In this document: in pieces, positions 1-64,000 of the stretch | Layout: every line of letters begins with the position of its first letter | How positions within the stretch are numbered: the stretch's first letter is position 1 | NCBI GenBank assembly: GCA_052327205.1 | Contig: CM126217.1 | Location: 84,196,001 to 84,260,000 of the forward strand | Length of the DNA: 64,000 nucleotides | Reading direction: 5' to 3' | Source of the DNA: Somniosus microcephalus | Lineage: Eukaryota | The notes under the pieces: model-generated | What the model saw: only the letters and a program-made list of their open reading frames with translations | Told to the model about the DNA's origin: nothing | The model's database searches: none | Made by a program: the position numbers and the translations under genes

Positions 1-159
1 CTGCTGTATACTGTAATACCGACGGTGACCACACCGGTATATAAGTGCTGTGTCAGGATTTATTGGGCAGATTCGCCCTGACCTTCGAATAGTAAAGTCC
101 TGTTAAAGTTACTCTTGTAGTCTGTGTATTAATTCGCCATAATACCTACAGACTTTACA
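1..159 (+). repeat. 5' LTR (partial) of element 1
   Basis: 159/159 match to 4311-4469 by eye; ends ...TTTACA; TATATAA at 38-44; AGTAAA at 91-96. Confidence 0.97.
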
Positions 160-160
160 G

Positions 161-170
161 TGGCGACGAG
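161..170 (+). promoter_or_regulatory. Primer binding site complementary to the 3' end of tRNA-Ser(GCU)
   Basis: TGGCGACGAG, 1 nt after the LTR; the same PBS or a 9-nt core occurs in elements 2, 3 and 5. Confidence 0.85.
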
Positions 171-1143
171 TTCGATCTTACCCTGCGGCAACAATACTTC
201 CGAAGCAGTTAATGAGCGTCGAGAAGAGGCACCCGCCCTCGTCGTTCTGCTGAGAGAAAACTCGAGTCTGCAGAGCAAGGAAGAAGGAAGAATTCAGACA
301 CGAAGCCTTCCATCAGCAACAGGCACTGATTGTCCCTTCTGCCATGGTGGTGAGTGAGCCGATCAGCACGAGAAGCAAGTCGGCCACGGTGACTGTGAGT
401 AAAGGGAAAATAAAAAAATAAACGGAGGATAAGGGCGGTGAACTCGACCACGGTCGGGGGAAAGGAGCCGGACAGAAGTTGGGCCCAGAGGCGCTGAGAC
501 TGGGGCAGCGTGGAGCACGGAAGCCGCGGTACAAGCGGGCTGGGAGACGCAACGGCGTCGTGAGACAGCTAGACCGCGATCGGCGAAAAAGGCCGGGCAG
601 CTACCGAGGCCACGAGGCGCTGCGACCGGGATCGTAAGGCGCGGGAAGATATAAAAATAAATAAATCACGGAGAACTCAGCCGCAGCCGGGGAGGAAAGC
701 ACCGGACTGCGAGAGGGCTGGGAGGCGCGATTGGAAGCTGCTGAGGGAGAGACAGAGCCCGAGCGAGCGGGAGAGACAGAGCCCGAGCGAGGGAGACTGA
801 GCGAGATCCAGCCCAGCGGCTGAAACTGTTCGCTGTCAACGGGTTGTACCCAGCGCCGGTTGCCCTGCCGAGAAAAGGGAACAAGGGACGCACTGAAGCT
901 GACGCGCAGGCTGCGAACCCCGAAAGCCAGCGGTCGTCGCCCGAGGGAAAAGCTTACCCCTCCCGCCAGGGGAAGAAACGCGGGAAGCCGCCAGTAGGCG
1001 GGGAAGACGACAGAAGCGGGAAACCGCCATTTTGAAAGTGGGCGGGGGAAGAAGACAAGCGCGGGAAACCGCCATTTTGAAAAAAAAAAGTTAAAGAAAA
1101 ATTTCGTGTTTGTTTCACAGAAAGATAGTGAGAGATAGTGAAG

Positions 1144-2310
1144 ATGCCTAAGCATGGTAACATCAACAACTTCGATTCCGAGGTGGAAGATTGGGCCACG
1201 TACGTAGAACGTATCGAGATATATTGTGAGGCCAATAAGATAGCAGATGATGATAAAGCTCTCACCTTATTAAACGCAATGGGGGCAAAGACATACGGGC
1301 TAGTGAAGCATCTTCTATCACCAGCTAAACCGGCGGATCAGACTTTCGCTAATATTGTTGCTGTCCAGAAGGATCATTTGAACCCCACACCACTGATGTT
1401 GGCGGAATGATTCAAATTCTATGCGAGAACGCAACGGAAAGAGGAAAGCAACGCGGAATACTTGGTCGAACTGCGTAGACTAGCGAAATACTGCCAGTTT
1501 GGGGAAAATCTGACAGAGGCACTGAGAGACAAGTTCGTGTGCGGGTTGTCGAAGGAAGGAACACAAAAGCGTCTGCTAGAAGAGAACGATCTCACACTTG
1601 ATAAGGCTGTCCTTATTGCAGCATCGCACGAAGCCGCAGCGAGAGGCACAGCGGAAATGTAGCTGAAGGCAGCGGTACTCAGTGTGGATCAAATTACTTC
1701 GGGTACATCGAAATGTTATCGTTGTGGGAAGACAACACACGACCAGAACCAATGCTGGTTTAAAAACCAAGAATGTAGAAAATGTGGCAAACTTGGTCAC
1801 ATAGCTAAGGTATGCCGGTCAGGAAAGAAGACCAACAACAACAAAAAAAAGTCACCGCAGGAAAAATACAATAAGGTACACAAGGTGGCTGAGAAGAGTT
1901 CAGATGAACAGAATTCGGATTCAGACCCAACCGTTCAGGAACTGGGTAGTCTGAGAATTCACAATGTGAGTAAGGAAGCTGACCTGCAAACTATCTGGGT
2001 CATGCTAAAAATAGCCGGAGTCCAAGTGAAAATGGAATTGGACACAGGATCAGCCCTATCCGTCATAAATCGAAGGGATTACAACCGGCTATTCTCACAC
2101 ATACCCTTGAGAGATACCAAGATCGTATTGCAGACATACACGGGGCAGAAAGTATACCCCATGGGAAAGATAAAAGTCAAGGTGAGAGACAGGGGCAAAG
2201 AACACCAAGGAATGTATTTATATGTACTACCTGAGGGAGGTCCACCACTTCTGGGGCGGGAGTGGATCTGGGAAATAAACATGGAATGGCACTATTTAAA
2301 AGCAATAATG
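1144..2310 (+). pseudogene. Gag-protease of element 1, one frame with two premature stops
   Basis: ORFs at 1138, 1462 and 1684 share one frame. Stops are TGA 1408-1410 (AE*F for AERF) and TAG 1660-1662. Motifs CYRCGKTTHDQNQC, CRKCGKLGHIAKVC, MELDTGS and PLLGREW. Confidence 0.93.
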
Positions 2311-2550
2311 AGTGAGAACTCGGTGAAGACAATCAGCTCAGACTCTGAAACGGATGACGATAAGACCAGCCCAGGTGCGAAAGACAAGTTTAAAATGGAC
2401 TTGCTGACTAAGGTTGGAAAAACGAAGGAGTGCATAAATGCTTATGCTTCAGAGGAGAACAAAGTTTCAGAACAGAATTCCACTGAACAACAACAACATA
2501 GTTTGACAGAGAATTCTGAGTCTGTCCAGTTTACAGATATGCACAATTCT

Positions 2551-2763
2551 GAGGAACACCGGGCTCGAACTCAACTCCATTTCAAATTACAACAGCAATT
2601 AGAACAATTGAGTTGCCGTCTCGAACAAGAGATGAAAGCAATGAAAAAGTTCTGTGACACAGAGTGGGAGAACCTGGAAAGACAACAGAAACAGCTGATG
2701 GAGAAAAAGGAGCAGGAGCACACAAACCGTCGGGGCAAGGAGGCCAAACGAATCAAAGCTGAT
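2551..2763 (+). pseudogene. STK10: Captured fragment of STK10(LOK)/SLK C-terminal coiled-coil (PKK) region, in frame with Gag-PR
   Basis: EEHRARTQLHFKLQQQLEQLSCRLEQEMKAMKKFCDTEWENLERQQKQLMEKKEQEHTNRRGKEAKRIK resembles recalled STK10 EEHRNQTQL...KKFFDTELENLERQQKQ and SLK KLQQQ...EQEHTNRLRDEAKRIK. Paralog assignment is uncertain. Confidence 0.8.
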
Positions 2764-2790
2764 TCGGTTTCAGAAGGTGCGTGCTTTAAT

Positions 2791-3450
2791 CTGGTGGAGC
2801 AAGAGGTTCAGCAACTGAAAGCGCTTGTTAGCGGATTGCAGGCAGAAAAGACTGATTTGGTCGCCATGAACTCCGAGCTCCTACTGAAGTTGGGTGCAGC
2901 ATCACCGGACGATTCAAGTGGGGAAATTCGAATGGTGGAGGCTGCGGATGATGGCGAAGTAGAAACAGCAAAGGAGCCCCAGGGCAAGGTTATAAACAGC
3001 CCTGCAGCTACTGGGAAACGTATGAGGTCAGAGGAGTTAACGGTCAGCCAACTCCTTCATATGCTGAAGGACAAGACTCTGAAATGGGAACAAATTGAAC
3101 AGGAGTTTAAATCTTCAAAGGAGAGGGGTTTGGAGCTCCCAAAAGTTATTGAAATAGCTGAGGTTGCAACACAGACTGAGAAGATGGCAGCAGAGCAACC
3201 CTTGGATGCCAAAAGTACGCTGACTCACGTCAATGTTGAACAACAGAAGGTTGAAACAGCTGCTGCAGTAGAGGGATTGAATAGTCCGATCAACCAATCT
3301 CCGAATGAAGTTGAAGTATTGAATCACAAATGACGTCATTAGTAAAAGACTTGCAGGAAGCCCAGAAAAAGCTGGATGAAGCTGGACGCCTGAAGAAGTC
3401 TCTTCAGGAAAGATGTCTGGATTTGGAACAAAAGCTGGCTAATGTCCAGC
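2791..3450 (+). pseudogene. OPTN: Captured optineurin central coiled-coil fragment, intronless, with a -1 shift at about 3330
   Basis: Collinear matches to recalled human OPTN: LQAEKTDL..SELLLKL (LQAEKADL..SELQLKL), DDSSGEIRM (EDSFVEIRM), EELTVSQLL (identical), ATQTE (ETQTE), EVEVLN..TSLVKDLQEAQKKLDEA..KKSLQERC (EVEALN..TSLFKELQEAHTKLSEA..KKRLQEKC). Confidence 0.9.
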
Positions 3451-3455
3451 TGGGT

Positions 3456-3752
3456 ATGGAGGAAATAGAAGACCCTCTCACTGGCCTAGCTCAAGATGAC
3501 ACCGAATATTACCATGACCTGTTGGACGACATCGAATATTACGATGACCTGTTCTGCCCAGCTTGTGATGAAAACTCCCAAAGTGCAGAAACCATGAAGA
3601 CTCACAAAAAGTCTAAGGAACATCGGGAGATGGTGGCGCTACTACGGAAAAAGGAGGACGAGAAGGAGGAACTGTGCATGCAGCTGGCAGCTGACAGTGG
3701 AGCCCAGAGAGTCTCCAAGAAGCAGAAAAGGAAAAGACGAAGCAGAAGATGA
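3456..3752 (+). pseudogene. DNAJC21: Captured DNAJC21 fragment (first C2H2 zinc finger plus basic tail)
   Basis: [35 protein letters not shown] vs recalled DNAJC21 [35 protein letters not shown]; downstream SKKQKRKRR vs SKKQKKKK. Confidence 0.88.
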
Positions 3753-4028
3753 TGATCATCTGGACCATCATCATCACTACTAGATCACGCACGGGGTCCC
3801 TTCGAACGGAGCCAAATCAGTTTGGAAGTAGAAAAACTTCCCAAGGTACTCAAGTTTTTACAAGCCAACAATGCTGGTTCAGAAGGACGGAAGTTCAAGC
3901 TGTTAAGTCCAGTGAAGGACTATTGGATGAGTCACTCCAGCAACGTGAACCGACTACACCACAGGGAACTGCTACACCACTGAGGTGTTGTCAGGACCGA
4001 GTCAAGAAGCACGGAAGGCGCATCCACC

Positions 4029-4138
4029 GAGATTGAATCTGTGAACTGTTTTCCGCAGAGACTGAATCTATGAACTGTTTCCCGCAGAGACTAAATCTGT
4101 GAACTGTTTCCGCAGAGACTACATCTGTGAACTGTTTT
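4029..4138 (+). repeat. About 29-30 bp tandem repeat, roughly 4 copies, in the 3' UTR of element 1
   Basis: Unit approximately GAGACTGAATCTGTGAACTGTTTCCCGCA. Confidence 0.9.
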
Positions 4139-4213
4139 AACATGAAGTTGGATATATGTTATGATGTTATGTTTAATGGGGAATAAGTATGTTGTAAGCT
4201 AAAAAGGGAGGAT

Positions 4214-4469
4214 TGTAGTGTATGTAACTGTTCTACCTTTAAGAGAATTATTGTATGTAACCGTTCACCTTTAAGAGAACTATTTTAGGTGTGGCACTAC
4301 TTTATCTTGGCTGCTGTATACTGTAATACCGACGGTGACCACACCGGTATATAAGTGCTGTGTCAGGATTTATTGGGCAGATTCGCCCTGACCTTCGAAT
4401 AGTAAAGTCCTGTTAAAGTTACTCTTGTAGTCTGTGTATTAATTCGCCATAATACCTACAGACTTTACA
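4214..4469 (+). repeat. 3' LTR of element 1 (256 bp, TG...CA)
   Basis: Starts TGTAGTGTATGTA directly after the PPT; ends TTTACA. Confidence 0.95.
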
Positions 4470-5550
4470 GTTGACACACTTGCATTGGAACAGTGGAGTC
4501 TGCAGTTGATAAAGGCACAGATGAGTTTTTCAGCAGCAGATGTGCTGAGGTAAGGCTGGAAGCAGGCAATGTTATGGAGGTGGAAATAAGCAGCATTTGT
4601 GATGGTGATAATATGGGGTCAGAAACTTGGCTTAGGATCAACCAGAACACTGAGGTTGTAAACAGTCTGAGACAGTGACCAGGGACAGCAATGGAGTTGG
4701 TCATGAGGTTACAGAGTTTGCACTAGAGGCTTAAGACAATAGGAAATGGTAGCTCATCCAAGACTGGATGTTGGGCAAGTAGACGGATAGCATAGCAGCA
4801 ACAGAAGGGTCGAGGCAGTGGTAGGTAGGTAGTGTTGAGTGTCATTAGCATACATGTGGAAGCTCACCCCAAGTTTACAAAGGATGTCAGCAAGGGGCAG
4901 CATGTAGGTGAGGAAGAGGAGGAGGCTGGCCAAGGATGTATCTTTGGGGGACTTTTAAGGTAACAGTGCTGGGGTGGGATGAGAAGCCATTGCTAGAGAT
5001 GTTCTCTCTACGATTGGATAGGTAAAAGTGGAACCAAGTGGGGGCCGTTCCACCGAGTTAGACAATGGAGGAGAAGTGTTGGAGGAGGATAGTGTGATCG
5101 TCCATGTCAATGGCTCAGAGAGTTTGAGGAGGGATAATGCACCACAATAACAATCACAGAGAATGTCATTCATGAATTTGGTTAGGGCTGTTTTGGCGTT
5201 ATGGGACGGGCAGAAACCTGATTGCAGAAATTCAAAGAGGGAGCTGTGGTAGAGATGGTTACAGATCTTTGTGGTGACTATACATTCAAGAACGTTGGAG
5301 AGGAAGAGAAGCTTGAAGATGGGATGGTAGTTAGCTAGGACAGAGTGATCAAGGGTGTTTTTTTGGAATTTGGGGTTGATGGCTGTTTTGAAAGGAAGGG
5401 GGATAGTGCTTGAGGTGAGGGGACTATTTACAGTGTTAGCCAGCATGGGGACCAGGAAGGGTGAATGGTGTCAAGGGAGCAGGGGATCAGTCTCATGGAT
5501 GAGATTAACTTGGAGAGGGCTTGGAGTAATGGGGGAGAAACTAGAGCGGG
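4470..5550 (-). mobile_element. Degenerate L2-clade LINE ORF2 (RT) fragment adjoining element 1
   Basis: Minus-strand translation has L2-type RT motifs (FKTA.I.P..KNTLD..LANYHPI..L.FLS.VLE; QSGF.P.H..TAL....NDIL) with many disruptions. Confidence 0.8.
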
Positions 5551-7484
5551 ACTACACTTAAAACTTTGAGGACTACATTGATATTTCTGTACCAAAAGGG
5601 GAAAAAATCACCAGGATTAACATTTTTGGAGGGTTGTTAATGGAATATTGTTAAGTATGCTAAATACTTTTTATAGGAGATATCTATCCCAAGATGTGTC
5701 CCATTTTTACAAAAAAATGGCTTTGTAGATATTCAAAAGGAGTTGTATATCCATTTATTTTGTTGAGTGGATGCGCTGGAATGATGTTGGGTAAGGAAAT
5801 CAGTGTGGACACTTACTGAAGATTTTAAAAAAAAAATTGGCCTGTAAATATACTCTGAACACTGAAACTGAATGGATCTCCTTGCCTAATTAATCCAGTT
5901 CATTCATTCATGCAGGAATCCATGGAGAGGTCCTGTAAATGTAAATAGCTACTAAATGAATTGCTAGAATTTTTTTTAAAATCAAATGATAATTGTTACA
6001 TTGCTCGCCTCCGAAGTGGTCTTGTTTCTATTTTTAATAAAACAAAATGGCCATGCCGTGTCTGAGACACCACGGCAGTGGGGACACAGATAGAATTCCT
6101 CGTGTAGCTGAGTTTCTAATCTCAACTCCACTGATGTGCGAAGTCCAAGCAGAAGGGAAGATAGGGGGAGGAAAATGATTGCCCCCAAGTGCAGTTATTA
6201 GCAGAGACCAAGGGACAGGCTGCCTCCCCATGACCATGGGATGCTTACAGCCCAAGCGATTGGGAAATGTAAAAAAAAAACACAGCAATATCATGCATCA
6301 TCACCTGTGACACTGGGAAGAAGGATGTGAGTTCATCTCTCAGAAGCCAAATTCCCAATCTTGGCCAGATCATCAGGGAGAATCTACCAATCAAGGCCTA
6401 GATGATTCCCCCAGTGGGAGGCGGGACAAGTCTGAGAATTAATTGCTTTGAGCTACTTGTGCACTGGGAGGACAGGCCAGCTACTGCATGCCAGCCATGG
6501 CTGCCGGTAATATGCTACTGCATCACATAAAGCCTGGCATATTTGCCAGCACTCTGTGGAAATAGTTGGATCAGGTGGCAGCGGGATCACTGCTAGGACT
6601 GTGTATTGCTGGTGGTAGAAAGCAATGTTATTGTATTAAAAAAATTACTATTATTGAAACTTCTTCCAAACTGTCTTTTTAAATGGCAGTGAATCCATTC
6701 TGTGGGGAAAAAAATGGGGAGAATGTTTGTAAAATAATTTCAGGTGGAGAGAGTGGATGCAGAATCAGTAGTAATTGGCGAAAAGAAAATCCATCCAATT
6801 CAAAAACATTAGGGAAATGAATTTTTATTTGCATGAAAAAAATATATATCTAGAATATTTTATTTTGAACTCCGACTCCTTGTAGCTTGTATATTGCTGT
6901 TAAAGCCACTGCCAGACTCCAATAGGAAAATGCATTGCACCATCTCCCACTTAAAGCTCTGTAATTATTTCCCACAGATTTTCTTTTAGCAGTGCTGTGA
7001 CTTTTAGGATGCAGCCTTCAACATTAACCTGGGCAAATAAAGAATGCTGTGGCTGTTTAACATATAAATTTGGGAGGCTGAACTACAATTGTGAACCTTT
7101 GGGTACCGAACATTAGTTCTCGAAATATCAATCCTTTCATGATAATTTTGAAGTCTTCATGATAGCTAAAAGTGTAAGCAAATTATTCTTGTATTGGATT
7201 AAGCTAATAAAATCGTTTTATTTTAAAACAGATTCGTGACTCTTGCTATCAAGACTTGAGTGCAATCATGCTCACCTGTCATATTCACTCAGTTCACTGA
7301 CTAGTACTGCATGAAGTTGTTGCTCCTCTGGACTCTGTCTTACCCAGAGAGAGTAGATTTATTATGCATTAAATTAAGAGATGGAGGAATGCAGGCCTCT
7401 TGAATGATTTTATTTTCATAGTGGGCTAAGGTAGCTTAATGTAGTATCGGCTGCTGGAAATTTATTAAACATATTTTTTTAAAT

Positions 7485-8425
7485 CTCAGGGAGAACAAGT
7501 GCTAAAGGAAGAATTATTAATGTCCAAAATTATGAGGGGTTTTGATCCAGTAAATAAGGAGAAACTATTTCCACTAGCAGGAGGGTCAGTAACCAGAGGA
7601 CACAGATTTAAGAAAATTGACAAAAGAACCAGAGGGGAGTCATAAAGGTACAAAGGCACAGAAGGAGGCCAATTGGCCCATCGAGTCCATGCTGGCTTTC
7701 TGTAGAGCAATCCAGTCAGTCCCATTCCCCCGCTCTATCCCCGTAGCCCTGCAAGTTTATTTCCCTCAAATGCCTATCCAGTCTCCCCTTGAAAACATGT
7801 CTCCGCTTCCACCACTTCCGTCGGCAGCGAGTTCCAGGTCCTCACCACTCGCTGCGTAAAAAAGTTTTCCTCACATCCCCACTGTACCTCTTGCCCAAAA
7901 CCTTAACTCTGTCTCCTCTAGTCCTTGTACCATCAACTAGTGGGAACAGCCTATCCCCGTCTAGCCTATCCAAATCCGTCATAATCTTGTACACCTCTAT
8001 CAAATCATCCCTCAACCTCCTTTGCTCTAATGAAAACAAATCCAGCTGTTCCAACCTGTCCTTGTAGCTAAGATCCCCCATCCCCAGAACCATTCTGGTA
8101 AATCTCCTCTGCACCCTCTCAAGTGCCTTCACATCCTTCCTAAAGTGTGGTGACCAGAACTGGATGCAATACTCCAGTTGTGGCCTAACCAGCGCTTTAT
8201 AAAGGGAGATGAGAAACTTTTTTATACAGCAAGTTGTTAGGATCTGGAATGCACTGCCTGAAAGGGTGGTGGAAGCAGATTCAATCATGGCTTTCAAAAG
8301 GGAATTGAAAATATACTTGAAAAGGAAAAAATGACAGGGCTATGAGAAAAAGCGCAGGTCTACTTTCAGAGAGCTGGCACTGGCATGATGGGCCGAATGG
8401 CCTCCTTCTATATTGTATGATTCTA
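7485..8425 (+). mobile_element. CR1 LINE 3' fragment split by a nested opposite-strand CR1 insertion
   Basis: 7485-7640 encodes KIMRGFD.V..EKLFPL.GGS.TRGHRFK; it resumes at about 8204 (NFFIQQVVRIWNALPERVVEA) and ends in a CR1 3' tail. Confidence 0.75.
7641..8203 (-). mobile_element. CR1/HER1-type LINE 3' end
   Basis: LYKALVRPQLEYCIQFWSPH...LEQRRLRDDLIEVYKIM; 3' UTR similar to 57519-57940. Confidence 0.9.
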
Positions 8426-9242
8426 TCATCCTAAGTCTGCTGCTGCATTTTCAGACAGTGCAGGAAAATCCTTTTCAAAATGAATTTAAATCTTCATTGA
8501 CATTATATACAAAACTTGGTTCTTCCATATTCCCAGAGTAAAAGGCAAGTTGGAGAAATTTAGAGGAGGGGCTGCTGTGAACAGAAACTCCATCCCGTAC
8601 AGGGAAATTCTCTTTGACAATATAGTAAGAAGCCAGTCTGCCTACACGAAAGTGGGCGAGTGAGTTGGACAGGAAAAGCTTGTCCATATGCGAGTCTTGC
8701 TTGAACTTTCCTTTGTAAGGCACACACTGCAACTAATGGAATTAGAGTTGGATGGAGTCGAACTCTCTTGAAACTGCAAAACTGACTGTGTAACATTTCA
8801 GTCTGAATGTCTGCAGATTAGCTCAATTGAAAGAGACATTTACCTTCACATCCAGACTATTCTTTTCCCCACTCCCCAAAAAAGCTTCTAAAATGATCAC
8901 ACTGCCATTGCACCTGACTATTCACGCGTTTAACAACTTCTTCAGGGAATAAACTGTGCGTAGCCCTTCAATAGATATCCCTAATGAAATCATGAACAGC
9001 AGATAGTCAATGACAGTGATCTGTGTGAGCAATCACTTTAACCAACTTTTCTGTGTTAGTTTTAGCAAGGCTCACACATGTGGAAAATTGACTGACACAC
9101 ACTTCTGTTTGATTAAATTGTTTTTAAACTTGCTATCCTATATGTTTGCACACTGGATCCAATGTTTTTAGCAAGACTATTTAATAATAGTTGTGATAAA
9201 GCACTTTTTATAGATGTATAAATTAAAATGTCAATGGTAGAC

Positions 9243-9385
9243 ATCTGAAATAAATACAGAAACTGCTGGAAATGCACAGAAGGCCAATAGCACCTGATGA
9301 AGGGTCTCACCCGAAATATTAACCTGTTTTTTTCCCCTTACATATGCTGCCTGACTTGCTTTGTATTTCTATCATTTTCTGTATT
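9243..9385 (+). mobile_element. Penelope-like element terminal-repeat remnant with hammerhead-like core
   Basis: CTGATGA-A-GGG-TCTCA-CCC-GAAA at 9294-9316 inside an imperfect inverted repeat; related copy at 47027-47155. Confidence 0.55.
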
Positions 9386-9796
9386 TAAGCTTAAGTAGCA
9401 ATATCTGAGAGTACTTCGACCCTTGTAGTTTTTTGATTTGCTAATAAATATTGCTGGGATTTTGGGGATGTTAAGACAGCTGAAGTTTGTTCAACGGGAT
9501 CTCCCTGTTTTAGAAGTGGCAAGGGTTATAGGCAATTTGATCTGAGGCTGGTAGCTGTAGAGTGCAACCCCTGTTCTGTTGCCTGGCAGGGAATCCCACT
9601 CATGTTGCCCGAGTAGAACTGTATTCCAAGCTGCTAGCACAGACTTTTGCATTCTCAAAACATATATATATTTCTTTAATTTCACTTCAGTCTATATACC
9701 ACTCAGGAAGTCCAATGGTCTACCCGAGCACTTGTTAAACCCAGCTTCACACCACACTGTCTTGAACCCAAGCAGTGCAGGGCCGATTTTTAACTT

Positions 9797-10562
9797 AGAG
9801 TCATGAGTCATAGAGTTATACAGCACAGAAAGAGGCCCTTCGGCCCATCGTGTCTGCGCCGGCCATCAAGCCCTGTCTATTCTAATCCCATTTTCCAGCA
9901 CTTGGTCCATAGCCTTGTATGCTATGGCATTTCAAGTGCTCATCCAAATGCTTCTTGAATGTTGTGAGGGTTCCTGCCTCTACCACCCTTTCAGGCAGTG
10001 AGTTCCAGATTCCAACCACCCTCTGGGTGAAAAAGTTCTTCCTCAAATCCCCTCTAAACCTCCTGCCCCTTATCTTGAATCTATGCCCCCTTGTTATTGA
10101 CCCCTCTACTAAGGGAAAAAGTTCCTTACTATCTACCCTATCTATGCCCCTCATAATTTTGTACACCTCAATCAGGTCCCCCCTCAGCCTTCTCTGCTCC
10201 AAGGAAAACAACCCCAGCCTGTCCAGTCTTTCTTCACAGCTGAAGCGCTCCAGCCCAGGTAACATCCTGGTGAATCTTCTCTGCACCCTCTCCAAAGCAA
10301 TCACATCCTTCCTATAGTGTGGCGACCAGAACTGCACACAGTATTCCAGCTGTGGCCTAACCAGCGTTTTGTACAGCTCCATCATAACCTCCCTGCTCTT
10401 ATATTCTATGCCTCGGCTAATGAAGGCAAGTATCCCATATGCCTTTTTAACCACCTTATCCACCTGTTCTGCTGCCTTCAGGGATCTATGTACATGCACA
10501 CCAAGGTCCCTCTGATCCTCTGTCTTTCCTAGGGCCTTACCATTCATTGTGTATTCCCTTGT
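9797..10562 (-). mobile_element. 5'-truncated CR1/HER1-type LINE with open ORF2 C-terminus
   Basis: ORF 9882-10574 (QRDLGVHVH...LYKTLVRPQLEYCVQFWSPHYRKD...WNSLPERVVEA); short tandem-repeat tail at the 3' end. Confidence 0.93.
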
Positions 10563-11212
10563 CGAAATCGGCATTTAATGAGGTGATAATTGGCTCAAAA
10601 TGGGGTCGGTAGATGTATCGCAATATTACCGCCAAAGCTCATAGACACCGATATTTGTACAGGGAGCTATTGCTGGGTGGCCAGAGCACCCACCTGGTTC
10701 AGTTGGTAGGCCCTCTTTTAAGCCCTCTTTCATTCAGTAAGTGACAACATAACTATACCCATAGTGAGACCATCCAAGAAGCTATCAGTACTGGTTTACA
10801 ACACTTGGGGAGGGATGGGGAGGGTAATTTTAACCGCACCCGCCTGGCAGGGAGCTAACTAGATCGGCTCAGCTGCTAGTGTAACACCCTGTCCGATTTT
10901 TATTTTCCATTGACTTCAACAGAAAGTAAAATCGGGCTGGGTGTAAAACGGGTCCCATCAGTTTCCAGTCAAGTGGGTTAGGTTAACATTAGTGTTATGT
11001 CCGACATTGGGGATAGGTACTAGATTGCCTTGGCCTGAGCACATGAAGTTTGATAGTGCTGTTATCATTATATTATGTCTGACATTGGATATAGGTATTC
11101 GATTGCTTTTGCCTGTAAGAGTGTGGTTGCATCAGCCATTAAAAGCGACATGAGTTAAGTTCTACATACGGCCTCTGGATTATCTTTGCAAACGCAACAT
11201 TTGGCGACGAGG

Positions 11213-14200
11213 ATGGCTGAAATCTCTCTTCCACCAACTCCTCCCTTCCTTGCACTACCTGGTGAGCCCCCGATCCCATGGGTTCGCTGGTTACAGTCCT
11301 TTGAAACCTACCTCATCACTCTCGGACTAGAAAATGTGAGAACAGCACGGAAAAAGGCACTGTTATCCCATTGCTTGGGAGCGGAGGGCCAGCGTGTTCT
11401 TGGGACATTAGGCACAGCAGACTCAATTCAAACATATGATGTGGCTGTGGCTCTGTTAAGCACACACTTCTCTGCCCCACAAAGTGCCCTCCTGCGGCGA
11501 TTCATTTTTAGACAGCGTCACCAACTCCCCGGCGAGCCTGTGCATCAATACATGACTAATTTGAGGGGGTTAGCTAGCTCGTGCAAGTTCGGTGCACTAC
11601 AAGACGAGATGGTGCGTGATCAACTAATAGAGCACACCAACAACGTGAGAGTGCACGAAAGACTGTTACTCGAGTCCGACGATCTGTCGTTGTCACAGGC
11701 AGTTAACATTGCCTTTCAAGTGGAGTCTGCAGCCGAATGTGCAGTGAAACTAGCACACACACCCAGTGACAGTGCCCTCGGCCCCGACAGCTCTGACACA
11801 GTAATGCTCGCGCGACGGCAGCAACGCGCGCTACCGCGGCAACAGTGTGGAAACTGTGGATCTCGTTCACATGCTACCAGAGCGCAGAATTGCCCCGCAC
11901 GTGGCCAAGCCTGTCGCAATTGTGGAAAACAAAATCACTTTGCCAATGTCTGCCGCTCTGCCCCTGTTGCTACAAATGAACACTCTCAGTCCTCAAGCAC
12001 TATAATTCACAACGTGAGCTCTGGGCCAGTAGTGGCTTTCAAGTCATGCACAATTAACCTGAATGATGTGTGCATCCCTCTGTTGTTGGATACTGGTGCC
12101 AGCGTCTCACTGCTGAATGTGGACACATTCAAACATTTTTTCAGCTCCCTGCCACTCTCTGCGCCCTCCACTGCCCTTTGCGGGTATGGTAATTCGAAAA
12201 TTGGACTAGTGGGTTCAGTCAACTTCACTGTACGCTATGGAACAAAAGTTTTGCCAGATTTTTGTTTTCATGTGGCACGCCAAGGAGCTAACCTGATGGG
12301 ACTGGATCTTTTCACTGACCTGGGTTTTTCTCTCTTGGACACCGGCGGGTCTGCGATTCTGCACGTCACCTCACCGTGGCGCCAAACATGGCCAGCATTC
12401 TTCGAGGGTCTGGGCTGCCTGACTGCCTTCACCCACCAGCCCATGGTTGACTCCACCGTTACCCCTGTCATTCAGCCACTGCGCCGCATCCCGCTTGCTC
12501 TCCATGACAGGGTCACAGCTAAACTAAAGCAGCTACTGGAAGCTGGCATCATCGAACCAGTTGATGCCTCCCTATGGGTCTCCAACCTGGTGGTCGCAAA
12601 GAAAAAGTCAGGTGGTCTACGCATCTGTGTCGATCTTTGAGCAGTTAATAAGGCCGTAATCCCTGACAAATATCCACTGCCTACGTCAGAGGAACTCACA
12701 GCGCAGTTCTATGGTTCCGTCCTGTTCTCGAAACTGAACCTTCGACAGGGCTATCTACAGGTTCCCCTCCACCCCAGCAGCAGGGACCTCACTGCTTTTG
12801 TGACACATGCTGGCATCTTTCGGTACACCAGGATGCCATTTGGACTTAGCTCTGCACCCAGCTGCTTCCAAAAGGTGATGTCCTCTATGCTCGCGGGCAT
12901 TCCTGGGGTGGCCATCTACCTGGATGACATCGTCGTGCATGGGCCCTCGACCTCCACTCACGATGAACGCCTTCACAGAGTTTTCACGGCTCTAGCAAAA
13001 CACAAGCTCACACTGAATGGCGAAAAGTGTGTCTTTGCTGTTTCAGAGATCGAATTTGTGGGGTTTCGGTTGTCGGCTGACGGTATATCCCCACTCCAGT
13101 CAAACGTGGATGCCATTCACAGCATCCCAGAACCCAGCTCTGCAGCACAGGTTGCCTCCTTCCTTGGCATGACTGGGTACTACCTGAAGTTTTTGCCCCA
13201 GTACTCAGCCACCACAGCCCCACTGCGCCAGCTCCTGTGAAAGAATGAGCCCTGGGTGTGGTCACAAGCCTGTACGGAAGCTGTTCGCCTCCTCAAATTG
13301 CAGCTCACGTCGCCTCCAGTGTTGGCTCACTTTGATGTCGCCAGCCCCACCCTCGTCACCTGCGACGCGTCCGCTGCAGCTGTGGGGGCAGTGTTATCAC
13401 AGGTACAGAATGGAGTGGAGAAACCAATCGCCTTTGCCTCCCGAGCCCTTAGCCCCACGAACAGAAGTACTCAGCAGGCGAGCGTGAGGCGCTGGCGTGC
13501 GTCTGGGCATGTGAGCGGTGGCACCTGTACACGTATGGCCGTGCCTTCACCCTGCGAACCGATCACCAGGCTCTCACTGCCCTGCTGTCGACATCCGGCA
13601 TGGGCCACAGACCACTGCGTCTACACCGCTGGTCTGACCGCCTCCGCCAATACAATTTCAGTCTCCAGTTCACACCAGGATGTGACAATGTTGTTGCAGA
13701 TCTGCTCTCCCGCACTGTCTCTGCCCCAGCCCCACTCGTCGGGTTTGAACATGTGGAACAGGATATCGTCCAGATGCTGCACACGCCTCTCCAAACCACA
13801 GTCTCTCTCCAGGAGCTCATAGAGGCCTTTGAACAGGATCCGGCCCTCTCTCAGCTGTGCACCTTCATCAGAGATGGCTGGCCTCACAAGGTGCCTGAGG
13901 AACTGTCTGCCTACTCCAGAGTTAAAGAGGAGCTCTCCTGCTGGAATGACTCCTGTATTGCACGTGGGCTCTGCACTGTGGTCCCAAGTGCCCTTTGTGC
14001 GCGTGTTTTATCCATGGCACACGAGGGCCACTTGGGCATAGTGAAGCTCAAACAACGATGCCGAGACCTAGTGTGGTGGCCGGGTATCGACAGGGAAATC
14101 GAGCCCCTGGTCAAGGACTGTGCAGCCTGCCTTGTAAGTGGCAAGACTGGCCACCAAGCTCCTCCACCCCTGCAACCCCTTGCCTGGCCCTCTCAGCCCT

Positions 14201-15312
14201 GGAAGCACCTGCAATTGGACATCTGCGGGGAGATCCATGGTGTCCCCCACCATCAACGGTTCCTAGTGGTGACCTATGATCTGCACTCAAAATTGCCAGA
14301 GGTCACTGCCGTGGGCTCCGTCACCTCTCGGGTCATCATCGATATCCTTGAGTCCCTCTTCTCCCGCTGGGGGCATCCAAAGGCCATCACCACAGACAAT
14401 GGCCCCCAAATGGTCTCTTTGGAACTCTCCTCTTACCTTGAGAGCAAGGGCATCCATCACATACACACATACCACCCCAAGTCAAATGGGGGGGTGGAGC
14501 GTTTTAATCAGACACTGAAAAATGGCCTCCGAGCAAACCTATCCCAGGGGTGTGCGTTTGACAAGGCCCTCCTCCACACACTGCTGCACTACAGAGCCTC
14601 CCAGCATTCCACTACAGGGGTCTCACCCGCATCCCTCATGCTAGGCCATGAGCTCATGCTGCCCCTTGGTAGGCTCCGCCCCTCGCTAGCTCAGAGCCCT
14701 GCTCCACGGGCTCAAGCCACAGTCGCTAGACAGCAGGAGAAGATGAAACTCCGCTTCGACCAGTCGAAGAGGGCCAAGGCGCCCAACATCTCAGTCTCCG
14801 ATTGGGTCAGAGTCCGCAGGCCTCACCGCAACAATAAGATGGCCTCATTCTGGTCCTCCCCTCTCCAAATCAGCCGCCAACTTGGACCAACCACTTTCTG
14901 CCTCACTGACGGCTCTCGGTGGCATGCCAGCCGCCTTCGGAAGGTGCCAGCACCCCCTGATGCGGGATTACACGGATCTAATCCCCAAGCCTTACCCCCA
15001 GAGTGGCGGGATGCACATGTGGCTCAGCCAGCCAACCCTCAAGCAGATATTGTGCCTCAGCCAAAACCTCACCAGTCCCCACCTCGGCTTGCTCCTCCCC
15101 AGTCCCCACCTCGGCCTGTTCGTCACCAGTCCCCACCTCGGCCTGCTCCTCACCAGTCCCCACCTCGGCCTGCTCTTCACCAGTCCGCACCTCGGCCTGC
15201 TCCTCACCAGTCCCCACCTCGGCCTGCTCTTCACCAGTCCGCACCTCGGCCTGTTTGTACACGTTCTCGCCCTGGCCACCTACAGGACTTTGTCACCACA
15301 TTTCATGTTTGA
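11213..15312 (+). pseudogene. gag-pol of element 2 (2xCCHC, PR, RT YLDD, RNase H, integrase) with stops and frameshifts
   Basis: ORF pieces 11186-12640, 12800-13240, 13256-, 13600-15312; motifs LDTGA, YLDD, CDAS, HEGH..C..C, TDNG, VERF. Confidence 0.93.
15067..15252 (+). repeat. 30-bp tandem repeat, about 6 copies, encoding a Pro-rich (HQSPPRPAP-like) integrase tail
   Basis: Repeated CCTCACCAGTCCCCACCTCGGCCTGCT-type units. Confidence 0.9.
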
Positions 15313-15848
15313 AATTCTGTGAGGGGGGAGGAAATGTTTTGTCTGACATTGGGGATAGGTACTCGATTGCCTTGGCCTGAGCACATGAAGTTTGATAGTG
15401 CTGTTATCGTTATATTATGTCTGACATTGGATATAGGTATTCGATTGCTTTTGCCTGTAAGAGTGTGGTTGCATCAGCCATTAAAAGCGACATGAGTTGA
15501 GTTCTACATACGGCCTCTGGATTATCTTTGCAAACGCAACAATTAGGCCTTTGGAATCGATCAACCTCCTTATAAAGGAACACCTTCATTAAGCTGATCT
15601 ATTGAGGAATGAGGTTGAATAGTAGAAGTGACATTCTATTTAAATATTCATTTGAGTTTTGGTCCAGGAAGAATGCAAAACCTTTTACTTTGATTTTTTT
15701 TTTCCCTGTAAAAATCAGTTAAGTAATTTAGGCATCATTGAGGATATGGGATAACCATCAAACTGAGCCCCGATTTAAGCTCAGAGTTTTGATTGTTTAA
15801 TTTGTTTTGGTTCAGTGTATATTTTAATTAGGTAACAGAGTGCGGGCA

Positions 15849-18800
15849 TGTAGTGTATGTACCTTGAAGAAGGAACTATATTCTGCAGCCCCTGTATACT
15901 GCAATACCAGTAGTGACCACCCCGGTATATAAGCCTGTATAGTAGTTCCAGTTTTGTCTCCATTCAGTAAACAACTGTTATAACCAACTTCTGCAGTCCG
16001 TGTCTCAATTACACACGGACGTTACACTGGCGACGAACAGGTCCGAACTTACCTACAGTTCTGCATCACCTCACGGGGATCCATCTCTGAAGCGAAGTTG
16101 TTAGGGGTCGAGGCCAGAAGGAAGAAATCCAAAAAAGAAAAAAAAAACAAACAGAAGAAACGGGTGTCGACCGTGGGCAACCGCCCTCTGATTCATCAAA
16201 TTCGAAGATTTGCAGGAGAGGCTGTCGAGAGCTGGGCTTGGTTATCCAGTCTATGGTGTTCCAGCTAATCGGGCTGGTGGCAGGTAGTACACCGATCCTT
16301 CCTGGGCTGCGGCTGGCTAGAGCTCGATCGGGTGGCTTTTCAACGGGGCCGAGCAGCGTTGTCGGGAAGAGGAGAGAGAGAGAGAGAGGGTGGAGCACAC
16401 AGGGCGCGGCCGGTGCTACGAAGCCAGGCAGCGTACAGACCCGAGAAGAGGGAGGAAAGTGTCCCATAGGGTCTGCTCCGACGACGGGAACAGTAATTAA
16501 AATAAGAGAAATTAGAAGCGCAGAAAGCCGCGAGGAGCTGCAGTTTGCCACGGGGACCGCGGAGAACGGCGTTGGCAGCAGCGCGGGGGGGAAGTGCGCG
16601 AAGACCATAGGGCGTCGCCATCAAGGCATAAAAATGCCAGCAACAGCGCTAGCAGCAGTGGAAAAGACAGAAAGCGCGGGAGGCGCCATCTTAATCCAGC
16701 GGGGAAGAAGGCAAAGCGCGGGAGGTGCCATTTTGTTCAATCGGGGAAGAAGGCAAAGCGCGGGAGGCGACATCTTAGATCTCCAAGATGCCGAAGACTG
16801 GCAATATCACTGCCTTCGATAATGCAATAGAAGACTGGACCACGTATGTGGAAAGAGTCGAAGTATATTGCAAGGCAAATGAAGTAGCCGATGAGAAAAA
16901 GGCATCGGTACTACTAAACTTAATGGGCGCAAGAACGTACGGCCTATTGCGGAACCTGATCACTCCAGTCAAACCGATGGCGAAGAGTTTTAATGAAATT
17001 GTTGATATCCTACAGGAACACCTAAATCCTACAACGCTGCTGATAGCAGAAAGATTTAAATTCCACAAGAGAAATCAGCATAAAGATGAGAGCAATGCTG
17101 ATTACCTTATGGAACTACGCAAGCTATCAAAGCACTGCCAGTTCGGAGCAGGCCTGGCAGATACCCTACGGGACAAATTTGTCTGTGGACTCCTGAGTGA
17201 AGGAACCCAAAAGAGGTTACTCTAGATAAGGCTTTCAGCGTGGCAGTATCGTACGAAGCAGCAGCAAGGGGAGCTGCGGAAATACAGCAAAAGCCACAGG
17301 AATACGGCACCCATGAAATGACACGGGGATTTGAAAAATGTTATCGCTGCGGCAGAACAACCCATGACCAGAAGGACTGCTGGTCCAAGGAAAAAACATG
17401 CAGGCAATGCGGAAAGATGGGACACATTGCACGAGTTTGCAGGTCCGGGAAGAAGACTAACGACAACAAAAAGACTACTAAGGAAAAGTACAGGAAAGTA
17501 CAAAAGATGACGGACAGTAGTTCCGAAGACCAGAAGAGCGATAGTGAATCCGGGAACAAGAGACTAAGCTGTCTCAAACTACACAACGTAATCACAAAAG
17601 AGGATCACCGAACCATTTGGGTCACCCTCACGATAGCAGGGTCCCAAGTCAAAATGGAATTGGATACAGGATCAGCCCTGACTGTCATGGATCGACGAGA
17701 CTACGAGCGGCTATTCTCACACATACCCTTGAAAGACACATCCATTGTCTTGAAGACATATACGGGGCAGAAAGTATACCCCAGAGGGAAAATAAGGGTG
17801 CCTGTCGAATACAACGGCAAGGAAATACAGAAATTGTATCTGTACATACTGCAAGATGGTGGACCACCGTTATTGGGATGTGAATGGATCAGAAAGATAA
17901 GTTTAGACTGGCACTTCATTCAGGCACTGACGGTGGCTGGTAAAAAGGATGACGATGTCACACCTGGACGATTGTCAAAAATCTTGGCTAACACTAAAGA
18001 GGTATTTCAACAAGAACTGGGAACTCTTAAAGGCGTAAATGCCTCAATAAAAATAGAAGAGAATGCAATTCCTAAGTTTTTCAAAGCAAGACCGGTACCG
18101 TATGCAATTCGCCCAGCCGTCGAGGCAGAGCTGGAGAATCTGGAGAATGCAGGTGTGTTAAGTAAGGTAGACTGGAGCAAGTGGGCGACACCCATTGTTC
18201 CTGTCATGAAGAAAACGTTAAACAATAAGTCTGAGGAGCCAAGGAAGGTTCGCATCTGTGGGGACTTCAAGGTGACTGTGAACCCAGTCCTTCACACAGT
18301 ACAGTGTCCTCTTCCGAGGATAGAAGATATTTTCGCCTCACTATCTGGAGGGAAACGTTTTACAAAAATTGACCTAGCGCAAGCATATTTGCAGATGGAG
18401 GTTGAAGAATCCTCTAGGAAATATCTCACGATAAACACTCACAAAGGTCTTTACCAGTATAATCGACTGGTATTCGGAGTTGCATCAGCTCCGGCTATAT
18501 GGCAAAGAGCGATGGAACAAGGCCTGCAAGGGATTCCGGGGACTCAGTGTTACTTGGACGACATCCTAGTGACGGGTGAAAATGACAGTGAACACCTTGC
18601 CAACCTAGAGCAGGTGCTCACTAGACTAAGAGAACATGGGCTACGAGCCAATCGCCCCAAGTGCGAGTTTTTTAAGAAACAAATATCGTATTGTGGCCAC
18701 GTGATTGATGAAGAGTGGTTACATAAGTCCCCTGACAAAATTGAAGCGGTAGTTAAGGCTCCAGCGCCTGAAAATGTGTCGCAACTGAGGTCATTCCTCG

Positions 18801-21016
18801 GATTGGTGAATTACTACCATAAGTTTTTGCCGAATTTGTCCACAATTCTGCACCCACTGAACGCCCTGCTACAAACTGGAGTAGCATGGAAATGGAGCGA
18901 TGAATGTAAGCGGGCCTTTCAGAAGTGTAAAGGCCTGATCACTTCAAGACAAATATTGGCTCACTACAACCCATCACTACCGATAAGACTGGCGTGTGAT
19001 GCGTCTTCCTACGGCGTTGGAGCGGTACTGTCACATAAATCCCTTGATGGTTCAGAGAGGCCGATAGCTTTTGCGTCATGCTCGTTAACTGCAGCGGAGC
19101 GTAACTACACCCAGATTGACAGAGAGGTCCTCAGCCTGGTGTGGGGGGTGAAGAAGTTCAATCACTACCTGCACGGACAGAAATTTACTCTACTAACTGA
19201 TCATCAACCTCTTGTCTCCATTTTCAACCCTAAGAAGGGCGTCCCGATAATGACCGCACAACGGCTACAGAGGTGGTCCCTTTTCCTAGGGGCACACCAA
19301 TATGACATCGAGTACAAAGGAACTAAACAGCATGGGAATGCTGATGGATTGTCGCGCCTACCGTTGCCGACGGTGGAAGAAGCACCTGCAGTGGATCCTG
19401 TGGAGATATTCTACTCGACCATAGTCGAATGTCTACCTGTGATGAATGCAAACATAGAAAAGGAAACACGAAATGACCCGACACTCTCCAGGGTCTATGA
19501 TTTAACGGTGAAGGGATGGCCAGCACATGGCGAACCACTGTTGCCAGCATTCTCGCCGAGAAGAGAACAGCTGTCAGTGTGCCGAGGAACCATGATGTGT
19601 GGATCCAGAGTAGTAATTCCGCCCAAATTGAAGGATAGAGTGCTCAATGAGCTTCATGAGGGTCATCTGGGAGGGGTAAAAATGAAGAACTTAGCCAGAG
19701 CGTTTGTGTGGTGGCCGGGAATCGATAGAGAAATCGAAGAGATGACCAAGAGCTGTACAGGATGCCAGAAGGTCCAAAACGCCCCACCACAAGCCCCTCT
19801 ACATCCATGGGAGTGGCCCTCATCTCCATGGCAAAGGGTACACATTGATTTTGCTGGTCCATTTATGGACTCAATGTTTTTAATTGCGGTGGATGCACAT
19901 TTAAAGTGGCCAGAGGTAATAAAAATGTCCTCAACCACCACAGAAAAAACTATCACAGTCTTACGAACCATATTCGCCAGAAATGGGCTGCCTGAACAGA
20001 TTTGCTCCGACAATGGACCACAGTTTGTGTCTGAAGAGTTCTGGAGGTTCTTAAAGAACAATGGTGTTAAGCATTACACATCCGCCCCATATCATCCAGC
20101 CACCAGTGGATTGGCCGAGAGGTTCGTTCAAACATTCAAGAAGGCTATCAAGGCAATGTGTAATGAAGACATACCCCTACAACACAAGGTGGATAACTTC
20201 TTGTTTGCCTACCGGAATGCGACACATGCGGTTACCAACCAAATTCCAGCCATGATGTTCTTCAATCGAAGACTAAGATGCCGCTTGGATTTGGTTAAGC
20301 CAAACATCAGAAGAGATGTGGAGAACAGGCAGTTTCAGAATATGAATGAAAGGCCAACCAGGAGTTTTAAGATAGGTCAACCAGTTTTGGCCCGGGACTA
20401 CCGCACAGAGAAATGGCAGCCAGGAACGATCTGCACACGGCAAGGACCTCTAATGTATACCGTGGACGTTGGAGAGAGCATTGTAAGACGCCATGCTGAC
20501 CAGATTCTAGAGTCACTGGAAAACGTCAAATCTTCACCATGATCCTATACACCTGGTGATGAAACCGAAGTACCAATTACATCTACCTCAGAATCGGTGA
20601 TATTGGAAGCAGACGAACCAAACAACGACGTTGATCCTGAATCAACTTTGCCAGAAGAACCTGATACCCCAAAGAGGCGTTATCCGGACAGAATCAGGAA
20701 GCCTCCTCAAAGACTGAATTTATAATTGATTAACTTCAGCTAATGTATATCGCAACCGTAATTGTAAATATGTTATTTAATTATTAATCGAATGTTATGT
20801 ACTGTTTAGCTAAAAGGGGAGGAATTGTAGTGTATGTACCTTGAAGAAGGAACTATATTCTGCAGCCCCTGTATACTGCAGTACCAGTAGTGACCACCCC
20901 TGTATATAAGCCTGTGTAGTAACTTTGTATAGTAGTTCCAGTTTTGTCTCCATTCAGTAAACACCTGTTATAACCAACTTCTGCAGTCCGTGTCTCAATT
21001 ACACACGGACGTTACA
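15849..21016 (+). mobile_element. Full-length Ty3/Gypsy (Mag-like) LTR retrotransposon (element 3), related to element 1
   Basis: LTRs 15849-16026 and 20826-21016 (13-bp indel plus a few substitutions); TSD GGGCA; PBS TGGCGACGA at 16028; PPT before 20826. Confidence 0.97.
16788..20725 (+). pseudogene. gag-pol of element 3; frameshifting deletion at about 17222, then 1100-aa open NC-PR-RT-RH-IN, then a late stop at 20540-20542
   Basis: LDTGS, YLDD, ACDAS, HEGH/C..C, D-D-E (HIDF, SDNG, AERF); tail ...RKPPQRLNL*. Confidence 0.93.
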
Positions 21017-22204
21017 GGGCACAGGGAACTATTATAAGTGTAATGGTATCTCGTGGTTTCTAGGAGGAAAGAAAGTCGAGAGGATTTGTGCTGGGTGACC
21101 TAGGGGCAAGACTAAAGTCATCATGAGGCCTAATACATCAACAACCCTGGTTCATCAGGCAACAGTTAATTTTACATTTGATCTTCTCCATACCACAGAC
21201 AGATCTTGGTATGAAAATTACATTGGCTGCTCTTTGCAAATGTTCAGCAGTGCTCTTTCTCAAGTTACAATTTCAATTAGTCCACACAAAAGCAGGTGCC
21301 TGTGCTACGTTTCCACATACTTGGATATAATGCAGTTTTCATACACAAGGTCATGATGATTATTAAGAAGCCGTTGTGCTCATACTATCTTCTAGATATG
21401 AGTTACTTACTTAAAGACTATTATTTACTAGTTTCAATGCTTTTTGTTGTTGGAACCCTATTCATGCAATGGTTTCATCAGCAGCACCATAGCTACGGAA
21501 ACCATAACAGCAAGGTGCAAAAGATCTCTATAATAATCAAACCAAGTGTTGATTCTTGGAAACCTTTTGTGAAGACTGTTTTGAATCTAATATATTTTAT
21601 AAACAGCTGGCTGTGGGAAACTGAAAATACCAATTTAGCTCCGAAAGCAATGAGCATGAAGCCCAGCATGTGCACAGTGGTGCCTTTGTTTATAGGTGGT
21701 AAATGATGTGATTGTCACTCGCCAGAGGAATCTTGGGGGTCCAAGCCTTGGGGGTTCATTCAACTCTGGTTCATTCAACTCTGAACACAATTTACTCTCT
21801 GTTACTTGGAAGATAAGAATACTGTTACATACTCCAAACGTTCTTTTAATATAAACTCTTCAGTTAATCCTGTTGGTTGCAATTTTGGCCCATTGCTTCT
21901 GCCTTCATGAAGGAATTAAACATTTTTGACTTTGTAACTAATAGCATTGGGCATTCCCAGGGTTGATGTGGCGAGTTTAAATTCAGTGAAGCAGCTTTTC
22001 CTCCACCACTCATGATCTCCATATGAATGAGAAAGCTACGATTATCTCCATTCCAAAGCATGGTCATATCTAGTGGAAATGGCCTGGTCTTGATCAGCAA
22101 GAGACGTTGGGATAAAAGGATTTAGCTGAACTATTTAGGGGACTGTTAAAGTGTAGAATTGTTCTGTTTTATTTTAGAAACTTGCACTTTCTGTCAGATT
22201 TTTT

Positions 22205-23210
22205 TTTTAATTCATTGATGGGATGTGGGCATCGCTGGCTAGGCCTGCATTTAGTGCCCATCCCTAATTGCCCTTGAGAAGATGGTGGTGAGCCGCCTTC
22301 TTGAACAGTTGCAGTCCATATGGTGTAGGTACATCCACAATGCTGTTAGGAAGAGAGTTCCAGGATTTTGGCCCAGCGACAGTGAAGGAACGGCGATACA
22401 GGTCCAAGTCAGGATGGTGTGTGGCTTGGAGGGGAACTTGTAGGTGGTGATGTTCCCATGCGTCTGCTGCCCTTGTCCTTCTAAGTGGTAGAGGTCGCGG
22501 GTTTGGAAGGTGCTGTTGAAGCAGCTTTGGCGAGTTGCTGCAGTGCATCTTGTAGATGGTACACACTGCAGCCACAGTGCGCCGGTGGTGGAGGGAGTGA
22601 ATGTTGAAGGTGGTGGATGGAGTGCCAATCAAGCGGGCTGCTTTATCTTGAATGGTGTCGAGCTTCTTGAGTGTTGTTGGAGCTGCACTCATCCAGCCAA
22701 GTGGAGAGTATTCCATCACACTCCTGACTTGTGCCTTGTAGATGGTGGAAAGGCTTTGGGGAGACAGGAGGTGAGACACTCGCCACAGAATTCCCAGCCT
22801 CTGGCCTGCTCTTGTAGCCACAGTATTTATATGGCTGGTCCAGTTCAGTTTCTGATCAATGGTAACCCCCAGGATGTTGATAGTGGAGGATTCAGCGATG
22901 GTAATGTCATTGAATGTCAAGGGGAGATGGTTAGAGTCTCGCTTGTTGGAGATGGTCATTGCCTGGCACGTGTTTGGTGCGAATGTTACTTGCCATTTGT
23001 CAGCCCAAGTCTGAATGTTGTCCAGGTCTTGCTGCATATGGACACGGACTGCGTCAGTATCTGACAAGTCTCGAATGGTGCTGAACAGTGTGCAATCGTC
23101 AGCGAACATCCCCACTTCTGACCTTATGATGGAGGGGAGGTCATTGATGAAACAGCTGAAGATGGTTGGGCCCAGGACCCTGCCCTGAGGAACTCCTGCA
23201 GTGATGTCAT
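22205..23210 (-). mobile_element. 5'-truncated CR1/L2-group LINE (RT C-terminus, FADD)
   Basis: ORF 22264-23115 MFADDCTL...WADKWQVTF...YKAQVRSVMEYS; poly-T on the + strand marks the 3' tail; same family as 44825-46345. Confidence 0.88.
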
Positions 23211-23902
23211 GTGATCTTTTGACTGTTCCAGTAAAAGTATAGATATAGTACTGGCGTGAATCTTAATCAGACCGAGACGTACATACTGGGGGGAATTTTA
23301 ACATTCCCGGCTTGGCAGGAATTGAGTGGGCGAACAATTAAAGCGAAACGACTGAATTTCCCACCGATTCGGATTTCAACACCACTGGTTTGGCTGCAGA
23401 TGAGCTGCCCGCCGGACCCAGGTGGGTGCTCGTGTATTAATGCAGATCGGGGACCCGTAACATCAATGGGACATCGATTGCATTTTAACCTGGGCCTGAG
23501 ATATGCCTTTGATACATCTTTTTGCCACTGGGAAGGAAGGATAGCCACATGCAAGGAACACAGTAACATGCTTTTGTGAAGGAATAAGCCATATTTCAGA
23601 AAAATACACCATCTTATGAAAATTCTGATATTATTAAAACATGAGAAACTGGGTTTAAAAATCTAAAAAACCTCAGAGACACAAGCTGTAAACAGAAATA
23701 CAGGCTTCTGAGATAAAGATCACTTGTTATCAAAGTTGTAAAAACCGCAAGCTTTTGAAATGGGAATGGGTTATTGACCAAGAAACAATGGCCCTATTGA
23801 AATAGCAGTTTGGCGCTTCCAAAAGGTCTGGAGTTTGGGAGAAACACAATGGAATGACCCAAGAAAAGTATTAAAAACCAACACGTTGAACAGAAACACA
23901 GA

Positions 23903-24590
23903 GGCCTAGAAATTGGGTTTTGGCGCAGCAACGGCTTTAGCGCCGGAAGTTAGTGCCGGAGCTAAGTCGCGCTGGTCGGGCCAGAAATTCACTACTTCTG
24001 CGCCCAAACGGCTGCCGGCGCTGCTGAAAGCTGTTAGCGCCTGAAAACTGGCGCTATGCGCTGAATTTTGGCGCTATTCCGGCGCTGCGGCGCCCGCTGC
24101 GGTGCGGCAGGTTCGGGAAGTGCAGGCCTCCTCCTTCCCTTAAGGAGGACCTGCCTGCACCCGGCCGCGGCCCGCGATAATCTTATTAAAAATGAGCCCG
24201 GCACCTCGGACAAGTGCCAGGCTTGCTTCTGTTCCGGGGGGGGGGGGGGGGGGAAGTCCGGGGAGGGAGCTGCGGCCAGGCGGGCAGCGGGAAAGCGGCC
24301 GGCCGCCGCGGGGCCTTTAATGCGCCGGTGCAAACTTGTGCAAGGCACCTCTGCCAGAACGTTGCTTGCGGCTGCCACGGGCGAGGCGGCCGCAAGTCAA
24401 TTTCCCAGTTCGGGCGGGTTACCATGGCAACCGGGACGCTGCGCACACCGATGACGTCATCGGTGCCGGCGCAGCGCTACCGGTCTACCGCGGCGGAAGG
24501 GCCCCAGGCAATTTAGGCGCCGGCGCCAATTGCAGCGCTAGGCCCTCTAGCGCCGCAAAATCGGCGCTAAGGGCACTGAATTTCTAGGCC
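23903..24590. mobile_element. GC-rich MITE with GGCCTAGAAATT TIRs and 3-bp TSD (AGA); PIF/Harbinger-like
   Basis: AGA|GGCCTAGAAATT ... AATTTCTAGGCC|AGA. Confidence 0.75.
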
Positions 24591-25912
24591 AGAGACATTA
24601 AAAGAGGCATGTGCCTTTGAAAAAATGACATCAAGTAAAAGAAACACCTGCTGGTCAAATAGTTTTTATGTTAAGCTTGAAATATGGAGTTCCTAAGTCT
24701 GATATGCAACCAATTGAGATAGCTAGAAATGCATGAAACACCCTGGTTAAAGTGGTTTTAATTTACATAATGTAAATATGATACCTATAGAACACTTTGA
24801 AGATATGACTTCAATAGATACACCAAGCAATCACATGATTTTTGTATTGAACTTGGAGCAGCTAGGAGTCATGACGTCTGCTAAAACCAGTTAAGCCAAT
24901 ATTAAGAATTGAATGAAAGAATTTTGTAAACATGGCATCAAACAGAAACCATTGCTGTCATTGTTTTTATGATAACTATTGAACACCTAAAGGTAGAGGC
25001 AGAAGTCTGAGAGTTGGCAGCTGAAGTGATAGTAAGAATAGAAAGCATTCAACAGAGGAATCACTAAAGATAATTAGCTTACATCAGCAGAAAACTTCAA
25101 AGGAGAAACCACGAACAAAGAATATAAAAATAAGAGCTTTTCAAACAGAAAGTCAGAAGTCGCTGAACGGGCCAAGCAATTCTCTCACTCTTCAGAGGCA
25201 TCTATGTAAGTTTTTAACTTTGAGTCTCAGGGATCAAAGAGGTACTTTTAATTTGATTTTGGTGGATGTTCTGGATTTAGAAATAAGTAAGAAACAGAAA
25301 TGTAACGAAGTTAAGATTTGAAAATAAGGATCTCTGAGAAATAAGAAATGTAAGCTATTTGTTTTTGAATTGTAATGTTGCGATGGACTCACCAGCTTTT
25401 AACTACATGTCGGTTCTTTAATAAATTTATATATTTTTAGAATTGTCTCAAATTAGTATTTCTGTATCAAACTTGCAAACTCAAATCTCTGTACATTCTT
25501 TGGTGAAGAGTTGCAGAGTTCTGGGGGGTATTCCGGACCCTCATAATATCCGGAAGGTTACAGTCTAGTTAAACTTATTAAAAGTGCTATCTGGAGGAAG
25601 GTAATATCTTCAGGTCGTTCCTTTCCTTTAGGGAGAGATAGCCTGGACCTTTAGACCCAATTAAGCGTCTTATAGAATTTGGCTATCTCTAACTTTAGTT
25701 GAAGGTGAACGTCTGGGGAGTACGCCTGATCTGGGGTAGCCCGAAAAGGGCTAGGACTTGTAATTATCCCTTCACGTTTATGTGCACTGCATCACAGGGC
25801 TTGGAAAGTCCAGGAAAGAAAATTCACCAAACTTTTTCATTAAAGTCTCTGACACTTTAACACTATGTGGTTCAAACCCAAGATAGCTGATAAATATCTT
25901 GGCAGTACTTAC

Positions 25913-26035
25913 CCTTACAATGAGTGCCATTGCCAGTATATCCCGGTTTACAGATGCAGTTGTGACCTCCGACAGTATTAAAACACAGAGCGTTCTCATC
26001 ACAGCTGTGTTGCTTTGTGCTACATTCATCATGTT
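25913..26035 (-). CDS. NELL2: Internal coding exon of NELL2 (EGF-like domain), 123 bp, phase 1-1
   Basis: Polypyrimidine tract + CAG acceptor and AAGG|GTAAGT donor. Encodes EHDECSTKQHSCDENALCFNTVGGHNCICKPGYTGNGTHCK vs recalled human NELL2 EHDECITNQHNCDENALCFNTVGGHNCVCKPGYTGNGTTCK. Confidence 0.93.
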
Positions 26036-26391
26036 CTGAGGGGACAAAAGAAAAAATCAGACGCAATGTAATAAGCTCAATTGTGATTAAAGGATTGCAT
26101 TTCCAAAATTCTCTTTAAAAAAAGAAAATGAATACATTTTTAAAAATTTTCCCTTTTACTTTGGCCGCCCTAAAAACATACTGAAGAATTGTAGTGTGAA
26201 CGAGAAAGCCACAATTATCTCCATTCTAAAGCCATTTTAGGTGGTGTTGTCATAACTAGTGGAAGGGGCCTGGTCTTGATCAACAAGTGACTTTGGGATA
26301 AAAGGACTTAGCTGAATTATTTAAGAGACTGTTAAAGTGTAGAATTGTTCTGTTTTATTTTAGAAGCTTGCACTCTCCATGAGATTATAAT

Positions 26392-27157
26392 GGCCCAGTA
26401 ATTCCAGGCCCAACGCGTGAGTAAGGACAGGGTACTCATGCGTGTGCCCAGAGAAATTGCCGGTTTTCAGCATGCACAGCACATGCGCTGAAAACCGGCA
26501 TTTCCTGTCCTCTGGCCCAAGGGGTTAAGAGGCTGAACGCGTGCGCGGTATCGGGCAGCGCGTGCGACTTGGATTTCCTCTATTTTTAGAGAATTGCGCG
26601 TGTGTAAAGGCCTCCGGTATTTACGCATTGAAAAACCACACGTAAGTACTTAGTTTTACAGGTAAGTGGTCTATTAATACAATTGAGAAATTTTTTTTCC
26701 ACAGGTTTGTTATTTTTAAAGAATTTACAGTGAGGTAAGTTTAGTTTTAGCCCCGATTTTTTATATAATTTTTTTTTTCAAATTTTAAAATTATTGTTTA
26801 AAATAGTTTTTCAGAGTTCTTTATGGTTCATTTAAGTAGTGCAATGTTTTTTTAAATTTTCTTTCAGGTTTAAGTAGTGTTTTGGGGCCAGGAGTTTTCA
26901 TGAGTTTGACAACTCTTACTGTCAAACTCATGAATGAACTTTTGCAACCTCCCATTGGTTGCCCAGTGCTCACGTGATCCCAGCCGGCTCATCGCACTAA
27001 ATACGCCGCTGGGTCACGCATGCACAGCGCGGCTGGACCTCAAGCGGGCCAGTGAGAGGAAATGCAATGCGGGCCAGGATTAAAATGTCAGTGCGCCGGG
27101 TAAGTGAACATTGGGGGCTTGCACGCGCGGCAAGCTCCCGATCCTAATTTCAGGGCC
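26392..27157. mobile_element. MITE-like element with imperfect GGCCC..AATT terminal inverted repeats
   Basis: GGCCCAGTAATT ... AATTTCAGGGCC; it interrupts a segment whose paralog flanks the LINE at 22205-23210. Confidence 0.6.
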
Positions 27158-28711
27158 ATTATGTTCTTTTGACTGTTCCACCAAAAGTACAGATATAGTA
27201 CTGGTGTGAATCTTAATCAGACCGAAACATATATATGTCAACCTAAGGAATCAAATTTGAAATATTCTGGTTTACCATGAACCCATCTGACAAACCTCAA
27301 GACAATTTAAAATATCTGTTCTTGCTTTGTAACAAAGTTTTTAATTTATATATTTTTTTAAAATAGCTTGTCTCCCATGGGCTTATTTACTATTGGTGTA
27401 GGGTATGAAGAACAGCTGTAAAGTTTAGCTGCTAACCTGACCTGTCCCTTTTAGAGATCACTGTTCATGTACTCCACGTGGGGAAGTAGTCTTGAGGTTG
27501 ATTAGAGACTTGTTACTGTACATGAAAGTTTCTCTAGATTGTCAGCTCCTCTCCTTGTTACCTGAACAAATTCCCCGGTTCATTTCACGATAAGAAATTG
27601 CTCAGTTGTGATCTGTTAGTGTTTTCAACAAGGTACGATATTGGGTGTGTGGTGGACACTCATAAAACTTTCATATAAATAGATCATCTCTAGTGGAGGC
27701 AGATACTTTACAGGACATCCTATGGACTTTCCAAATGTTCATTGCTGCTGAACACAATGCCTGGTACAGATTATTTAAATTAACTTACATTTTTTTTTAC
27801 AATTTTTTTCTCGGGATGTCAGTTACAATTATTGCCCGTCTCTAGTTGCTTTAACAACTGAGTGAGTTGCTAGCCTACTTTAAAGGACGCTAAGAGTTAA
27901 CCACATCATGTGGACTAGAGCCACATATAAGTCAGATGAGGTTGGGCTGAAAGATTTCCTGCCCTGAAGAACTTTACTAATCAGTTGGGTTTTTATGACA
28001 ATCCAGCACCATTTTCTGGTGTTAGCCCACAAATTACCACAGTTAATGAATTCAATTCACATGGTGAAGTTATGAACTCATGACCTTTTGGGTTACTAGC
28101 TCAATGATGACATGATGCATTATCTATGAATATTGTAATTTTGTGAGTGAACCACAAGTGTTATAAATACTGGTGGTTTGTGTCCATACCAAGAGGTTAG
28201 GCAAGTGACTTGTTTCTATGCTTCACTCAATTCCACTCAGCACTGCTTTCCAGGATTTGTGGAAGAGGGGCCTGGCTAATTTGTATTCTGATTTTCTTGA
28301 GCTCTGTACAGGATGTGGCTGGTCTGGGACATTGTGAGAAGTGAACCCAAGTGATAATTTTATGTCGCACAGCATGTCGGAGCTCCAAGTGCTGCACCAT
28401 TTATAAGCCTGGATTATTTTTTAATCCTTAATTAAATTTTATTATTCACAGAACTGCGACATGTTATAATTCTGTCAATCCTTATCGGTCTGAACTTCAT
28501 TACTTTGCACGTTCTAGTAACACAGCAAAATCAAGTGTAGTCGTGGAAAGATAAAGCTAGGTATCATCAGCATACACATGAAAGCTGATCCCCGCCCCCC
28601 TCAATGCTTGCAGATGATGTTCATTGAAGGGCAAAATATCAGAGGAATAGGTGAGGACTAAGGATAGAATCTTGGGGCACACTGCAGGTGAAAGTCAGGC
28701 ACAAAAGGAAA

Positions 28712-29132
28712 GAAAGAAAGACTTGCATTTATATAGCGCCTTTCACGACCACCGGACATCTCAAAGCGCTTTACAACCAATGAAGTACTTTTGGAGTGTA
28801 GTCACTGTTGTAATGTGGGAAATGTAGCAGCCAATTTGCGCACAGCAAGCTCCCACAAACAGCAATGTGATAATGACCAGATAATCTGTTTTTGTTGTTG
28901 GTTGAGGGATAAATATTGGCCAGGACACCGGGGATAACTCCCCTGCTCTTCTTCGAAATAGTGCCATGGGATCTTTTACGTCCACCTGTGTGAGCAGACG
29001 GGGCCTCGGTTTAACGTCTCATCCGAAAGACGGCAACTCCAACAGTGCAGCACTCCCTCAGCACTGCACTGCGGTGTCAGCCTAGCCCTTTGTGCTCAAG
29101 TCCCTGGAGTGGGACTTGAGCCCACAACCTTC
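28712..29132 (-). mobile_element. SacSINE1/Deu-domain-type SINE inserted in an L2 remnant
   Basis: Contains GGTTTAACGTCTCATCCGAAAGACGGC..CAGTGCAGCACTCCCTCAG, recalled as Deu-domain core; TTTC-repeat tail; copies at 36345, 41257 and 43385. Confidence 0.8.
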
Positions 29133-29984
29133 CCAGAGGACACACCATTCCCAGAGATGTGGTGGCTATGTTGGGCTGGAACAAAGAACATGGTGTCACT
29201 GAGGTGGACCACAGAAAAGCAGGACAGTGCGGTCAACTTTGCCAAAAGCCACACTGAATGCTATTGGTGATTTTGACCAGGTAATTTTGTTTATGGCAAT
29301 TTTGGAATATAAACACAGACATTTCATATTTAATTTAGTTTGTTTACTGAGCAATATGTTTTACAGTTTTTAAGCATAGTTTAAGTCCTGTGAATTCCAG
29401 TGCATAGAATTTTCATTTAAGATATGAATTACACGCAATTGAAACTGATATTTTAGTACTTGGTTCCCCAGTATAAAAGCCACAGGTGTTTGGATAGTAT
29501 GATATTGTCACCCAAGAAGTACAAGACATTTAGATAGTACTGTGAAACAATGCAAGGATTCCAAGTGCCGGGGTCAACGTGATGGATTTGATCTTGTATT
29601 CACTTTTTAGACTCTTGCCTCTTGTGTTTTACATGCTGTGTGGTAATCTATACTTTAGAAAATAATTCATAGTGCATGTCTTTTTGAACATTTGGAATAT
29701 AACAATCAGTGTTTGAGAACCAAACCATCACCATCCAATATCAGTCACATTTCATTATCATAGTACTGTTACTCCAGTGCCAGAAATGAAAATATGTGCT
29801 ATCTGCTTGTCAAAACAGGTTCTAAATTACAGACTGAAATTCTGACAACCCCTTCTCAAAATAGGACAGATGATAAAGCCTTGTCTAATAATATAACCTA
29901 GAACAAAGAGGAATTTCCTTTTAGTAATTTTCTACTTTCTATTCCAATTGATCCAGTTATTTTACAACAAGCTTCTCAACAACA

Positions 29985-30540
29985 ACAATAGGAGCTTGCA
30001 TTTATCTAGCACCTTTAACATAGTAAAGCGACCCAAGGCGCTTCATAGAAGCGTTATCAAAAACAAAATTTGACACCGAGCCACATAAGAAACTAGGACA
30101 GGTGACCAAAAGCTCGGTCATAGATACATAGAAACATAGAAGATAGAAGCAGGAGTAGGCCATTCGGCCCCTCGAGCCTGCTCCGCCATTCAATGCGATC
30201 ATGGCTGATCATCCAAATTCAGTACCCGGTCCCTGCCTTCTCCCCATATCCCTTGATCCCTTTAGCCTTAAGAAATATATCGAACTCCTTCTTGAATATA
30301 TTTAATGAATTGTCCTCCACTGCCTTCTGTCAAAACAGGTAGGTTTTAAGGAGAGCCTTAAAGGAGGAGAGAGGCGGAGAGATTTAGGGAGGGAGTTCCT
30401 GAGCTTGGGGCCCAGACAGCTGGAGGCGTGGCGGCCAATTGCACAGCAATGGAAATCGGGGATGCACAAGAGACCTGAATTGGAGGAGTGCAGAGATCTC
30501 GGAGGGTTGTAGGGGGTTACAGAGATAGGGAGGGGCGAGT
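29985..30540 (-). mobile_element. L2-type 3' end interrupted by a short CR1 3' fragment (about 30119-30330)
   Basis: Tail TTGCATTTATCTAGCACCTTT shared with the SINE tails; inner piece begins with the CATAGAAA repeat tail typical of CR1. Confidence 0.65.
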
Positions 30541-32062
30541 TCTATCAGAGCTCACAGATAGCAGGGAAACATTAAAATAAAAATAAAAATATTTTAACAG
30601 TATAAAAAATGTGTAACATAATGAACTTGCAGTCTTGCATTTGACTGTACCGGAGTGTAGCAGCTGGACTGATAGTTTTGACCTGCGCTCTCAGCCTTCA
30701 TTCAAGCTGCTTATCTTCAGCTACAACCTCATGTACTCTCAGATGTCTGTTGTTACCCAATGGAACTTGAAATATGTAAATACAGACTGTTTCTTAAAAA
30801 AAAAAGTTACAGTTCTGAGTCTACTGGAGGATTAGGAAGTGCAGTACACTGAATCCTGGCAGATTATATAGTGTGCTGATCTGGTATGACTAATCTATGC
30901 TGCCTACTCCACTTCTTATTAAAAAAAAATAGAAAACCAGGATAGCCAGGACATCTGACTGGAAAATGAACAAAACAGAAAAATAACTGTCTACAGGAAG
31001 GATAAGAGTACAAGTGAAACTAGATGGAAACAAAGTTGTCAGCTCACTAATGAGGTTTGGACATTGTTTGAATTTTACAGGTCAGCTACAGACGCCTTTT
31101 GGATGTTGGAAAATTGGTCAACTTCTGCAGAGAGCTGGCCGGCAGCTAGGGCCTGTTGGGGATGCAGCGGGGTGGGGGGGGGGGGGTGGTGGGCGGCGAT
31201 AATGGGCCACCTCCTGCTTGCCCCACAAAAATCTTTCATTTAAAATTTTAAAAAAACCAAAGCTTACCTTTTCCTGAGTGGCCTCCAGTGGTCCCTTTTT
31301 AAGGATTGTTGGTTAGGTCGCTCATCACCCGGTACAACTGGGACTAGCACGCATGGTCCAGGCTCCGCCTAAGGTGCCCACCAGATTTTCTTCTGCCGGT
31401 CACCGATTTTCAGGTGGCCAGCTGTTGAAAATCACCTGATATTTATTTTCCTTTTTTTTTTATTTGAATTTTCCCATTGTTATAATTTTTTTGCTTTTTC
31501 ATTCAATCTAACGTTTTAATGCATGGTTCTCTGCTGCTTTTTTTCAGTTTTATCGTCAGTTTTTCACTTCAAATATTTTCTTTGCTAACCCTATCAGGGA
31601 TTTCCTTACTGTCACCAGTTATTCTGTCCTTTTGTAGTTATTTGATTCCACTGATCTTGTTTTCTCGAACCCCATTTCCTCTTGTCTCATAATTTTGATT
31701 TGAAGCATGCTGCACTAGGTGCCGCGTCTTCTGAGAAATAAATTCACCCTGACAACCGACATGGCCGACAGCCGTAGCAGGCTACCCAGGTCTCTTCTTA
31801 GAATATAACCTGCCTGATGTCACCTTGATGCAGATAAAGTATTTCTCATCAAAGCAAGAGTTCTCTTTAAAGTCTGCAAATACTTTGCAAACAATAGAGA
31901 TGGAGATTTAGTTTTAAAATATTTAATGAGTTGTGCTTGAATTTTAAAGATCTGAAAATGTCTCACTGTGCCATTTAATAAATAGCTTAAATCTCTTCAA
32001 TTGAAGGGTAGAAGTAACCAGGCCAGCAAAACCATTCAGGCCGCATGCTATTTAGAGATTTA

Positions 32063-32515
32063 GGCCTAGAAATTGGTTCGCGCAGGCCTGCGCCAGAACT
32101 GGTAGGCCCACGGCACACCTGATATTCTTGCTCCTCCTGACTCCACATTCAGGTCATTGTTTTTTTTTTAAACTTACCTTTTTGGTGGCGGCCAGCAGCA
32201 GTCCCTTTAAGGAGCGCTTGTTAGGCCGCCTGTAGACCAAGTTTTCCTGAACACAGTCGGCCTGGTGCTGGCCTCGTTCAGGGCAACCCAATTTTGCGAA
32301 GGGGTCCTCAAACAGGTGTGAGGCGCCCCCATTTGCATATGCAAAGAGCCTAACTCCTGTTTCAGGCGCGTAACCTGGACACCTCTTTTTCTGCCTTCAC
32401 CAATATGGCGGGCTTCTAGCCCATAATGAGCACACGCACCCCACCACCATATTGGATGCTTAGGCACCCATTTTGCGCCTGAAAAATTAGCACAGCGCCA
32501 ATAAATTTCTAGGCG
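32063..32515. mobile_element. MITE with GGCCTAGAAATT TIRs and TTA TSD; PIF/Harbinger-like
   Basis: TTA|GGCCTAGAAATT ... AATTTCTAGGCG|TTA. Confidence 0.78.
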
Positions 32516-33944
32516 TTAGTTTACTAAATCATGTGTCCTCAGCGATGGAGGGTTAACTCTTGTGGAGAATGAGCAAAATCTATCACACACTGGAAACTAT
32601 ATTTTTCTTTTAACCAGATTAACTTCTATTTAGGTACATTTTTAACATTTCAGAAACTCGTTTTGCTGCGTATATTTTTTTTCTCAAAGTGAGTGAGACC
32701 TCATGCAATTCCTAAAGCTCTGGCACCTCAAAACTAACAGTGTGTGACAGCTCAAATGTCCTGCGTTAGTCACATTCAGTGGGCTGTGACAAGGTAAATG
32801 ACACCAATTACCTGATATAATTACTGCCTCTGACAGTATCTTCCCCCCAGTGATTGTTTGATGAGTTTTGCAATGCCTGTGTTGTCAATCCCATCTTCAT
32901 CTGAGGGCCTCTATTGCTGTCAGTGGACCTCGCACAGACATTGATTAACTGTTACTGTTACAGCAGCCTGCTCTCAATATCACAAACTGATCAGTCAATT
33001 CGACGGGATTCAGTTAGTTCCAGCAGAAACTAAATATTTATAGTGGTATTCTGTTGATATCTCAAAATGACAGTTGAGCATAGCATTGGAAATGAGGGAA
33101 AAAGCAATTCTCCATCCTAAATCAGTCCGACATTCAGATATCCCGAAAAATCATTTTCAGAATGACATGTTCCTTGAAAACAATGCTTCTGCACCTGTGC
33201 AGAAGGACAATTACAAAGTTTGCACCATCTGTTCACACCTGTGTGTAATTGGATTCTGACTAAGATGTATACGAAAGTGTGCCTTTTCAAGGTCACTACC
33301 TCAGCCTTTCTTCCATCTGCAGCATATGTTCGAACTGGATAGCCACCTACATCTCAGCCTGGAACTTGCCAAAGGAATGACAACCTTCCTGCCATGACAA
33401 AACCCGCTCTGCTAGTTATGTATGTAATTATATTATTAATGGCCCTGGAATTCTGTGGGCCTTCGGACACAGGTTCGCAGGGAATGTGGTCGGAGATGGT
33501 GGGTCCCACCACCACAGCCAGTTTCCTGGGGCACCTGTTGGGGATGGAACCTCTGTTTAATTTAGTTATTTGTTGCATTTAACTAAATTTATACCTAAAT
33601 TGGCAACTTGTATCACTGTTTGTTTCTAAAAAAAAATCATTAAAATGTGAAATATTTTAATGTGCGTCAAATATGTTACAATTACTGTGGAATGTGGGGT
33701 CAATTCTAATGGAAGTACTTTAGAATGACTTCTATGAATAGGAATAATAAAAAGAGATACTGCCTCGTTTCCACAGGCGACACATGCATTACATAGTGAC
33801 GGGGCCTCAAGCTGAACTCAGTAGACTTACTGCCCTGTTAACGCTGATGCACTGGCAGCTGTCATTTTGAAAGGGGTCTTCCTTTGGGCGGCTGGAGCAC
33901 CAGCCTGTTTCCAGCCTCTTTACTATGCAGATCAGGCTCCTATG

Positions 33945-34754
33945 GGGCTGGATTTTCTCAATGGGGAGCTTTTGGAGGCGGGACTCCCACTTGCCGGGTT
34001 TTAGTCCCGCCTCCATCGACTTGTGGCCAACCCACACTATTTTCCCTTGATGGACCTTGTTAAGCCCGCCCAGCGGGCTCAGCAGGCCAATTAAGGGAAA
34101 GCCGGTTACAGGTGACGTCAGCGAGTGACGTTTCATCTGTCAAGAGCTTTTGACAGATGAAATGTCAGCATTTGAGAGCTCTGTGAAGCTGTCAAACACT
34201 GACAATCTGTCCTCTAAGTTGAGCCTTTCCACTCAGGCTCACTTGATCTCTCCTGAGCAGAAAGCAGACGGCTGCAGCATTTGACAGTTCAGCAGCCATC
34301 CTGCTTCCTGTGCCAGTGAGCTGAGGGACTCCCGAGACCTGAAGGGATGAAGCCTGCAGGAAGAAGTAAAGGTAAGTAAAACTTATTAAAACACTTTACA
34401 CTCACCTCACACACTTACCTCTCCACACTTGCACCCATCACTCACCTGCACACCGGACATCTCGACCCCTCCGACCCCCGCAGACTGACGGCTCGCCTCG
34501 CTGACCCTGGCGAGGTTCGGAGCCGTCGGAAAGCCCACACTTCAGGGCTGAAAATAGGGATTCTCCAGTTAATTAGTACTAATCCCCTTCCCGCCTCAGG
34601 GAGGCAGCTCCCAGCACGGGTCGGGTACCCGCCTCCTGGGAAGATGGCACAGAGACGGGTTGGGGGCAGGATGGGTACCCATCCCCAGATTCTGCCATTT
34701 TCCCGGCCGTCCTGCCTCTTTACCTGCCTCCCCAGGACTGGCAGAATCGCCCCC
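33945..34754 (+). mobile_element. About 810-850 bp non-autonomous DNA-transposon-like repeat (family A, copy 1)
   Basis: GGGCTGGATTTT ... AGAATCGCCCCC ends; internal hairpin TTTCATCTGTCAA-GAGCT-TTTGACAGATGAAA; homologous to 48513, 57942, 61621 and 63965. Confidence 0.8.
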
Positions 34755-36344
34755 CATGCTGTAGTTAGGGTCCTGATTGCAATTCTCAGGGCCACCTAGG
34801 CAAGTTTGCACTGTGCATGCTCCACCCACGTGTCCGGGCATTGAGCAGCCTAACCAGCTGTCCTCTAAGGGATCGCTGCTGGCCGTTCCTACAACAAGCC
34901 ATGAGTTATGAGGTAGTGCTCCTCCTGGCCCCACACAAATACTGCTGGTCACTCCTGGGCCGGGCCGGGCTCACCCACCCCTCCCCATTCACCTCCCCTC
35001 CCAGTAGCTAGCTGCAGGCCAGCATGGCGTATGAGCTGCTCGATATTGCACCAGCCCAAAGACAGCGAGCTCCAGTGGGATATCCAGTGAGATTTAAATG
35101 AAGCCCAAGCTCAGAATGGCTTAGGACTCCTCAGCCATTTGACAGAAGGGGGTGCCAGCCGACACACTTCCCCAGTCAGCCATCCAAAAAGTAAAGATCG
35201 GCCCCCTCAAGACAATTTACATATGGCATTACTTTTGTAGTGCAGCACCTATTGTTACGAGCACAAAAAATTGGGTTCTGCTGCATTTTTTGCAATCATC
35301 TTTCACTGTGCAATTCACTTCCAACTGTTTTTTATGTGCCATTTTTCAATACAGTTTCCTTCTCTGTTTTCATTGCCAGAGGGCAGACAACAGCTCTCCC
35401 GACACTATCTCTAGCATGAGAGAAACCCAGTATGACGCAACACATCGCATTGCTCATTACAGCTCTGCTGATCAAGAAAAATGGATGCCACACTTTGTAA
35501 AGGGGAAAGTAAATTATGTTGGATGGTTATTTATTTACGGACCGAATTTTTATGGCAGCACAATAATGGGTAGACTCGTAACCACCTTTCAATTGGTAAT
35601 TAAACTGCAATGTGTCCAAATTCCGAAACAGCAATAGATTTCTGACAGTAATATAGAATAATGAAATGTTCTATAGGACCACAGATGAAAACAGTAATCA
35701 GACAAATGTTGTATCAGTGACTCTACAAGCTGTTGTTCCATTGCTATCGGTGGTGTCATTAGTTATTTTTAACCAGTCCTGGCAGGCATGTTTCATGCTC
35801 ATAATAATCAACCGGGTTTCCGCACCCCTAATCAGATGGAGGGATGAAAACACCGTTTTCCAACTGAACTGTGAAAGTATCTAATAACTTCCAGGCAACT
35901 TCTAATTTCCCTGGAGTGCGTGGTATTAGTAACTGAGCACTAGGCCGTGAGCAACCCCAGGAGCAAAGCCAGTGAACCCTGCAGTTCCAATTTCGGAGAG
36001 CAGGGTGGTGAATAAATATTTGATATGAATGGTGCTTTCCCTTGGCATCTAGCTGATGCTTTTGCTCTGGATCATACAATGTAAATTTGTTTTAAGCTTC
36101 ACCGGTTTTTAAAATGTAGTTATAGAATTATTATGCTCCTAAAGATCACCATGGCCACATGCAAGCAGTGGCGTCCGACTTCACTGCCTGACTCCTGATC
36201 TCTCTCTCTCTCCAATTTTTTCGGGGCTGCTCTGGAAATGAATTTTCTTTCGGTGGAGAGGAGCAAGGTGGCTGCGCGGTCACCTTTGATAGTTGCTCCT
36301 GCGAGGGAAGCGCTGCGCTGCACTTACCCATTGTTATCTTTGTA

Positions 36345-36805
36345 TCAGCCGTGGCTGAGTCGATAGCACTCTCGCATCTGAGTCAGAAGGTTGTGGGTTG
36401 TGGATGCAATAAAAATGCAAGTCCCACTCCAGAGACTTGAGCATGAAATCTAGGCCGACACTTCAGTGCAGTACCGAGGGAGCGCTGCACTGTCGGAGGT
36501 GCCATGCTTCAGCTGAGACGTTAAACCGAGGCCCCGTCTGCCCTCTCAGGTGGATGGAAAAGATCCCACGGCCACTACTTTGAAGAAGAGCAGGGGAGTT
36601 ATCCCTGGAGTCCTGGTCAATATTTATCCTTCAACCAACATCACTGAAACAGATTATCACATTGCTGTCTGTGGGAGCTTGCTGTGCACAAATTGGCTGC
36701 CATGTTTCCTACATTACAACAGTGACTACACTTCAAAAGTACGTCATTAGCTGTAAAGCACTTTGGGACATCCTGAAGTTGTGAAAGATGCTATATAAAT
36801 CCATT
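36345..36805 (+). mobile_element. SacSINE1/Deu-domain-type SINE
   Basis: tRNA-like head (CAGCCGTGGCTGAGTCGATAGCACTCTCGCATCTGAGTCAGAAGG) and reverse-complement homology to 28712-29132. Confidence 0.8.
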
Positions 36806-36898
36806 CTTTTGCCATTAGAGAGGTAGGATACAGCCACTGCAGCATTTTAATATTTAACTCAGGAGCACTAGGAAATCTGCAGTGGAGTAGTAGGAAAG

Positions 36899-39800
36899 TG
36901 TAATGAAATCTGTTTGTCTTGCCTGTATCCGTTTTGCACTCATGTATATTACCCTCCCCCACACGGTGTATAGTTTCACTTCCTCTTTCCTGACTAACCT
37001 GGAAGGTTCCAGGTCTTGGGTCTTGGCTCTTGTCTCCGCCCCTGACTTCTCTTACTTAAAGATCTCAGGATCTGTATGACTCATTCCTGTGAGCCAGTCG
37101 GTGTGTTGAGATGTTAGCTCTGATCTTAGTGATTAAAAGCCAACTTGTTAAAGTCTATAACTTCTAGTTTTGTGGTTATTGAAGGCACATCAATTTTAAT
37201 CACTAAAGAATACTAGGATGGATCGACTCCTAAAACCAGAGCGTCTGGACTTGGATCCACATTCTGCTGAAGCATCAAATCAATTTGGACACTGGCTCAA
37301 ATGCTTCGAACTCTTCGCGAGGGCCTCATCCGCTAGCGAGGTAGATAAACTGAGTCTACTGACTACTCGCGTTAGTCATCGGATTTATTCGTTCATCCGG
37401 GACGCCACCTCTTACACGGAGGCCATCACTATCCTGAAGGCCCAATACCAGAGGCCAGTAAACTAAGTGTACGCCAGACATCTGCTGGCTACACGCAGGC
37501 AGCGACCTGAGGAATCAATGGACGATTTCTTACAAGGCCTAAAGGACTTGGTCCGGGACTGTAACTGCAAGGCCGTGACGGCCAACGTGTACTCTGACGA
37601 ATTGGTCCGCGATTCCTTCATCACGGGCCTCAAATCGAATTATATCCGGCAGAGACTGCTGGAGAAGGAGGTCCTGGACTTAAAAAAGGCAGTGGCCACT
37701 GCGCGATCGCTGGACGTGGCCCAGAAAAACTCTGACTCTTATTCTTCCGGCCATGCGGCCCTCAACGCCTCGTGCGCGCCGAGCGGGCCGCCATCTTGGA
37801 ATCGGCCATCTTCCCCATCCAGGTCTCAGACCAGCTCTACACCGCCGGAGTCCCCACACAGAAGTTCATCCAGGAGTCCTACTATAGCGGCAATGTCTCG
37901 AGGCCTGAAATGCTACTTCTGCGGCCAGGCCAAGCACCCCAGACAACGATGCCCAGCGAAGGATGCTACATGCTTCAAATGTAAGAAAAAGGGGCATTTT
38001 AGCAAAGTCTGCAGGGGGAATCCGATTTCCAACTCCGTCACCGCCTCGTGCGTGCCGTGCGGGCCACCATCTTGGGATCCACCATCTTTTCCCGACTCAA
38101 CGGCCGCCCAGGGCCCAACAGTGGCTTCGATCACGGTGGATCAATCCAGGCCACACCCGTTGACAAAATCCATGATGGACATACAGGTAAACGGGAATTT
38201 AACAAAATGTTTAATTGACTGTGGGAGTACCGAGAGTTTTATCCACCCTAGCCTGGTACGGCGGCACTCATTAACGGTAACCCCTACACGGAGCAGGATT
38301 GCTATGGCTGCTAAGCCCCACACTTCGGACATTTTGGGCTACTGTGTGGTAACACTGACTGTAAAAGGCACGGACTACAAGGATTTTAAACTCCTCGTGA
38401 TGCCAGAACTCTGTGTTAATGTAATCTTGGGCCTGGACTTCCAGTGCCACCACGAAAGTGTCACGCTAGCATATGGCGGGTCCCAGCCGCCACTCACAGT
38501 CTGTGGCCTATCAACCTTAAAAATCAGCCCGCCCTCTTTATTCGCTAATCTCGCTCCGAACTGTAGGCCCATAGCGACCAAAAGTAGACGGTACAGTCTG
38601 GAAGACAGACACTTTATCAAGGCGGAAGTGGACAGACTCCTGCGGGAAGGCATTATTGAATGCAGTACCAGTCCGTGGCGTGCCCAAGTAGTCATAGTTA
38701 AAAATAGCGAAAAGAAACGGATGGTAATTGACTACAGCCAGACTGTTAATATTTATACCCAGCTGGACGCCTACCCTTTACCCCGCATATCAGAAATGGT
38801 CAACCAGATTGCACAATACCGAGTCTTCTCGACTATCGACCTCAAATCCGCGTATCACCAGCTCCCCATTAGAACGGAGGACCGCACATACACCGCCTTT
38901 GAGGCGAACGGACGCCTCTACCATTTTCTCAGAGTGCCCTTCGGGGTAACAAATGGGGTCTCAGTCTTCCAACGTGAGATGGACCGCATGGTTGACGAGA
39001 ATAAACTACAAGCTACCTACCCCTATCTGGACAATGTCACTATCTGCGGGCACAACCAGCAAGACCACGATCTAAATCTTGCGAGATTTTTAAAAACTGC
39101 CCTAAAGCTGAATCTAACCTACAACGAAAACAAATGTGTCTTCAACACAGCCCGTCTCTGTATCCTCGGCTGTGTGGTGGAAGATGGGGTAATTGGACCG
39201 GACCCTGACCGATTACACCCCCTAAAGGAACTGCCCCTGCCACACAATCCCAAAGCTTTAAAAAGGTGCCTGGGATTTTTTTCGCATTATGCCCAATGGG
39301 TGCCCAATTACTCTGATAAGGCCCGACCCCTCATTAAATCGACGTCCTTCCCACTATCAGCTGAAGCTCGGGAGGTTTTCACCAGTATCAAACAGGACAT
39401 TGAAAGGGCTGCACTGTGTGCAGTGGACGAAAGCATCCCTTTCAAGTCGAAAGCGATGCGTCAGACTTTGCCTTAGCTGCGACCCTCAATCAGGCTGGGA
39501 GACCTGTGGCCTTCTTCTCCCGAACCCTTCAGGGACCTGAAATCAGGCACTCTTCTGTCGAGAAGGAGGCACAGGCTATAGTGGAGGCAGTGCGGCACTG
39601 GAGACACTACCTAGCCGGCAAACGTTTCACCCTGCTCACTGACCAGCGGTCGGTGGCTTTCATGTTTAATAACAAAGGGGGAAAATCAAGAATGACAAAA
39701 TACTCAGGTGGAGGATCGAACTATCCACGTTCGACTATGATATTATGTACAGGCCGGGAGCCCTTAATGAACCCCCAGACGCCCTATCGCGGGGAATGTG

Positions 39801-41251
39801 TGCCAGCATTCATACGGACAAATTACAGGGTCTCCACAACGACCTCTGTCACCCAGGGGTCACCCGACTATACCATTTTATAAAGTCCCGCAATCTGCCC
39901 CACTCCACCGAGGAGGTCAGGGCAATGACCAGAGCCTGCCGCATCTGTGCGGAATGCAAGCCTCGTTTCTACAGGCCTGACCGTGCACACCTTATCAAAG
40001 CCACACGGCCATTCGAGCGCCTAAGTCTGGACTTCAAGGGACCCCTTCCCTCTGCCGACCGTAACGTATACTTCCTCAATATCATCGATGAATATTCCCG
40101 CTTCCCCTTCGCCATTCCCTGCCCAGACATGACCAGTGCCACGGTCATCAAGTGTCTCGGTAATCTATTCTGCATGTTTGGCATGCCGAACTACATACAC
40201 AGCGATAGGGGGACGTCATTTATGAGTGACGAACTGCGCCAGTTCTTGCTCTCAAAGGGGATAGCCACTAGCAGAACCACTAGCTACAACCCCCGGGGTA
40301 ATGGGCAAGTGGAAAGGGAGAATGCTACTGTTTGGAAGGCTGTCACGTTAGCCTTAAAGTCAAAAGACCTTCCGACCTCCTGCTGGCAGGAAGTCCTCCC
40401 AGACGTGCTCCACTCCATAAGGTCTCTGTTATGTACAGCCACTAATGCTACCCCTCATGAAAAGATGTTCGTTTTCCCCCGGAAATCCACCTCGGGCATA
40501 TCTCTACCCGCGTGGCTGACGTCTCCGGGGACAGTACTATTGCGGAAGCACGTGAGAGGCCATAAAACGGACCCCCTTGTGGAAAAGGTACAGCTCCTCC
40601 ATGCAAACCCTCAGTACGCCTATATCGAATACTCTGACGGGCGAGAGGACACTGTTTCCATAAAAGACCTCGCTCCCTCGGGGAGCGGAGAGAACGATGA
40701 GAGACTACCCGAGGAAGACCTACACCAAAAAGAGACAGGATGCCCAGAGGTATCAATACCCAACTTTAACCTGGAGGACACTGCAGATAACCTGGAAGAC
40801 ACTGCGGAGGCCCGGACAGCGGAGGAACCAGAATCCACTCCCCTAGAGGCACCCCAACCGGCTTTGCGCCGATCACTGAGAACCGCAAAACCTCCTGACA
40901 GACTCACTTATACCAACTTTTAAGAAACATCACCCCGATGGACTAAATCTAAAGAAGGGGTGAATGTAATGAAATCTGTTTGTCTTGCCTGTATCCGTTT
41001 TGCACTCATGTATATTACCCTCCCCCACACGGTGTATAGTTTCACTTCCTCTTTCCTGACTAACCTGGAAGGTTCCAGGTCTTGGCTCTTGGCTCCGCCC
41101 CTGACTTCTCTTACTTAAAGATCTCAGGATCGGTATGACTCATTCCTGTGAGCCAGTCGGTGTGTTGAGATGTTAGCTCTGATCTTAGTGATTAAAAGCC
41201 AACTTGTTAAAGTCTATAACTTCTAGTTTTGTGGTTATTGAAGGCACATCA
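36899..41251 (+). mobile_element. Full-length Ty3/Gypsy LTR retrotransposon lacking a tRNA PBS (element 4)
   Basis: LTRs 36899-37192 and 40965-41251 (7-bp indel, few substitutions); TSD GAAAG; PPT AAAGAAGGGGTGAA before 40965. Confidence 0.97.
37218..40923 (+). pseudogene. gag-pol of element 4 with one stop (37464-37466) and frameshifts near 39440 and 39680
   Basis: 2xCCHC, LIDCGS protease, YLDN RT motif, ESDAS RNase H, integrase H..H..C..C and D-D-E (SLDF, SDRG, VERE). Confidence 0.92.
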
Positions 41252-41256
41252 GAAAG

Positions 41257-41365
41257 AGAGAAAGACTTGCATTTATATAGCGCCTTTCACAACCACCGGA
41301 CATCCCAAAGTGCTTTACAGCCAATGAAGTATTTTTGAAGTGTAGTCACTGTTGTAAAATAGGAA
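41257..41365 (-). mobile_element. 3' fragment of Deu-type SINE adjoining element 4
   Basis: Near-identical to 28712-28820. Confidence 0.75.
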
Positions 41366-42450
41366 GTGGGTTCGCATCCAACATTTCCCACATGGGGGAA
41401 GCGATATCATGAATGCATCCAAAAAGCACACTGTAATGATGTTGCCGCACATAGGAACTATAGCAATGATCACATCCTCCCCAATAATGAGCTTCTAAAC
41501 TCAATTCTATCATTGTGGGACGATGGAAAGCAAAGGCCAGGCATATCCTCATAGGGAGGGAGAGAACGTTGGGCACACTTGTGTGCTTCCTCAGGTTTGG
41601 CTACAAAGTGTCACTGGCAGTGGACTGTGGCTACGTCTCCAGCCTATCATCTCTGCTGAGACATGTAGACAAAAGACAGAAATAAATAAATTACAAACTG
41701 CTTATTGTTGATGGCAAGCCAACAGACGACCCAGACCTGTTTTTTTTCATTCCTAAGCTGTCTGCTCGACTTTATTCAAAGTTGCTCAATTCAAACTATC
41801 TTAAAAAAATATCATTTTATAGCCCTAAATTCCTACTTTGCTGTGTTAGTTACCTCGCTTTGTTGAAATTATTGGTTATTCAAAATGTTTTCAGTGCAAT
41901 AAACAACTTGTAGACTGTAGTTCAATCCATTATAATTACCATTGTAAATCTTGAGGCTTGCTGTAACATCTGTCAAAAATTCTATGAAATATGATACTGA
42001 GATCTGATACTTTCTATCCCAAGCCTGTCCCATTTTGATCCTCTTTAAAATCAACTTTGTCAGACATTCCACATTCTTATTTTAACCTTAAGGTTGCTTT
42101 CCTCCTAACTTTTTAGTTTTCCTCGTTTACAATTTGAATTTGTCTTTTGAATCTGGGCTTATAAAATAGAAATGTTAATAAGAAATACACAAGATTGTTA
42201 AACATAACTCTAACATTGTATACTCAAATTTCTGATTGGCAGTAGCATTATGGTGGATCCACTATCAGCAGGAATATGTTGAGAGTGGTATATCCACTGG
42301 TGGCAGATTTACTGCTGGTCTCTAGTTTCTACCCAATAGTAATGGTTACTACCAGAATCATTAAAAACAAATTAAATCAATTACTTTAAGAGGTGGGGCA
42401 ACTGGAAAACTTCCCGTTTATAAACTGAAACACAATTAGCAACATAAATA

Positions 42451-42773
42451 CAGGAAACTTTCGATTAACCGGCCCCTAAATAACCGGAACGCTCTATCCA
42501 CCGGCAAAATTCAGGAGTCGGCTCAGGTAGCTTTTTTTACTTTTAGTTACTTTTTTTACTCCATTTGTTGCTGTGCAAGGGTGTCGCTGAAGCTGTTGCT
42601 AAGCTACAGAGATGCTTGCAACTTGTGCCGATTGTTTTGAAGCTGTTAGGGTTTGTTGCTTTATACGGAGCTCTGAGCTCCGTATCTTTTACTATAGCGT
42701 TCGGTTATCCGGAATTGTTGATGAACCGGCAACACGTCGGTCCCGTCCGTGCCGGATACCAGAAGGTTTCCTG
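42451..42773. mobile_element. Tc1/mariner-superfamily (Tigger/pogo-like) MITE
   Basis: TA|CAGGAAAC ... GTTTCCTG|TA with subterminal TAACCGG/CCGGAT motifs. Confidence 0.75.
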
Positions 42774-43384
42774 TAACTGGTGGTATATATTCTGGCAGTT
42801 CAGCATAACAGTGCATTTTAGAAGCACGTATCCTGTGATGAAGTCTCTTGTGTAATGAGAGTTGCACCGAGGAAGAAGAAACTTCGGGTCTGTTGAGTCT
42901 CAGTGTTAAGATTCGGTCAATATTTAGAAGAAATGAGTGGTGTTTCTGTATAAAACATGTTATTCCTTTTAATGATTTTTTTTTGGTGAGCAATGGACTT
43001 CCCTCAGATTTGATGCACTTAGACACTAGGAAATGCATGGTATCTGATTATAACGGGGAGGCAAACCTTAAGCCTCCAACCGCCACAGACAGCTTCTAAA
43101 TTACGTAAGTCCAGATTCTGGTTCCCTCCTCCCTCTCCATCAAGAGTTTAGCCACTCTTTCAATTGTTAGAGCACCTTTGTGAGGATCAAGATTCCCCTT
43201 CTGCTAAACATCTGATTTTCTTTTCTTATGGACGATCATCTCCCTACTGGTCTATTTTAGGTTGCTGAGATGCTGTCGTCCTATTTTCGGCATAACAAGA
43301 TTATTTATAATCAGTGTGCGCTGTTGTGGGAACACATTAATGTGACCCAAAGGTATCCTTGTACCATTTCAAAAGAGACAAGGC

Positions 43385-43700
43385 AAAGAACTTGCACTTA
43401 TATAGTGCCCTTCACAACCTCAGGATGTCCCACTTCAGTCAATTAAGTATGGTTACTGTTGTAATGTAGGGTGACACAGCAGCTAATTTGCGCATAGCAA
43501 GGTTCCACAATGAAGTAAATGATCAATTGTCTGTTTTAATGGTATTGGTTAAGGGATACCAGGATACCATGAGAACTCCCCAGCTCTTCTTTGAATAGTG
43601 CCATGTATTTGTACCCACCTGAGAGCAGATGGGGTCTTGGGTTAAACATCTCATACGAAAGACAGAGCCAACAGTTCAGTACTCCCTTAGTACTCTATCG
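43385..43700 (-). mobile_element. Degenerate Deu-type SINE
   Basis: Diverged homology to 28712-29070. Confidence 0.7.
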
Positions 43701-44824
43701 TGAAAGGTTGAATGTGAATGCTGGCCTCTGAACTTCTTCTGTGAGTGCTGCAAAATCTTTTCAGTTACAAGCATTACATTTCTTAGCTTAGAAAGTGGCT
43801 GTACCACTCACAACATATTCCTGCTGATAGTGGATCCACCATAATGCTACTGCCAATCAGAAATTCGAGTCTACAATGTTAGAGTTATGTTTAACAATCT
43901 TGTGCATTTCTATAGGTCTGATCTACATTGGGGCAAAGAAGTGGTGAAGATGGCTGGAATAACTATTCAAGTGGAAATCTTCATCTGTACTTACCCTTCT
44001 TGGAATTCAGTGTTCAGCAAGATCAACATCAGCTCAGTGATGAATAATTATAACTACATTTACTTGGCAACAAAAAATAACACATTTCTTCCTCCTGGAC
44101 TCATTAAAGTTGAAGGCAAGCAAAACATTTTTTTTATTACAGGCCAGTCTGTAATAATCAACAGGGATTTCAGAGCTAAATAATTATGCTCTTTACTGTG
44201 CTGCCATTTTGAATCTACACTGTGGCTGTCAATCATAAAAACAACCTCGAGGTCGGAAGGAACAGCCTGGGAATATTCTGAGCTTCATTACTGATAGATT
44301 TTCAATTCAATACCCATACAGCTTGCAGAGTAGTGAACTTATATTGAATGTATGCCAGGGACCACAGTACACGGCAGTGATGAAATCTAGCTGGGCTCTC
44401 AGTCCTCTACGATATTCTAACTGCAGCAGCACCATGAAAGTTGCTCGTACTTGAATCAGAGTTCTGCGTCTATGTCGAGAACACAAGAGCTGCTGTGGTT
44501 GTACTTTGACATTCAGTATTAATCTAAAACACCCACACACAAAGATAATGGTAAAGTGTCACGTACTATTCCTCCTGACTTTGAAACTCTCCCACACACA
44601 CAGTTTATATCTGAAAGGCTGTCCCTTGGATGCAGGCATTTAAACATGGAGTTAATCATGGGTCACTGAAGGTGGGTTGCTCAAGCATACGTTAGGTGAA
44701 GGAAAAGCTGTGAATTCCACTTTGATACCCCAATTTCTCTATTTCTCTGTGGCCCGAGCAACCACTTAGGTTAACTTTGAAAGATCTGTCCTTGTTCCAG
44801 TTGTGCCTTGTTATTTTGCTATAA

Positions 44825-46350
44825 TATATGCCATTGCAGTACCAATGTTCTGTGCTCCAGAACTAGCCGCGCCTCTAGCCAAGTTGTTCCAGTACAGCTA
44901 CAACACTGGCATCTATCCGACAATGTGGAAAACTGCCCAGGTATGTCCTGTCCAAAAAAAGCAGGACAAATTCAATCTGGCCAATTACCACCCCAACAGT
45001 CTACGCTCAATCATCAGCAAAGTGATGGAAGGTGTCGTCGACAGTGCTATCAAGCAGCACTTACTCACCAATAACCTGCTGACTGATGTCCAGTTTGGGT
45101 TCCACCAGGACCACTCGGCTCCAGACCTCATTACAGCCTTGGTCCAAACATGGACAAAAGAGCTGAATTCCAGAGGTGAGGTGAGAGTGACTGCCCTTGA
45201 CTTCAAGGCAGCATTTGACCAAGTGTGGCATCAAGGAGCCCTAGTAAAACTGAAGTCAATGGGAATCGGGGGGAAAACATTCTACTGGCTGGAGTCATAC
45301 CTAGCACAAAGGAAGATGGTTGTGGTGGTGGGAGGTCAATCATCACAGCCCCAGGATATCGCTGTAGGAGTTCCTCAGGGCAGTGTCCTAGGCCCAACCA
45401 TCTTCAGCTGCTTCTTCAAATACCTTCCCTCCATCATAAGGTCAGAAATGGGGATGTTCGCTGATGACTGAACAGTGTTCAGTGCATTTCGCAACTCCTC
45501 AGATAATGAAGCAGTCCATGCCCGCATGCAGCAAGACCTGGACGACATTCAGGCTTGGGCTGATAAGTGGCAGGTAACATTCGCGCCACACAAGTGCCAG
45601 GTAATGACTATCTCCAAAAAGCGAGCGTCTAACCACCGCCCCTTGACATTCAACGGCAATACCATCGCTGAATCCCCCACCATTAATATCCTGGGGGTCA
45701 CCATTGACCAGAAACTTAACTGAACCAGCCACATAAATACTGTGACAACAAGAGCAGGTCAGAGGCTGGGTATTCTGCGGCGAGTGTCTCACCTCCTGAC
45801 TCCCCAAACCCTTTCCACCATCTACAAGGCACAAGTCAGGGGTGTGATGGAATACTCTCCACTTGCCTGGATGAGTGCAACTCCAACAATACTCAAGAAG
45901 CTCGACACCATCCAAGACAATGCAGCCTGCTTGATTGGCACCCCATCCACCACTTTAAACATTCACTCCCTCCACCATCGGCATACCGTGGCTGCAGTGT
46001 GTACCATCTACAAGATGCACTGCAGCAACTCGCCAAGGCTTCTTCGGCAGCACCTCCCAAACCCACGACCTCTATCACCTAGAAGGACAAGGGCAGCAGG
46101 TGCATGGGAACATCACCACCTCCAAGTTCCCCTCCAAGTTACACACCATCCTGACTTGAAAATATATAACCATTCCTTCATCGTCGCTGGGTCAAAATCC
46201 TGGAACTCCCTCCCTAACAGCACTGTGGGAGCACCTTCACCACACGGACTGCAGCGGTTCAAGAAGGCGGTTCACCACCACCTCCTCGAGGGCAATAAAT
46301 GCTGGCCTTGCCAGGGATGCCCACATCCCAGGGACGAATAGCAAAAAAAA
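44825..46350 (+). mobile_element. 5'-truncated CR1/L2-group LINE RT with stops
   Basis: WKTAQVCPVQKK, QFGF, LDFKAAFD, GVPQGSVLGP, FADD; A-tail at about 46343. Confidence 0.9.
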
Positions 46351-47026
46351 TTATGCTGTTGTGTTCTGTCCATTTTTGTTTAATTACACCTCTATGAAGC
46401 ACTTGGAACATTTTTCTGCATTAAAGGCGCTTTATAAATGCAATTTGTTGTATCTACTAATCTGTCCACTTACATGGAAGTCTAATTAGGGAGCATTTCT
46501 CTTTACCAAACAGAACTTTAAAAAAAAACTTGATTTTTATTGGCACCAAGTACACTCCCTCATGTTATCTAAGTTAATTGTGTTAGAAATTATGTCAAGT
46601 GAATACTTTTCTCTCTAAATTACATGATTTGCCTTATTCAAGCCTCCAATTACAGACTGTCACATTCTGTATCGCATATGTTCTGTATTGCTGCTGCTGT
46701 TAAGTGGTGTTTGTTATATTGAAAAAGTTCCAGTTGATGAAGCTATTGTTACAAGTTTAATGTTGTAATGTCAAAATGCATAGTGTAACCAGGGGCTTTA
46801 CACAGACAGGCGCTATTGTAAAACTGCATGATGTGTTTATACGTTGTTTCATTGCATTCAATGAGAATGAGTAAGCAGTGGTTGTAAGCCTAAACCTCTT
46901 CAAAAATTTTCTTCCGTCAATGCAAAACCAAACCTATTTTTAAAAATAATCCAATCTCCGACCTCTTCCAATAACCTTAAGTGGATTTTGCTTAAAAGAT
47001 GCTTGAATGTTATAATCAAAGTAATT

Positions 47027-47155
47027 CTGATCAAAGGTCATCGGTCTGAAACGTTAACTCTTTTTCTCTCTCCACAGATGCTGCCTGACCTGCTGAGTGT
47101 TTCCAGCATTTTCTGTTTTTATTTCAGAGTTCCAGCATCCGCAGTATTTTGATTT
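47027..47155 (+). mobile_element. Penelope-like terminal-repeat remnant
   Basis: CTGATCA-AAGGTC-ATC-GGTCT-GAAACGTT (degenerate hammerhead core) followed by a tract homologous to 9320-9385. Confidence 0.55.
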
Positions 47156-47306
47156 TGATATAATCAAGCTTTTTTTTTCAGTGCTACACAGACTGTTGTC
47201 AACTGGAAAAGTGTCCAGCTTGTTGCTATGTTTTGATAGAAAATGTTGAGTTAGCAAGGTTTTATTCTTTTATCTTTCCAGCCTTATCAACAGACTCACC
47301 TTGATA

Positions 47307-47652
47307 GGGCAGCACGGTGGCATAGTGGTTAGCACTGTTGCCTCACAGCGCCAGGGACCCGGGTTCGAATCCGGCCTCGGGTGACTGTCTGTGTGGAGTT
47401 TGCACATTCTCCCCGTGTTTGCGTGGGTTTCCTCCGGGTGCTCCGGTTTCCTCCCACAGTCCAAAGATGTGCAGGTTAGGATGATTGGCTATGATAAAAT
47501 TGACCCTTAGTGTTAGGGGGATTAAATACGTGGGGTTACGGGGATAGGGTGGGATATGTGTTGGTGTAGGGGGATCGGGTGGGATATGTGTCGGTGCAGG
47601 CTCGATGGGCCGAAATGGCCTCTATCTGCACTGTGGGGTTTCTGTGATTCTG
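47307..47652 (+). mobile_element. HE1-type V-SINE
   Basis: Pol III A box TGGCATAGTGG and B box GGTTCGAATCC; V-domain GTGTGGAGTTTGCACATTCTCCCCGTG...GGTTTCCTCCCACAGTCCAAAGA; CR1/HER1-like tail. Confidence 0.9.
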
Positions 47653-47795
47653 AGTATTATATTTTTATGGACTGTAAACCAATAACCAACCAATTTGAAG
47701 AGACCAAGGTGGGAGATTTTTTTTCTGCAGTCCAATATATTTGTCTGGGTATGGTAGTGGACTAGCAACCCACATGTTGCGAGTTAAAATACCAC

Positions 47796-47990
47796 TGATG
47801 TAAGAAAACTACTAGGCACTTGGTCTAAGCGTTAAACAAAGCTTTAATCAACTGTTTTACAACATGGAGATCTAGTTGTGTCCTTCACTAGTTCCTGTTA
47901 AGAATGTCCTGCACAAGCTGGGCCCATGCCCGAGTATTTATACTCTCCCTGGACAGCGCCACCCGCAGGCCGCTCAGTTGATTCATGTCA
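47796..47990 (-). mobile_element. Solo LTR (195 bp)
   Basis: TG...CA with TSD ACCAC; the minus strand has TATAAATA, then ATTAAA, and ends ACATCA like the element 4 LTR. Confidence 0.75.
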
Positions 47991-48512
47991 ACCACCATGG
48001 TAATTGAATTCAAAAGATCTGGCAATTTGTGGGCTGGCACCAGAACAAAACCATCAAAGCTGCTGGATTGTTATAAAAACCCAACTGGTTCACGAACGTC
48101 CTTCAGGAAAGGGAATCTGCCACCCCTACCTGATGTGGCCTATATACTACTCCAGTCCCACAGTATGTGGTTGACTCTTAATGCACTCAGAATGGGCAAT
48201 AAGTACTGTCTTGACAAAGTCACCCACATCCCTGGAACAAATTATTTAAAAAATGTATAAAATAAATCCTAGTTAGCAGGTTTTATTTTTTCCAACCTAG
48301 TAGGTTTCAGCTGCATTCATGTCCAAAAAACATCAATTACTAAAATGCAAATATAGGTCACTTTCCTTCTTGCCATATGTATCATTTTGGCACTTTCTTT
48401 AAAATATTCGATTACTGGCCCATTGTACTAGATTAGCCTTTTTTCACTATTTAATAATACCAACAATTATAGTTTAACATTCAGTTGGTAACAGCCATAG
48501 GAAAATACATTT

Positions 48513-49350
48513 GAGGAGCGATTTTGCCAGCCCTGGGAAGGTGGGTTTGGAGGCGGGACTGCCGGGAAAATGGCAGAAACTGGGGGCGGGTACCCATCCC
48601 ACCCCCAACCCGCCTCCGTGCCATCTTCCCAGGAGGCGGGTACCCAACCCACGCCGGGTCCCGTCTCCTCGAGGCGGGAAGGGGATTACAGCCACTTAAC
48701 TGCCTGTTAACAGGTAGTTAACAAGCAGTTAAGAGGATTATCCCCATTTTACCAAAACAAGTGCGGGCTTCCCAACGTCAGGAAACCCTGCCAGGGTCAG
48801 CGAGACGAGCAGTGGGTCTGCGGGGGTGAGAGGGGTCCAAAAGTGCACTGTGGAGGTCAGTGATGGGTGCAAGTGTGGAGAGGTAAGTATGTGAGGTGAG
48901 TGAAAATTGTTAGAAAAAGTTTCCTTACCTTTGTTTCTTCCTGCAGGCTTCAATCGTTGGGGATCCGGAGGCTCCGGCATCTCAATGGCAGAGATGACAA
49001 AATGGCTGCTGCATTCTCCGATGCAACAGCCATCTGCTTTCTGCTCAGGAAATAGGTTTGGTGAGTCTTGAGTACAAGAACTCACCAAACAACAGAGAAT
49101 GTCAGTCTTTGACAGCTTCTCAAAGCTGTCAAACGACAACAATTCATCTGTCAAAAATTTTTGACAGATGAAACATCATACGTTGACGTTTTCTGTCACT
49201 GGCTTCCCCCTAATTGACCTGCTGGATGGGCTTAACAAGGTCAATCAAGGGAAAATAGCGTGGATTGGCCACAACTCGATGGAGGCGGAACTGAAACCCG
49301 AGAAGCAGCAGTCCCACCTCCAACTCGCCCTCAGTCACAAAATCACCCCC
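48513..49350 (-). mobile_element. Family A repeat, copy 2
   Basis: Reverse-complement homology to 33945-34754. Confidence 0.8.
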
Positions 49351-52147
49351 AAAGTAACTCAATGCTGTTGAAATATCGAGCTGCTTCGCAGGATCTACAA
49401 ATTCAACTTGCATATCATCCATCAGGACAAGGAGCGAATCTGAACAAACCGCCACTGGAATTAGGAGTGAGCCTTTGGCACATTGCCGCCTCTCAGCCAG
49501 ATGGTGCAGGTTTCGAACCGCACTCCAGACAGTCCCGGCAAATGGAGTCGGAGTTTCAGCTTTGAATTCTGAGTTGACATCAGCGGGATACTCGCATCCG
49601 GTGGGTTGTGGGAGCTCATAAAACCCTCCTGCCATATAGGACTGACCACCCTATCAGCTGGTATAAAGATGGTTACGGCCATGGAAGGAGCGTTAATGCA
49701 GCCAGACAGCCTGCAAATCCTTCCCAAAGGGAACAGCGAGAAGACACGAAAAGAAGAAGCCACTGGAATTGTAAATGGAGTCCCTTTCAGTCACCAAGTG
49801 TGTACAGCCAGAGCCAAACTGACAAAACTAAACCCATTAAATCAAAGAAAGAACTTGCATTTACAATCAAGCATCGAAGCATTGCCAAACACAACCTATT
49901 TCTAGCTTTGCATTTCTACTTGAGAATTTGAACACTCTCCATTCACAGTTCCTTGCATACAAGTCCAGAATATAAGATGGTGTTTAGCTTAGCACTAAAC
50001 AGCATTACTTGAACAATCCCACTTACAGAGGTGACAAGAATGGCTGGAATGGAAAATGGAAATGGCACTGATAGAGTAGGAGAGCTGTTCTGAGGTCAGA
50101 ATTAAAGGTCCTACGACTTCTCTGCTTTGGGGTATTTACTGAACCCTAGAAACCCTTTGTTAAGCCACCACTTGTTTCATGTCACCCACAGCAGAAGCAC
50201 ACAGCTAGAACCCAAATATAAGTGGCAGAATTAATGATAGATAGTACTTGTTCCCTCATATAACCAGCAGATCACATTTTTCTTCATTGTAGCCGAGGAC
50301 AGCACTGTCAATCTTCTGGTTTATGTCTTCTGCTCCCTTCTTGTTTTAAAGAATTTTAAAGCAGAAATCATAAATTTCGCCACAAACTCTCACACCAGGG
50401 ACGATGCCTAAAACCATCTCCAATCACTACAATCTTGCAGCAGGTAAGGTAATGACACTAATGTGCAGACATGTCAGGCAGTACAATTTGCTTGCAAATA
50501 ATGAAAACAAATGACAGCAGCTTTCAGGGTCCAACATCAATCTGTCAAACTGTAGATACACAGCTTAAACTACACCTAATACATGCTAAACTGGACCAGA
50601 GATTGTTGGATGAGAAGAAGGAAAGATTTAATTCCTCAGTACTGTTCTAGCAGGACTAAATTCTACTTGCCTCTACTGATATTGATAGAGACCATTTTAT
50701 TTTCAGCTTTTTTTGTCTGAGCTACCTTTATCATGTTTATCATTTATAACTGTGATAGGTTATCACTTATAAAGATAGAAATGACATTCAGTTCTTGTAG
50801 TTTACTGTACACTATCTGGCAATAAGCTCTTGTGTATTTTGCAAGTAATTATATTGGGGGGAAAGAAATGGAAGTAATTTTATGTGGCCTGGTAACTATT
50901 GTGGTATAGCACTCCTAATCAGAGGGTCAAGTATTTGAATCGCAGTGATAGTCCCCCCTCATTGGGGATTTTTTTTAATGCTATCGTATTATTACACCTT
51001 TCTAATTTGAGGCTAGGGATGGAGAGGAAAGGAGTGCGATAAGTCGAGCTGTCATTGTCTGAACAGATGGTAGGAGACAGTAGATGTTTCTACTTAATAA
51101 AATGTGAATAAATCTTAAAAGGGCACTTTATAGTCTACCAAAACAAAAGAAATAGAAAAGAATGTTATCACTAATAAAATACTGAAATTTGCATGGTCTA
51201 GTTTTACAAATCCAATCATCTATCAAAAATCATGAATTGCGAGAAGTATTTGTATAGGCCTGACCTTTTAATCAAATTTAATATCTTGCTCAGAAGAGTA
51301 TATGGACATTTGAAAACCAGTTTGTCTTTGGGAAGCCACATTATTGCATAATTGAAAATAGGATGAAGGTAAAGGGCAAGCAAATTAGCATTTCATGTAT
51401 TAAAACCAAACAATGGCTTGTGATAACAGAAGAGTTCAGTGAATTGCAAATGAGTGGAGTTGGAGACTGCAACCAAAAAGATAAGAATAGGAAAAATGGC
51501 AGATTAATTTCTGATGCAGCATTTCAAACTGAGCGTCTTTATGTCCTCGTCCCATTTGCATCAATGATGTCTTATTTTGATAAAGATTAATTTTTTAACA
51601 GCGCCAAGCCTGCACATTACTATAATATGAAAGACAGAGATGTGCCTGTCGACAGAGTGTACCGCGGTTGAAACCATATGTGTTCACAACAGATGCCAAG
51701 GAAAGGGTCTACTCGGCACGCCACTTCGCAGCTGGTAATAGTTTTTTGATGGTATTGAGATGCCAAGATCAGCATCCAGGACTGGTGAAGGATACTGATC
51801 CTAGTGCAACAGAATGACTACTAATGGATTTGCTGCATACATCAGCAAAGAGGCTCTTTAACAGTCAGGAGATTGAGCAGAGCAGGTTGCCATCATGTCC
51901 TGTGCCTGAGAACATTTTGAAATTTCTCATTGCAATTTAGAGAAATGTAAAAAAAAGTTAGTTTAGCCGTATTTATTGGGATACTTCACACTGAGAATGC
52001 TTCCACTCAAAGTATTGTTCTCATTTAAATCTAGGTCAACATATTGATAGATGTGGATGCTGTAATGAAAATTGTTAGTATTCAGAGTTGCTTCTATTCA
52101 AACAGCAAAATCTGCGATCAATTGCCATTGGGATTTCTAATGGATGG

Positions 52148-55100
52148 TGTTGTATTTGTACCGCTATACACAACTACATAAAATAATAAAGCAGCAGAGA
52201 CTGAGAGTAACTTCAAGTGATCTTTCCTGGGTAACTGGAACTTCGGCACTGACTATACAAATCGATACGCGTCTGTTATATACGCTCGCAACTAAGGATG
52301 TACATCCACAAAACAAAGTAGTCCCTTCACAATGTTGTATACATTACACTTCCTCCCCCTTTAGTTTAATAGTATATTAACGCAAAATTTCTATAATTAA
52401 CATACAGAGCCTGTCTTTACAGTAACCTTTTTGTTTTCTTAAAAGTAACAAAATTCAAATTCCAACATAACATTTTATTTTGTCAACAGCCCTTTTACAA
52501 GTCAAGTTTCTGGGGAGGCCTCCTCTGCCTCTCTGGGTAACGTCTCTCCAGACTCTTTTGCTTTGGGGAATGAGACTGTACAGGTACATTAGGTGAGCTA
52601 TCAGCACAGGTAGAGCTCTCAGCTGTGGATGAGGCTGGTGCTGATGCTGATGAATCAGCAGTGTCTGTTTCCATGTCAGGTGAGTCTGGGCGAGGTATAG
52701 GGGTGTTTTCCACCTGAACATCCTGAATTTGGTCCACATGACATCTCAAAACGTTCTCTCCCACATCCACAGTATACATCAGTGGTCCCTCTCTTGTGGA
52801 TATTGTCCCTGGTTGCCACTTTTCCGTCCAGAAATCACGAGCAAGAACTGACTGTCCCACACTGAAGCTTCTTGTTGGCTTAGCATTCAAATGTTTGAAC
52901 TGTTTGTTCTCTACACCACGACGTACATTCGGTTTAAGAAGGTCCATGCGAGATCTCAGGTTCCTGTTCAGAAACATCATCGCTGGAGTCTGATTAGTGG
53001 CTGCGTGTACTGCGGGAGATTGTCTATCAAAGAGGAAATTGTCTATCTTGTGTTGCAGTGGTAGATTCTCACTGTACATTGCTTTGATGGCCTTCTTGAA
53101 AGTCTGTACGAATCTTTCTGCCAAGCCATTTGTAGCTGGATGGTACGGGGCAGATGTGTAGTGCTTGATTCCATTTTTCCTCATGAAACCTTGGAATTCG
53201 TCAGAGACAAATTGTCGTCCATTGCCTGTGCAGATTTGTTCTGGTAGGCCATTTCTAGCGAACATGGTCCTCAGAACTGAAATGGTCTTTTCAGATGTGG
53301 TTAATTTCATTTTAATGACCTCGGGCCATTTGGAATGTGCATCGACTGCAATCAAGAACATGGAGTCCATGAACGGTCCAGCAAAGTCGATGTGCACACG
53401 TTGCCATGGTGATGAGGGCCATTCCCATGGATGGAGAGGGGCTTGTGGTGGTGCGTTCTGGACCTTTTGACATCCTGAGCAGCTCTTTGTCAGGTCCTCG
53501 ATTTGTTTGTCAATTCCCGGCCACCACACGTAACCACGGGCAAGGCTTTTCATCTTTACTGTACCTAAGTGGCCTTCGTGCAGTTCATCTAGCACTCAGT
53601 TACGAAGCTTGGGAGGAATCACAACTCGTGAGCCGCACATCAGTGTTCCCCGACACACTGATAACTGCTCCCTCCTAGCTGAGAATGCTGGAAACAATGA
53701 GTCACCATGCGCTGGCCATCCCTTCACAGTGATGTCATAAACTTTTGACAATGTAGGGTCATTGCGTGTTTCTCTTTCAATGAGGGAGTTTGTCACTGGT
53801 AGCTGCTCAACTATTGTTGTGTGAAATACCTCTGCTGAGTCAACTGTTGTAGTTCTCTCTGAGGTCGGCAGTGGTAAACGTGACAAACCATCGGCGTTGC
53901 CATGTTGCTTGGTCCCCTTGTATTCAATGTCATACAGGTGAGCCCCTAGGAAGAGTGACCATCGCTGCAGCCATTGTGCCGTCATCACTGGAACGCCCTT
54001 CCTTGGGTTGAAAATTGAAATGAGAGGCTGGTGGTCAGTTAACAGTGTAAACTGTTGACCATACAAGTAGTGGTTGAATTTCTTGACTTCCCACACAAGG
54101 CTGCGGGCTTCTCGGTCAATCTGTGCATAATTGCGTTCAGCTGTATTCAATGAACTTGAGGCAAAGGCTATTGGTCTTTCTGAGCCGTCTGGGAACTTAT
54201 GTGACAACACGGCACCAATGCCATGGGGTGAAGCATCACATGCCAGTCGAATAGGTAAGGATGGTTCAAAGTGAGCTAGCACCTCTTCTGAAGTAATGAG
54301 TCTCTTACTCTCTTGAAAAGCTTGTTCACAGCTGTCACTCCACTTCCATTGTGACCCTGTCTGTAGCAGTGCATTTAGTGGATGTAACACTGTGGATAGG
54401 TTGGGCAAGAACTTGTGATAGTAGTTCACCAGTCCAAGATATGATCTCAACTGAGACACATTTTCAGGTGTTGGTGCATTAATCACAGCTTCAATCTTGT
54501 CTGGAGACTTGTGTAAACCATCCTTGTCAATCACATGTCCACAGTATGAGATTTCCTTTTTGAAAAACTCACACTTGTCTCGGTTCGCTCGGAGCCCATA
54601 TTCCCGTAACCTGATGAGCACCTGTTCGAGGTTGGAAAGGTGGTCATTGTCATTCTTGCCAGTAATGATGATGTCATCAAGATAACACTGAGTACCTGGG
54701 ATCCCCTGCAGGACTTGGTCCATTGCCCTTTGCCAGATTGCAGGAGCTGGTGCTATTCCGAATACCAGCCGATTGTACTGGTAAAGGCCTTTGTGCGTAT
54801 TTATTGTCAGGTACTTCTTTGATGCATCATCAATTTCCATTTGGAGATAGGCCTGGGCCAAGTCAATCTTTGTGAAGCGTTCCCCTCTTGACAGGGAAGC
54901 AAAGATGTCCTCGATGCGAGGCAATAGGTACTGCACTGTGTGGAGGACTGGGTTAACAGTCACTTTAAAGTCTCCACAGATGCGCACTTTTCTTGGCTTT
55001 CCTGGTTTTGTGCTGGAGGTTTTCTTCATCACTAGAACTATAGGTGTGGCCCATTCACTCCAATCCACCTTGGACAGGGCCCCTAATTGCTCCAAGTTCT

Positions 55101-56918
55101 CCAGCTCTGCTTCTACTGAAGGGCGAATTGCATAAGGCACTGGTCTGGCCTTGTGGAACTTTGGATTTGCGTTCTCCTCAATCTTAATTTTTGCTTTCAT
55201 GCCCTTAAGTGTTCCTATTCCCTTCTTGAACACTTCCTGAGAGTCAGAGAGTATTTGTGACAGTCTCTCAGGAGTGGCGTTGCTGTCCTCCTTTGCTGAC
55301 ACAAACAGTGCTTGGATGGTGTGCCAATCCAACTGTATTTTCCTGAGCTATTCGCGTCCCAACAATGGTGGTCCTCCATTTTTCAGTACATAGAGGTTCA
55401 ATTGCGGTATTTTTTTTTCTTTGTATGTCACTGTCACTTTTATTTTACCTTTGGGGCACACTCTTTGTCCTGTGTATGTCTTTAACAGTACTTTAGTTGG
55501 CCTTAGCGGTATGTGTGAAAACAGTCGTTTGTAGTCATGTACAGAGATCACTGTTAAAGCTGAGCCTGTGTCCAACTCCATTTTCAGCCTAACTCCTGCT
55601 ACTTCTGGAGTAACCCATATTATTCTGTGATCCCCTGTCTCTTTCACACTGTGTAGTTTTAGACAAGCCAGATCCTCTTCCTCTGAGTCTGTCACTTTTT
55701 TCTTTATCTGAACTGTCTCCAGTCATGTGGTGTACCTTCTTGTATCTATCTTTGAAAGGTTTCTTGTTTTCAGTCACTTGATGTACCTTTTTGTTACTCT
55801 GTATTGTATCAGTTTTCTGCTTCTTATTTGCTTTGCAGACTCTTTCAATTTGCCCTCGTCTGCCACATTGTTTGCAGTCTTTATCTTTAAACCAAGTGTC
55901 ATTGTGGTCATGTGACATTTTGCCACAGTGATAGCACTTCTTTTCTTGTTTCAGTGACATTTTATTAGTTGAATATTCCAGGGATTTTTGTTGAATTTCT
56001 AAAGCGCCACGTGCTGCTGCTTCCATTGATATTGCAATACTCAGAGCCTTCTCCAATCTGAGGTCTTTTTCAGACAGGAGCTTCTTTTGTGTGCTTTCAC
56101 TTTGCATGCCACACACAAATCTGTCCCTCAATGCGTCTGATAAGCCCACTCCAAATTGGCAATGTTCTGATAATTTGTGCAACTTTGCCAAATATTCAGA
56201 AATGCTTTCATTTTTGCTCTGGTTCCGTTTATGGAATTTAAATCTTTCGGCTATGAGCAGTGGTTTGGGGCTTAAATGGTCTTGGAGTGTGTCCACTATT
56301 TGTTTGAATGTTTTGTTTGCTGGCTTTTCAGGGGTTAATAAACTACGTAGCAGCCCATATGTCTTTGCACCCATAACACTCAGCAAAACAGTGGCTTTCT
56401 TTTCTACCTCCACTCCGTTAGCCTCACAGTACAACTCCACTCTTTCAATGTAAGTTACCCAGTCTTCAATGCTGCTATCAAATGCTGCAATCGTGCCAAT
56501 CATCACCATTTTTTTTCCAAACCCGTTTTTCTTTCTTTACTAGTTAGCTAGCGTCATGCAAGTCCTGTGCACTTTTCACTTGACTTACGTATCCCCTGCC
56601 TAGCTTAGCAAGCGTGCTCCATTTTCTCTACCTTCTCGCTCCTTTCTTCCAAATTTCGGTGTCCTCTGGATGCGATGCCAGAATAGGAAGACGTAGGTTC
56701 ATAATTCTCGTCGCCAATTTGTTGTGTTTGTACCGCTATACACAACTACATAAAATAATAAAGCAGCAGAGACTGAGAGTAACTTCAAGTGATCTTTACT
56801 GGGTAACTGGAACTTCGGCACTGACTATACAAATCGATACGCGTCTGTTATATACGCTCGCAACTAAGGATGTACATCCGCAAAACAAAGTAGTCCCTTC
56901 AATGTTGTATACATTACA
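52148..56918 (-). mobile_element. Full-length Ty3/Gypsy (Mag-like) LTR retrotransposon, decayed (element 5)
   Basis: LTRs 56720-56918 (5') and 52148-52348 (3'); TSD GATGG; PBS at 56707-56716; PPT at 52349-52363. Confidence 0.97.
52495..56509 (-). pseudogene. gag-pol of element 5 with a frameshift (about 55695), two stops and an integrase D->G change (CTGNG)
   Basis: ORF pieces 55589-56509, 55348-55695, 53596-55332, 52495-53595; protein closely similar to element 3. Confidence 0.93.
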
Positions 56919-57518
56919 GATGGCATCATCACATGAGTCCCAGTGGAGGGTAGATGCAAGCAGTACCTTGCTTGCTTCCAGAGGGTCGGAGAACTGGCAG
57001 ATCCAGGTTCTACCCAAAGTGAATGCCTGTCTGCCCAGTTGTTGCTTGTAATCCTTGCATTTTGCCAAAACCCTGGCAGATTTGGCGGAAGTCTGATTGG
57101 TGTTTATTTTAATTTTGGAATAATTCTAAATGTTTTAGATATACAGTCCCCACCGCTTATAGCGGGCGCATTCGTGTGAACGCAATTTGCCTGCTATACG
57201 CGGTGGCCATTGGGTTAGATCAATTTCAAGCTGAATTTACAAGCAGAACGCTGGTGATTCTCCGAAGTAGCGGTCAGGAAGTGGCCCCTTGCAGGCAATC
57301 TCTCCACATTTGCTCCAACTGGTTATCTATGTTCAATAAATTGGAGATAAGTAAAGGGAGTCCTAACAGAGTGCATTGTAGGAACTGGCTGTTTTTGTGT
57401 CGAGGATACGGCAAAAATATTTTACATTTACATAATTCTGAAATGCCAATGATTGTGATAATGGGCCAGAACTTGCTGGAGTGGGGCGTCTCGTGGCGTG
57501 ATCCATCAGTTAGACTCA

Positions 57519-57940
57519 TTAGGTTGGAGAAGCTGGATTTGTTTTCATTAGAGCAAAGGAGGTTGAGGGGTGATTTGATAGAGGTGTAGAAGATTATGAC
57601 GGGTTTGGATAGGCTAGATGGGGAAAGGCTGTTCCCACTAGTTGATGGTACAAGGACTAGGGGACACAGATTTAAGGCTTTGGGCAAGAGATACAGGGGG
57701 GACGTGAGGAAAACCTTTTTTACACAACGAGTGGTGAGGACCTGGAACTCGCTGCCGATGGAAGTGGTGGAAGCGGAGACACTCAATGTTTTCAAGGGGA
57801 GACTGGATAGGCACTTGAGGGAAATAAACTTGCAGGGCTATGGGGATAGAGCAGGGGAATGGGACTGACTGGATTGCTCTGCAGAGAGCTGGCACGGACT
57901 TGATGGGCTGAATGGCCTCCTTCTGTGCCAATATGACACT
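57519..57940 (+). mobile_element. CR1/HER1-type LINE 3' end
   Basis: RLEKLDLFSLEQRRLRGDLIEV*KIMTG...; same family as 7641-8203. Confidence 0.88.
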
Positions 57941-57941
57941 A

Positions 57942-58787
57942 TGAACTGGATTTTGATACTGGAGGCGTGTAGGAGGCGGGGCTACAAATTTTGGGGTTGT
58001 AGTCCCGCCTCCATCGAGTTGTGGCCAACCCACGCGATCTTCACTTGATTGACCTTGTTGAGCCCGCCCAGCGGGCTCAGCAGGCCAATTAAGGCCCACC
58101 CAGCAACATGTGATGTCACAGATTGACATTTCATCTGTCAAGGGCTTTTGACAGATGAAATATCAGCGTTTGACAGCTCCTTGAAGCTGTCAAACACTGA
58201 CAATCTGTACACTAAGTTAATTCCTTCCTCTCAGGCTGATTTAGTGATCTCTCCAGAACAGAAAGCTGAATGCTGCAACTTTTGACAGCTCGCGGCCATT
58301 CTGCTTTCTGTGCCGATGAGATGAGGGACTCCCGAGACCTGAAGGAAGGAAGGCTGTAAAGGTAAGTAAAGGTAAGTAAAACTTATTTAAACACTTTACA
58401 CACACCAAACACACTTACCTCTGCACTCATGCACCCATTACTCACCTGAACACCGGACATCTCGAACCCTCCAAGCCTTTCAGCCCGACGGTCCGCTTCG
58501 CTAACTTGGCGTGGTTTGGAGCCGTTGGGAATCCCACACTTCAGGGATAAAAATAGGGATTAGGCTAAAAACTGCCTGTTAACTACCAGTTAACAGGCAG
58601 TTAATTGGCACTAATCCCCTTCCCGCCTTGGGGGAGGCGGCTCGTAGCACAGGTCGGGTATCCACCTCCTTTAAAACTGGCATGGAGGCAGGTTGGGGGC
58701 GGGATGGGTTCGTGCCCCCTGATTTCACGATTTTAACCCCCCACATGCCTCCAATCCCGCTTCAACGGCCCAATGAAAATCGAGCCC
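57942..58787 (+). mobile_element. Family A repeat, copy 3
   Basis: Homology to 33945-34754, including both internal palindromes. Confidence 0.78.
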
Positions 58788-60169
58788 TATGACTCCATTA
58801 TTTTTTCCGGCACCCTTCAGCTCAAAAATGTTTTGTACCACAATGTGCTGGAAGTGTGAGCTGATAATGGTGTAGTCAGGGCAACAAAGCATCTGGGACC
58901 TTAGTAAACAGTGGAATCAATAGTGTATTTTCTTAACCAATGAGATTTAAAGGAATGAGAAAGAAACAGAAGATCGACTGAGAAGGAGGGTGAATCAGTG
59001 TCAAATCAAGTACAGAAAGAGGGAAAGAAAGATTGGATTAAGAAAGAGAGAAAAAGAGACAAAGGATAAGTAAGAACAAAACTTTGACATTATTTTAAAT
59101 CTCAGAACAATTTACCGCCTGAAGGAATGAAATTCCACAATTTAAATTGTTCAGTTTCTGGGCTAGAGAGGGCGATGGGCGTTGCATGAACAATGATCAT
59201 GTCATTAAAAAGGTACTTGCGCTGTTCATTACCAGACTTAACTTTCTGTGGTGAATTTAATGGGCAATTAATGTGCAAATCCAGCAAGTTCTTAAAAATA
59301 AGGGGGAGGCTAAGGGCGAGATGCTGTTTTTTGCAAAGCAAACGACAGAGCAGCGTAAATCGACCAGCAAGCTCTGGAGATTCACAATTCAAGCTGCAGC
59401 TCTTAATCCCCTGAACTTGCTGGCCGATTTGCACGTTAATAACAGCGCGCGTCATTAACACACCATTATTTTACAAGCAAGATCCAGCCCATTATTGTAG
59501 GGCTCCCCTTTTGACGCTGATAAAAGTTGCATTGAAAATTATTACTACCCAGCAGGCACTAGGTGTGAAATTGACGAAGCTTGAATAACAATCCACAAAC
59601 TTACTGTGAAATTTGACAACGAGAGCAAGAGTGAGAGAAAGTATTACAAAGGATTGGAGTCACTAAAATCAGTCAGTCATTGAAAGTTCAATAGTCTGGG
59701 CATGTGTGCCAGAATCATTTGCAAACCTAATTACAAAGAATGAAGTGGAGATTGCCTTTTTAAACGTGCCTGCTGCTTTCTCTTGCAATGCTTTAGATTT
59801 GGGGAACAGCTCCAACGACAGCAGACGAATGCAACAATACAGCCACCACAGAACTTAATGACAGATATTCGCACTTTAACAAACAGCTGCAAACAGTTGC
59901 TAAACTGCCCGAAATAGCCGGCCCGCTTAATATGGTATAAGCGCTGTCTTTGTAATTAACACCAATGGTAATGGGAAATAGTCAGCGCCATTTGCCAGAT
60001 GTAGACTGTATTCCTGTACGCGTTCTTGAGCCCTTTATTCATGTGTTTCATGATTTTGAATTGTTGGTCAGAGAGCGTTTCTAGAGAGACACTGAATTGC
60101 TGAGTGCTGCCCACAACCCCTTATCCCCATTCATATCACTGAAGCGCAACTAAACAGGCATTTGAAAGC

Positions 60170-60425
60170 ATAAAACAGGAAACTATGGATGATCGGAGAA
60201 AGAGATGAGATAGAGTAGAGTAATGTGAAGCAATCCCATGGAGCTGGATTGCGGAGGAGGATGAAATGATTGACTGTGTCAAAAGCCATGGATAGGTTGA
60301 AGAGTGGAAGGAGAGATAGTACATCACAATCGCAGCCAAAAAAGATATCATTGGTGACTATGCCCAGGGTGGCCTCAGTACTGTGGGCAGAGCAGAAATC
60401 AGACTGAGAGAATTTAAACAAGAAA
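60170..60425 (-). mobile_element. Degenerate L2 RT fragment
   Basis: SQSDFCSAHSTEATL..VTNDI....DC..LSLL.LFNLSMAFDTVNH.ILL. Confidence 0.75.
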
Positions 60426-60831
60426 TGGTGGAAGACGTGAGTGCAAAGCTGGGTGGTGACACTGAGGCATATAGAACAGAGAAGAAAGGGGGAAAAGGAA
60501 AACTTACAAAAGCTTTGAGAAAAAAAGTTGGGCACAGAGACCCAAATACTGCAGTGAGAAAGGTGTCGGACAGCCATACGGAGATAGAAAGAATGGAAGA
60601 CAAGACAGAGACACAGAGAGCAGCACAAATAAACAATGAGTGGGAAAGTAGCACAGAAACAGAGCGAAGATTTGTTTTTGTCTATGAGCAATGTATGGGA
60701 GATCAACTATATTATACATTGTGTGTTACTGCTCCTATCATCATAAAAAGTGTATTGCCCGACTCACTGTAAGCAATGCCATTCATTAGTCTTTTGTCAA
60801 ATAGTCTTTTGTCTAGTGTACATTTCGTCCA

Positions 60832-60891
60832 TCATACTTCTAGAATGGCATTTCCATTGTCATACTTCTAGAATGGCATTTCCATTGTCAT
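60832..60891. repeat. Perfect tandem duplication of about 28 bp
   Basis: TCATACTTCTAGAATGGCATTTCCATTG x2. Confidence 0.9.
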
Positions 60892-60991
60892 TCTTTGAAC
60901 CCATGCAAATTTCTGTATAGCAGTTCCACTTTATTGACTGAAATTTCATATTCATAAAACAGCAACAAATCTCAACTGAACGGGTGGAGAA

Positions 60992-61238
60992 TGTGATGAA
61001 ATATATGCCTTCATCAGCCCCTGTGTTTTACCTGCTTTGTATTGTGTGTACCGCCCCCTTTTTCCTATTGTGTGTATTGGCTACGCCCCTGTCTTTTGTC
61101 ATATAAAGGTCTCAAGAGCTGTATGAGTCATTCTATCAGACGAACCCAATGTGGAAAGACCTGCAATGTTCTTAGTGATTAAAAGTCTTCAGTTGAATCC
61201 TTTAAACTCCTTGTCTTTGAGTTATTGATGGCACATCA
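60992..61238 (+). mobile_element. Solo LTR (247 bp) of a family related to element 4
   Basis: TGTGATGAAAT ... GTTATTGATGGCACATCA with TSD GAGAA; shares termini and TCTTAGTGATTAAAAG with the element 4 LTR. Confidence 0.88.
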
Positions 61239-61620
61239 GAGAACATAGCAAATATAAGCATGCAAAATGGTACATAAACATCCAATGAAAACTTACTATA
61301 GCCACATGGAAACAACCATCAACAATAAACAGTCAGCAAACACTACCAATAAAAATGGTGGACTGATGAAATTGGTCCAGATATTTTTTGAAAATCCACA
61401 CGACTGCTACCTTGGACTATTACTAAACTGACAAATGTGTTATTAAAATGAAGGTTTGTAGCAAAATAAGGTTAACAAAAAAAATAAGTTGATTAAACTT
61501 ACCTATACAATGCCACTTTTTTTTCTTTTAAAATTAAATCTAACAATGTTTTTCTTCAGAAGCATGTCCTTCGCTGTCGTAGCCTAAAGCTTGGGCTCAT
61601 GGGGCTTCCCAAAACACTCA

Positions 61621-62464
61621 GGGGCGATTTTGCCAGCCCTGGGGAGGCGGGTATGGAGGCGGGACTGCCAGGAAAATGGCAGAATTTGGGGGTGGGTACC
61701 CATCCCGCCCCCAACCTGCCTCCGTGCCATCCCCCCAGGAGGCGGGTACCTGACCCATGTTGGGAGCCGCCTCCTCAAGGTGGGAAAGGGATTAGTGCCA
61801 ATTAACTGCCTGTTAACAGGTAGTTAACAGGCAGTTTTTTGAATAATCCCTATTTTGCCACCTAAAGTGTGGGCTTCCCAACAACTCCGAACCTCGCCAG
61901 GATTGGTGAGGCGAGCCGTGGGTCTACGGGGGTTGGAGGGGTCGGGATGTCCGGTGTGCAGGTGAGTGATGGGTGCATGTGTGCAGAGGTAAGTGTGTGA
62001 GGTGAGTGATAAGTGTTTTAAAAGCTTTTCTTACCTTTGCTTCTTCCTCCAGGCTTCATCCCTTCAGGTCTCGGGAGGTCCTCAGCTCACCAGCAGAGAA
62101 AGCAGAATGGCCGCTGCATTCTCAAATGCAGCAGCCTTCTGCTTTCTGCTCAGCAAGGCTTTCTAATTGAGTCTTGAGTAAAGATTCAACTTAGAGAACA
62201 GATTGTCAGTGTATGACAGCTTCCCAGAGCTGTCAAACGACGACAATTCATCTGTCAAAAGCTCTTGACAGTTGAAACATCACTCGCTGACGTCACCAGT
62301 AACCGGCTTTCCCTTAATTGGCCTGCTAAGCCTGCTGGGTGGGCTTAACAAGGTCAATGAAGGGAAAATAGTGTGGGTTGGCTGGACGTCAATGGAGGTG
62401 GGACTAAAAACCTGATAAGCAGCAGTCCCGTCTCCATCACGTCCCCATTGGCAAAATTACCCCC
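61621..62464 (-). mobile_element. Family A repeat, copy 4
   Basis: GGGGCGATTTTGCC ... GGCAAAATTACCCCC terminal inverted ends; homologous to the other copies. Confidence 0.82.
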
Positions 62465-62707
62465 ATAGTGTCAGCTGAAGAGGCTTAGCAAGATAGCAGG
62501 CTATAATTCCCGATATGAACCTAGATTTTTGTTCCTTGGATTGACTGCAATATTGGGCATTCACAGAGCCAGCTGTGACTTGCCATTTCTAAGATGTACT
62601 GCTTCCCAGCACATCCAACAGTGGAGAAACAGTGATGGGGCCAACAGCTACAGAAATCATTTTAAGGAGCGGTGGAAGTAAACGTTTTTTGTGTGTTTAA
62701 AAACATT

Positions 62708-63676
62708 GTCCGGAATTTTAATTTTTAATTTGGAGGCTGGTAGGGAGCGGGGGCGGGACTGGAAAGTGGTCGGGAAACCCAGGAGAACGGGTTTCCCCCA
62801 AGCCCTGCTGAATTTAACAGCAGGGCCTAATTAGCATTTAGAATCACTGCTTCCCGCCCACAGACAGCCAGATGGAGCGGCCGGGTGGCTGTCGGGTGGG
62901 TAAGCCTGCGGCACTAGGCCGCATAGAGGAGGGAGAAAGGGATCGGGAGTGAGAATTGGAAGGCCGGAGGGGGGCATCGGGGGCCTGAGGGGGGAGGTCG
63001 GATGGCCGGAAGGGGTTCGGGGGCCAGAGGGGAGAGGTCGGAAGGCTGGAGTTGGGGGATCGGGTGGGAAGCCGTAGCATGATTGCAGGGGAGAGGTCGG
63101 TAGGCTGGAGGGTGATTGAGGGCCGGAGGGGGGATGTCAGAAGGCCAGCGGGGGATCGGGGGCCAGAAGGGAGGTTGGATGGCAGGATAGGGGATAGGGA
63201 GCCGGAGGGGAGAGGTCGGGTGCTGGAGGGGGGAAAATCGGAAGCCGGGGGCCGAGGATTGAATGCTGGAGGGGGGATCGGAGATTGGAGGCCTCGTGGA
63301 GGGGAGGTCGGGGGGAGATCGGAAGGGTTGGGCGTGTCCGATTGCAGGGGGTTGGCGATGCTGGAACACAGGATCCAGCAGGTAAGTGGAAAGATACTTC
63401 CCTCCTAGATCCAGTAGTCCTCGCCTCCCTTTAGCTGGCGGGTTTTACCAGGCCTGGGAAACCCGGCCGCCCACAGTTAAATTTAAAATGGTGGATCACC
63501 ATGAGACACAGAACCTCATTATAATATTTAATAAAGGGCAACCTGCCTCCTGGGAGCGGGTTGGCTGCCCGCCTCCCGTCCCGCCTCCGTTAAAACGGGA
63601 AGCGGGCAGGTTGGAGGGGGGGGTTGGGGTCAGGATTCGGATTTTTAACTCTCTAACCTCTGGTTAAAATTCTCCC
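62708..63676. repeat. GC-rich repeat element with a long G-rich low-complexity core (about 62920-63360)
   Basis: Imperfect inverted ends GGAATTTTAA / TTAAAATTCT; reiterated GGGGGAGGTCGG-like units. Confidence 0.5.
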
Positions 63677-63964
63677 TATTGAAACAAGGTACACAGTAAG
63701 CATTTTGTGCAGCATTTTTTGACATTAAAAATTATGTATATACAAGCGGCTGTTTATGCAATTTTTGTTTATTAAAATATGCTTATTTACTGTCCCAGGA
63801 GTACATTCCTCCCACCACCCCAGTCATGTTGCTTACTTTTTCCATGGAATATTACTCTGGTTCGGTTTTTATTCCTAAGATGTAGGCTTGGGTTTAGGTG
63901 CCTCCTCGGAGTTCCCTCGGCCCCTCTGTATTCTCTCTGAATATGAATGTCAGTTGAACATTTT

Positions 63965-64000
63965 GGGCTGGATTTTCTCAATGGGGAGCTTTTGGAGGCG
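63965..64000 (+). mobile_element. Start of family A repeat, copy 5 (cut by window end)
   Basis: GGGCTGGATTTTCTCAATGGGGAGCTTTTGGAGGCG is identical to the start of copy 1. Confidence 0.85.

Follow-up and report, generated by a model that had tools for sequence, protein, structure and literature searches.

We identified a young Gypsy LTR element at positions 1-4469 of the window (the whole 64,000-nt stretch of shark DNA analysed here), in which a cargo derived from the host genes STK10, OPTN and DNAJC21 sits where pol should be. The arrangement of the sequence suggests that the founding cargo of its family most likely came from an STK10 circular RNA (circRNA) by template switching. Overall, we consider it probable that this is a non-autonomous Gypsy family that is mobilised in trans, was founded by a circle, has since swapped modules and carries its host sequence as open-frame filler.

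All features described below lie on the forward strand. The two LTRs are 256 bp each and show 1 difference between them. Positions 1-159 are the last 159 bp of the 5' LTR, which begins 97 bases upstream of the window, and LTR comparison places the 3' LTR (TG...CA) at 4214-4469. A 5-bp target duplication, GTTGA, flanks both ends of the element (downstream copy at 4470-4474). A primer-binding site starting with TGG (161-170), whose place and sequence are common to the autonomous parent by alignment, presumably matches tRNA-Ser, and the sequence contains a polypurine tract at 4201-4212. With TG...CA LTRs, target duplication, primer-binding site and polypurine tract all present, the element belongs to the Ty3/Gypsy LTR retrotransposons. 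The 5' leader (171-1143) is 80-87% like that of the parent. It is followed by gag (1144-1998), with two CCHC knuckles at about 1714-1818, and by an aspartyl protease (PR) with a DTG motif (1999-2306), supported by Pfam and by alignment; the knuckles and the primer-binding site would fit the Mag clade. Pfam revealed no reverse transcriptase (RT), RNase H or integrase core in the element (P0121 and L035 were checked), and the family is non-autonomous because it lacks these enzymes. Only an integrase C-terminal tail remnant, recognised by parent alignment, is left at 3947-4052. The earlier note's description of a Gypsy element with its pol replaced is thus confirmed.

The same note named the three host genes rightly and gave the order of the pieces, but its bounds need revision: the cargo starts at 2310 with an overlooked STK10 block, OPTN spans 2754-3466, and a last STK10 block had been missed. 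Block a (2310-2554; 91% DNA identity to host) is part of the proposed circle's host exon 2 (aa ~403-478), and block b (2551-2762; 88-90%) corresponds to its host exons 4-5 and encodes the PKK coiled coil (Pfam, E 1e-12). The OPTN piece runs through six host exons without introns at 82-94% identity. Sequence comparison identifies a short STK10 remnant (MEEIED; 3456-3473) that joins it to the DNAJC21 piece (3474-3734), where a zinc finger of the C2H2 (JAZ) type is indicated by Pfam and protein matches. The reading frame closes at 3752. Block c (3735-3951), assigned by host alignment, holds the end of the circle's host exon 1 and the start of exon 2, and lies after the stop and out of frame in the window's subfamily. 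These upstream exons set downstream read as a trace of the circular order. The top named protein matches to the cargo are shark STK10 (80%) and optineurin (66%), and every named top match of the zinc-finger part is DNAJC21 (best E 7e-11); a PDB search gave weak optineurin matches only. A CGNL1 piece in a related subfamily is 91% identical to the shark protein. All captured pieces code for coiled coil or zinc finger, and a single-sequence fold prediction for the cargo consists of long helices at low confidence (pTM 0.28). Compared with the host loci, the STK10 and OPTN cargo is intronless and lies between two LTRs, as in LTR-mediated retrocopies. The host OPTN gene was located through its NEMO domain. 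A PF21884 match was rejected as host DNAJC21, the gene found being DNAJC2; the zinc-finger exon was absent from the 20 kb fetched at the located host DNAJC21 gene.

The founding cargo is found in a sister subfamily: there, five exons of STK10 follow one another in a circular permutation with an exact back-splice junction, making one full 1,245-nt turn. This exact donor-to-upstream-acceptor junction occurs at 14 fetched loci, in two of them with a one-base change. All 12 STK10-only copies match the doubled circle over 1,259 nt (a single turn and the motif described below; 98.9-99.2% identity), or over less where they have deletions, and none of the 12, aligned within the doubled circle, contains host sequence from outside it. 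The cargo is entered and left at one short motif common to both ends of the parent pol. No exact match between circle and parent pol is longer than the 12 nt at the 5' switch point, and the parent integrase tail carries the motif found there. Microsimilarity amounts to 12 nt at one end of pol and 6-8 nt at the other, to 8 nt at each end of OPTN and to 4 nt at an STK10 deletion; the PR-to-STK10 deletion is out of register. The permuted exons, back-splice junction, single turn and shared motif are the reasons for which we favour a circRNA copied by template switching. In the window copy the back-splice junction has been overwritten by OPTN and the permuted exon order alone survives. A literature search returned no paper naming circSTK10, and junction reads in RNA could derive from element transcripts rather than from a host circRNA.

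The autonomous parent is abundant, with 14,718 motif matches in the genome. Parent L065 encodes one PR-RT-RH-IN frame in an order that fits Ty3/Gypsy and shares 87% identity with the window element over gag-PR; the autonomous parent and the STK10-only form share 98%. Intermediates survive at loci L026, L027, L023 and L024-L034. Modules are interchangeable or deleted among subfamilies (OPTN, CGNL1 or none), and L023 is missing most of gag and PR; the subfamilies other than the window's came from protein searches, which favour open frames.

We propose that this parent moves the family in trans. Within a particle, RT copying parent RNA would have left the integrase tail for a co-packaged STK10 circular RNA, jumping at the short shared motif; the structure is visible in the copies, and the template is what we infer. 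The enzyme would then have made one lap of the 1,245-nt circle, crossing the back-splice junction, and returned at the identical motif to the start of the RT region, replacing RT-RNaseH-IN in frame. RNase H may have destroyed the template behind RT and so forced its exit after one lap; the motif matches both pol ends, so one exact turn is also possible from homology alone, without such forcing. DNAJC21 and then OPTN or CGNL1 would have been acquired at homologies of 4-8 nt, with spliced mRNAs as donors, while parts of STK10 were deleted and the family recombined with parent subfamilies; the intermediates are extant and their order is our reconstruction. Finally, the cargo may serve as translatable filler whose amino acids drift, and copies with the frame open over most of their RNA would be copied more, probably because such RNA escapes nonsense-mediated decay or packages better when translated. 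Of the serial template switching onto mRNAs that had been suggested earlier, capture from spliced RNA at short homologies holds, but the founding template appears to have been the back-spliced STK10 circle.

The STK10|OPTN junction has 3,968 matches in the genome against 0 in a control; all 40 scored matches are 99-100% identical and lie on many contigs, and cargo of this type is also present in independent RNA runs, which were chosen by species label. Copies with the back-splice junction number at least 73, as judged from the intronless matches (73 of 99) that span a whole query from the middle of STK10. RNA covers all 30 bins, with one strand dominant in run X6, and 309 reads with 31 starts support an STK10-to-OPTN joint skipping 291 nt. 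Of five RNA cargo joints this alone was used as evidence: the 261 and 66 joints were dropped since host or STK10-only RNA could yield both, the 39 joint since it could stem from the older subfamily, and the 131 joint since it came from a single contig. The element is thus multi-copy and transcribed. An assembly chimera, the doubt raised in the earlier note, is so improbable that we regard it as refuted: the assembly does have small indel errors, and the host OPTN gene carries two extra bases in base runs, but the junction recurs across contigs and runs. The permuted STK10 order might instead go back to a linear RNA in which exons are repeated, through trans-splicing or tandem exon duplication, as the junction and the product would be identical. 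We judge this very unlikely, since each circle exon is single within the 26 kb of host STK10 locus fetched and exon repetition is generally much rarer than back-splicing; two independent captures from normal mRNA would not abut precisely at splice donor and acceptor sites. A circular template remains the preferred source.

The window copy cannot make the polyprotein because gag contains stops at 1408 and 1660. The second, -1 open reading frame once taken as a feature of the element results from a one-base frameshift at about 3322 that is private to this copy, all 19 other examined copies being one base longer there. The stops and the shift are damage of the window copy; 10 of the 19 others have a single 869-codon frame. 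The window's subfamily has lost the frame over the last ~100 codons, yet was amplified, and one subfamily regained the downstream frame through two compensating indels. The in-frame junctions, held earlier to be improbable by chance, are no 1-in-27 event, because 7-8 nt words shared between the captured coding sequences are in frame in 49-85% of cases. On the lineage of the window, the cargo has 45N:22S changes, which do not differ from the private neutral baseline (97:48, P=1.0); neither do those of the single pieces (STK10 18N:12S, OPTN 27N:10S; P above 0.5). Raw dN/dS against the host is 0.51-0.56 in the window subfamily and 0.32 when STK10 is taken by itself. This ratio disregards transition bias and change on the host branch, and we rejected values below 1 as a sign of selection, the signal being gone against the private-change baseline. 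A gag-PR dN/dS of 0.16 against the parent was likewise rejected as constraint inside the chimera, because the low value falls in stretches for which recombination with further subfamilies of the parent is the best explanation (8 autonomous copies sampled); on the window's own branch gag-PR is neutral (22N:15S, P=0.44). Purifying selection on cargo residues, as expected of a functional chimeric gene, was thus not detected against the private-change baseline. Since the residues evolve like neutral sequence, the selected Gag-PR-coiled-coil-zinc-finger polyprotein of the earlier note is unsupported, and the open frame alone looks preserved. Fixed simple indels within the frame are in frame in 6 of 6 cases, against 1 of 9 private ones (P=0.0014), and fixed indels that shift the frame are confined to position 3687 and beyond. 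Assembly errors in base runs may account for some of the private frameshifts, which would inflate this contrast; the absence of stops on the window's lineage is not significant by itself (P=0.25 for 67 changes).

We therefore think it distinctly unlikely that a Gag-PR-cargo protein is selected for a function of its own, such as particle scaffolding, RNA binding or interference with parent or host. The coiled-coil and zinc-finger content, the predicted helices, the raw dN/dS, the transcription of the element and the compensating indels would suit such a protein; the neutral substitution counts argue against it, as do the swapping and deletion of modules, the loss of most of gag and PR in L023, and the LC3-binding motif (at its presumed location in OPTN), which is intact in the older subfamily and changed in the window's. 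It seems to us rather unlikely, too, that the cargo is under no selection at all, its frames being open through in-frame homologies at the switches and the youth of the families. The in-frame shared words, the neutrality of gag-PR and the damage already present in half of the copies are consistent with this, but it leaves unexplained both the compensated indel pair and the six in-frame indels in a lineage 8-12% diverged from the host. Moreover, 10 of 11 events were in frame (P 0.014-0.03 at a null of 0.55-0.6; a hand tally with possible ascertainment). We thus retain the open-frame filler model.

A single genome has preserved the circle, the parent, the two points of switching and the later intermediates, and these provide a precise, testable mechanism for the copying of circRNAs into genomes: co-packaging, a short-homology jump, one turn and a jump back. 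The family would be a base-by-base record of possible circRNA write-back to the genome, and would imply that germ-line retrotransposon particles take up host circRNAs. With its thousands of copies, it also exemplifies serial shuffling of domains among four genes that are unrelated to one another. Open-frame selection appears separable from protein selection, a caution against reading in-frame chimeras as new genes. Annotation of STK10, OPTN, DNAJC21 and CGNL1 and circRNA calling in these sharks will be misled by the copies. An unlikely but more far-reaching version is that one forced circRNA lap founded a frame-locked cassette sampling host coiled-coil modules, and that the Gag-PR-cargo protein is made, enters helper particles and favours its own RNA; if true, this would be the general entry route of circRNAs into genomes and a running exon-shuffling engine in shark germ lines.

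The family has parallels in several known systems. Acutely transforming retroviruses with gag-onc fusions have helper-dependent genomes, in which spliced sequence of the host, joined to gag, takes the place of pol. The shark family is likewise helper-dependent with spliced host cargo fused to gag, but has no env and shows no sign of selection on cargo residues. The maize element Bs1 was reportedly studied by Elrouby and Bureau (2001, 2010). Bs1 is described as an LTR element with a chimeric ORF from pieces of three cellular genes, present in 1-5 copies, with one piece out of frame, and interpreted as a host gene (PMC5131818, PMC13317346); the shark family, by comparison, is from an animal, has thousands of copies and a probable circle origin. 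Multi-gene capture within LTR elements was therefore already described, contrary to the earlier note (Bs1; Tan et al. 2016, PMC5131818). The latter report LTR-mediated retroposition that sets fragments of host mRNAs in place of internal ORFs by way of microsimilarities, often in frame, with multi-gene chimeras including a four-gene mouse case and further copying rounds. In the shark family, too, host pieces stand in place of internal ORFs at microsimilarities, and the cargo is multi-gene and recopied. Those loci are, as excerpted, young and single or low-copy, and the excerpted text makes no mention of a circular template, whereas the shark family probably began from a circle and is long-lived with serial cargo exchange. 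Mouse circRFWD2 pseudogenes carry a back-splice junction in 33 genomic copies near LTR sequence, with MMERVK10C-int marked in a figure; the LTR link of circRNA pseudogenes is an enrichment, and the mechanism was termed mysterious and left open (Dong et al. 2016, PMC4897178). The shark family also has a multi-copy genomic back-splice junction, but here the circle lies inside an intact LTR element, is exactly one turn long and in frame with Gag-PR, has descendants in thousands, and both switches are resolved against an extant parent. Precedents are thus known in Bs1, LTR-mediated retrocopies and circRFWD2 pseudogenes, and the shark case is unusually well resolved.

The element at window positions 1-4469 is a real LTR retrotransposon, as the earlier note held, and it is multi-copy. 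Its LTRs (256 bp each) differ at a single site, and a GTTGA target duplication, a primer site and a polypurine tract are present. Downstream of gag and protease, host-like sequence continues in the same frame. Pfam detected PKK and a JAZ-type zinc finger but no reverse transcriptase (RT), RNase H or integrase, and the best named protein matches of this cargo are shark STK10 (80%) and optineurin (66%), with DNAJC21 also matched, bearing out the proposed replacement of pol by three host genes. On the basis of these closest matches, we regard the host as a shark. The STK10|OPTN junction pattern has 3,968 genomic matches and its reversed control none. Two matches, at G000:C1:10173481 and 10177876, lie 4,395 bases apart on the same strand, possibly as a tandem element pair. 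A DNA search for copies returned 5,166 candidates; all 40 that were scored are 99-100% identical and spread over many contigs, and copies of the window form are about 0.6% apart. Comparison across 20 fetched loci showed that the second open reading frame at -1 described earlier reflects a one-base shift at ~3322 that is unique to the window copy and absent from the 19 others, 10 of which carry a single 869-codon frame. The window copy also has stops at 1408 and 1660. At the end of its integrase tail, a 29-nt unit is repeated four times in tandem (4023-4138), and unit number differs among copies. The window holds four other young Gypsy elements (10993-15544, 15849-21016, 36899-41251 and 52148-56901; LTR pairs 97-99% alike).

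Sister subfamilies were found by protein search, with 12 of 80 matches fetched. A query with the STK10 stretch missing from the window gave 99 matches, 73 of which span the whole query without introns. All 12 STK10-only copies fetched consist of gag-protease, a 20-residue RT start, STK10 residues 389-704, residues 291-388 and an integrase tail. Residues 291-704 of host STK10 are encoded by five consecutive exons, and in the element the end of the last exon joins the start of the first, the join falling precisely on the host splice donor and acceptor sites; this back-splice-type junction was seen in 14 fetched loci. Together the five exons measure 1,245 nt, which is divisible by three, and their frame contains no stop. 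When aligned with the doubled circle, each of the 12 copies covers 1,259 nt of it at 98.9-99.2% identity, and a single motif (coding LDE) marks both entry and exit. With the RT start of the parent it shares 12 nt, and none of the exact matches between circle and parent pol is longer; with the parent integrase tail it shares 6-8 nt (three tails read). The parent has the full PR-RT-RH-IN set of a Gypsy element, and its gag-protease is 98% identical to the STK10-only form; a motif search for the parent gave 14,718 matches. Two of the four other young Gypsy elements in the window (17201-20542, and 52495-56536 on the minus strand) show ~70% likeness to the parent family.

We propose that minus-strand synthesis would have left the parent integrase tail, circled a co-packaged circRNA once and returned to parent RNA. 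The founding cargo was very probably copied from a circular template: template switching onto co-packaged RNA, as first suggested, stands, but an ordinary linear mRNA as founding template does not accord with the exact back-splice junction and the single 1,245-nt turn. That RNase H forced the exit after one turn is plausible, at roughly even odds, but the motif homology by itself could produce an identical end point. The host STK10 circle, divisible by three in length and free of in-frame stops, could be translated in repeated laps. Among the introns of the host STK10 stretch, one carries a GC donor (L049:3683).

Later captures built on the circular founder. The OPTN piece covers six host exons without introns and stands where the back-splice junction was, with 8-nt homologies, in frame, at both ends. 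In the window, exon 1-2 STK10 sequence (3735-3931) sits downstream of exons 4-5, and this permuted order is the sole remaining trace of the circle. The older OPTN-bearing form is 84-88% like the window, its frame passing through a final STK10 block and on into the integrase tail. One sister form (L026) lacks OPTN, and another (L027, G000:C17:91.14 Mb) has CGNL1 in its place (91% to shark CGNL1); this coiled-coil piece of 217 residues, in frame within the STK10 cargo, is a fourth captured gene. A short form with an in-frame deletion (L023) runs from the first 100 gag codons straight into the end of OPTN and DNAJC21, all in frame (L023:1129-1812); this derivative has lost the capsid C-terminus, knuckles and protease. 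Divergence from the host rises from ~1% (STK10-only) through ~3% (older OPTN form) to ~9% (window form) although window-form copies are very similar, which points to error-prone copying over many rounds. In a protease-region tree with rough supports, the window form nests within most older OPTN copies; two of the older copies cluster with the parent, which we take as a sign of recombination. In the host OPTN gene as assembled (L053-L054), exons 3-4 of the captured stretch contain two additional single bases, ~25 nt apart in the mRNA, which, judged against captured copies and shark proteins, are probably assembly errors.

The earlier note argued for selection on the cargo protein, and raw dN/dS against the host (0.51-0.56) might suggest a functional product. 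However, cargo changes confined to the window lineage (45:22) match a neutral baseline (P=1.0), as do gag-protease changes (22:15, P=0.44). This baseline was drawn from changes unique to one of 20 DNA-ascertained copies, of which 97 are non-synonymous or stop changes and 48 are synonymous. Because both ratios match the baseline, no constraint on residues is visible, and a functional cargo protein is unlikely. Selection acting on the open frame only is somewhat favored: all six fixed simple indels inside the frame (+6, -3, -18, +6, -27, +30) are multiples of three versus one of nine private indels (P=0.0014), and the three fixed frame-shifting indels all lie at 3687 or later. Against this, zero stops among 67 changes would arise by chance with P=0.25, some of the private indels could be assembly errors, and protein search was the source of the older subfamilies. 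Moreover, homology favors in-frame junctions (in-frame share 0.49-0.85), which had been thought improbable by chance.

In two RNA runs that share a species label, not necessarily that of the window, reads covered 30 of 30 bins. In run X6 one strand dominates (depth 29-523 versus 1-91), which would be the sense strand under the usual library convention. An STK10-to-OPTN joint skipping 291 nt, impossible from any host gene, is supported in X6 by 309 reads with 31 start points and in X7 by 179 reads. At least half of the words sampled occur in sequencing runs carrying three species labels.

The observation was thus correctly spotted, and our explanation differs: the family, whose structure is almost certainly as described, is a circRNA-founded, helper-dependent Gypsy with serial in-frame cargo exchange. 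In a literature search covering few subscription journals, neither the shark family nor the capture of a single circRNA turn within an LTR element was reported. For circRFWD2, similar anatomy may appear in the supplements of Dong et al. and Tan et al. Passages of PMC5131818 and PMC13317346 cover Bs1. Tan et al. 2016 (PMC5131818) describe LTR-mediated retrocopies, including multi-gene ones, with circles unmentioned in the passages available, and Dong et al. 2016 (PMC4897178) report back-spliced pseudogenes near LTR sequence, leaving the mechanism open. In passages of PMC5408686, the link between circRNA and LTR-retrocopy ideas is no more than a suggestion.

Follow-up and report, generated by a model that had tools for sequence, protein, structure and literature searches.

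The window, which is the whole stretch of 64,000 nucleotides of DNA analysed here, opens on a non-autonomous derivative of a shark Ty3/Gypsy LTR retrotransposon. The features of this element are listed below.

1..159, plus strand: 5' LTR, the visible last 159 of an expected 256 nucleotides, with 0/159 mismatches to 4311-4469
160..1143, plus strand: GC-rich 5' leader with small tandem repeats (CpG observed/expected, repeat search)
161..170, plus strand: primer-binding site (PBS), TGGCGACGAG; a TGGCGACGA motif lies 1-3 nucleotides past the 5' LTR in 3/4 neighbouring elements
1144..2304, plus strand: gag and aspartic protease, interrupted by stops at 1408-1410 and 1660-1662 (Pfam zf-CCHC, Asp_protease_2)
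2311..2556, plus strand: cargo 1, STK10 fragment (Pristis residues 395-476; tblastn E 2e-18)
2551..2757, plus strand: cargo 2, STK10 PKK coiled-coil fragment, in frame (Pristis residues 603 to about 671)
2767..3467, plus strand: cargo 3, intronless optineurin (OPTN) fragment (Pristiophorus residues about 135-384; two-frame tblastn)
3498..3730, plus strand: cargo 4, DNAJC21 zinc-finger fragment (Carcharodon residues 313-373; 47/47 matches of DNAJC21 type)
3733..3937, plus strand: cargo 5, STK10 fragment with two frameshifts (Chiloscyllium punctatum residues 322-389; three-frame alignments, tblastn)
3985..4138, plus strand: integrase C-terminus remnant and 29-nucleotide tandem repeat (C-termini of Gypsy Gag-Pol; TRF)
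4201..4213, plus strand: polypurine tract (PPT), abutting the 3' LTR and near-identical to the PPT of the element at 15849-21016
4214..4469, plus strand: 3' LTR, 256 nucleotides, TG...CA, with 137/182 aligned positions shared with the LTR of the element at 15849-21016
4470..4474, plus strand: predicted 5-bp target-site duplication (TSD), GTTGA (5-bp TSDs in 4/4 neighbours; partner upstream of the window)

The direct LTRs, the PBS past the 5' LTR and the PPT ahead of the 3' LTR are all Ty3/Gypsy features. The gag and protease are also Gypsy-related, and the integrase tail comes last, ahead of the PPT, which fits a PR-RT-RH-IN order. The 3' LTR is complete (TG...CA) at 256 nucleotides; therefore, 97 nucleotides of the 5' LTR, including its start, lie outside the window, and its visible part ends in CA. 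Because all four neighbouring elements have perfect 5-bp TSDs, GTTGA at 4470-4474 is predicted to be the right TSD. The PBS presumably corresponds to tRNA-Ser priming; ARAGORN found no tRNA genes within the window. The tandem repeats of the leader were found at 745-802 and 980-1082, and the leader is in part similar to that of the element at 15849-21016. In addition, the 3' LTR begins with a duplicated 32-nucleotide unit (4214-4284). Searches against Rfam gave no match in 1-4600.

The zinc knuckle was located at about 1771-1818 and the aspartic protease at about 1999-2262. Among the matches listed, single-ORF Gypsy Gag-Pol proteins were no more than 51% identical to the gag-pro region. The Pfam families found in the ORFs of the element were the zinc knuckle, the aspartic protease, the PKK domain and a C2H2 finger, and the three element ORFs scanned gave no Pfam match to reverse transcriptase (RT), RNase H or integrase; four flank and antisense ORFs matched no Pfam family. 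Moreover, three intact Gypsy Gag-Pol proteins (of 10 queries) align solely to 1141-2331 of the element. A previous reading made from the sequence only had stated that this copy carries no enzymes for reverse transcription or integration, which these searches bear out; that reading omitted the protease and an integrase tail of about 20 codons. This tail (about 3985-4044, with a stop at 4042-4044) retains the last integrase codons, and named Gypsy Gag-Pol proteins, like two neighbouring elements, have a matching C-terminus. The 29-nucleotide tandem repeat (3.8 copies, 4029-4138) is made of these last codons and the stop. The survival of the protease on one side and of the integrase tail on the other shows that pol is replaced rather than interrupted: the protease ends at about 2304, the integrase tail resumes at about 3985, and host sequence fills the interval. 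The copy lacks the RT, RNase H, integrase core and open gag of an autonomous Gypsy element.

According to the protein alignments, the pol of this element is swapped for intronless pieces of STK10, OPTN and DNAJC21, all of which are on the sense strand. Cargo 1 starts at residue 399 on STK10 of C. punctatum and is in frame with gag-pro. Cargo 2 matches the Pfam PKK family with an E value of 2.4e-12 and had a tblastn identity of 65%. In cargo 3, about 250 OPTN codons are packed in 700 nucleotides, a region that we take to span several exons of the gene. Its top matches among those listed were shark OPTN proteins (Pristiophorus and Heptranchias, 65-66%). Together with the best relatives of the other pieces, DNAJC21 of Carcharodon and STK10 of elasmobranchs, these matches identify the host as a shark. 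Cargo 4 is preceded by a 30-nucleotide in-frame duplication (25/30 identical), and the frame ends at 3750. On STK10, cargo 5 ends 9 codons ahead of the start of cargo 1, which amounts to a circular permutation. No A-tail was found at the end of the cargo. The cargo thus consists of partial, intronless pieces of host mRNAs without poly(A) of their own, as LTR-mediated retrocopies require. Searches of solved structures gave weak matches to OPTN peptides only (E 0.016 and 0.077) and nothing meaningful for the second ORF. At about 2910-2930, two adjacent residues that are invariant in 15/15 chondrichthyan OPTNs are altered in the cargo. We assume that this pair is the core of the LC3-binding (LIR) motif, in which case the OPTN fragment of the cargo probably cannot bind autophagy proteins.

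Four other full-length Gypsy-type elements were found, giving five LTR elements in 64 kb.

10993-15541: full-length Gypsy-type element; LTR differences 5/207; perfect 5-bp TSD
15849-21016: full-length Gypsy-type element; LTR differences 3/178 and one indel; perfect 5-bp TSD
36899-41251: full-length Gypsy-type element; LTR differences 2/287 and one indel; perfect 5-bp TSD
52148-56918: full-length Gypsy-type element; LTR differences 3/199 and one indel; perfect 5-bp TSD

These neighbours belong to different families, and each has two to three breaks in gag-pol. The element at 10993-15541 also has a 27-nucleotide tandem repeat (6.9 copies, 15067-15253) in its integrase C-terminal region. A direct repeat pair at 22024-22200 and 26197-26386 differs at 21/177 positions, has no Gypsy coding match between its arms and encloses a LINE-type RT on the minus strand (22267-23262); it was excluded from the LTR pool since none of three Gag-Pol queries matched inside it. 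In addition, a repeat of about 800 nucleotides occurs in four copies with 70-82% identity and in both orientations (33940-34756, 48512-49355, 57934-58758 and 61620-62473). The flank at 4470-5500 contains, on the minus strand, a decayed LINE reverse-transcriptase frame that reaches the junction with the element and has no Pfam match. This LINE is presumably of the L2 type, and it should carry on upstream of the 5' LTR.

The exact match between the visible part of the 5' LTR and the 3' LTR, as well as the presence of LTR differences in all four neighbours, had been pointed out by the sequence-only reading, and both observations were reproduced. The match extends by coincidence for another 2 nucleotides (GT on both sides), and one mismatch outside the LTR of the element at 10993-15541 was removed from the count to give 5/207. 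That reading had further proposed that the element moved very recently and that its family may be currently active and the insertion polymorphic. The comparison lends these proposals no support. The 0/159 of this element did not differ from the pooled 13/871 substitutions of the neighbours (Fisher p=0.11; p=0.067 with indels), and at the rate of the element at 36899-41251, 0/159 has a probability of 0.33. The 95% upper bound of LTR divergence for 0/159 is 1.87%, which covers three of the four neighbours and allows at most 0.93% per lineage.

The mutation rate reported for the epaulette shark is 7e-10 per site per generation (accessible text of PMC10587355). At this rate, which is that of another species, a first difference in 159 bp would take 4.5 million generations to appear on average, and the age is at most 13 million (1.3e7) generations, a limit that becomes 6.6-67 million across the confidence interval of the rate. 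Scaled by diversity and with a flat prior on age, the probability of an age compatible with polymorphism was 0.15, 0.28 and 0.48 for assumed pi values of 0.0005, 0.001 and 0.002, respectively, of which only 0.002 is published (for the epaulette shark). Thus, 159 bp do not establish current activity or a polymorphic insertion. Among the full elements of the window, this insertion is probably the youngest, with an age bounded roughly between 0 and 13 million generations. For slowly mutating sharks, a short identical stretch of LTR can be millions of generations old.

The cargo has changed more than the LTRs allow. It differs at 9/64 OPTN columns that are invariant in 15 chondrichthyans and at 7/39 STK10 PKK columns that are invariant in 10 vertebrates, or 16/103 host-invariant columns in total. 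When elasmobranchs were left out one by one, the corresponding values were 0-5.8% for OPTN and 0-4.9% for STK10; Callorhinchus (14/79) was treated as an outgroup and kept out of this background. The DNAJC21 count (6/25) was set aside, as the leave-one-out value of the only shark there was 10/36. After subtraction of a 2.5% background, the nucleotide decay of the cargo was about 6.3% (3.1-11%), with orthologues of other species, not the host's own genes, as the reference. The ratio of cargo decay to the divergence that the LTRs allow is 3.3-6.8. This disparity, about 6% in the cargo against at most 0.93% per lineage in the LTRs, supports the view that the copy would descend from an older chimeric template. 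The CpG observed/expected ratios were 1.09 for the leader, 0.77 for gag-pro, 0.88 for the LTR and 0.25 for the flank, and the intact CpG of the leader and LTR argues for little decay in place. Movement in trans is near-necessary because pol is replaced while the PBS, PPT and LTR ends are intact, and we regard it as almost certain.

The two nonsense codons that had been described in gag, TGA at 1408-1410 and TAG at 1660-1662, are present. The ORF from 1144 is halted at these two sites and then open to 3333, where a third break that the earlier description lacked, a frameshift near 3321-3333 within the OPTN fragment, was seen by two-frame tblastn; the fragment was also aligned with 15 chondrichthyans. 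Calibrated with the breaks of the neighbours (6 stops and 5 frameshifts over some 15.5 kb), two stops with zero LTR change had a p value of 0.033 for gag-pro and 0.084 for the whole ORF, and three breaks with zero LTR change had a p value of 0.057. A neutral simulation from which the two stop sites were excluded gave 0.010-0.022 for two stops. All of these p values are modest, and the case was picked because it looked odd. The gag-pro region was not clearly more eroded than that of its neighbours: 3/51 invariant columns were changed, compared with 5/49 and 0/52, and at 90% conservation the counts were 12/87 versus 12/171 (p=0.064). In this erosion test, the Amblyraja row was kept though it is poorly aligned (18/70 when left out). 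Inheritance of at least one break is favoured because two stops without any LTR change are improbable. On balance, the odds tilt somewhat towards a template that already carried at least one gag break, and there is moderate support for stops older than the last copying. Thus, of the earlier claim that a helper had copied an already defective template, the movement in trans and the older chimera are upheld, the latter by the comparison of cargo and LTR decay, to which the earlier reading had no access, and the placement of the stops in the template draws moderate support (p 0.01-0.08). Stops are also common in newly inserted copies of wheat families, according to the accessible part of PMC9744471.

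The reading frame across gag-pro and the cargo was analysed as well. All four junctions ahead of the terminal stop are in frame (chance 1/81), and two of the three cargo breaks fall in the 205-nucleotide untranslated tail (p=0.043). The probability of at most one break in the translated cargo is 0.002-0.024 at 4.5-6% neutral decay and 0.10 at 3%. Although about 15% of invariant residues are changed, the stretch from 1663 to 3749 has a single frameshift. Erosion is also lower in gag-pro (3/51) than in the cargo (16/103; p=0.068). The frame and break tests were chosen after inspection of the sequence and are suggestive only. The frame of the cargo nevertheless seems to have been maintained in the family, which suggests that the family normally moved from translatable templates. 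Our preferred guess is that, with its frame kept open, the RNA would escape the decay that affects transcripts with a very long 3' untranslated part; alternatively, the fused coiled coils might have a role. The apparent pattern is selection on the open frame without selection on residues.

We consider four explanations, which are mutually exclusive and whose probabilities sum to 1. The best of them, to which we assign a probability of about 0.55, is that the chimera was recopied in trans from an older template already bearing at least one gag break. Based on established retrotransposon biology and the accessible text of Tan et al. (2016; PMC5131818), the history would be as follows. In the particle of an autonomous relative, RT would have switched from the RNA of the element to host STK10, OPTN and DNAJC21 RNAs and then back, so that RT, RNase H and most of integrase were exchanged for spliced fragments. 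The permuted order of STK10 could reflect a circular RNA copied in a single round, or one mRNA copied twice, the second time only up to the point where RNase H had already removed the template. The chimera would then have persisted while its cargo decayed by about 6%, a level of decay that is observed in the present copy. Later, a genomic copy with at least one gag break would have been transcribed from its LTR and primed at the PBS and PPT, and helper Gag-Pol would have reverse-transcribed and integrated it, with both LTRs reset to identity.

An appreciable though clearly less probable explanation is that the template was an older chimera with an open frame, i.e., a semi-autonomous Gag-Pro-cargo master that was also copied in trans. 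The stops and the frameshift would then have arisen in the last reverse transcription or in place, and the LTR identity would be a matter of chance at a neighbour-like age. The LTR comparison fits this explanation, as 0/159 is no different from 13/871, and so do the in-frame junctions, the two cargo breaks in the untranslated tail, the scarcity of breaks in the translated cargo and the lower erosion of gag-pro than of the cargo. Gag-Pro-only families also exist in wheat, as described in the accessible part of PMC9744471. However, it requires two to three breaks without any LTR change (p=0.01-0.08), which a template with an inherited break does not.

The copy might instead be a new recombinant, in which a fresh LTR-gag-pro backbone acquired, by a switch in the round that made this insertion, the old and already decayed cargo of another chimeric or pseudogene RNA, so that no family with this exact backbone exists. 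The seemingly greater decay of the cargo than of gag-pro (p=0.068) would follow, and no other copy was found, but the copy searches covered proteins and are blind to unannotated shark DNA. Moreover, two stops in a fresh gag are left unexplained and the junction between backbone and cargo has to be in frame by chance, and we consider this explanation improbable. The least probable of the four is an old insertion in which gag and cargo decayed on site, while gene conversion homogenised the LTRs or the assembly merged them. It would account for the decayed cargo, the stops and the identical LTRs without a second round. The CpG ratios, however, resemble those of the younger neighbours and not that of the flank, and with CpG intact in the leader and LTR, decay in place followed by LTR conversion is unlikely, since a leader outside the converted LTRs would have decayed all the same. 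The assembly also kept the differences within neighbouring LTR pairs that are similarly spaced. The near certainty of movement in trans spans the preferred explanation, the open-frame master and the new recombinant; for an old insertion with homogenised LTRs, the original insertion would still have needed helper enzymes.

Searches for further copies covered the window and protein collections, outside which unannotated shark DNA lies, and found no second copy of the chimera, helper or empty site. Of the best 120 of 290 cargo matches (proteins of 305-973 amino acid residues), none carries a Gag or protease family, and of the best 120 of 304 gag-pro matches (679-2000 residues), none carries an OPTN or PKK family. 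Only one of 150 representatives among the matches listed reaches past query residue 435, with 34% identity. Exact look-ups of ORFs found 0/8, and no second cargo or leader was present within the 64-kb window. The element at 15849-21016 was considered as a direct parent and rejected, given its LTR identity of 137/182, its gag-pro identity of 62% and its own frameshift and stop. It is possible that its family served as the helper.

Among known elements, the fish single-ORF Gypsy elements annotated as K02A2.6-like, which we take to be of the Mag lineage, have Gag-Pol proteins of 1,100-1,400 amino acid residues to which gag-pro is at most 51% identical, and they share the same integrase C-terminal motif. 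Different from the chimeric element, these elements keep RT, RNase H and integrase. The neighbour at 15849-21016 is closer: it shares the PBS, PPT and LTR ends and is 62% identical in gag-pro, and its LTR identity (137/182) marks it as a sister family.

The element works like LTR-mediated retroposition, which is a known process, and shows its testable features. LTR-mediated chimeric retrocopies are known to carry several genes and to re-mobilise (Tan et al., 2016; PMC5131818, accessible text). For re-mobilisation of the present chimera, the greater age of its cargo than of its LTRs is indirect support, and no second copy was found in the window or the protein collections. Similar to those retrocopies, part of the internal ORF is replaced by host sequence. 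Different from them, as far as they are described in that text, the element is from a shark and carries five pieces of three genes, mostly in the reading frame of gag-pro; its cargo is strongly decayed relative to the LTRs, and the pieces of one gene are circularly permuted. Similar to this element, the wheat families RLG_Sabrina_SA and RLG_WHAM encode Gag and protease without RT or integrase, and they depend for their mobility on an autonomous partner whose sequence may have little in common with theirs (PMC9744471, accessible text). These are plant families of high copy number with intact Gag-Pro, whereas the shark element has a broken gag and host exon fragments past the protease. The intact Gag-Pro ORF of a semi-autonomous family was thus not seen in the one copy examined, which has two stops.

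The order of STK10 recalls pseudogenes derived from circular RNAs, which, in the accessible text of Dong et al. (2016; PMC4897178), likewise show a non-colinear order of one gene and an association with LTRs. Unlike those pseudogenes, the element shows no back-splice junction, and OPTN and DNAJC21 occupy its place. Because these two pieces sit at the would-be junction, a linear mRNA copied a second time accounts for the STK10 order equally well.

In the literature searched, there was no description of such host-mosaic elements in cartilaginous fish, and the one relevant paper was a preprint on the Greenland shark. A three-gene host mosaic recopied as a mobile element in cartilaginous fish matters more than the identity of its LTRs. 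In the accessible part of that preprint (bioRxiv 10.1101/2024.09.09.611499), OPTN is one of the duplicated genes named, and the species-specific duplications include single-exon OPTN copies with LINEs or LTRs no more than 1 kb away. Similar to the chimeric element, these OPTN sequences are intronless, lie close to a LINE or LTR and belong to a large genome rich in LTRs. The preprint text treats them as gene duplications (retrogenes) and, in the same accessible part, describes no multi-gene mobile chimera. A tie between the chimeric element and these copies is a lead, not a result. A joint reading of all these points would be a still-mobile shark Gypsy family that has long encoded a Gag-protease-STK10-OPTN-DNAJC21 fusion in place of Pol, in which selection kept the frame open while residues drifted, including the autophagy-binding motif of OPTN, in which STK10 came from one pass round a circular RNA, and whose copies, rather than functional duplicates, explain the extra single-exon OPTN 'genes' of the Greenland shark; we consider this combination unlikely as a whole. 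Should families of this kind be abundant, large shark genomes would seem to have more lineage-specific gene duplications than they do.

Follow-up and report, generated by a model that had tools for sequence, protein, structure and literature searches.

A Ty3/gypsy retrotransposon of Somniosus microcephalus that probably primes reverse transcription with its own RNA

The stretch of Somniosus microcephalus DNA analyzed here (64,000 nucleotides, hereafter the window) harbors a high density of young LTR insertions, and one of them raises the question of what primes its reverse transcription. This is a young Ty3/gypsy element, as judged from LTRs of the TG...CA type, a target-site duplication, a polypurine tract and the domain order PR-RT-RH-IN (Table 1). 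As the initial annotation had claimed, no TGG primer-binding site (PBS) is found within the first bases after its 5′ LTR; a single base behind the LTR end, the position of the PBS is occupied by 13 nucleotides that are indeed the exact reverse complement of a motif within the same LTR.

The two LTRs of the element differ by two substitutions and one 7-nucleotide indel. The window copy is defective, with a stop codon at 37464-37466 and two frame breaks at about 39.4-39.7 kb, in the RNase H region; in open copies of the family gag-pol forms one long frame. The family as a whole is large and of recent origin: each of the 40 scored DNA matches was at least 99% identical by score (listed as 100), and all 150 scored gag matches were at 99-100%. 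The two CCHC knuckles annotated initially were present in the translation, and the supposed lack of a chromodomain held for an open-frame copy of the family and four relatives, the domain being detected in the control element L189. At an E of 0.05 neither a chromodomain nor a Tf2-type SH3 domain was found in any of five proteins of the clade formed by the element and its relatives, both being recovered in L189, and these domain families were represented in 0 of the 120 homologs listed. The RT active-site motif (window 38580-39419) reads YLDN in the window copy and in many relatives, and has the usual DD in others; our literature search found no paper on the YLDN variant. The element lies inside a short repeat (36894-36898, 41252-41368), another copy of which is located at 28708-28824.

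Table 1. Features of the element and of further LTR insertions, in window coordinates
Feature	Position	Strand	Remark
Left target-site duplication GAAAG	36894..36898	+	5 bp; right copy 41252-41256
5′ LTR, TG...CA	36899..37192	+	294 nt
Candidate upstream promoter	37036..37087	+	predicted from conservation
GC box	37036-37042	+	candidate promoter part
TATA-like box	37055-37060	+	candidate promoter part
Initiator-like TCATT	A at 37083	+	candidate promoter part
LTR motif TTAGTGATTAAAA	37126..37138	+	complementary to the PBS position
11-nt core	37128-37138	+	within the LTR motif; predicted self-primer end
ATTAAA	37132-37137	+	inside the LTR motif
Predicted cut	between 37138 and 37139	+	LTR positions 240/241
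Spacer base A	37193	+	single base from LTR end to PBS
Primer-binding position TTTTAATCACTAA	37194..37206	+	complementary to own LTR; no TGG
gag-pol region, Gag(2 CCHC)-PR-RT-RH-IN	37218..40923	+	broken in window copy; no chromodomain
Two CCHC knuckles of Gag	37911-38012	+	seen in translation
Polypurine tract	40951..40964	+	then AA before the 3′ LTR
3′ LTR	40965..41251	+	287 nt; second motif copy at 41185-41197
Four other LTR elements	1-4471, 10993-15544, 15849-21016, 52148-56919		TGGCGACG-type primer site in all
Solo LTR, sister family B	60993..61238	+	same 13-nt motif at 61172-61184, 54 nt before LTR end

When LTRs were Markov-shuffled, only 9 of 200,000 had a complement of at least 13 nucleotides starting 0-5 nucleotides after the LTR. 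When the real sequence of the window was scanned in sliding steps, at least 13 nucleotides were reached at 66 of about 63,600 positions, which are non-independent and overlap the 37126/37194 pair itself and other inverted repeats. Global folding z-scores of the region were unremarkable (−0.53 and −0.99, not significant), so that the signal lies in position and covariation and not in folding energy.

We also inspected elements of other types. TGG-primed controls showed an LTR complement of 3-7 nucleotides (four elements of the window and nine of ten fetched stretches), and the DUF7041- and PNMA-type elements that were fetched had TGG primer sites. In four of seven chromodomain-type stretches of the same genome the LTR pair could be resolved, and each of these four carried one spacer base followed by exactly 11 complementary bases. 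We take the L189-type chromodomain elements to be the Tf1/sushi group and, among the comparison rows, the TGG-primed ones to be Mag-like, those with DUF7041 CsRN1-like and those with PNMA Barthez-like. The best match of the motif to host tRNAs was 7 nucleotides, in a rough parse of 63 tRNA genes of which 30 were read, covering only three tRNA types.

Compensatory change in related families

Among 7,999 scored long proteins, 491 were relatives at an E of 1e-50 or better, the named ones coming from a ray, two Trichuris species (nematodes), an isopod and a damselfly, and none was found in viral contigs. The scans provided 79 metagenome and 6 genome-contig loci; six bacterial genome bins (L170-L175) included contigs that bear such retrotransposons of animals, likely as host contamination. 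In family B, 12 of the 30 loci read were 5′ LTRs, all of which carry the same PBS.

The comparison of families started from 36 rows. Seven had no upstream sequence, and for two of these, L105 and later L172, it could be taken from the other end of the contig; L110 and L164, with no LTR upstream, were dropped, seven near-duplicates were merged, L109 (split over contig ends, its complement visible by eye) was left out, and for L117, which has a mutated motif in the 5′ LTR, the score was taken from the 3′ LTR. In each of the 21 resulting families or subfamilies, which are related to each other and whose pairing register was chosen by best match, the 11 nucleotides of the PBS pair with the own LTR while the letters change. 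All 21 rows pair at 10 or 11 of these positions, 17 perfectly and four with one G-U or mismatch. Beyond the core, position 12 is paired in 20 rows, position 13 in 19 and position 14 in 12, positions 17-20 being at background, and positions 4-13 show two to four different pair types. There are 19 distinct LTR 13-mers and 20 distinct PBS 13-mers, each PBS following its own LTR and none beginning with TGG. Pairing with the own LTR averaged 12.7 of 13 positions vs. 8.7 when partners were swapped between families, and none of 100,000 permutations reached the observed pairing sum. The same behavior was seen on a small scale in L096, where, compared to five sister copies, one motif base is changed in both LTRs together with the matching PBS base. 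Motif and PBS thus change together across the 21 rows, and the covariation that the initial annotation had named as a check on its proposal is present in the relatives.

The 3′ arm always starts exactly one nucleotide after the LTR end, with a loop varying from 23 to 65 nucleotides. The spacer base is A in 21 of 21 rows, a count partly built in, as the LTR-end anchor fixed the spacer and the first two PBS bases; where both LTRs were present, LTR-LTR alignment confirmed the LTR end. A purine occupies position 11 in 19 of the 21 rows. In most families the pairing extends over 13-16 nucleotides, longer than the 11 of Tf1, which counts against a strict likeness to that element. In L091/L093 and L101/L104 it covers 16-19 nucleotides and reaches the gag start codon, an arrangement that could couple priming and translation.

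As an out-of-sample test, the extent of the core was also read in loci retrieved with a search pattern that put no constraint on the upstream part of the motif. This pattern had 3,695 matches vs. 87 for a reversed control, and 43 of the 50 loci read belonged to a third family, C. Four others (L272, L275, L276 and L277) showed neither pairing nor a clade gag and probably represent background matches, and the LTR of L278 is interrupted by another element. Positions 1-11 are paired in 39 of the 43 family C copies, the four exceptions being single copies; position 12 is paired in 31, position 13 in 24 and position 14 in none. The predicted 11-nucleotide core is therefore the most strictly kept stretch in family C, and appears obligatory with positions 12-13 optional. 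Position 10 is A-T or G-C according to subfamily. In one subfamily 11 of 13 copies keep a mismatch at position 12; as a longer primer, if routinely copied, would be expected to remove it, its persistence would favor a strictly Tf1-like, short primer.

Aberrant insertions and candidate transcription starts

Two of the loci retrieved with the pattern just described showed, at first, a PBS that continues as an inverted copy of U3. Targeted patterns provided 43 candidates in families A and B, all of which were read, and 68 in family C, 30 of which were read, with no match for the reversed-control patterns. An inverted U3 of at least 20 nucleotides follows the PBS in 36 of the 43 A/B loci and in 26 of the 30 C loci (62 of 73 together), and most full-length inversions end exactly at the LTR start. 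In L302, L314, L343, L344 and L359 the inverted copy continues beyond the start of the LTR and takes in the polypurine tract and integrase sequence. Seven of 13 checked aberrant units have their own 5-bp target duplication, which indicates that they are separate integration events. Such units would be the expected product of a plus strand ended by the PBS that folds back on the motif. What they demonstrate is an encounter of a PBS-ended strand with the motif; they do not tell where the primer comes from. Partial inverted copies that return to the forward element mostly end 15-71 nucleotides from the motif end (one at 168), and the 15-71 nucleotide ends could reflect either a primer tail or early template switching.

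Aberrant units amount to about 2% of the family C pattern counts (68 vs. about 3,700). Some are mini-units of about 410-425 nucleotides (L273, L337, L348, L353, L354, L358 and L363), in which one LTR is followed by a single base and by U3 in inverted orientation. Every one of these mini-units is flanked by a 5-bp target duplication of its own; as long hairpins, they could give rise to small RNAs.

The position of the RNA end was approached through the left junctions that join an LTR piece to other sequence. There are 17 distinct ones, classified by eye, with two that recur in two loci each counted once and nine of the 43 A/B loci excluded on account of another element nested in the LTR. Eight of the 17 start at most 10 nucleotides from the motif end (p about 1e-4 in a binomial test, with 10% expected), the remaining nine lying elsewhere. 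Five junctions have an exact donor in the own element and start at or after the motif: the microhomology windows of four of them (238-245, 240-245, 240-244 and 236-241) intersect at LTR positions 240-241, and the fifth is at 273-279. In simulations on this five-junction subset the probability was 0.00016 for position 241 set beforehand and 0.006 for any shared position. The simplest reading of these sequences would be that minus-strand strong-stop DNA ends at 241, the RNA template being cut right behind the motif with the geometry of Tf1. Aberrant insertions would in this way allow the cut site of a self-primer to be read from genome sequence, an approach usable on any high-copy family.

In A/B LTRs a GC-rich element with a shared terminus was inserted many times 16-26 nucleotides behind the motif (L294, L300, L309, L311, L312, L318, L323, L333, L335 and L278, and probably L032, L046 and L049), which suggests that this part of the LTR is a preferred target.

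A GC box, a TATA or TATA-like box and TCATT are common to families A and B, at a spacing of 28 nucleotides and 44-45 nucleotides before the core, and most families have no TATA box 25-31 nucleotides before the core. The conserved signals near 37083, where a transcription start had been named in the initial annotation as an argument against strict Tf1-style priming, speak against a strict Tf1 version, in which transcription would begin at the A of TTAGT, and would allow a longer primer. In two raw RNA runs from a related organism, both dominated by read-through, reads of either strand covered the LTR, many read-through ends fell where the LTR ends, and a pile-up of RNA starts was observed neither at 37126-37128 nor at 37083. 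A pyrimidine tract followed by AG, resembling a 3′ splice site, lies 7-44 nucleotides upstream of the core in L105, L109, L172, L175 and family C, where LTR introns and an upstream start may exist. We also considered a primer made by splicing, given a GTGAG 39 nucleotides before the motif core and the pyrimidine tract and AG that precede it in some families; this was rejected for the window family because the unspliced motif pairs over 13 nucleotides and the intron would measure about 41 nucleotides.

Proposed priming mechanism and its alternatives

Taken together, we consider it likely, with a probability of about 0.86, that the element uses its own RNA to prime reverse transcription, this RNA being cut behind the motif in a Tf1-like manner with an 11-nucleotide core. 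The motif would form the 5′ end of the transcript or lie close to it. The motif would then pair with the PBS over the core and one to three optional positions, as the covariation suggests, and the junction positions point to a cut of the RNA between LTR positions 240 and 241, by analogy with Tf1 presumably made by RNase H, whereupon the freed 3′ end would prime minus-strand DNA one base from the LTR end. At a later stage the plus strand would end in a PBS copy and could mis-anneal to the motif, giving the inverted-U3 by-products found among the aberrant copies. The primer copied back into the PBS would carry LTR mutations there, which would explain the fast compensatory change. Predicted pairing probabilities over the core were 0.69-1.0 for RNAs starting at 37126 or upstream; for an RNA from 37128 to 37300 pairing was only about 0.24, which counts against the proposal. 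The claim made at the outset, self-priming outside the chromoviruses, is thus supported by covariation among families and subfamilies, by the RT tree described below and by by-products that break at the motif end.

With regard to the form of the primer, we favor by about two to one a short capped RNA of 11-13 nucleotides over a longer one with an unpaired 5′ tail, the constant 11-nucleotide core, the purine at position 11 and the position-12 mismatch of family C being points for the short version. A more tentative possibility, to which we give a rather low probability, is a self-priming of independent origin and unlike that of Tf1, in which transcription would start about 45 nucleotides upstream and a primer of about 55 nucleotides would pair through its last 11-13 bases, with the poly(A) signal hidden. 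Such a primer would resemble a tRNA with an unpaired tail, and the partial inversions that mostly end within 71 nucleotides of the motif end would be the trace of that tail.

The initial annotation had also put forward that the pairing masks the poly(A) signal in the 5′ LTR. AATAAA or ATTAAA does lie inside the paired arm in 13 of the 21 rows, and self-pairing would hide the signal as well, so this part may stand as an added role; as the only function, exerted by a regulatory hairpin in an element that uses some other primer, it is very improbable. In the remaining eight rows the arm contains neither hexamer, the 3′ arm stays fixed one nucleotide after the LTR while the loop varies, no other primer site is present, and the junctions cluster at the motif end. 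Hardly better placed is a primer supplied by the motif of the 3′ LTR, from the same or a second packaged RNA, on a template that starts at or is trimmed to 241. A template 5′ end at 241 would fit it equally, and the five inversions that continue into integrase reveal a molecule with the 3′ part of the element as template or primer; however, the stop of most full-length inversions at the LTR start corresponds to a snap-back of plus-strand strong-stop DNA, the promoter-like signals precede the motif, and the literature searched, available in part, offered no precedent. The least probable source is a host tRNA, a tRNA half or another small RNA, with the LTR match being secondary. Half-tRNA priming exists in copia lineages according to the available text of PMC6317226, and the 7-nucleotide best match comes from the three tRNA types of our rough parse, but the distinct PBS 13-mers track their own LTR from row to row and none has the TGG start.

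Phylogenetic placement and comparison with known systems

In an unrooted RT-RH tree of 52 rows and 428 columns, the 28 clade rows and the 14 chromovirus rows were each split off from all others by a well-supported branch (100/100 and 100/99), with a long stem leading to the clade, and the tRNA-primed Mag-, CsRN1- and Barthez-like elements formed separate clades. In a test on 28 rows, forcing the clade together with vertebrate and fungal chromoviruses was rejected (p-AU 0.008); a position as sister to all chromoviruses was not rejected (p-AU 0.34). The RT phylogeny proposed as a check therefore separates the clade from the sampled chromoviruses, and the sequences support the view that it would lie outside them. 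BEL loci tried as outgroup were too distant for the profile and were unused, and a SCAN-domain search for a further outgroup found nothing. Since the tree is unrooted, with a long stem and no named Tf1 or sushi sequence among its rows, tRNA-free priming in the clade could be either ancient or independently arisen. Motif searches of paper texts and supplements gave no match to a name for the clade; it may already be named among MolGy, PolGy, Cigr-1, Tor or Cer, none of which had reference sequences here.

The sources cited in this section were available in part, and what follows is limited to that text. In Tf1, the first 11 bases pair and RNase H cuts between bases 11 and 12 (PMC7175516); start-site choice has been treated for Tf2 (PMC5341516) and self-priming has been proposed for Tj1 (PMC4600332). 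PMC6317226 extends self-priming over Tf1/sushi, Tcn1 and TAR, predicting it in plant Tcn1/TAR from a complement of at least 10 nucleotides that starts 0-5 nucleotides after the LTR, and its available text names no animal non-chromodomain gypsy clade with this trait. PMC3601003 regards hairpin priming as a trait of some chromoviruses and tRNA priming as possibly late. In the literature consulted, self-priming is experimental in fission yeast only, and predicted in chromovirus kin and a plant copia lineage. No report of self-priming in a non-chromodomain animal gypsy clade was found in the literature searched, a scope that leaves out subscription papers and Repbase notes, nor in the available parts of PMC6934838, PMC5006619, PMC2582038, PMC6238403, PMC8556966, PMC2774666, PMC9873768 and PMC13524379. 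Our observations are best explained as a known, Tf1-like kind of priming that would be new for a clade outside the sampled chromoviruses.

If a broad animal clade does self-prime, tRNA-free priming would be ancient or have arisen repeatedly, with consequences for the question of a late origin of tRNA priming. Elements of this kind would be independent of tRNA ends and could not be blocked through them, and PBS annotation based on tRNAs misses self-primed elements.

Compared to Tf1 and Tf2 of Schizosaccharomyces pombe and Tj1 of S. japonicus, the clade equally has no tRNA site, a PBS complementary to the own LTR, an 11-nucleotide core and a cut, here predicted, right after the paired stretch. 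It differs from them in its animal hosts, its two CCHC knuckles without chromodomain or Tf2-type SH3, a pairing often of 13-16 nucleotides, a poly(A) signal often inside the primer and, with respect to Tf1, a transcription start possibly 45 nucleotides upstream of the motif. With the vertebrate chromodomain gypsy elements of the same genome it shares the single spacer base and the 11-nucleotide complement to the own LTR; in those elements, however, the duplex is exactly 11 nucleotides and about 150 nucleotides from the LTR end, compared to 23-65 in the clade, and together with their fish relatives they belong to a separate RT-RH clade. Plant Tcn1 gypsy and TAR copia elements answer to the same self-priming definition in plant hosts, and TAR, a copia element, makes this a trait already known outside chromoviruses (PMC6317226). 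The tRNA-primed Mag-, CsRN1- and Barthez-like gypsy elements have the same domain order, the Mag-like ones also a similar size, but unlike the clade they carry TGG sites and at most 7 nucleotides of LTR complement.
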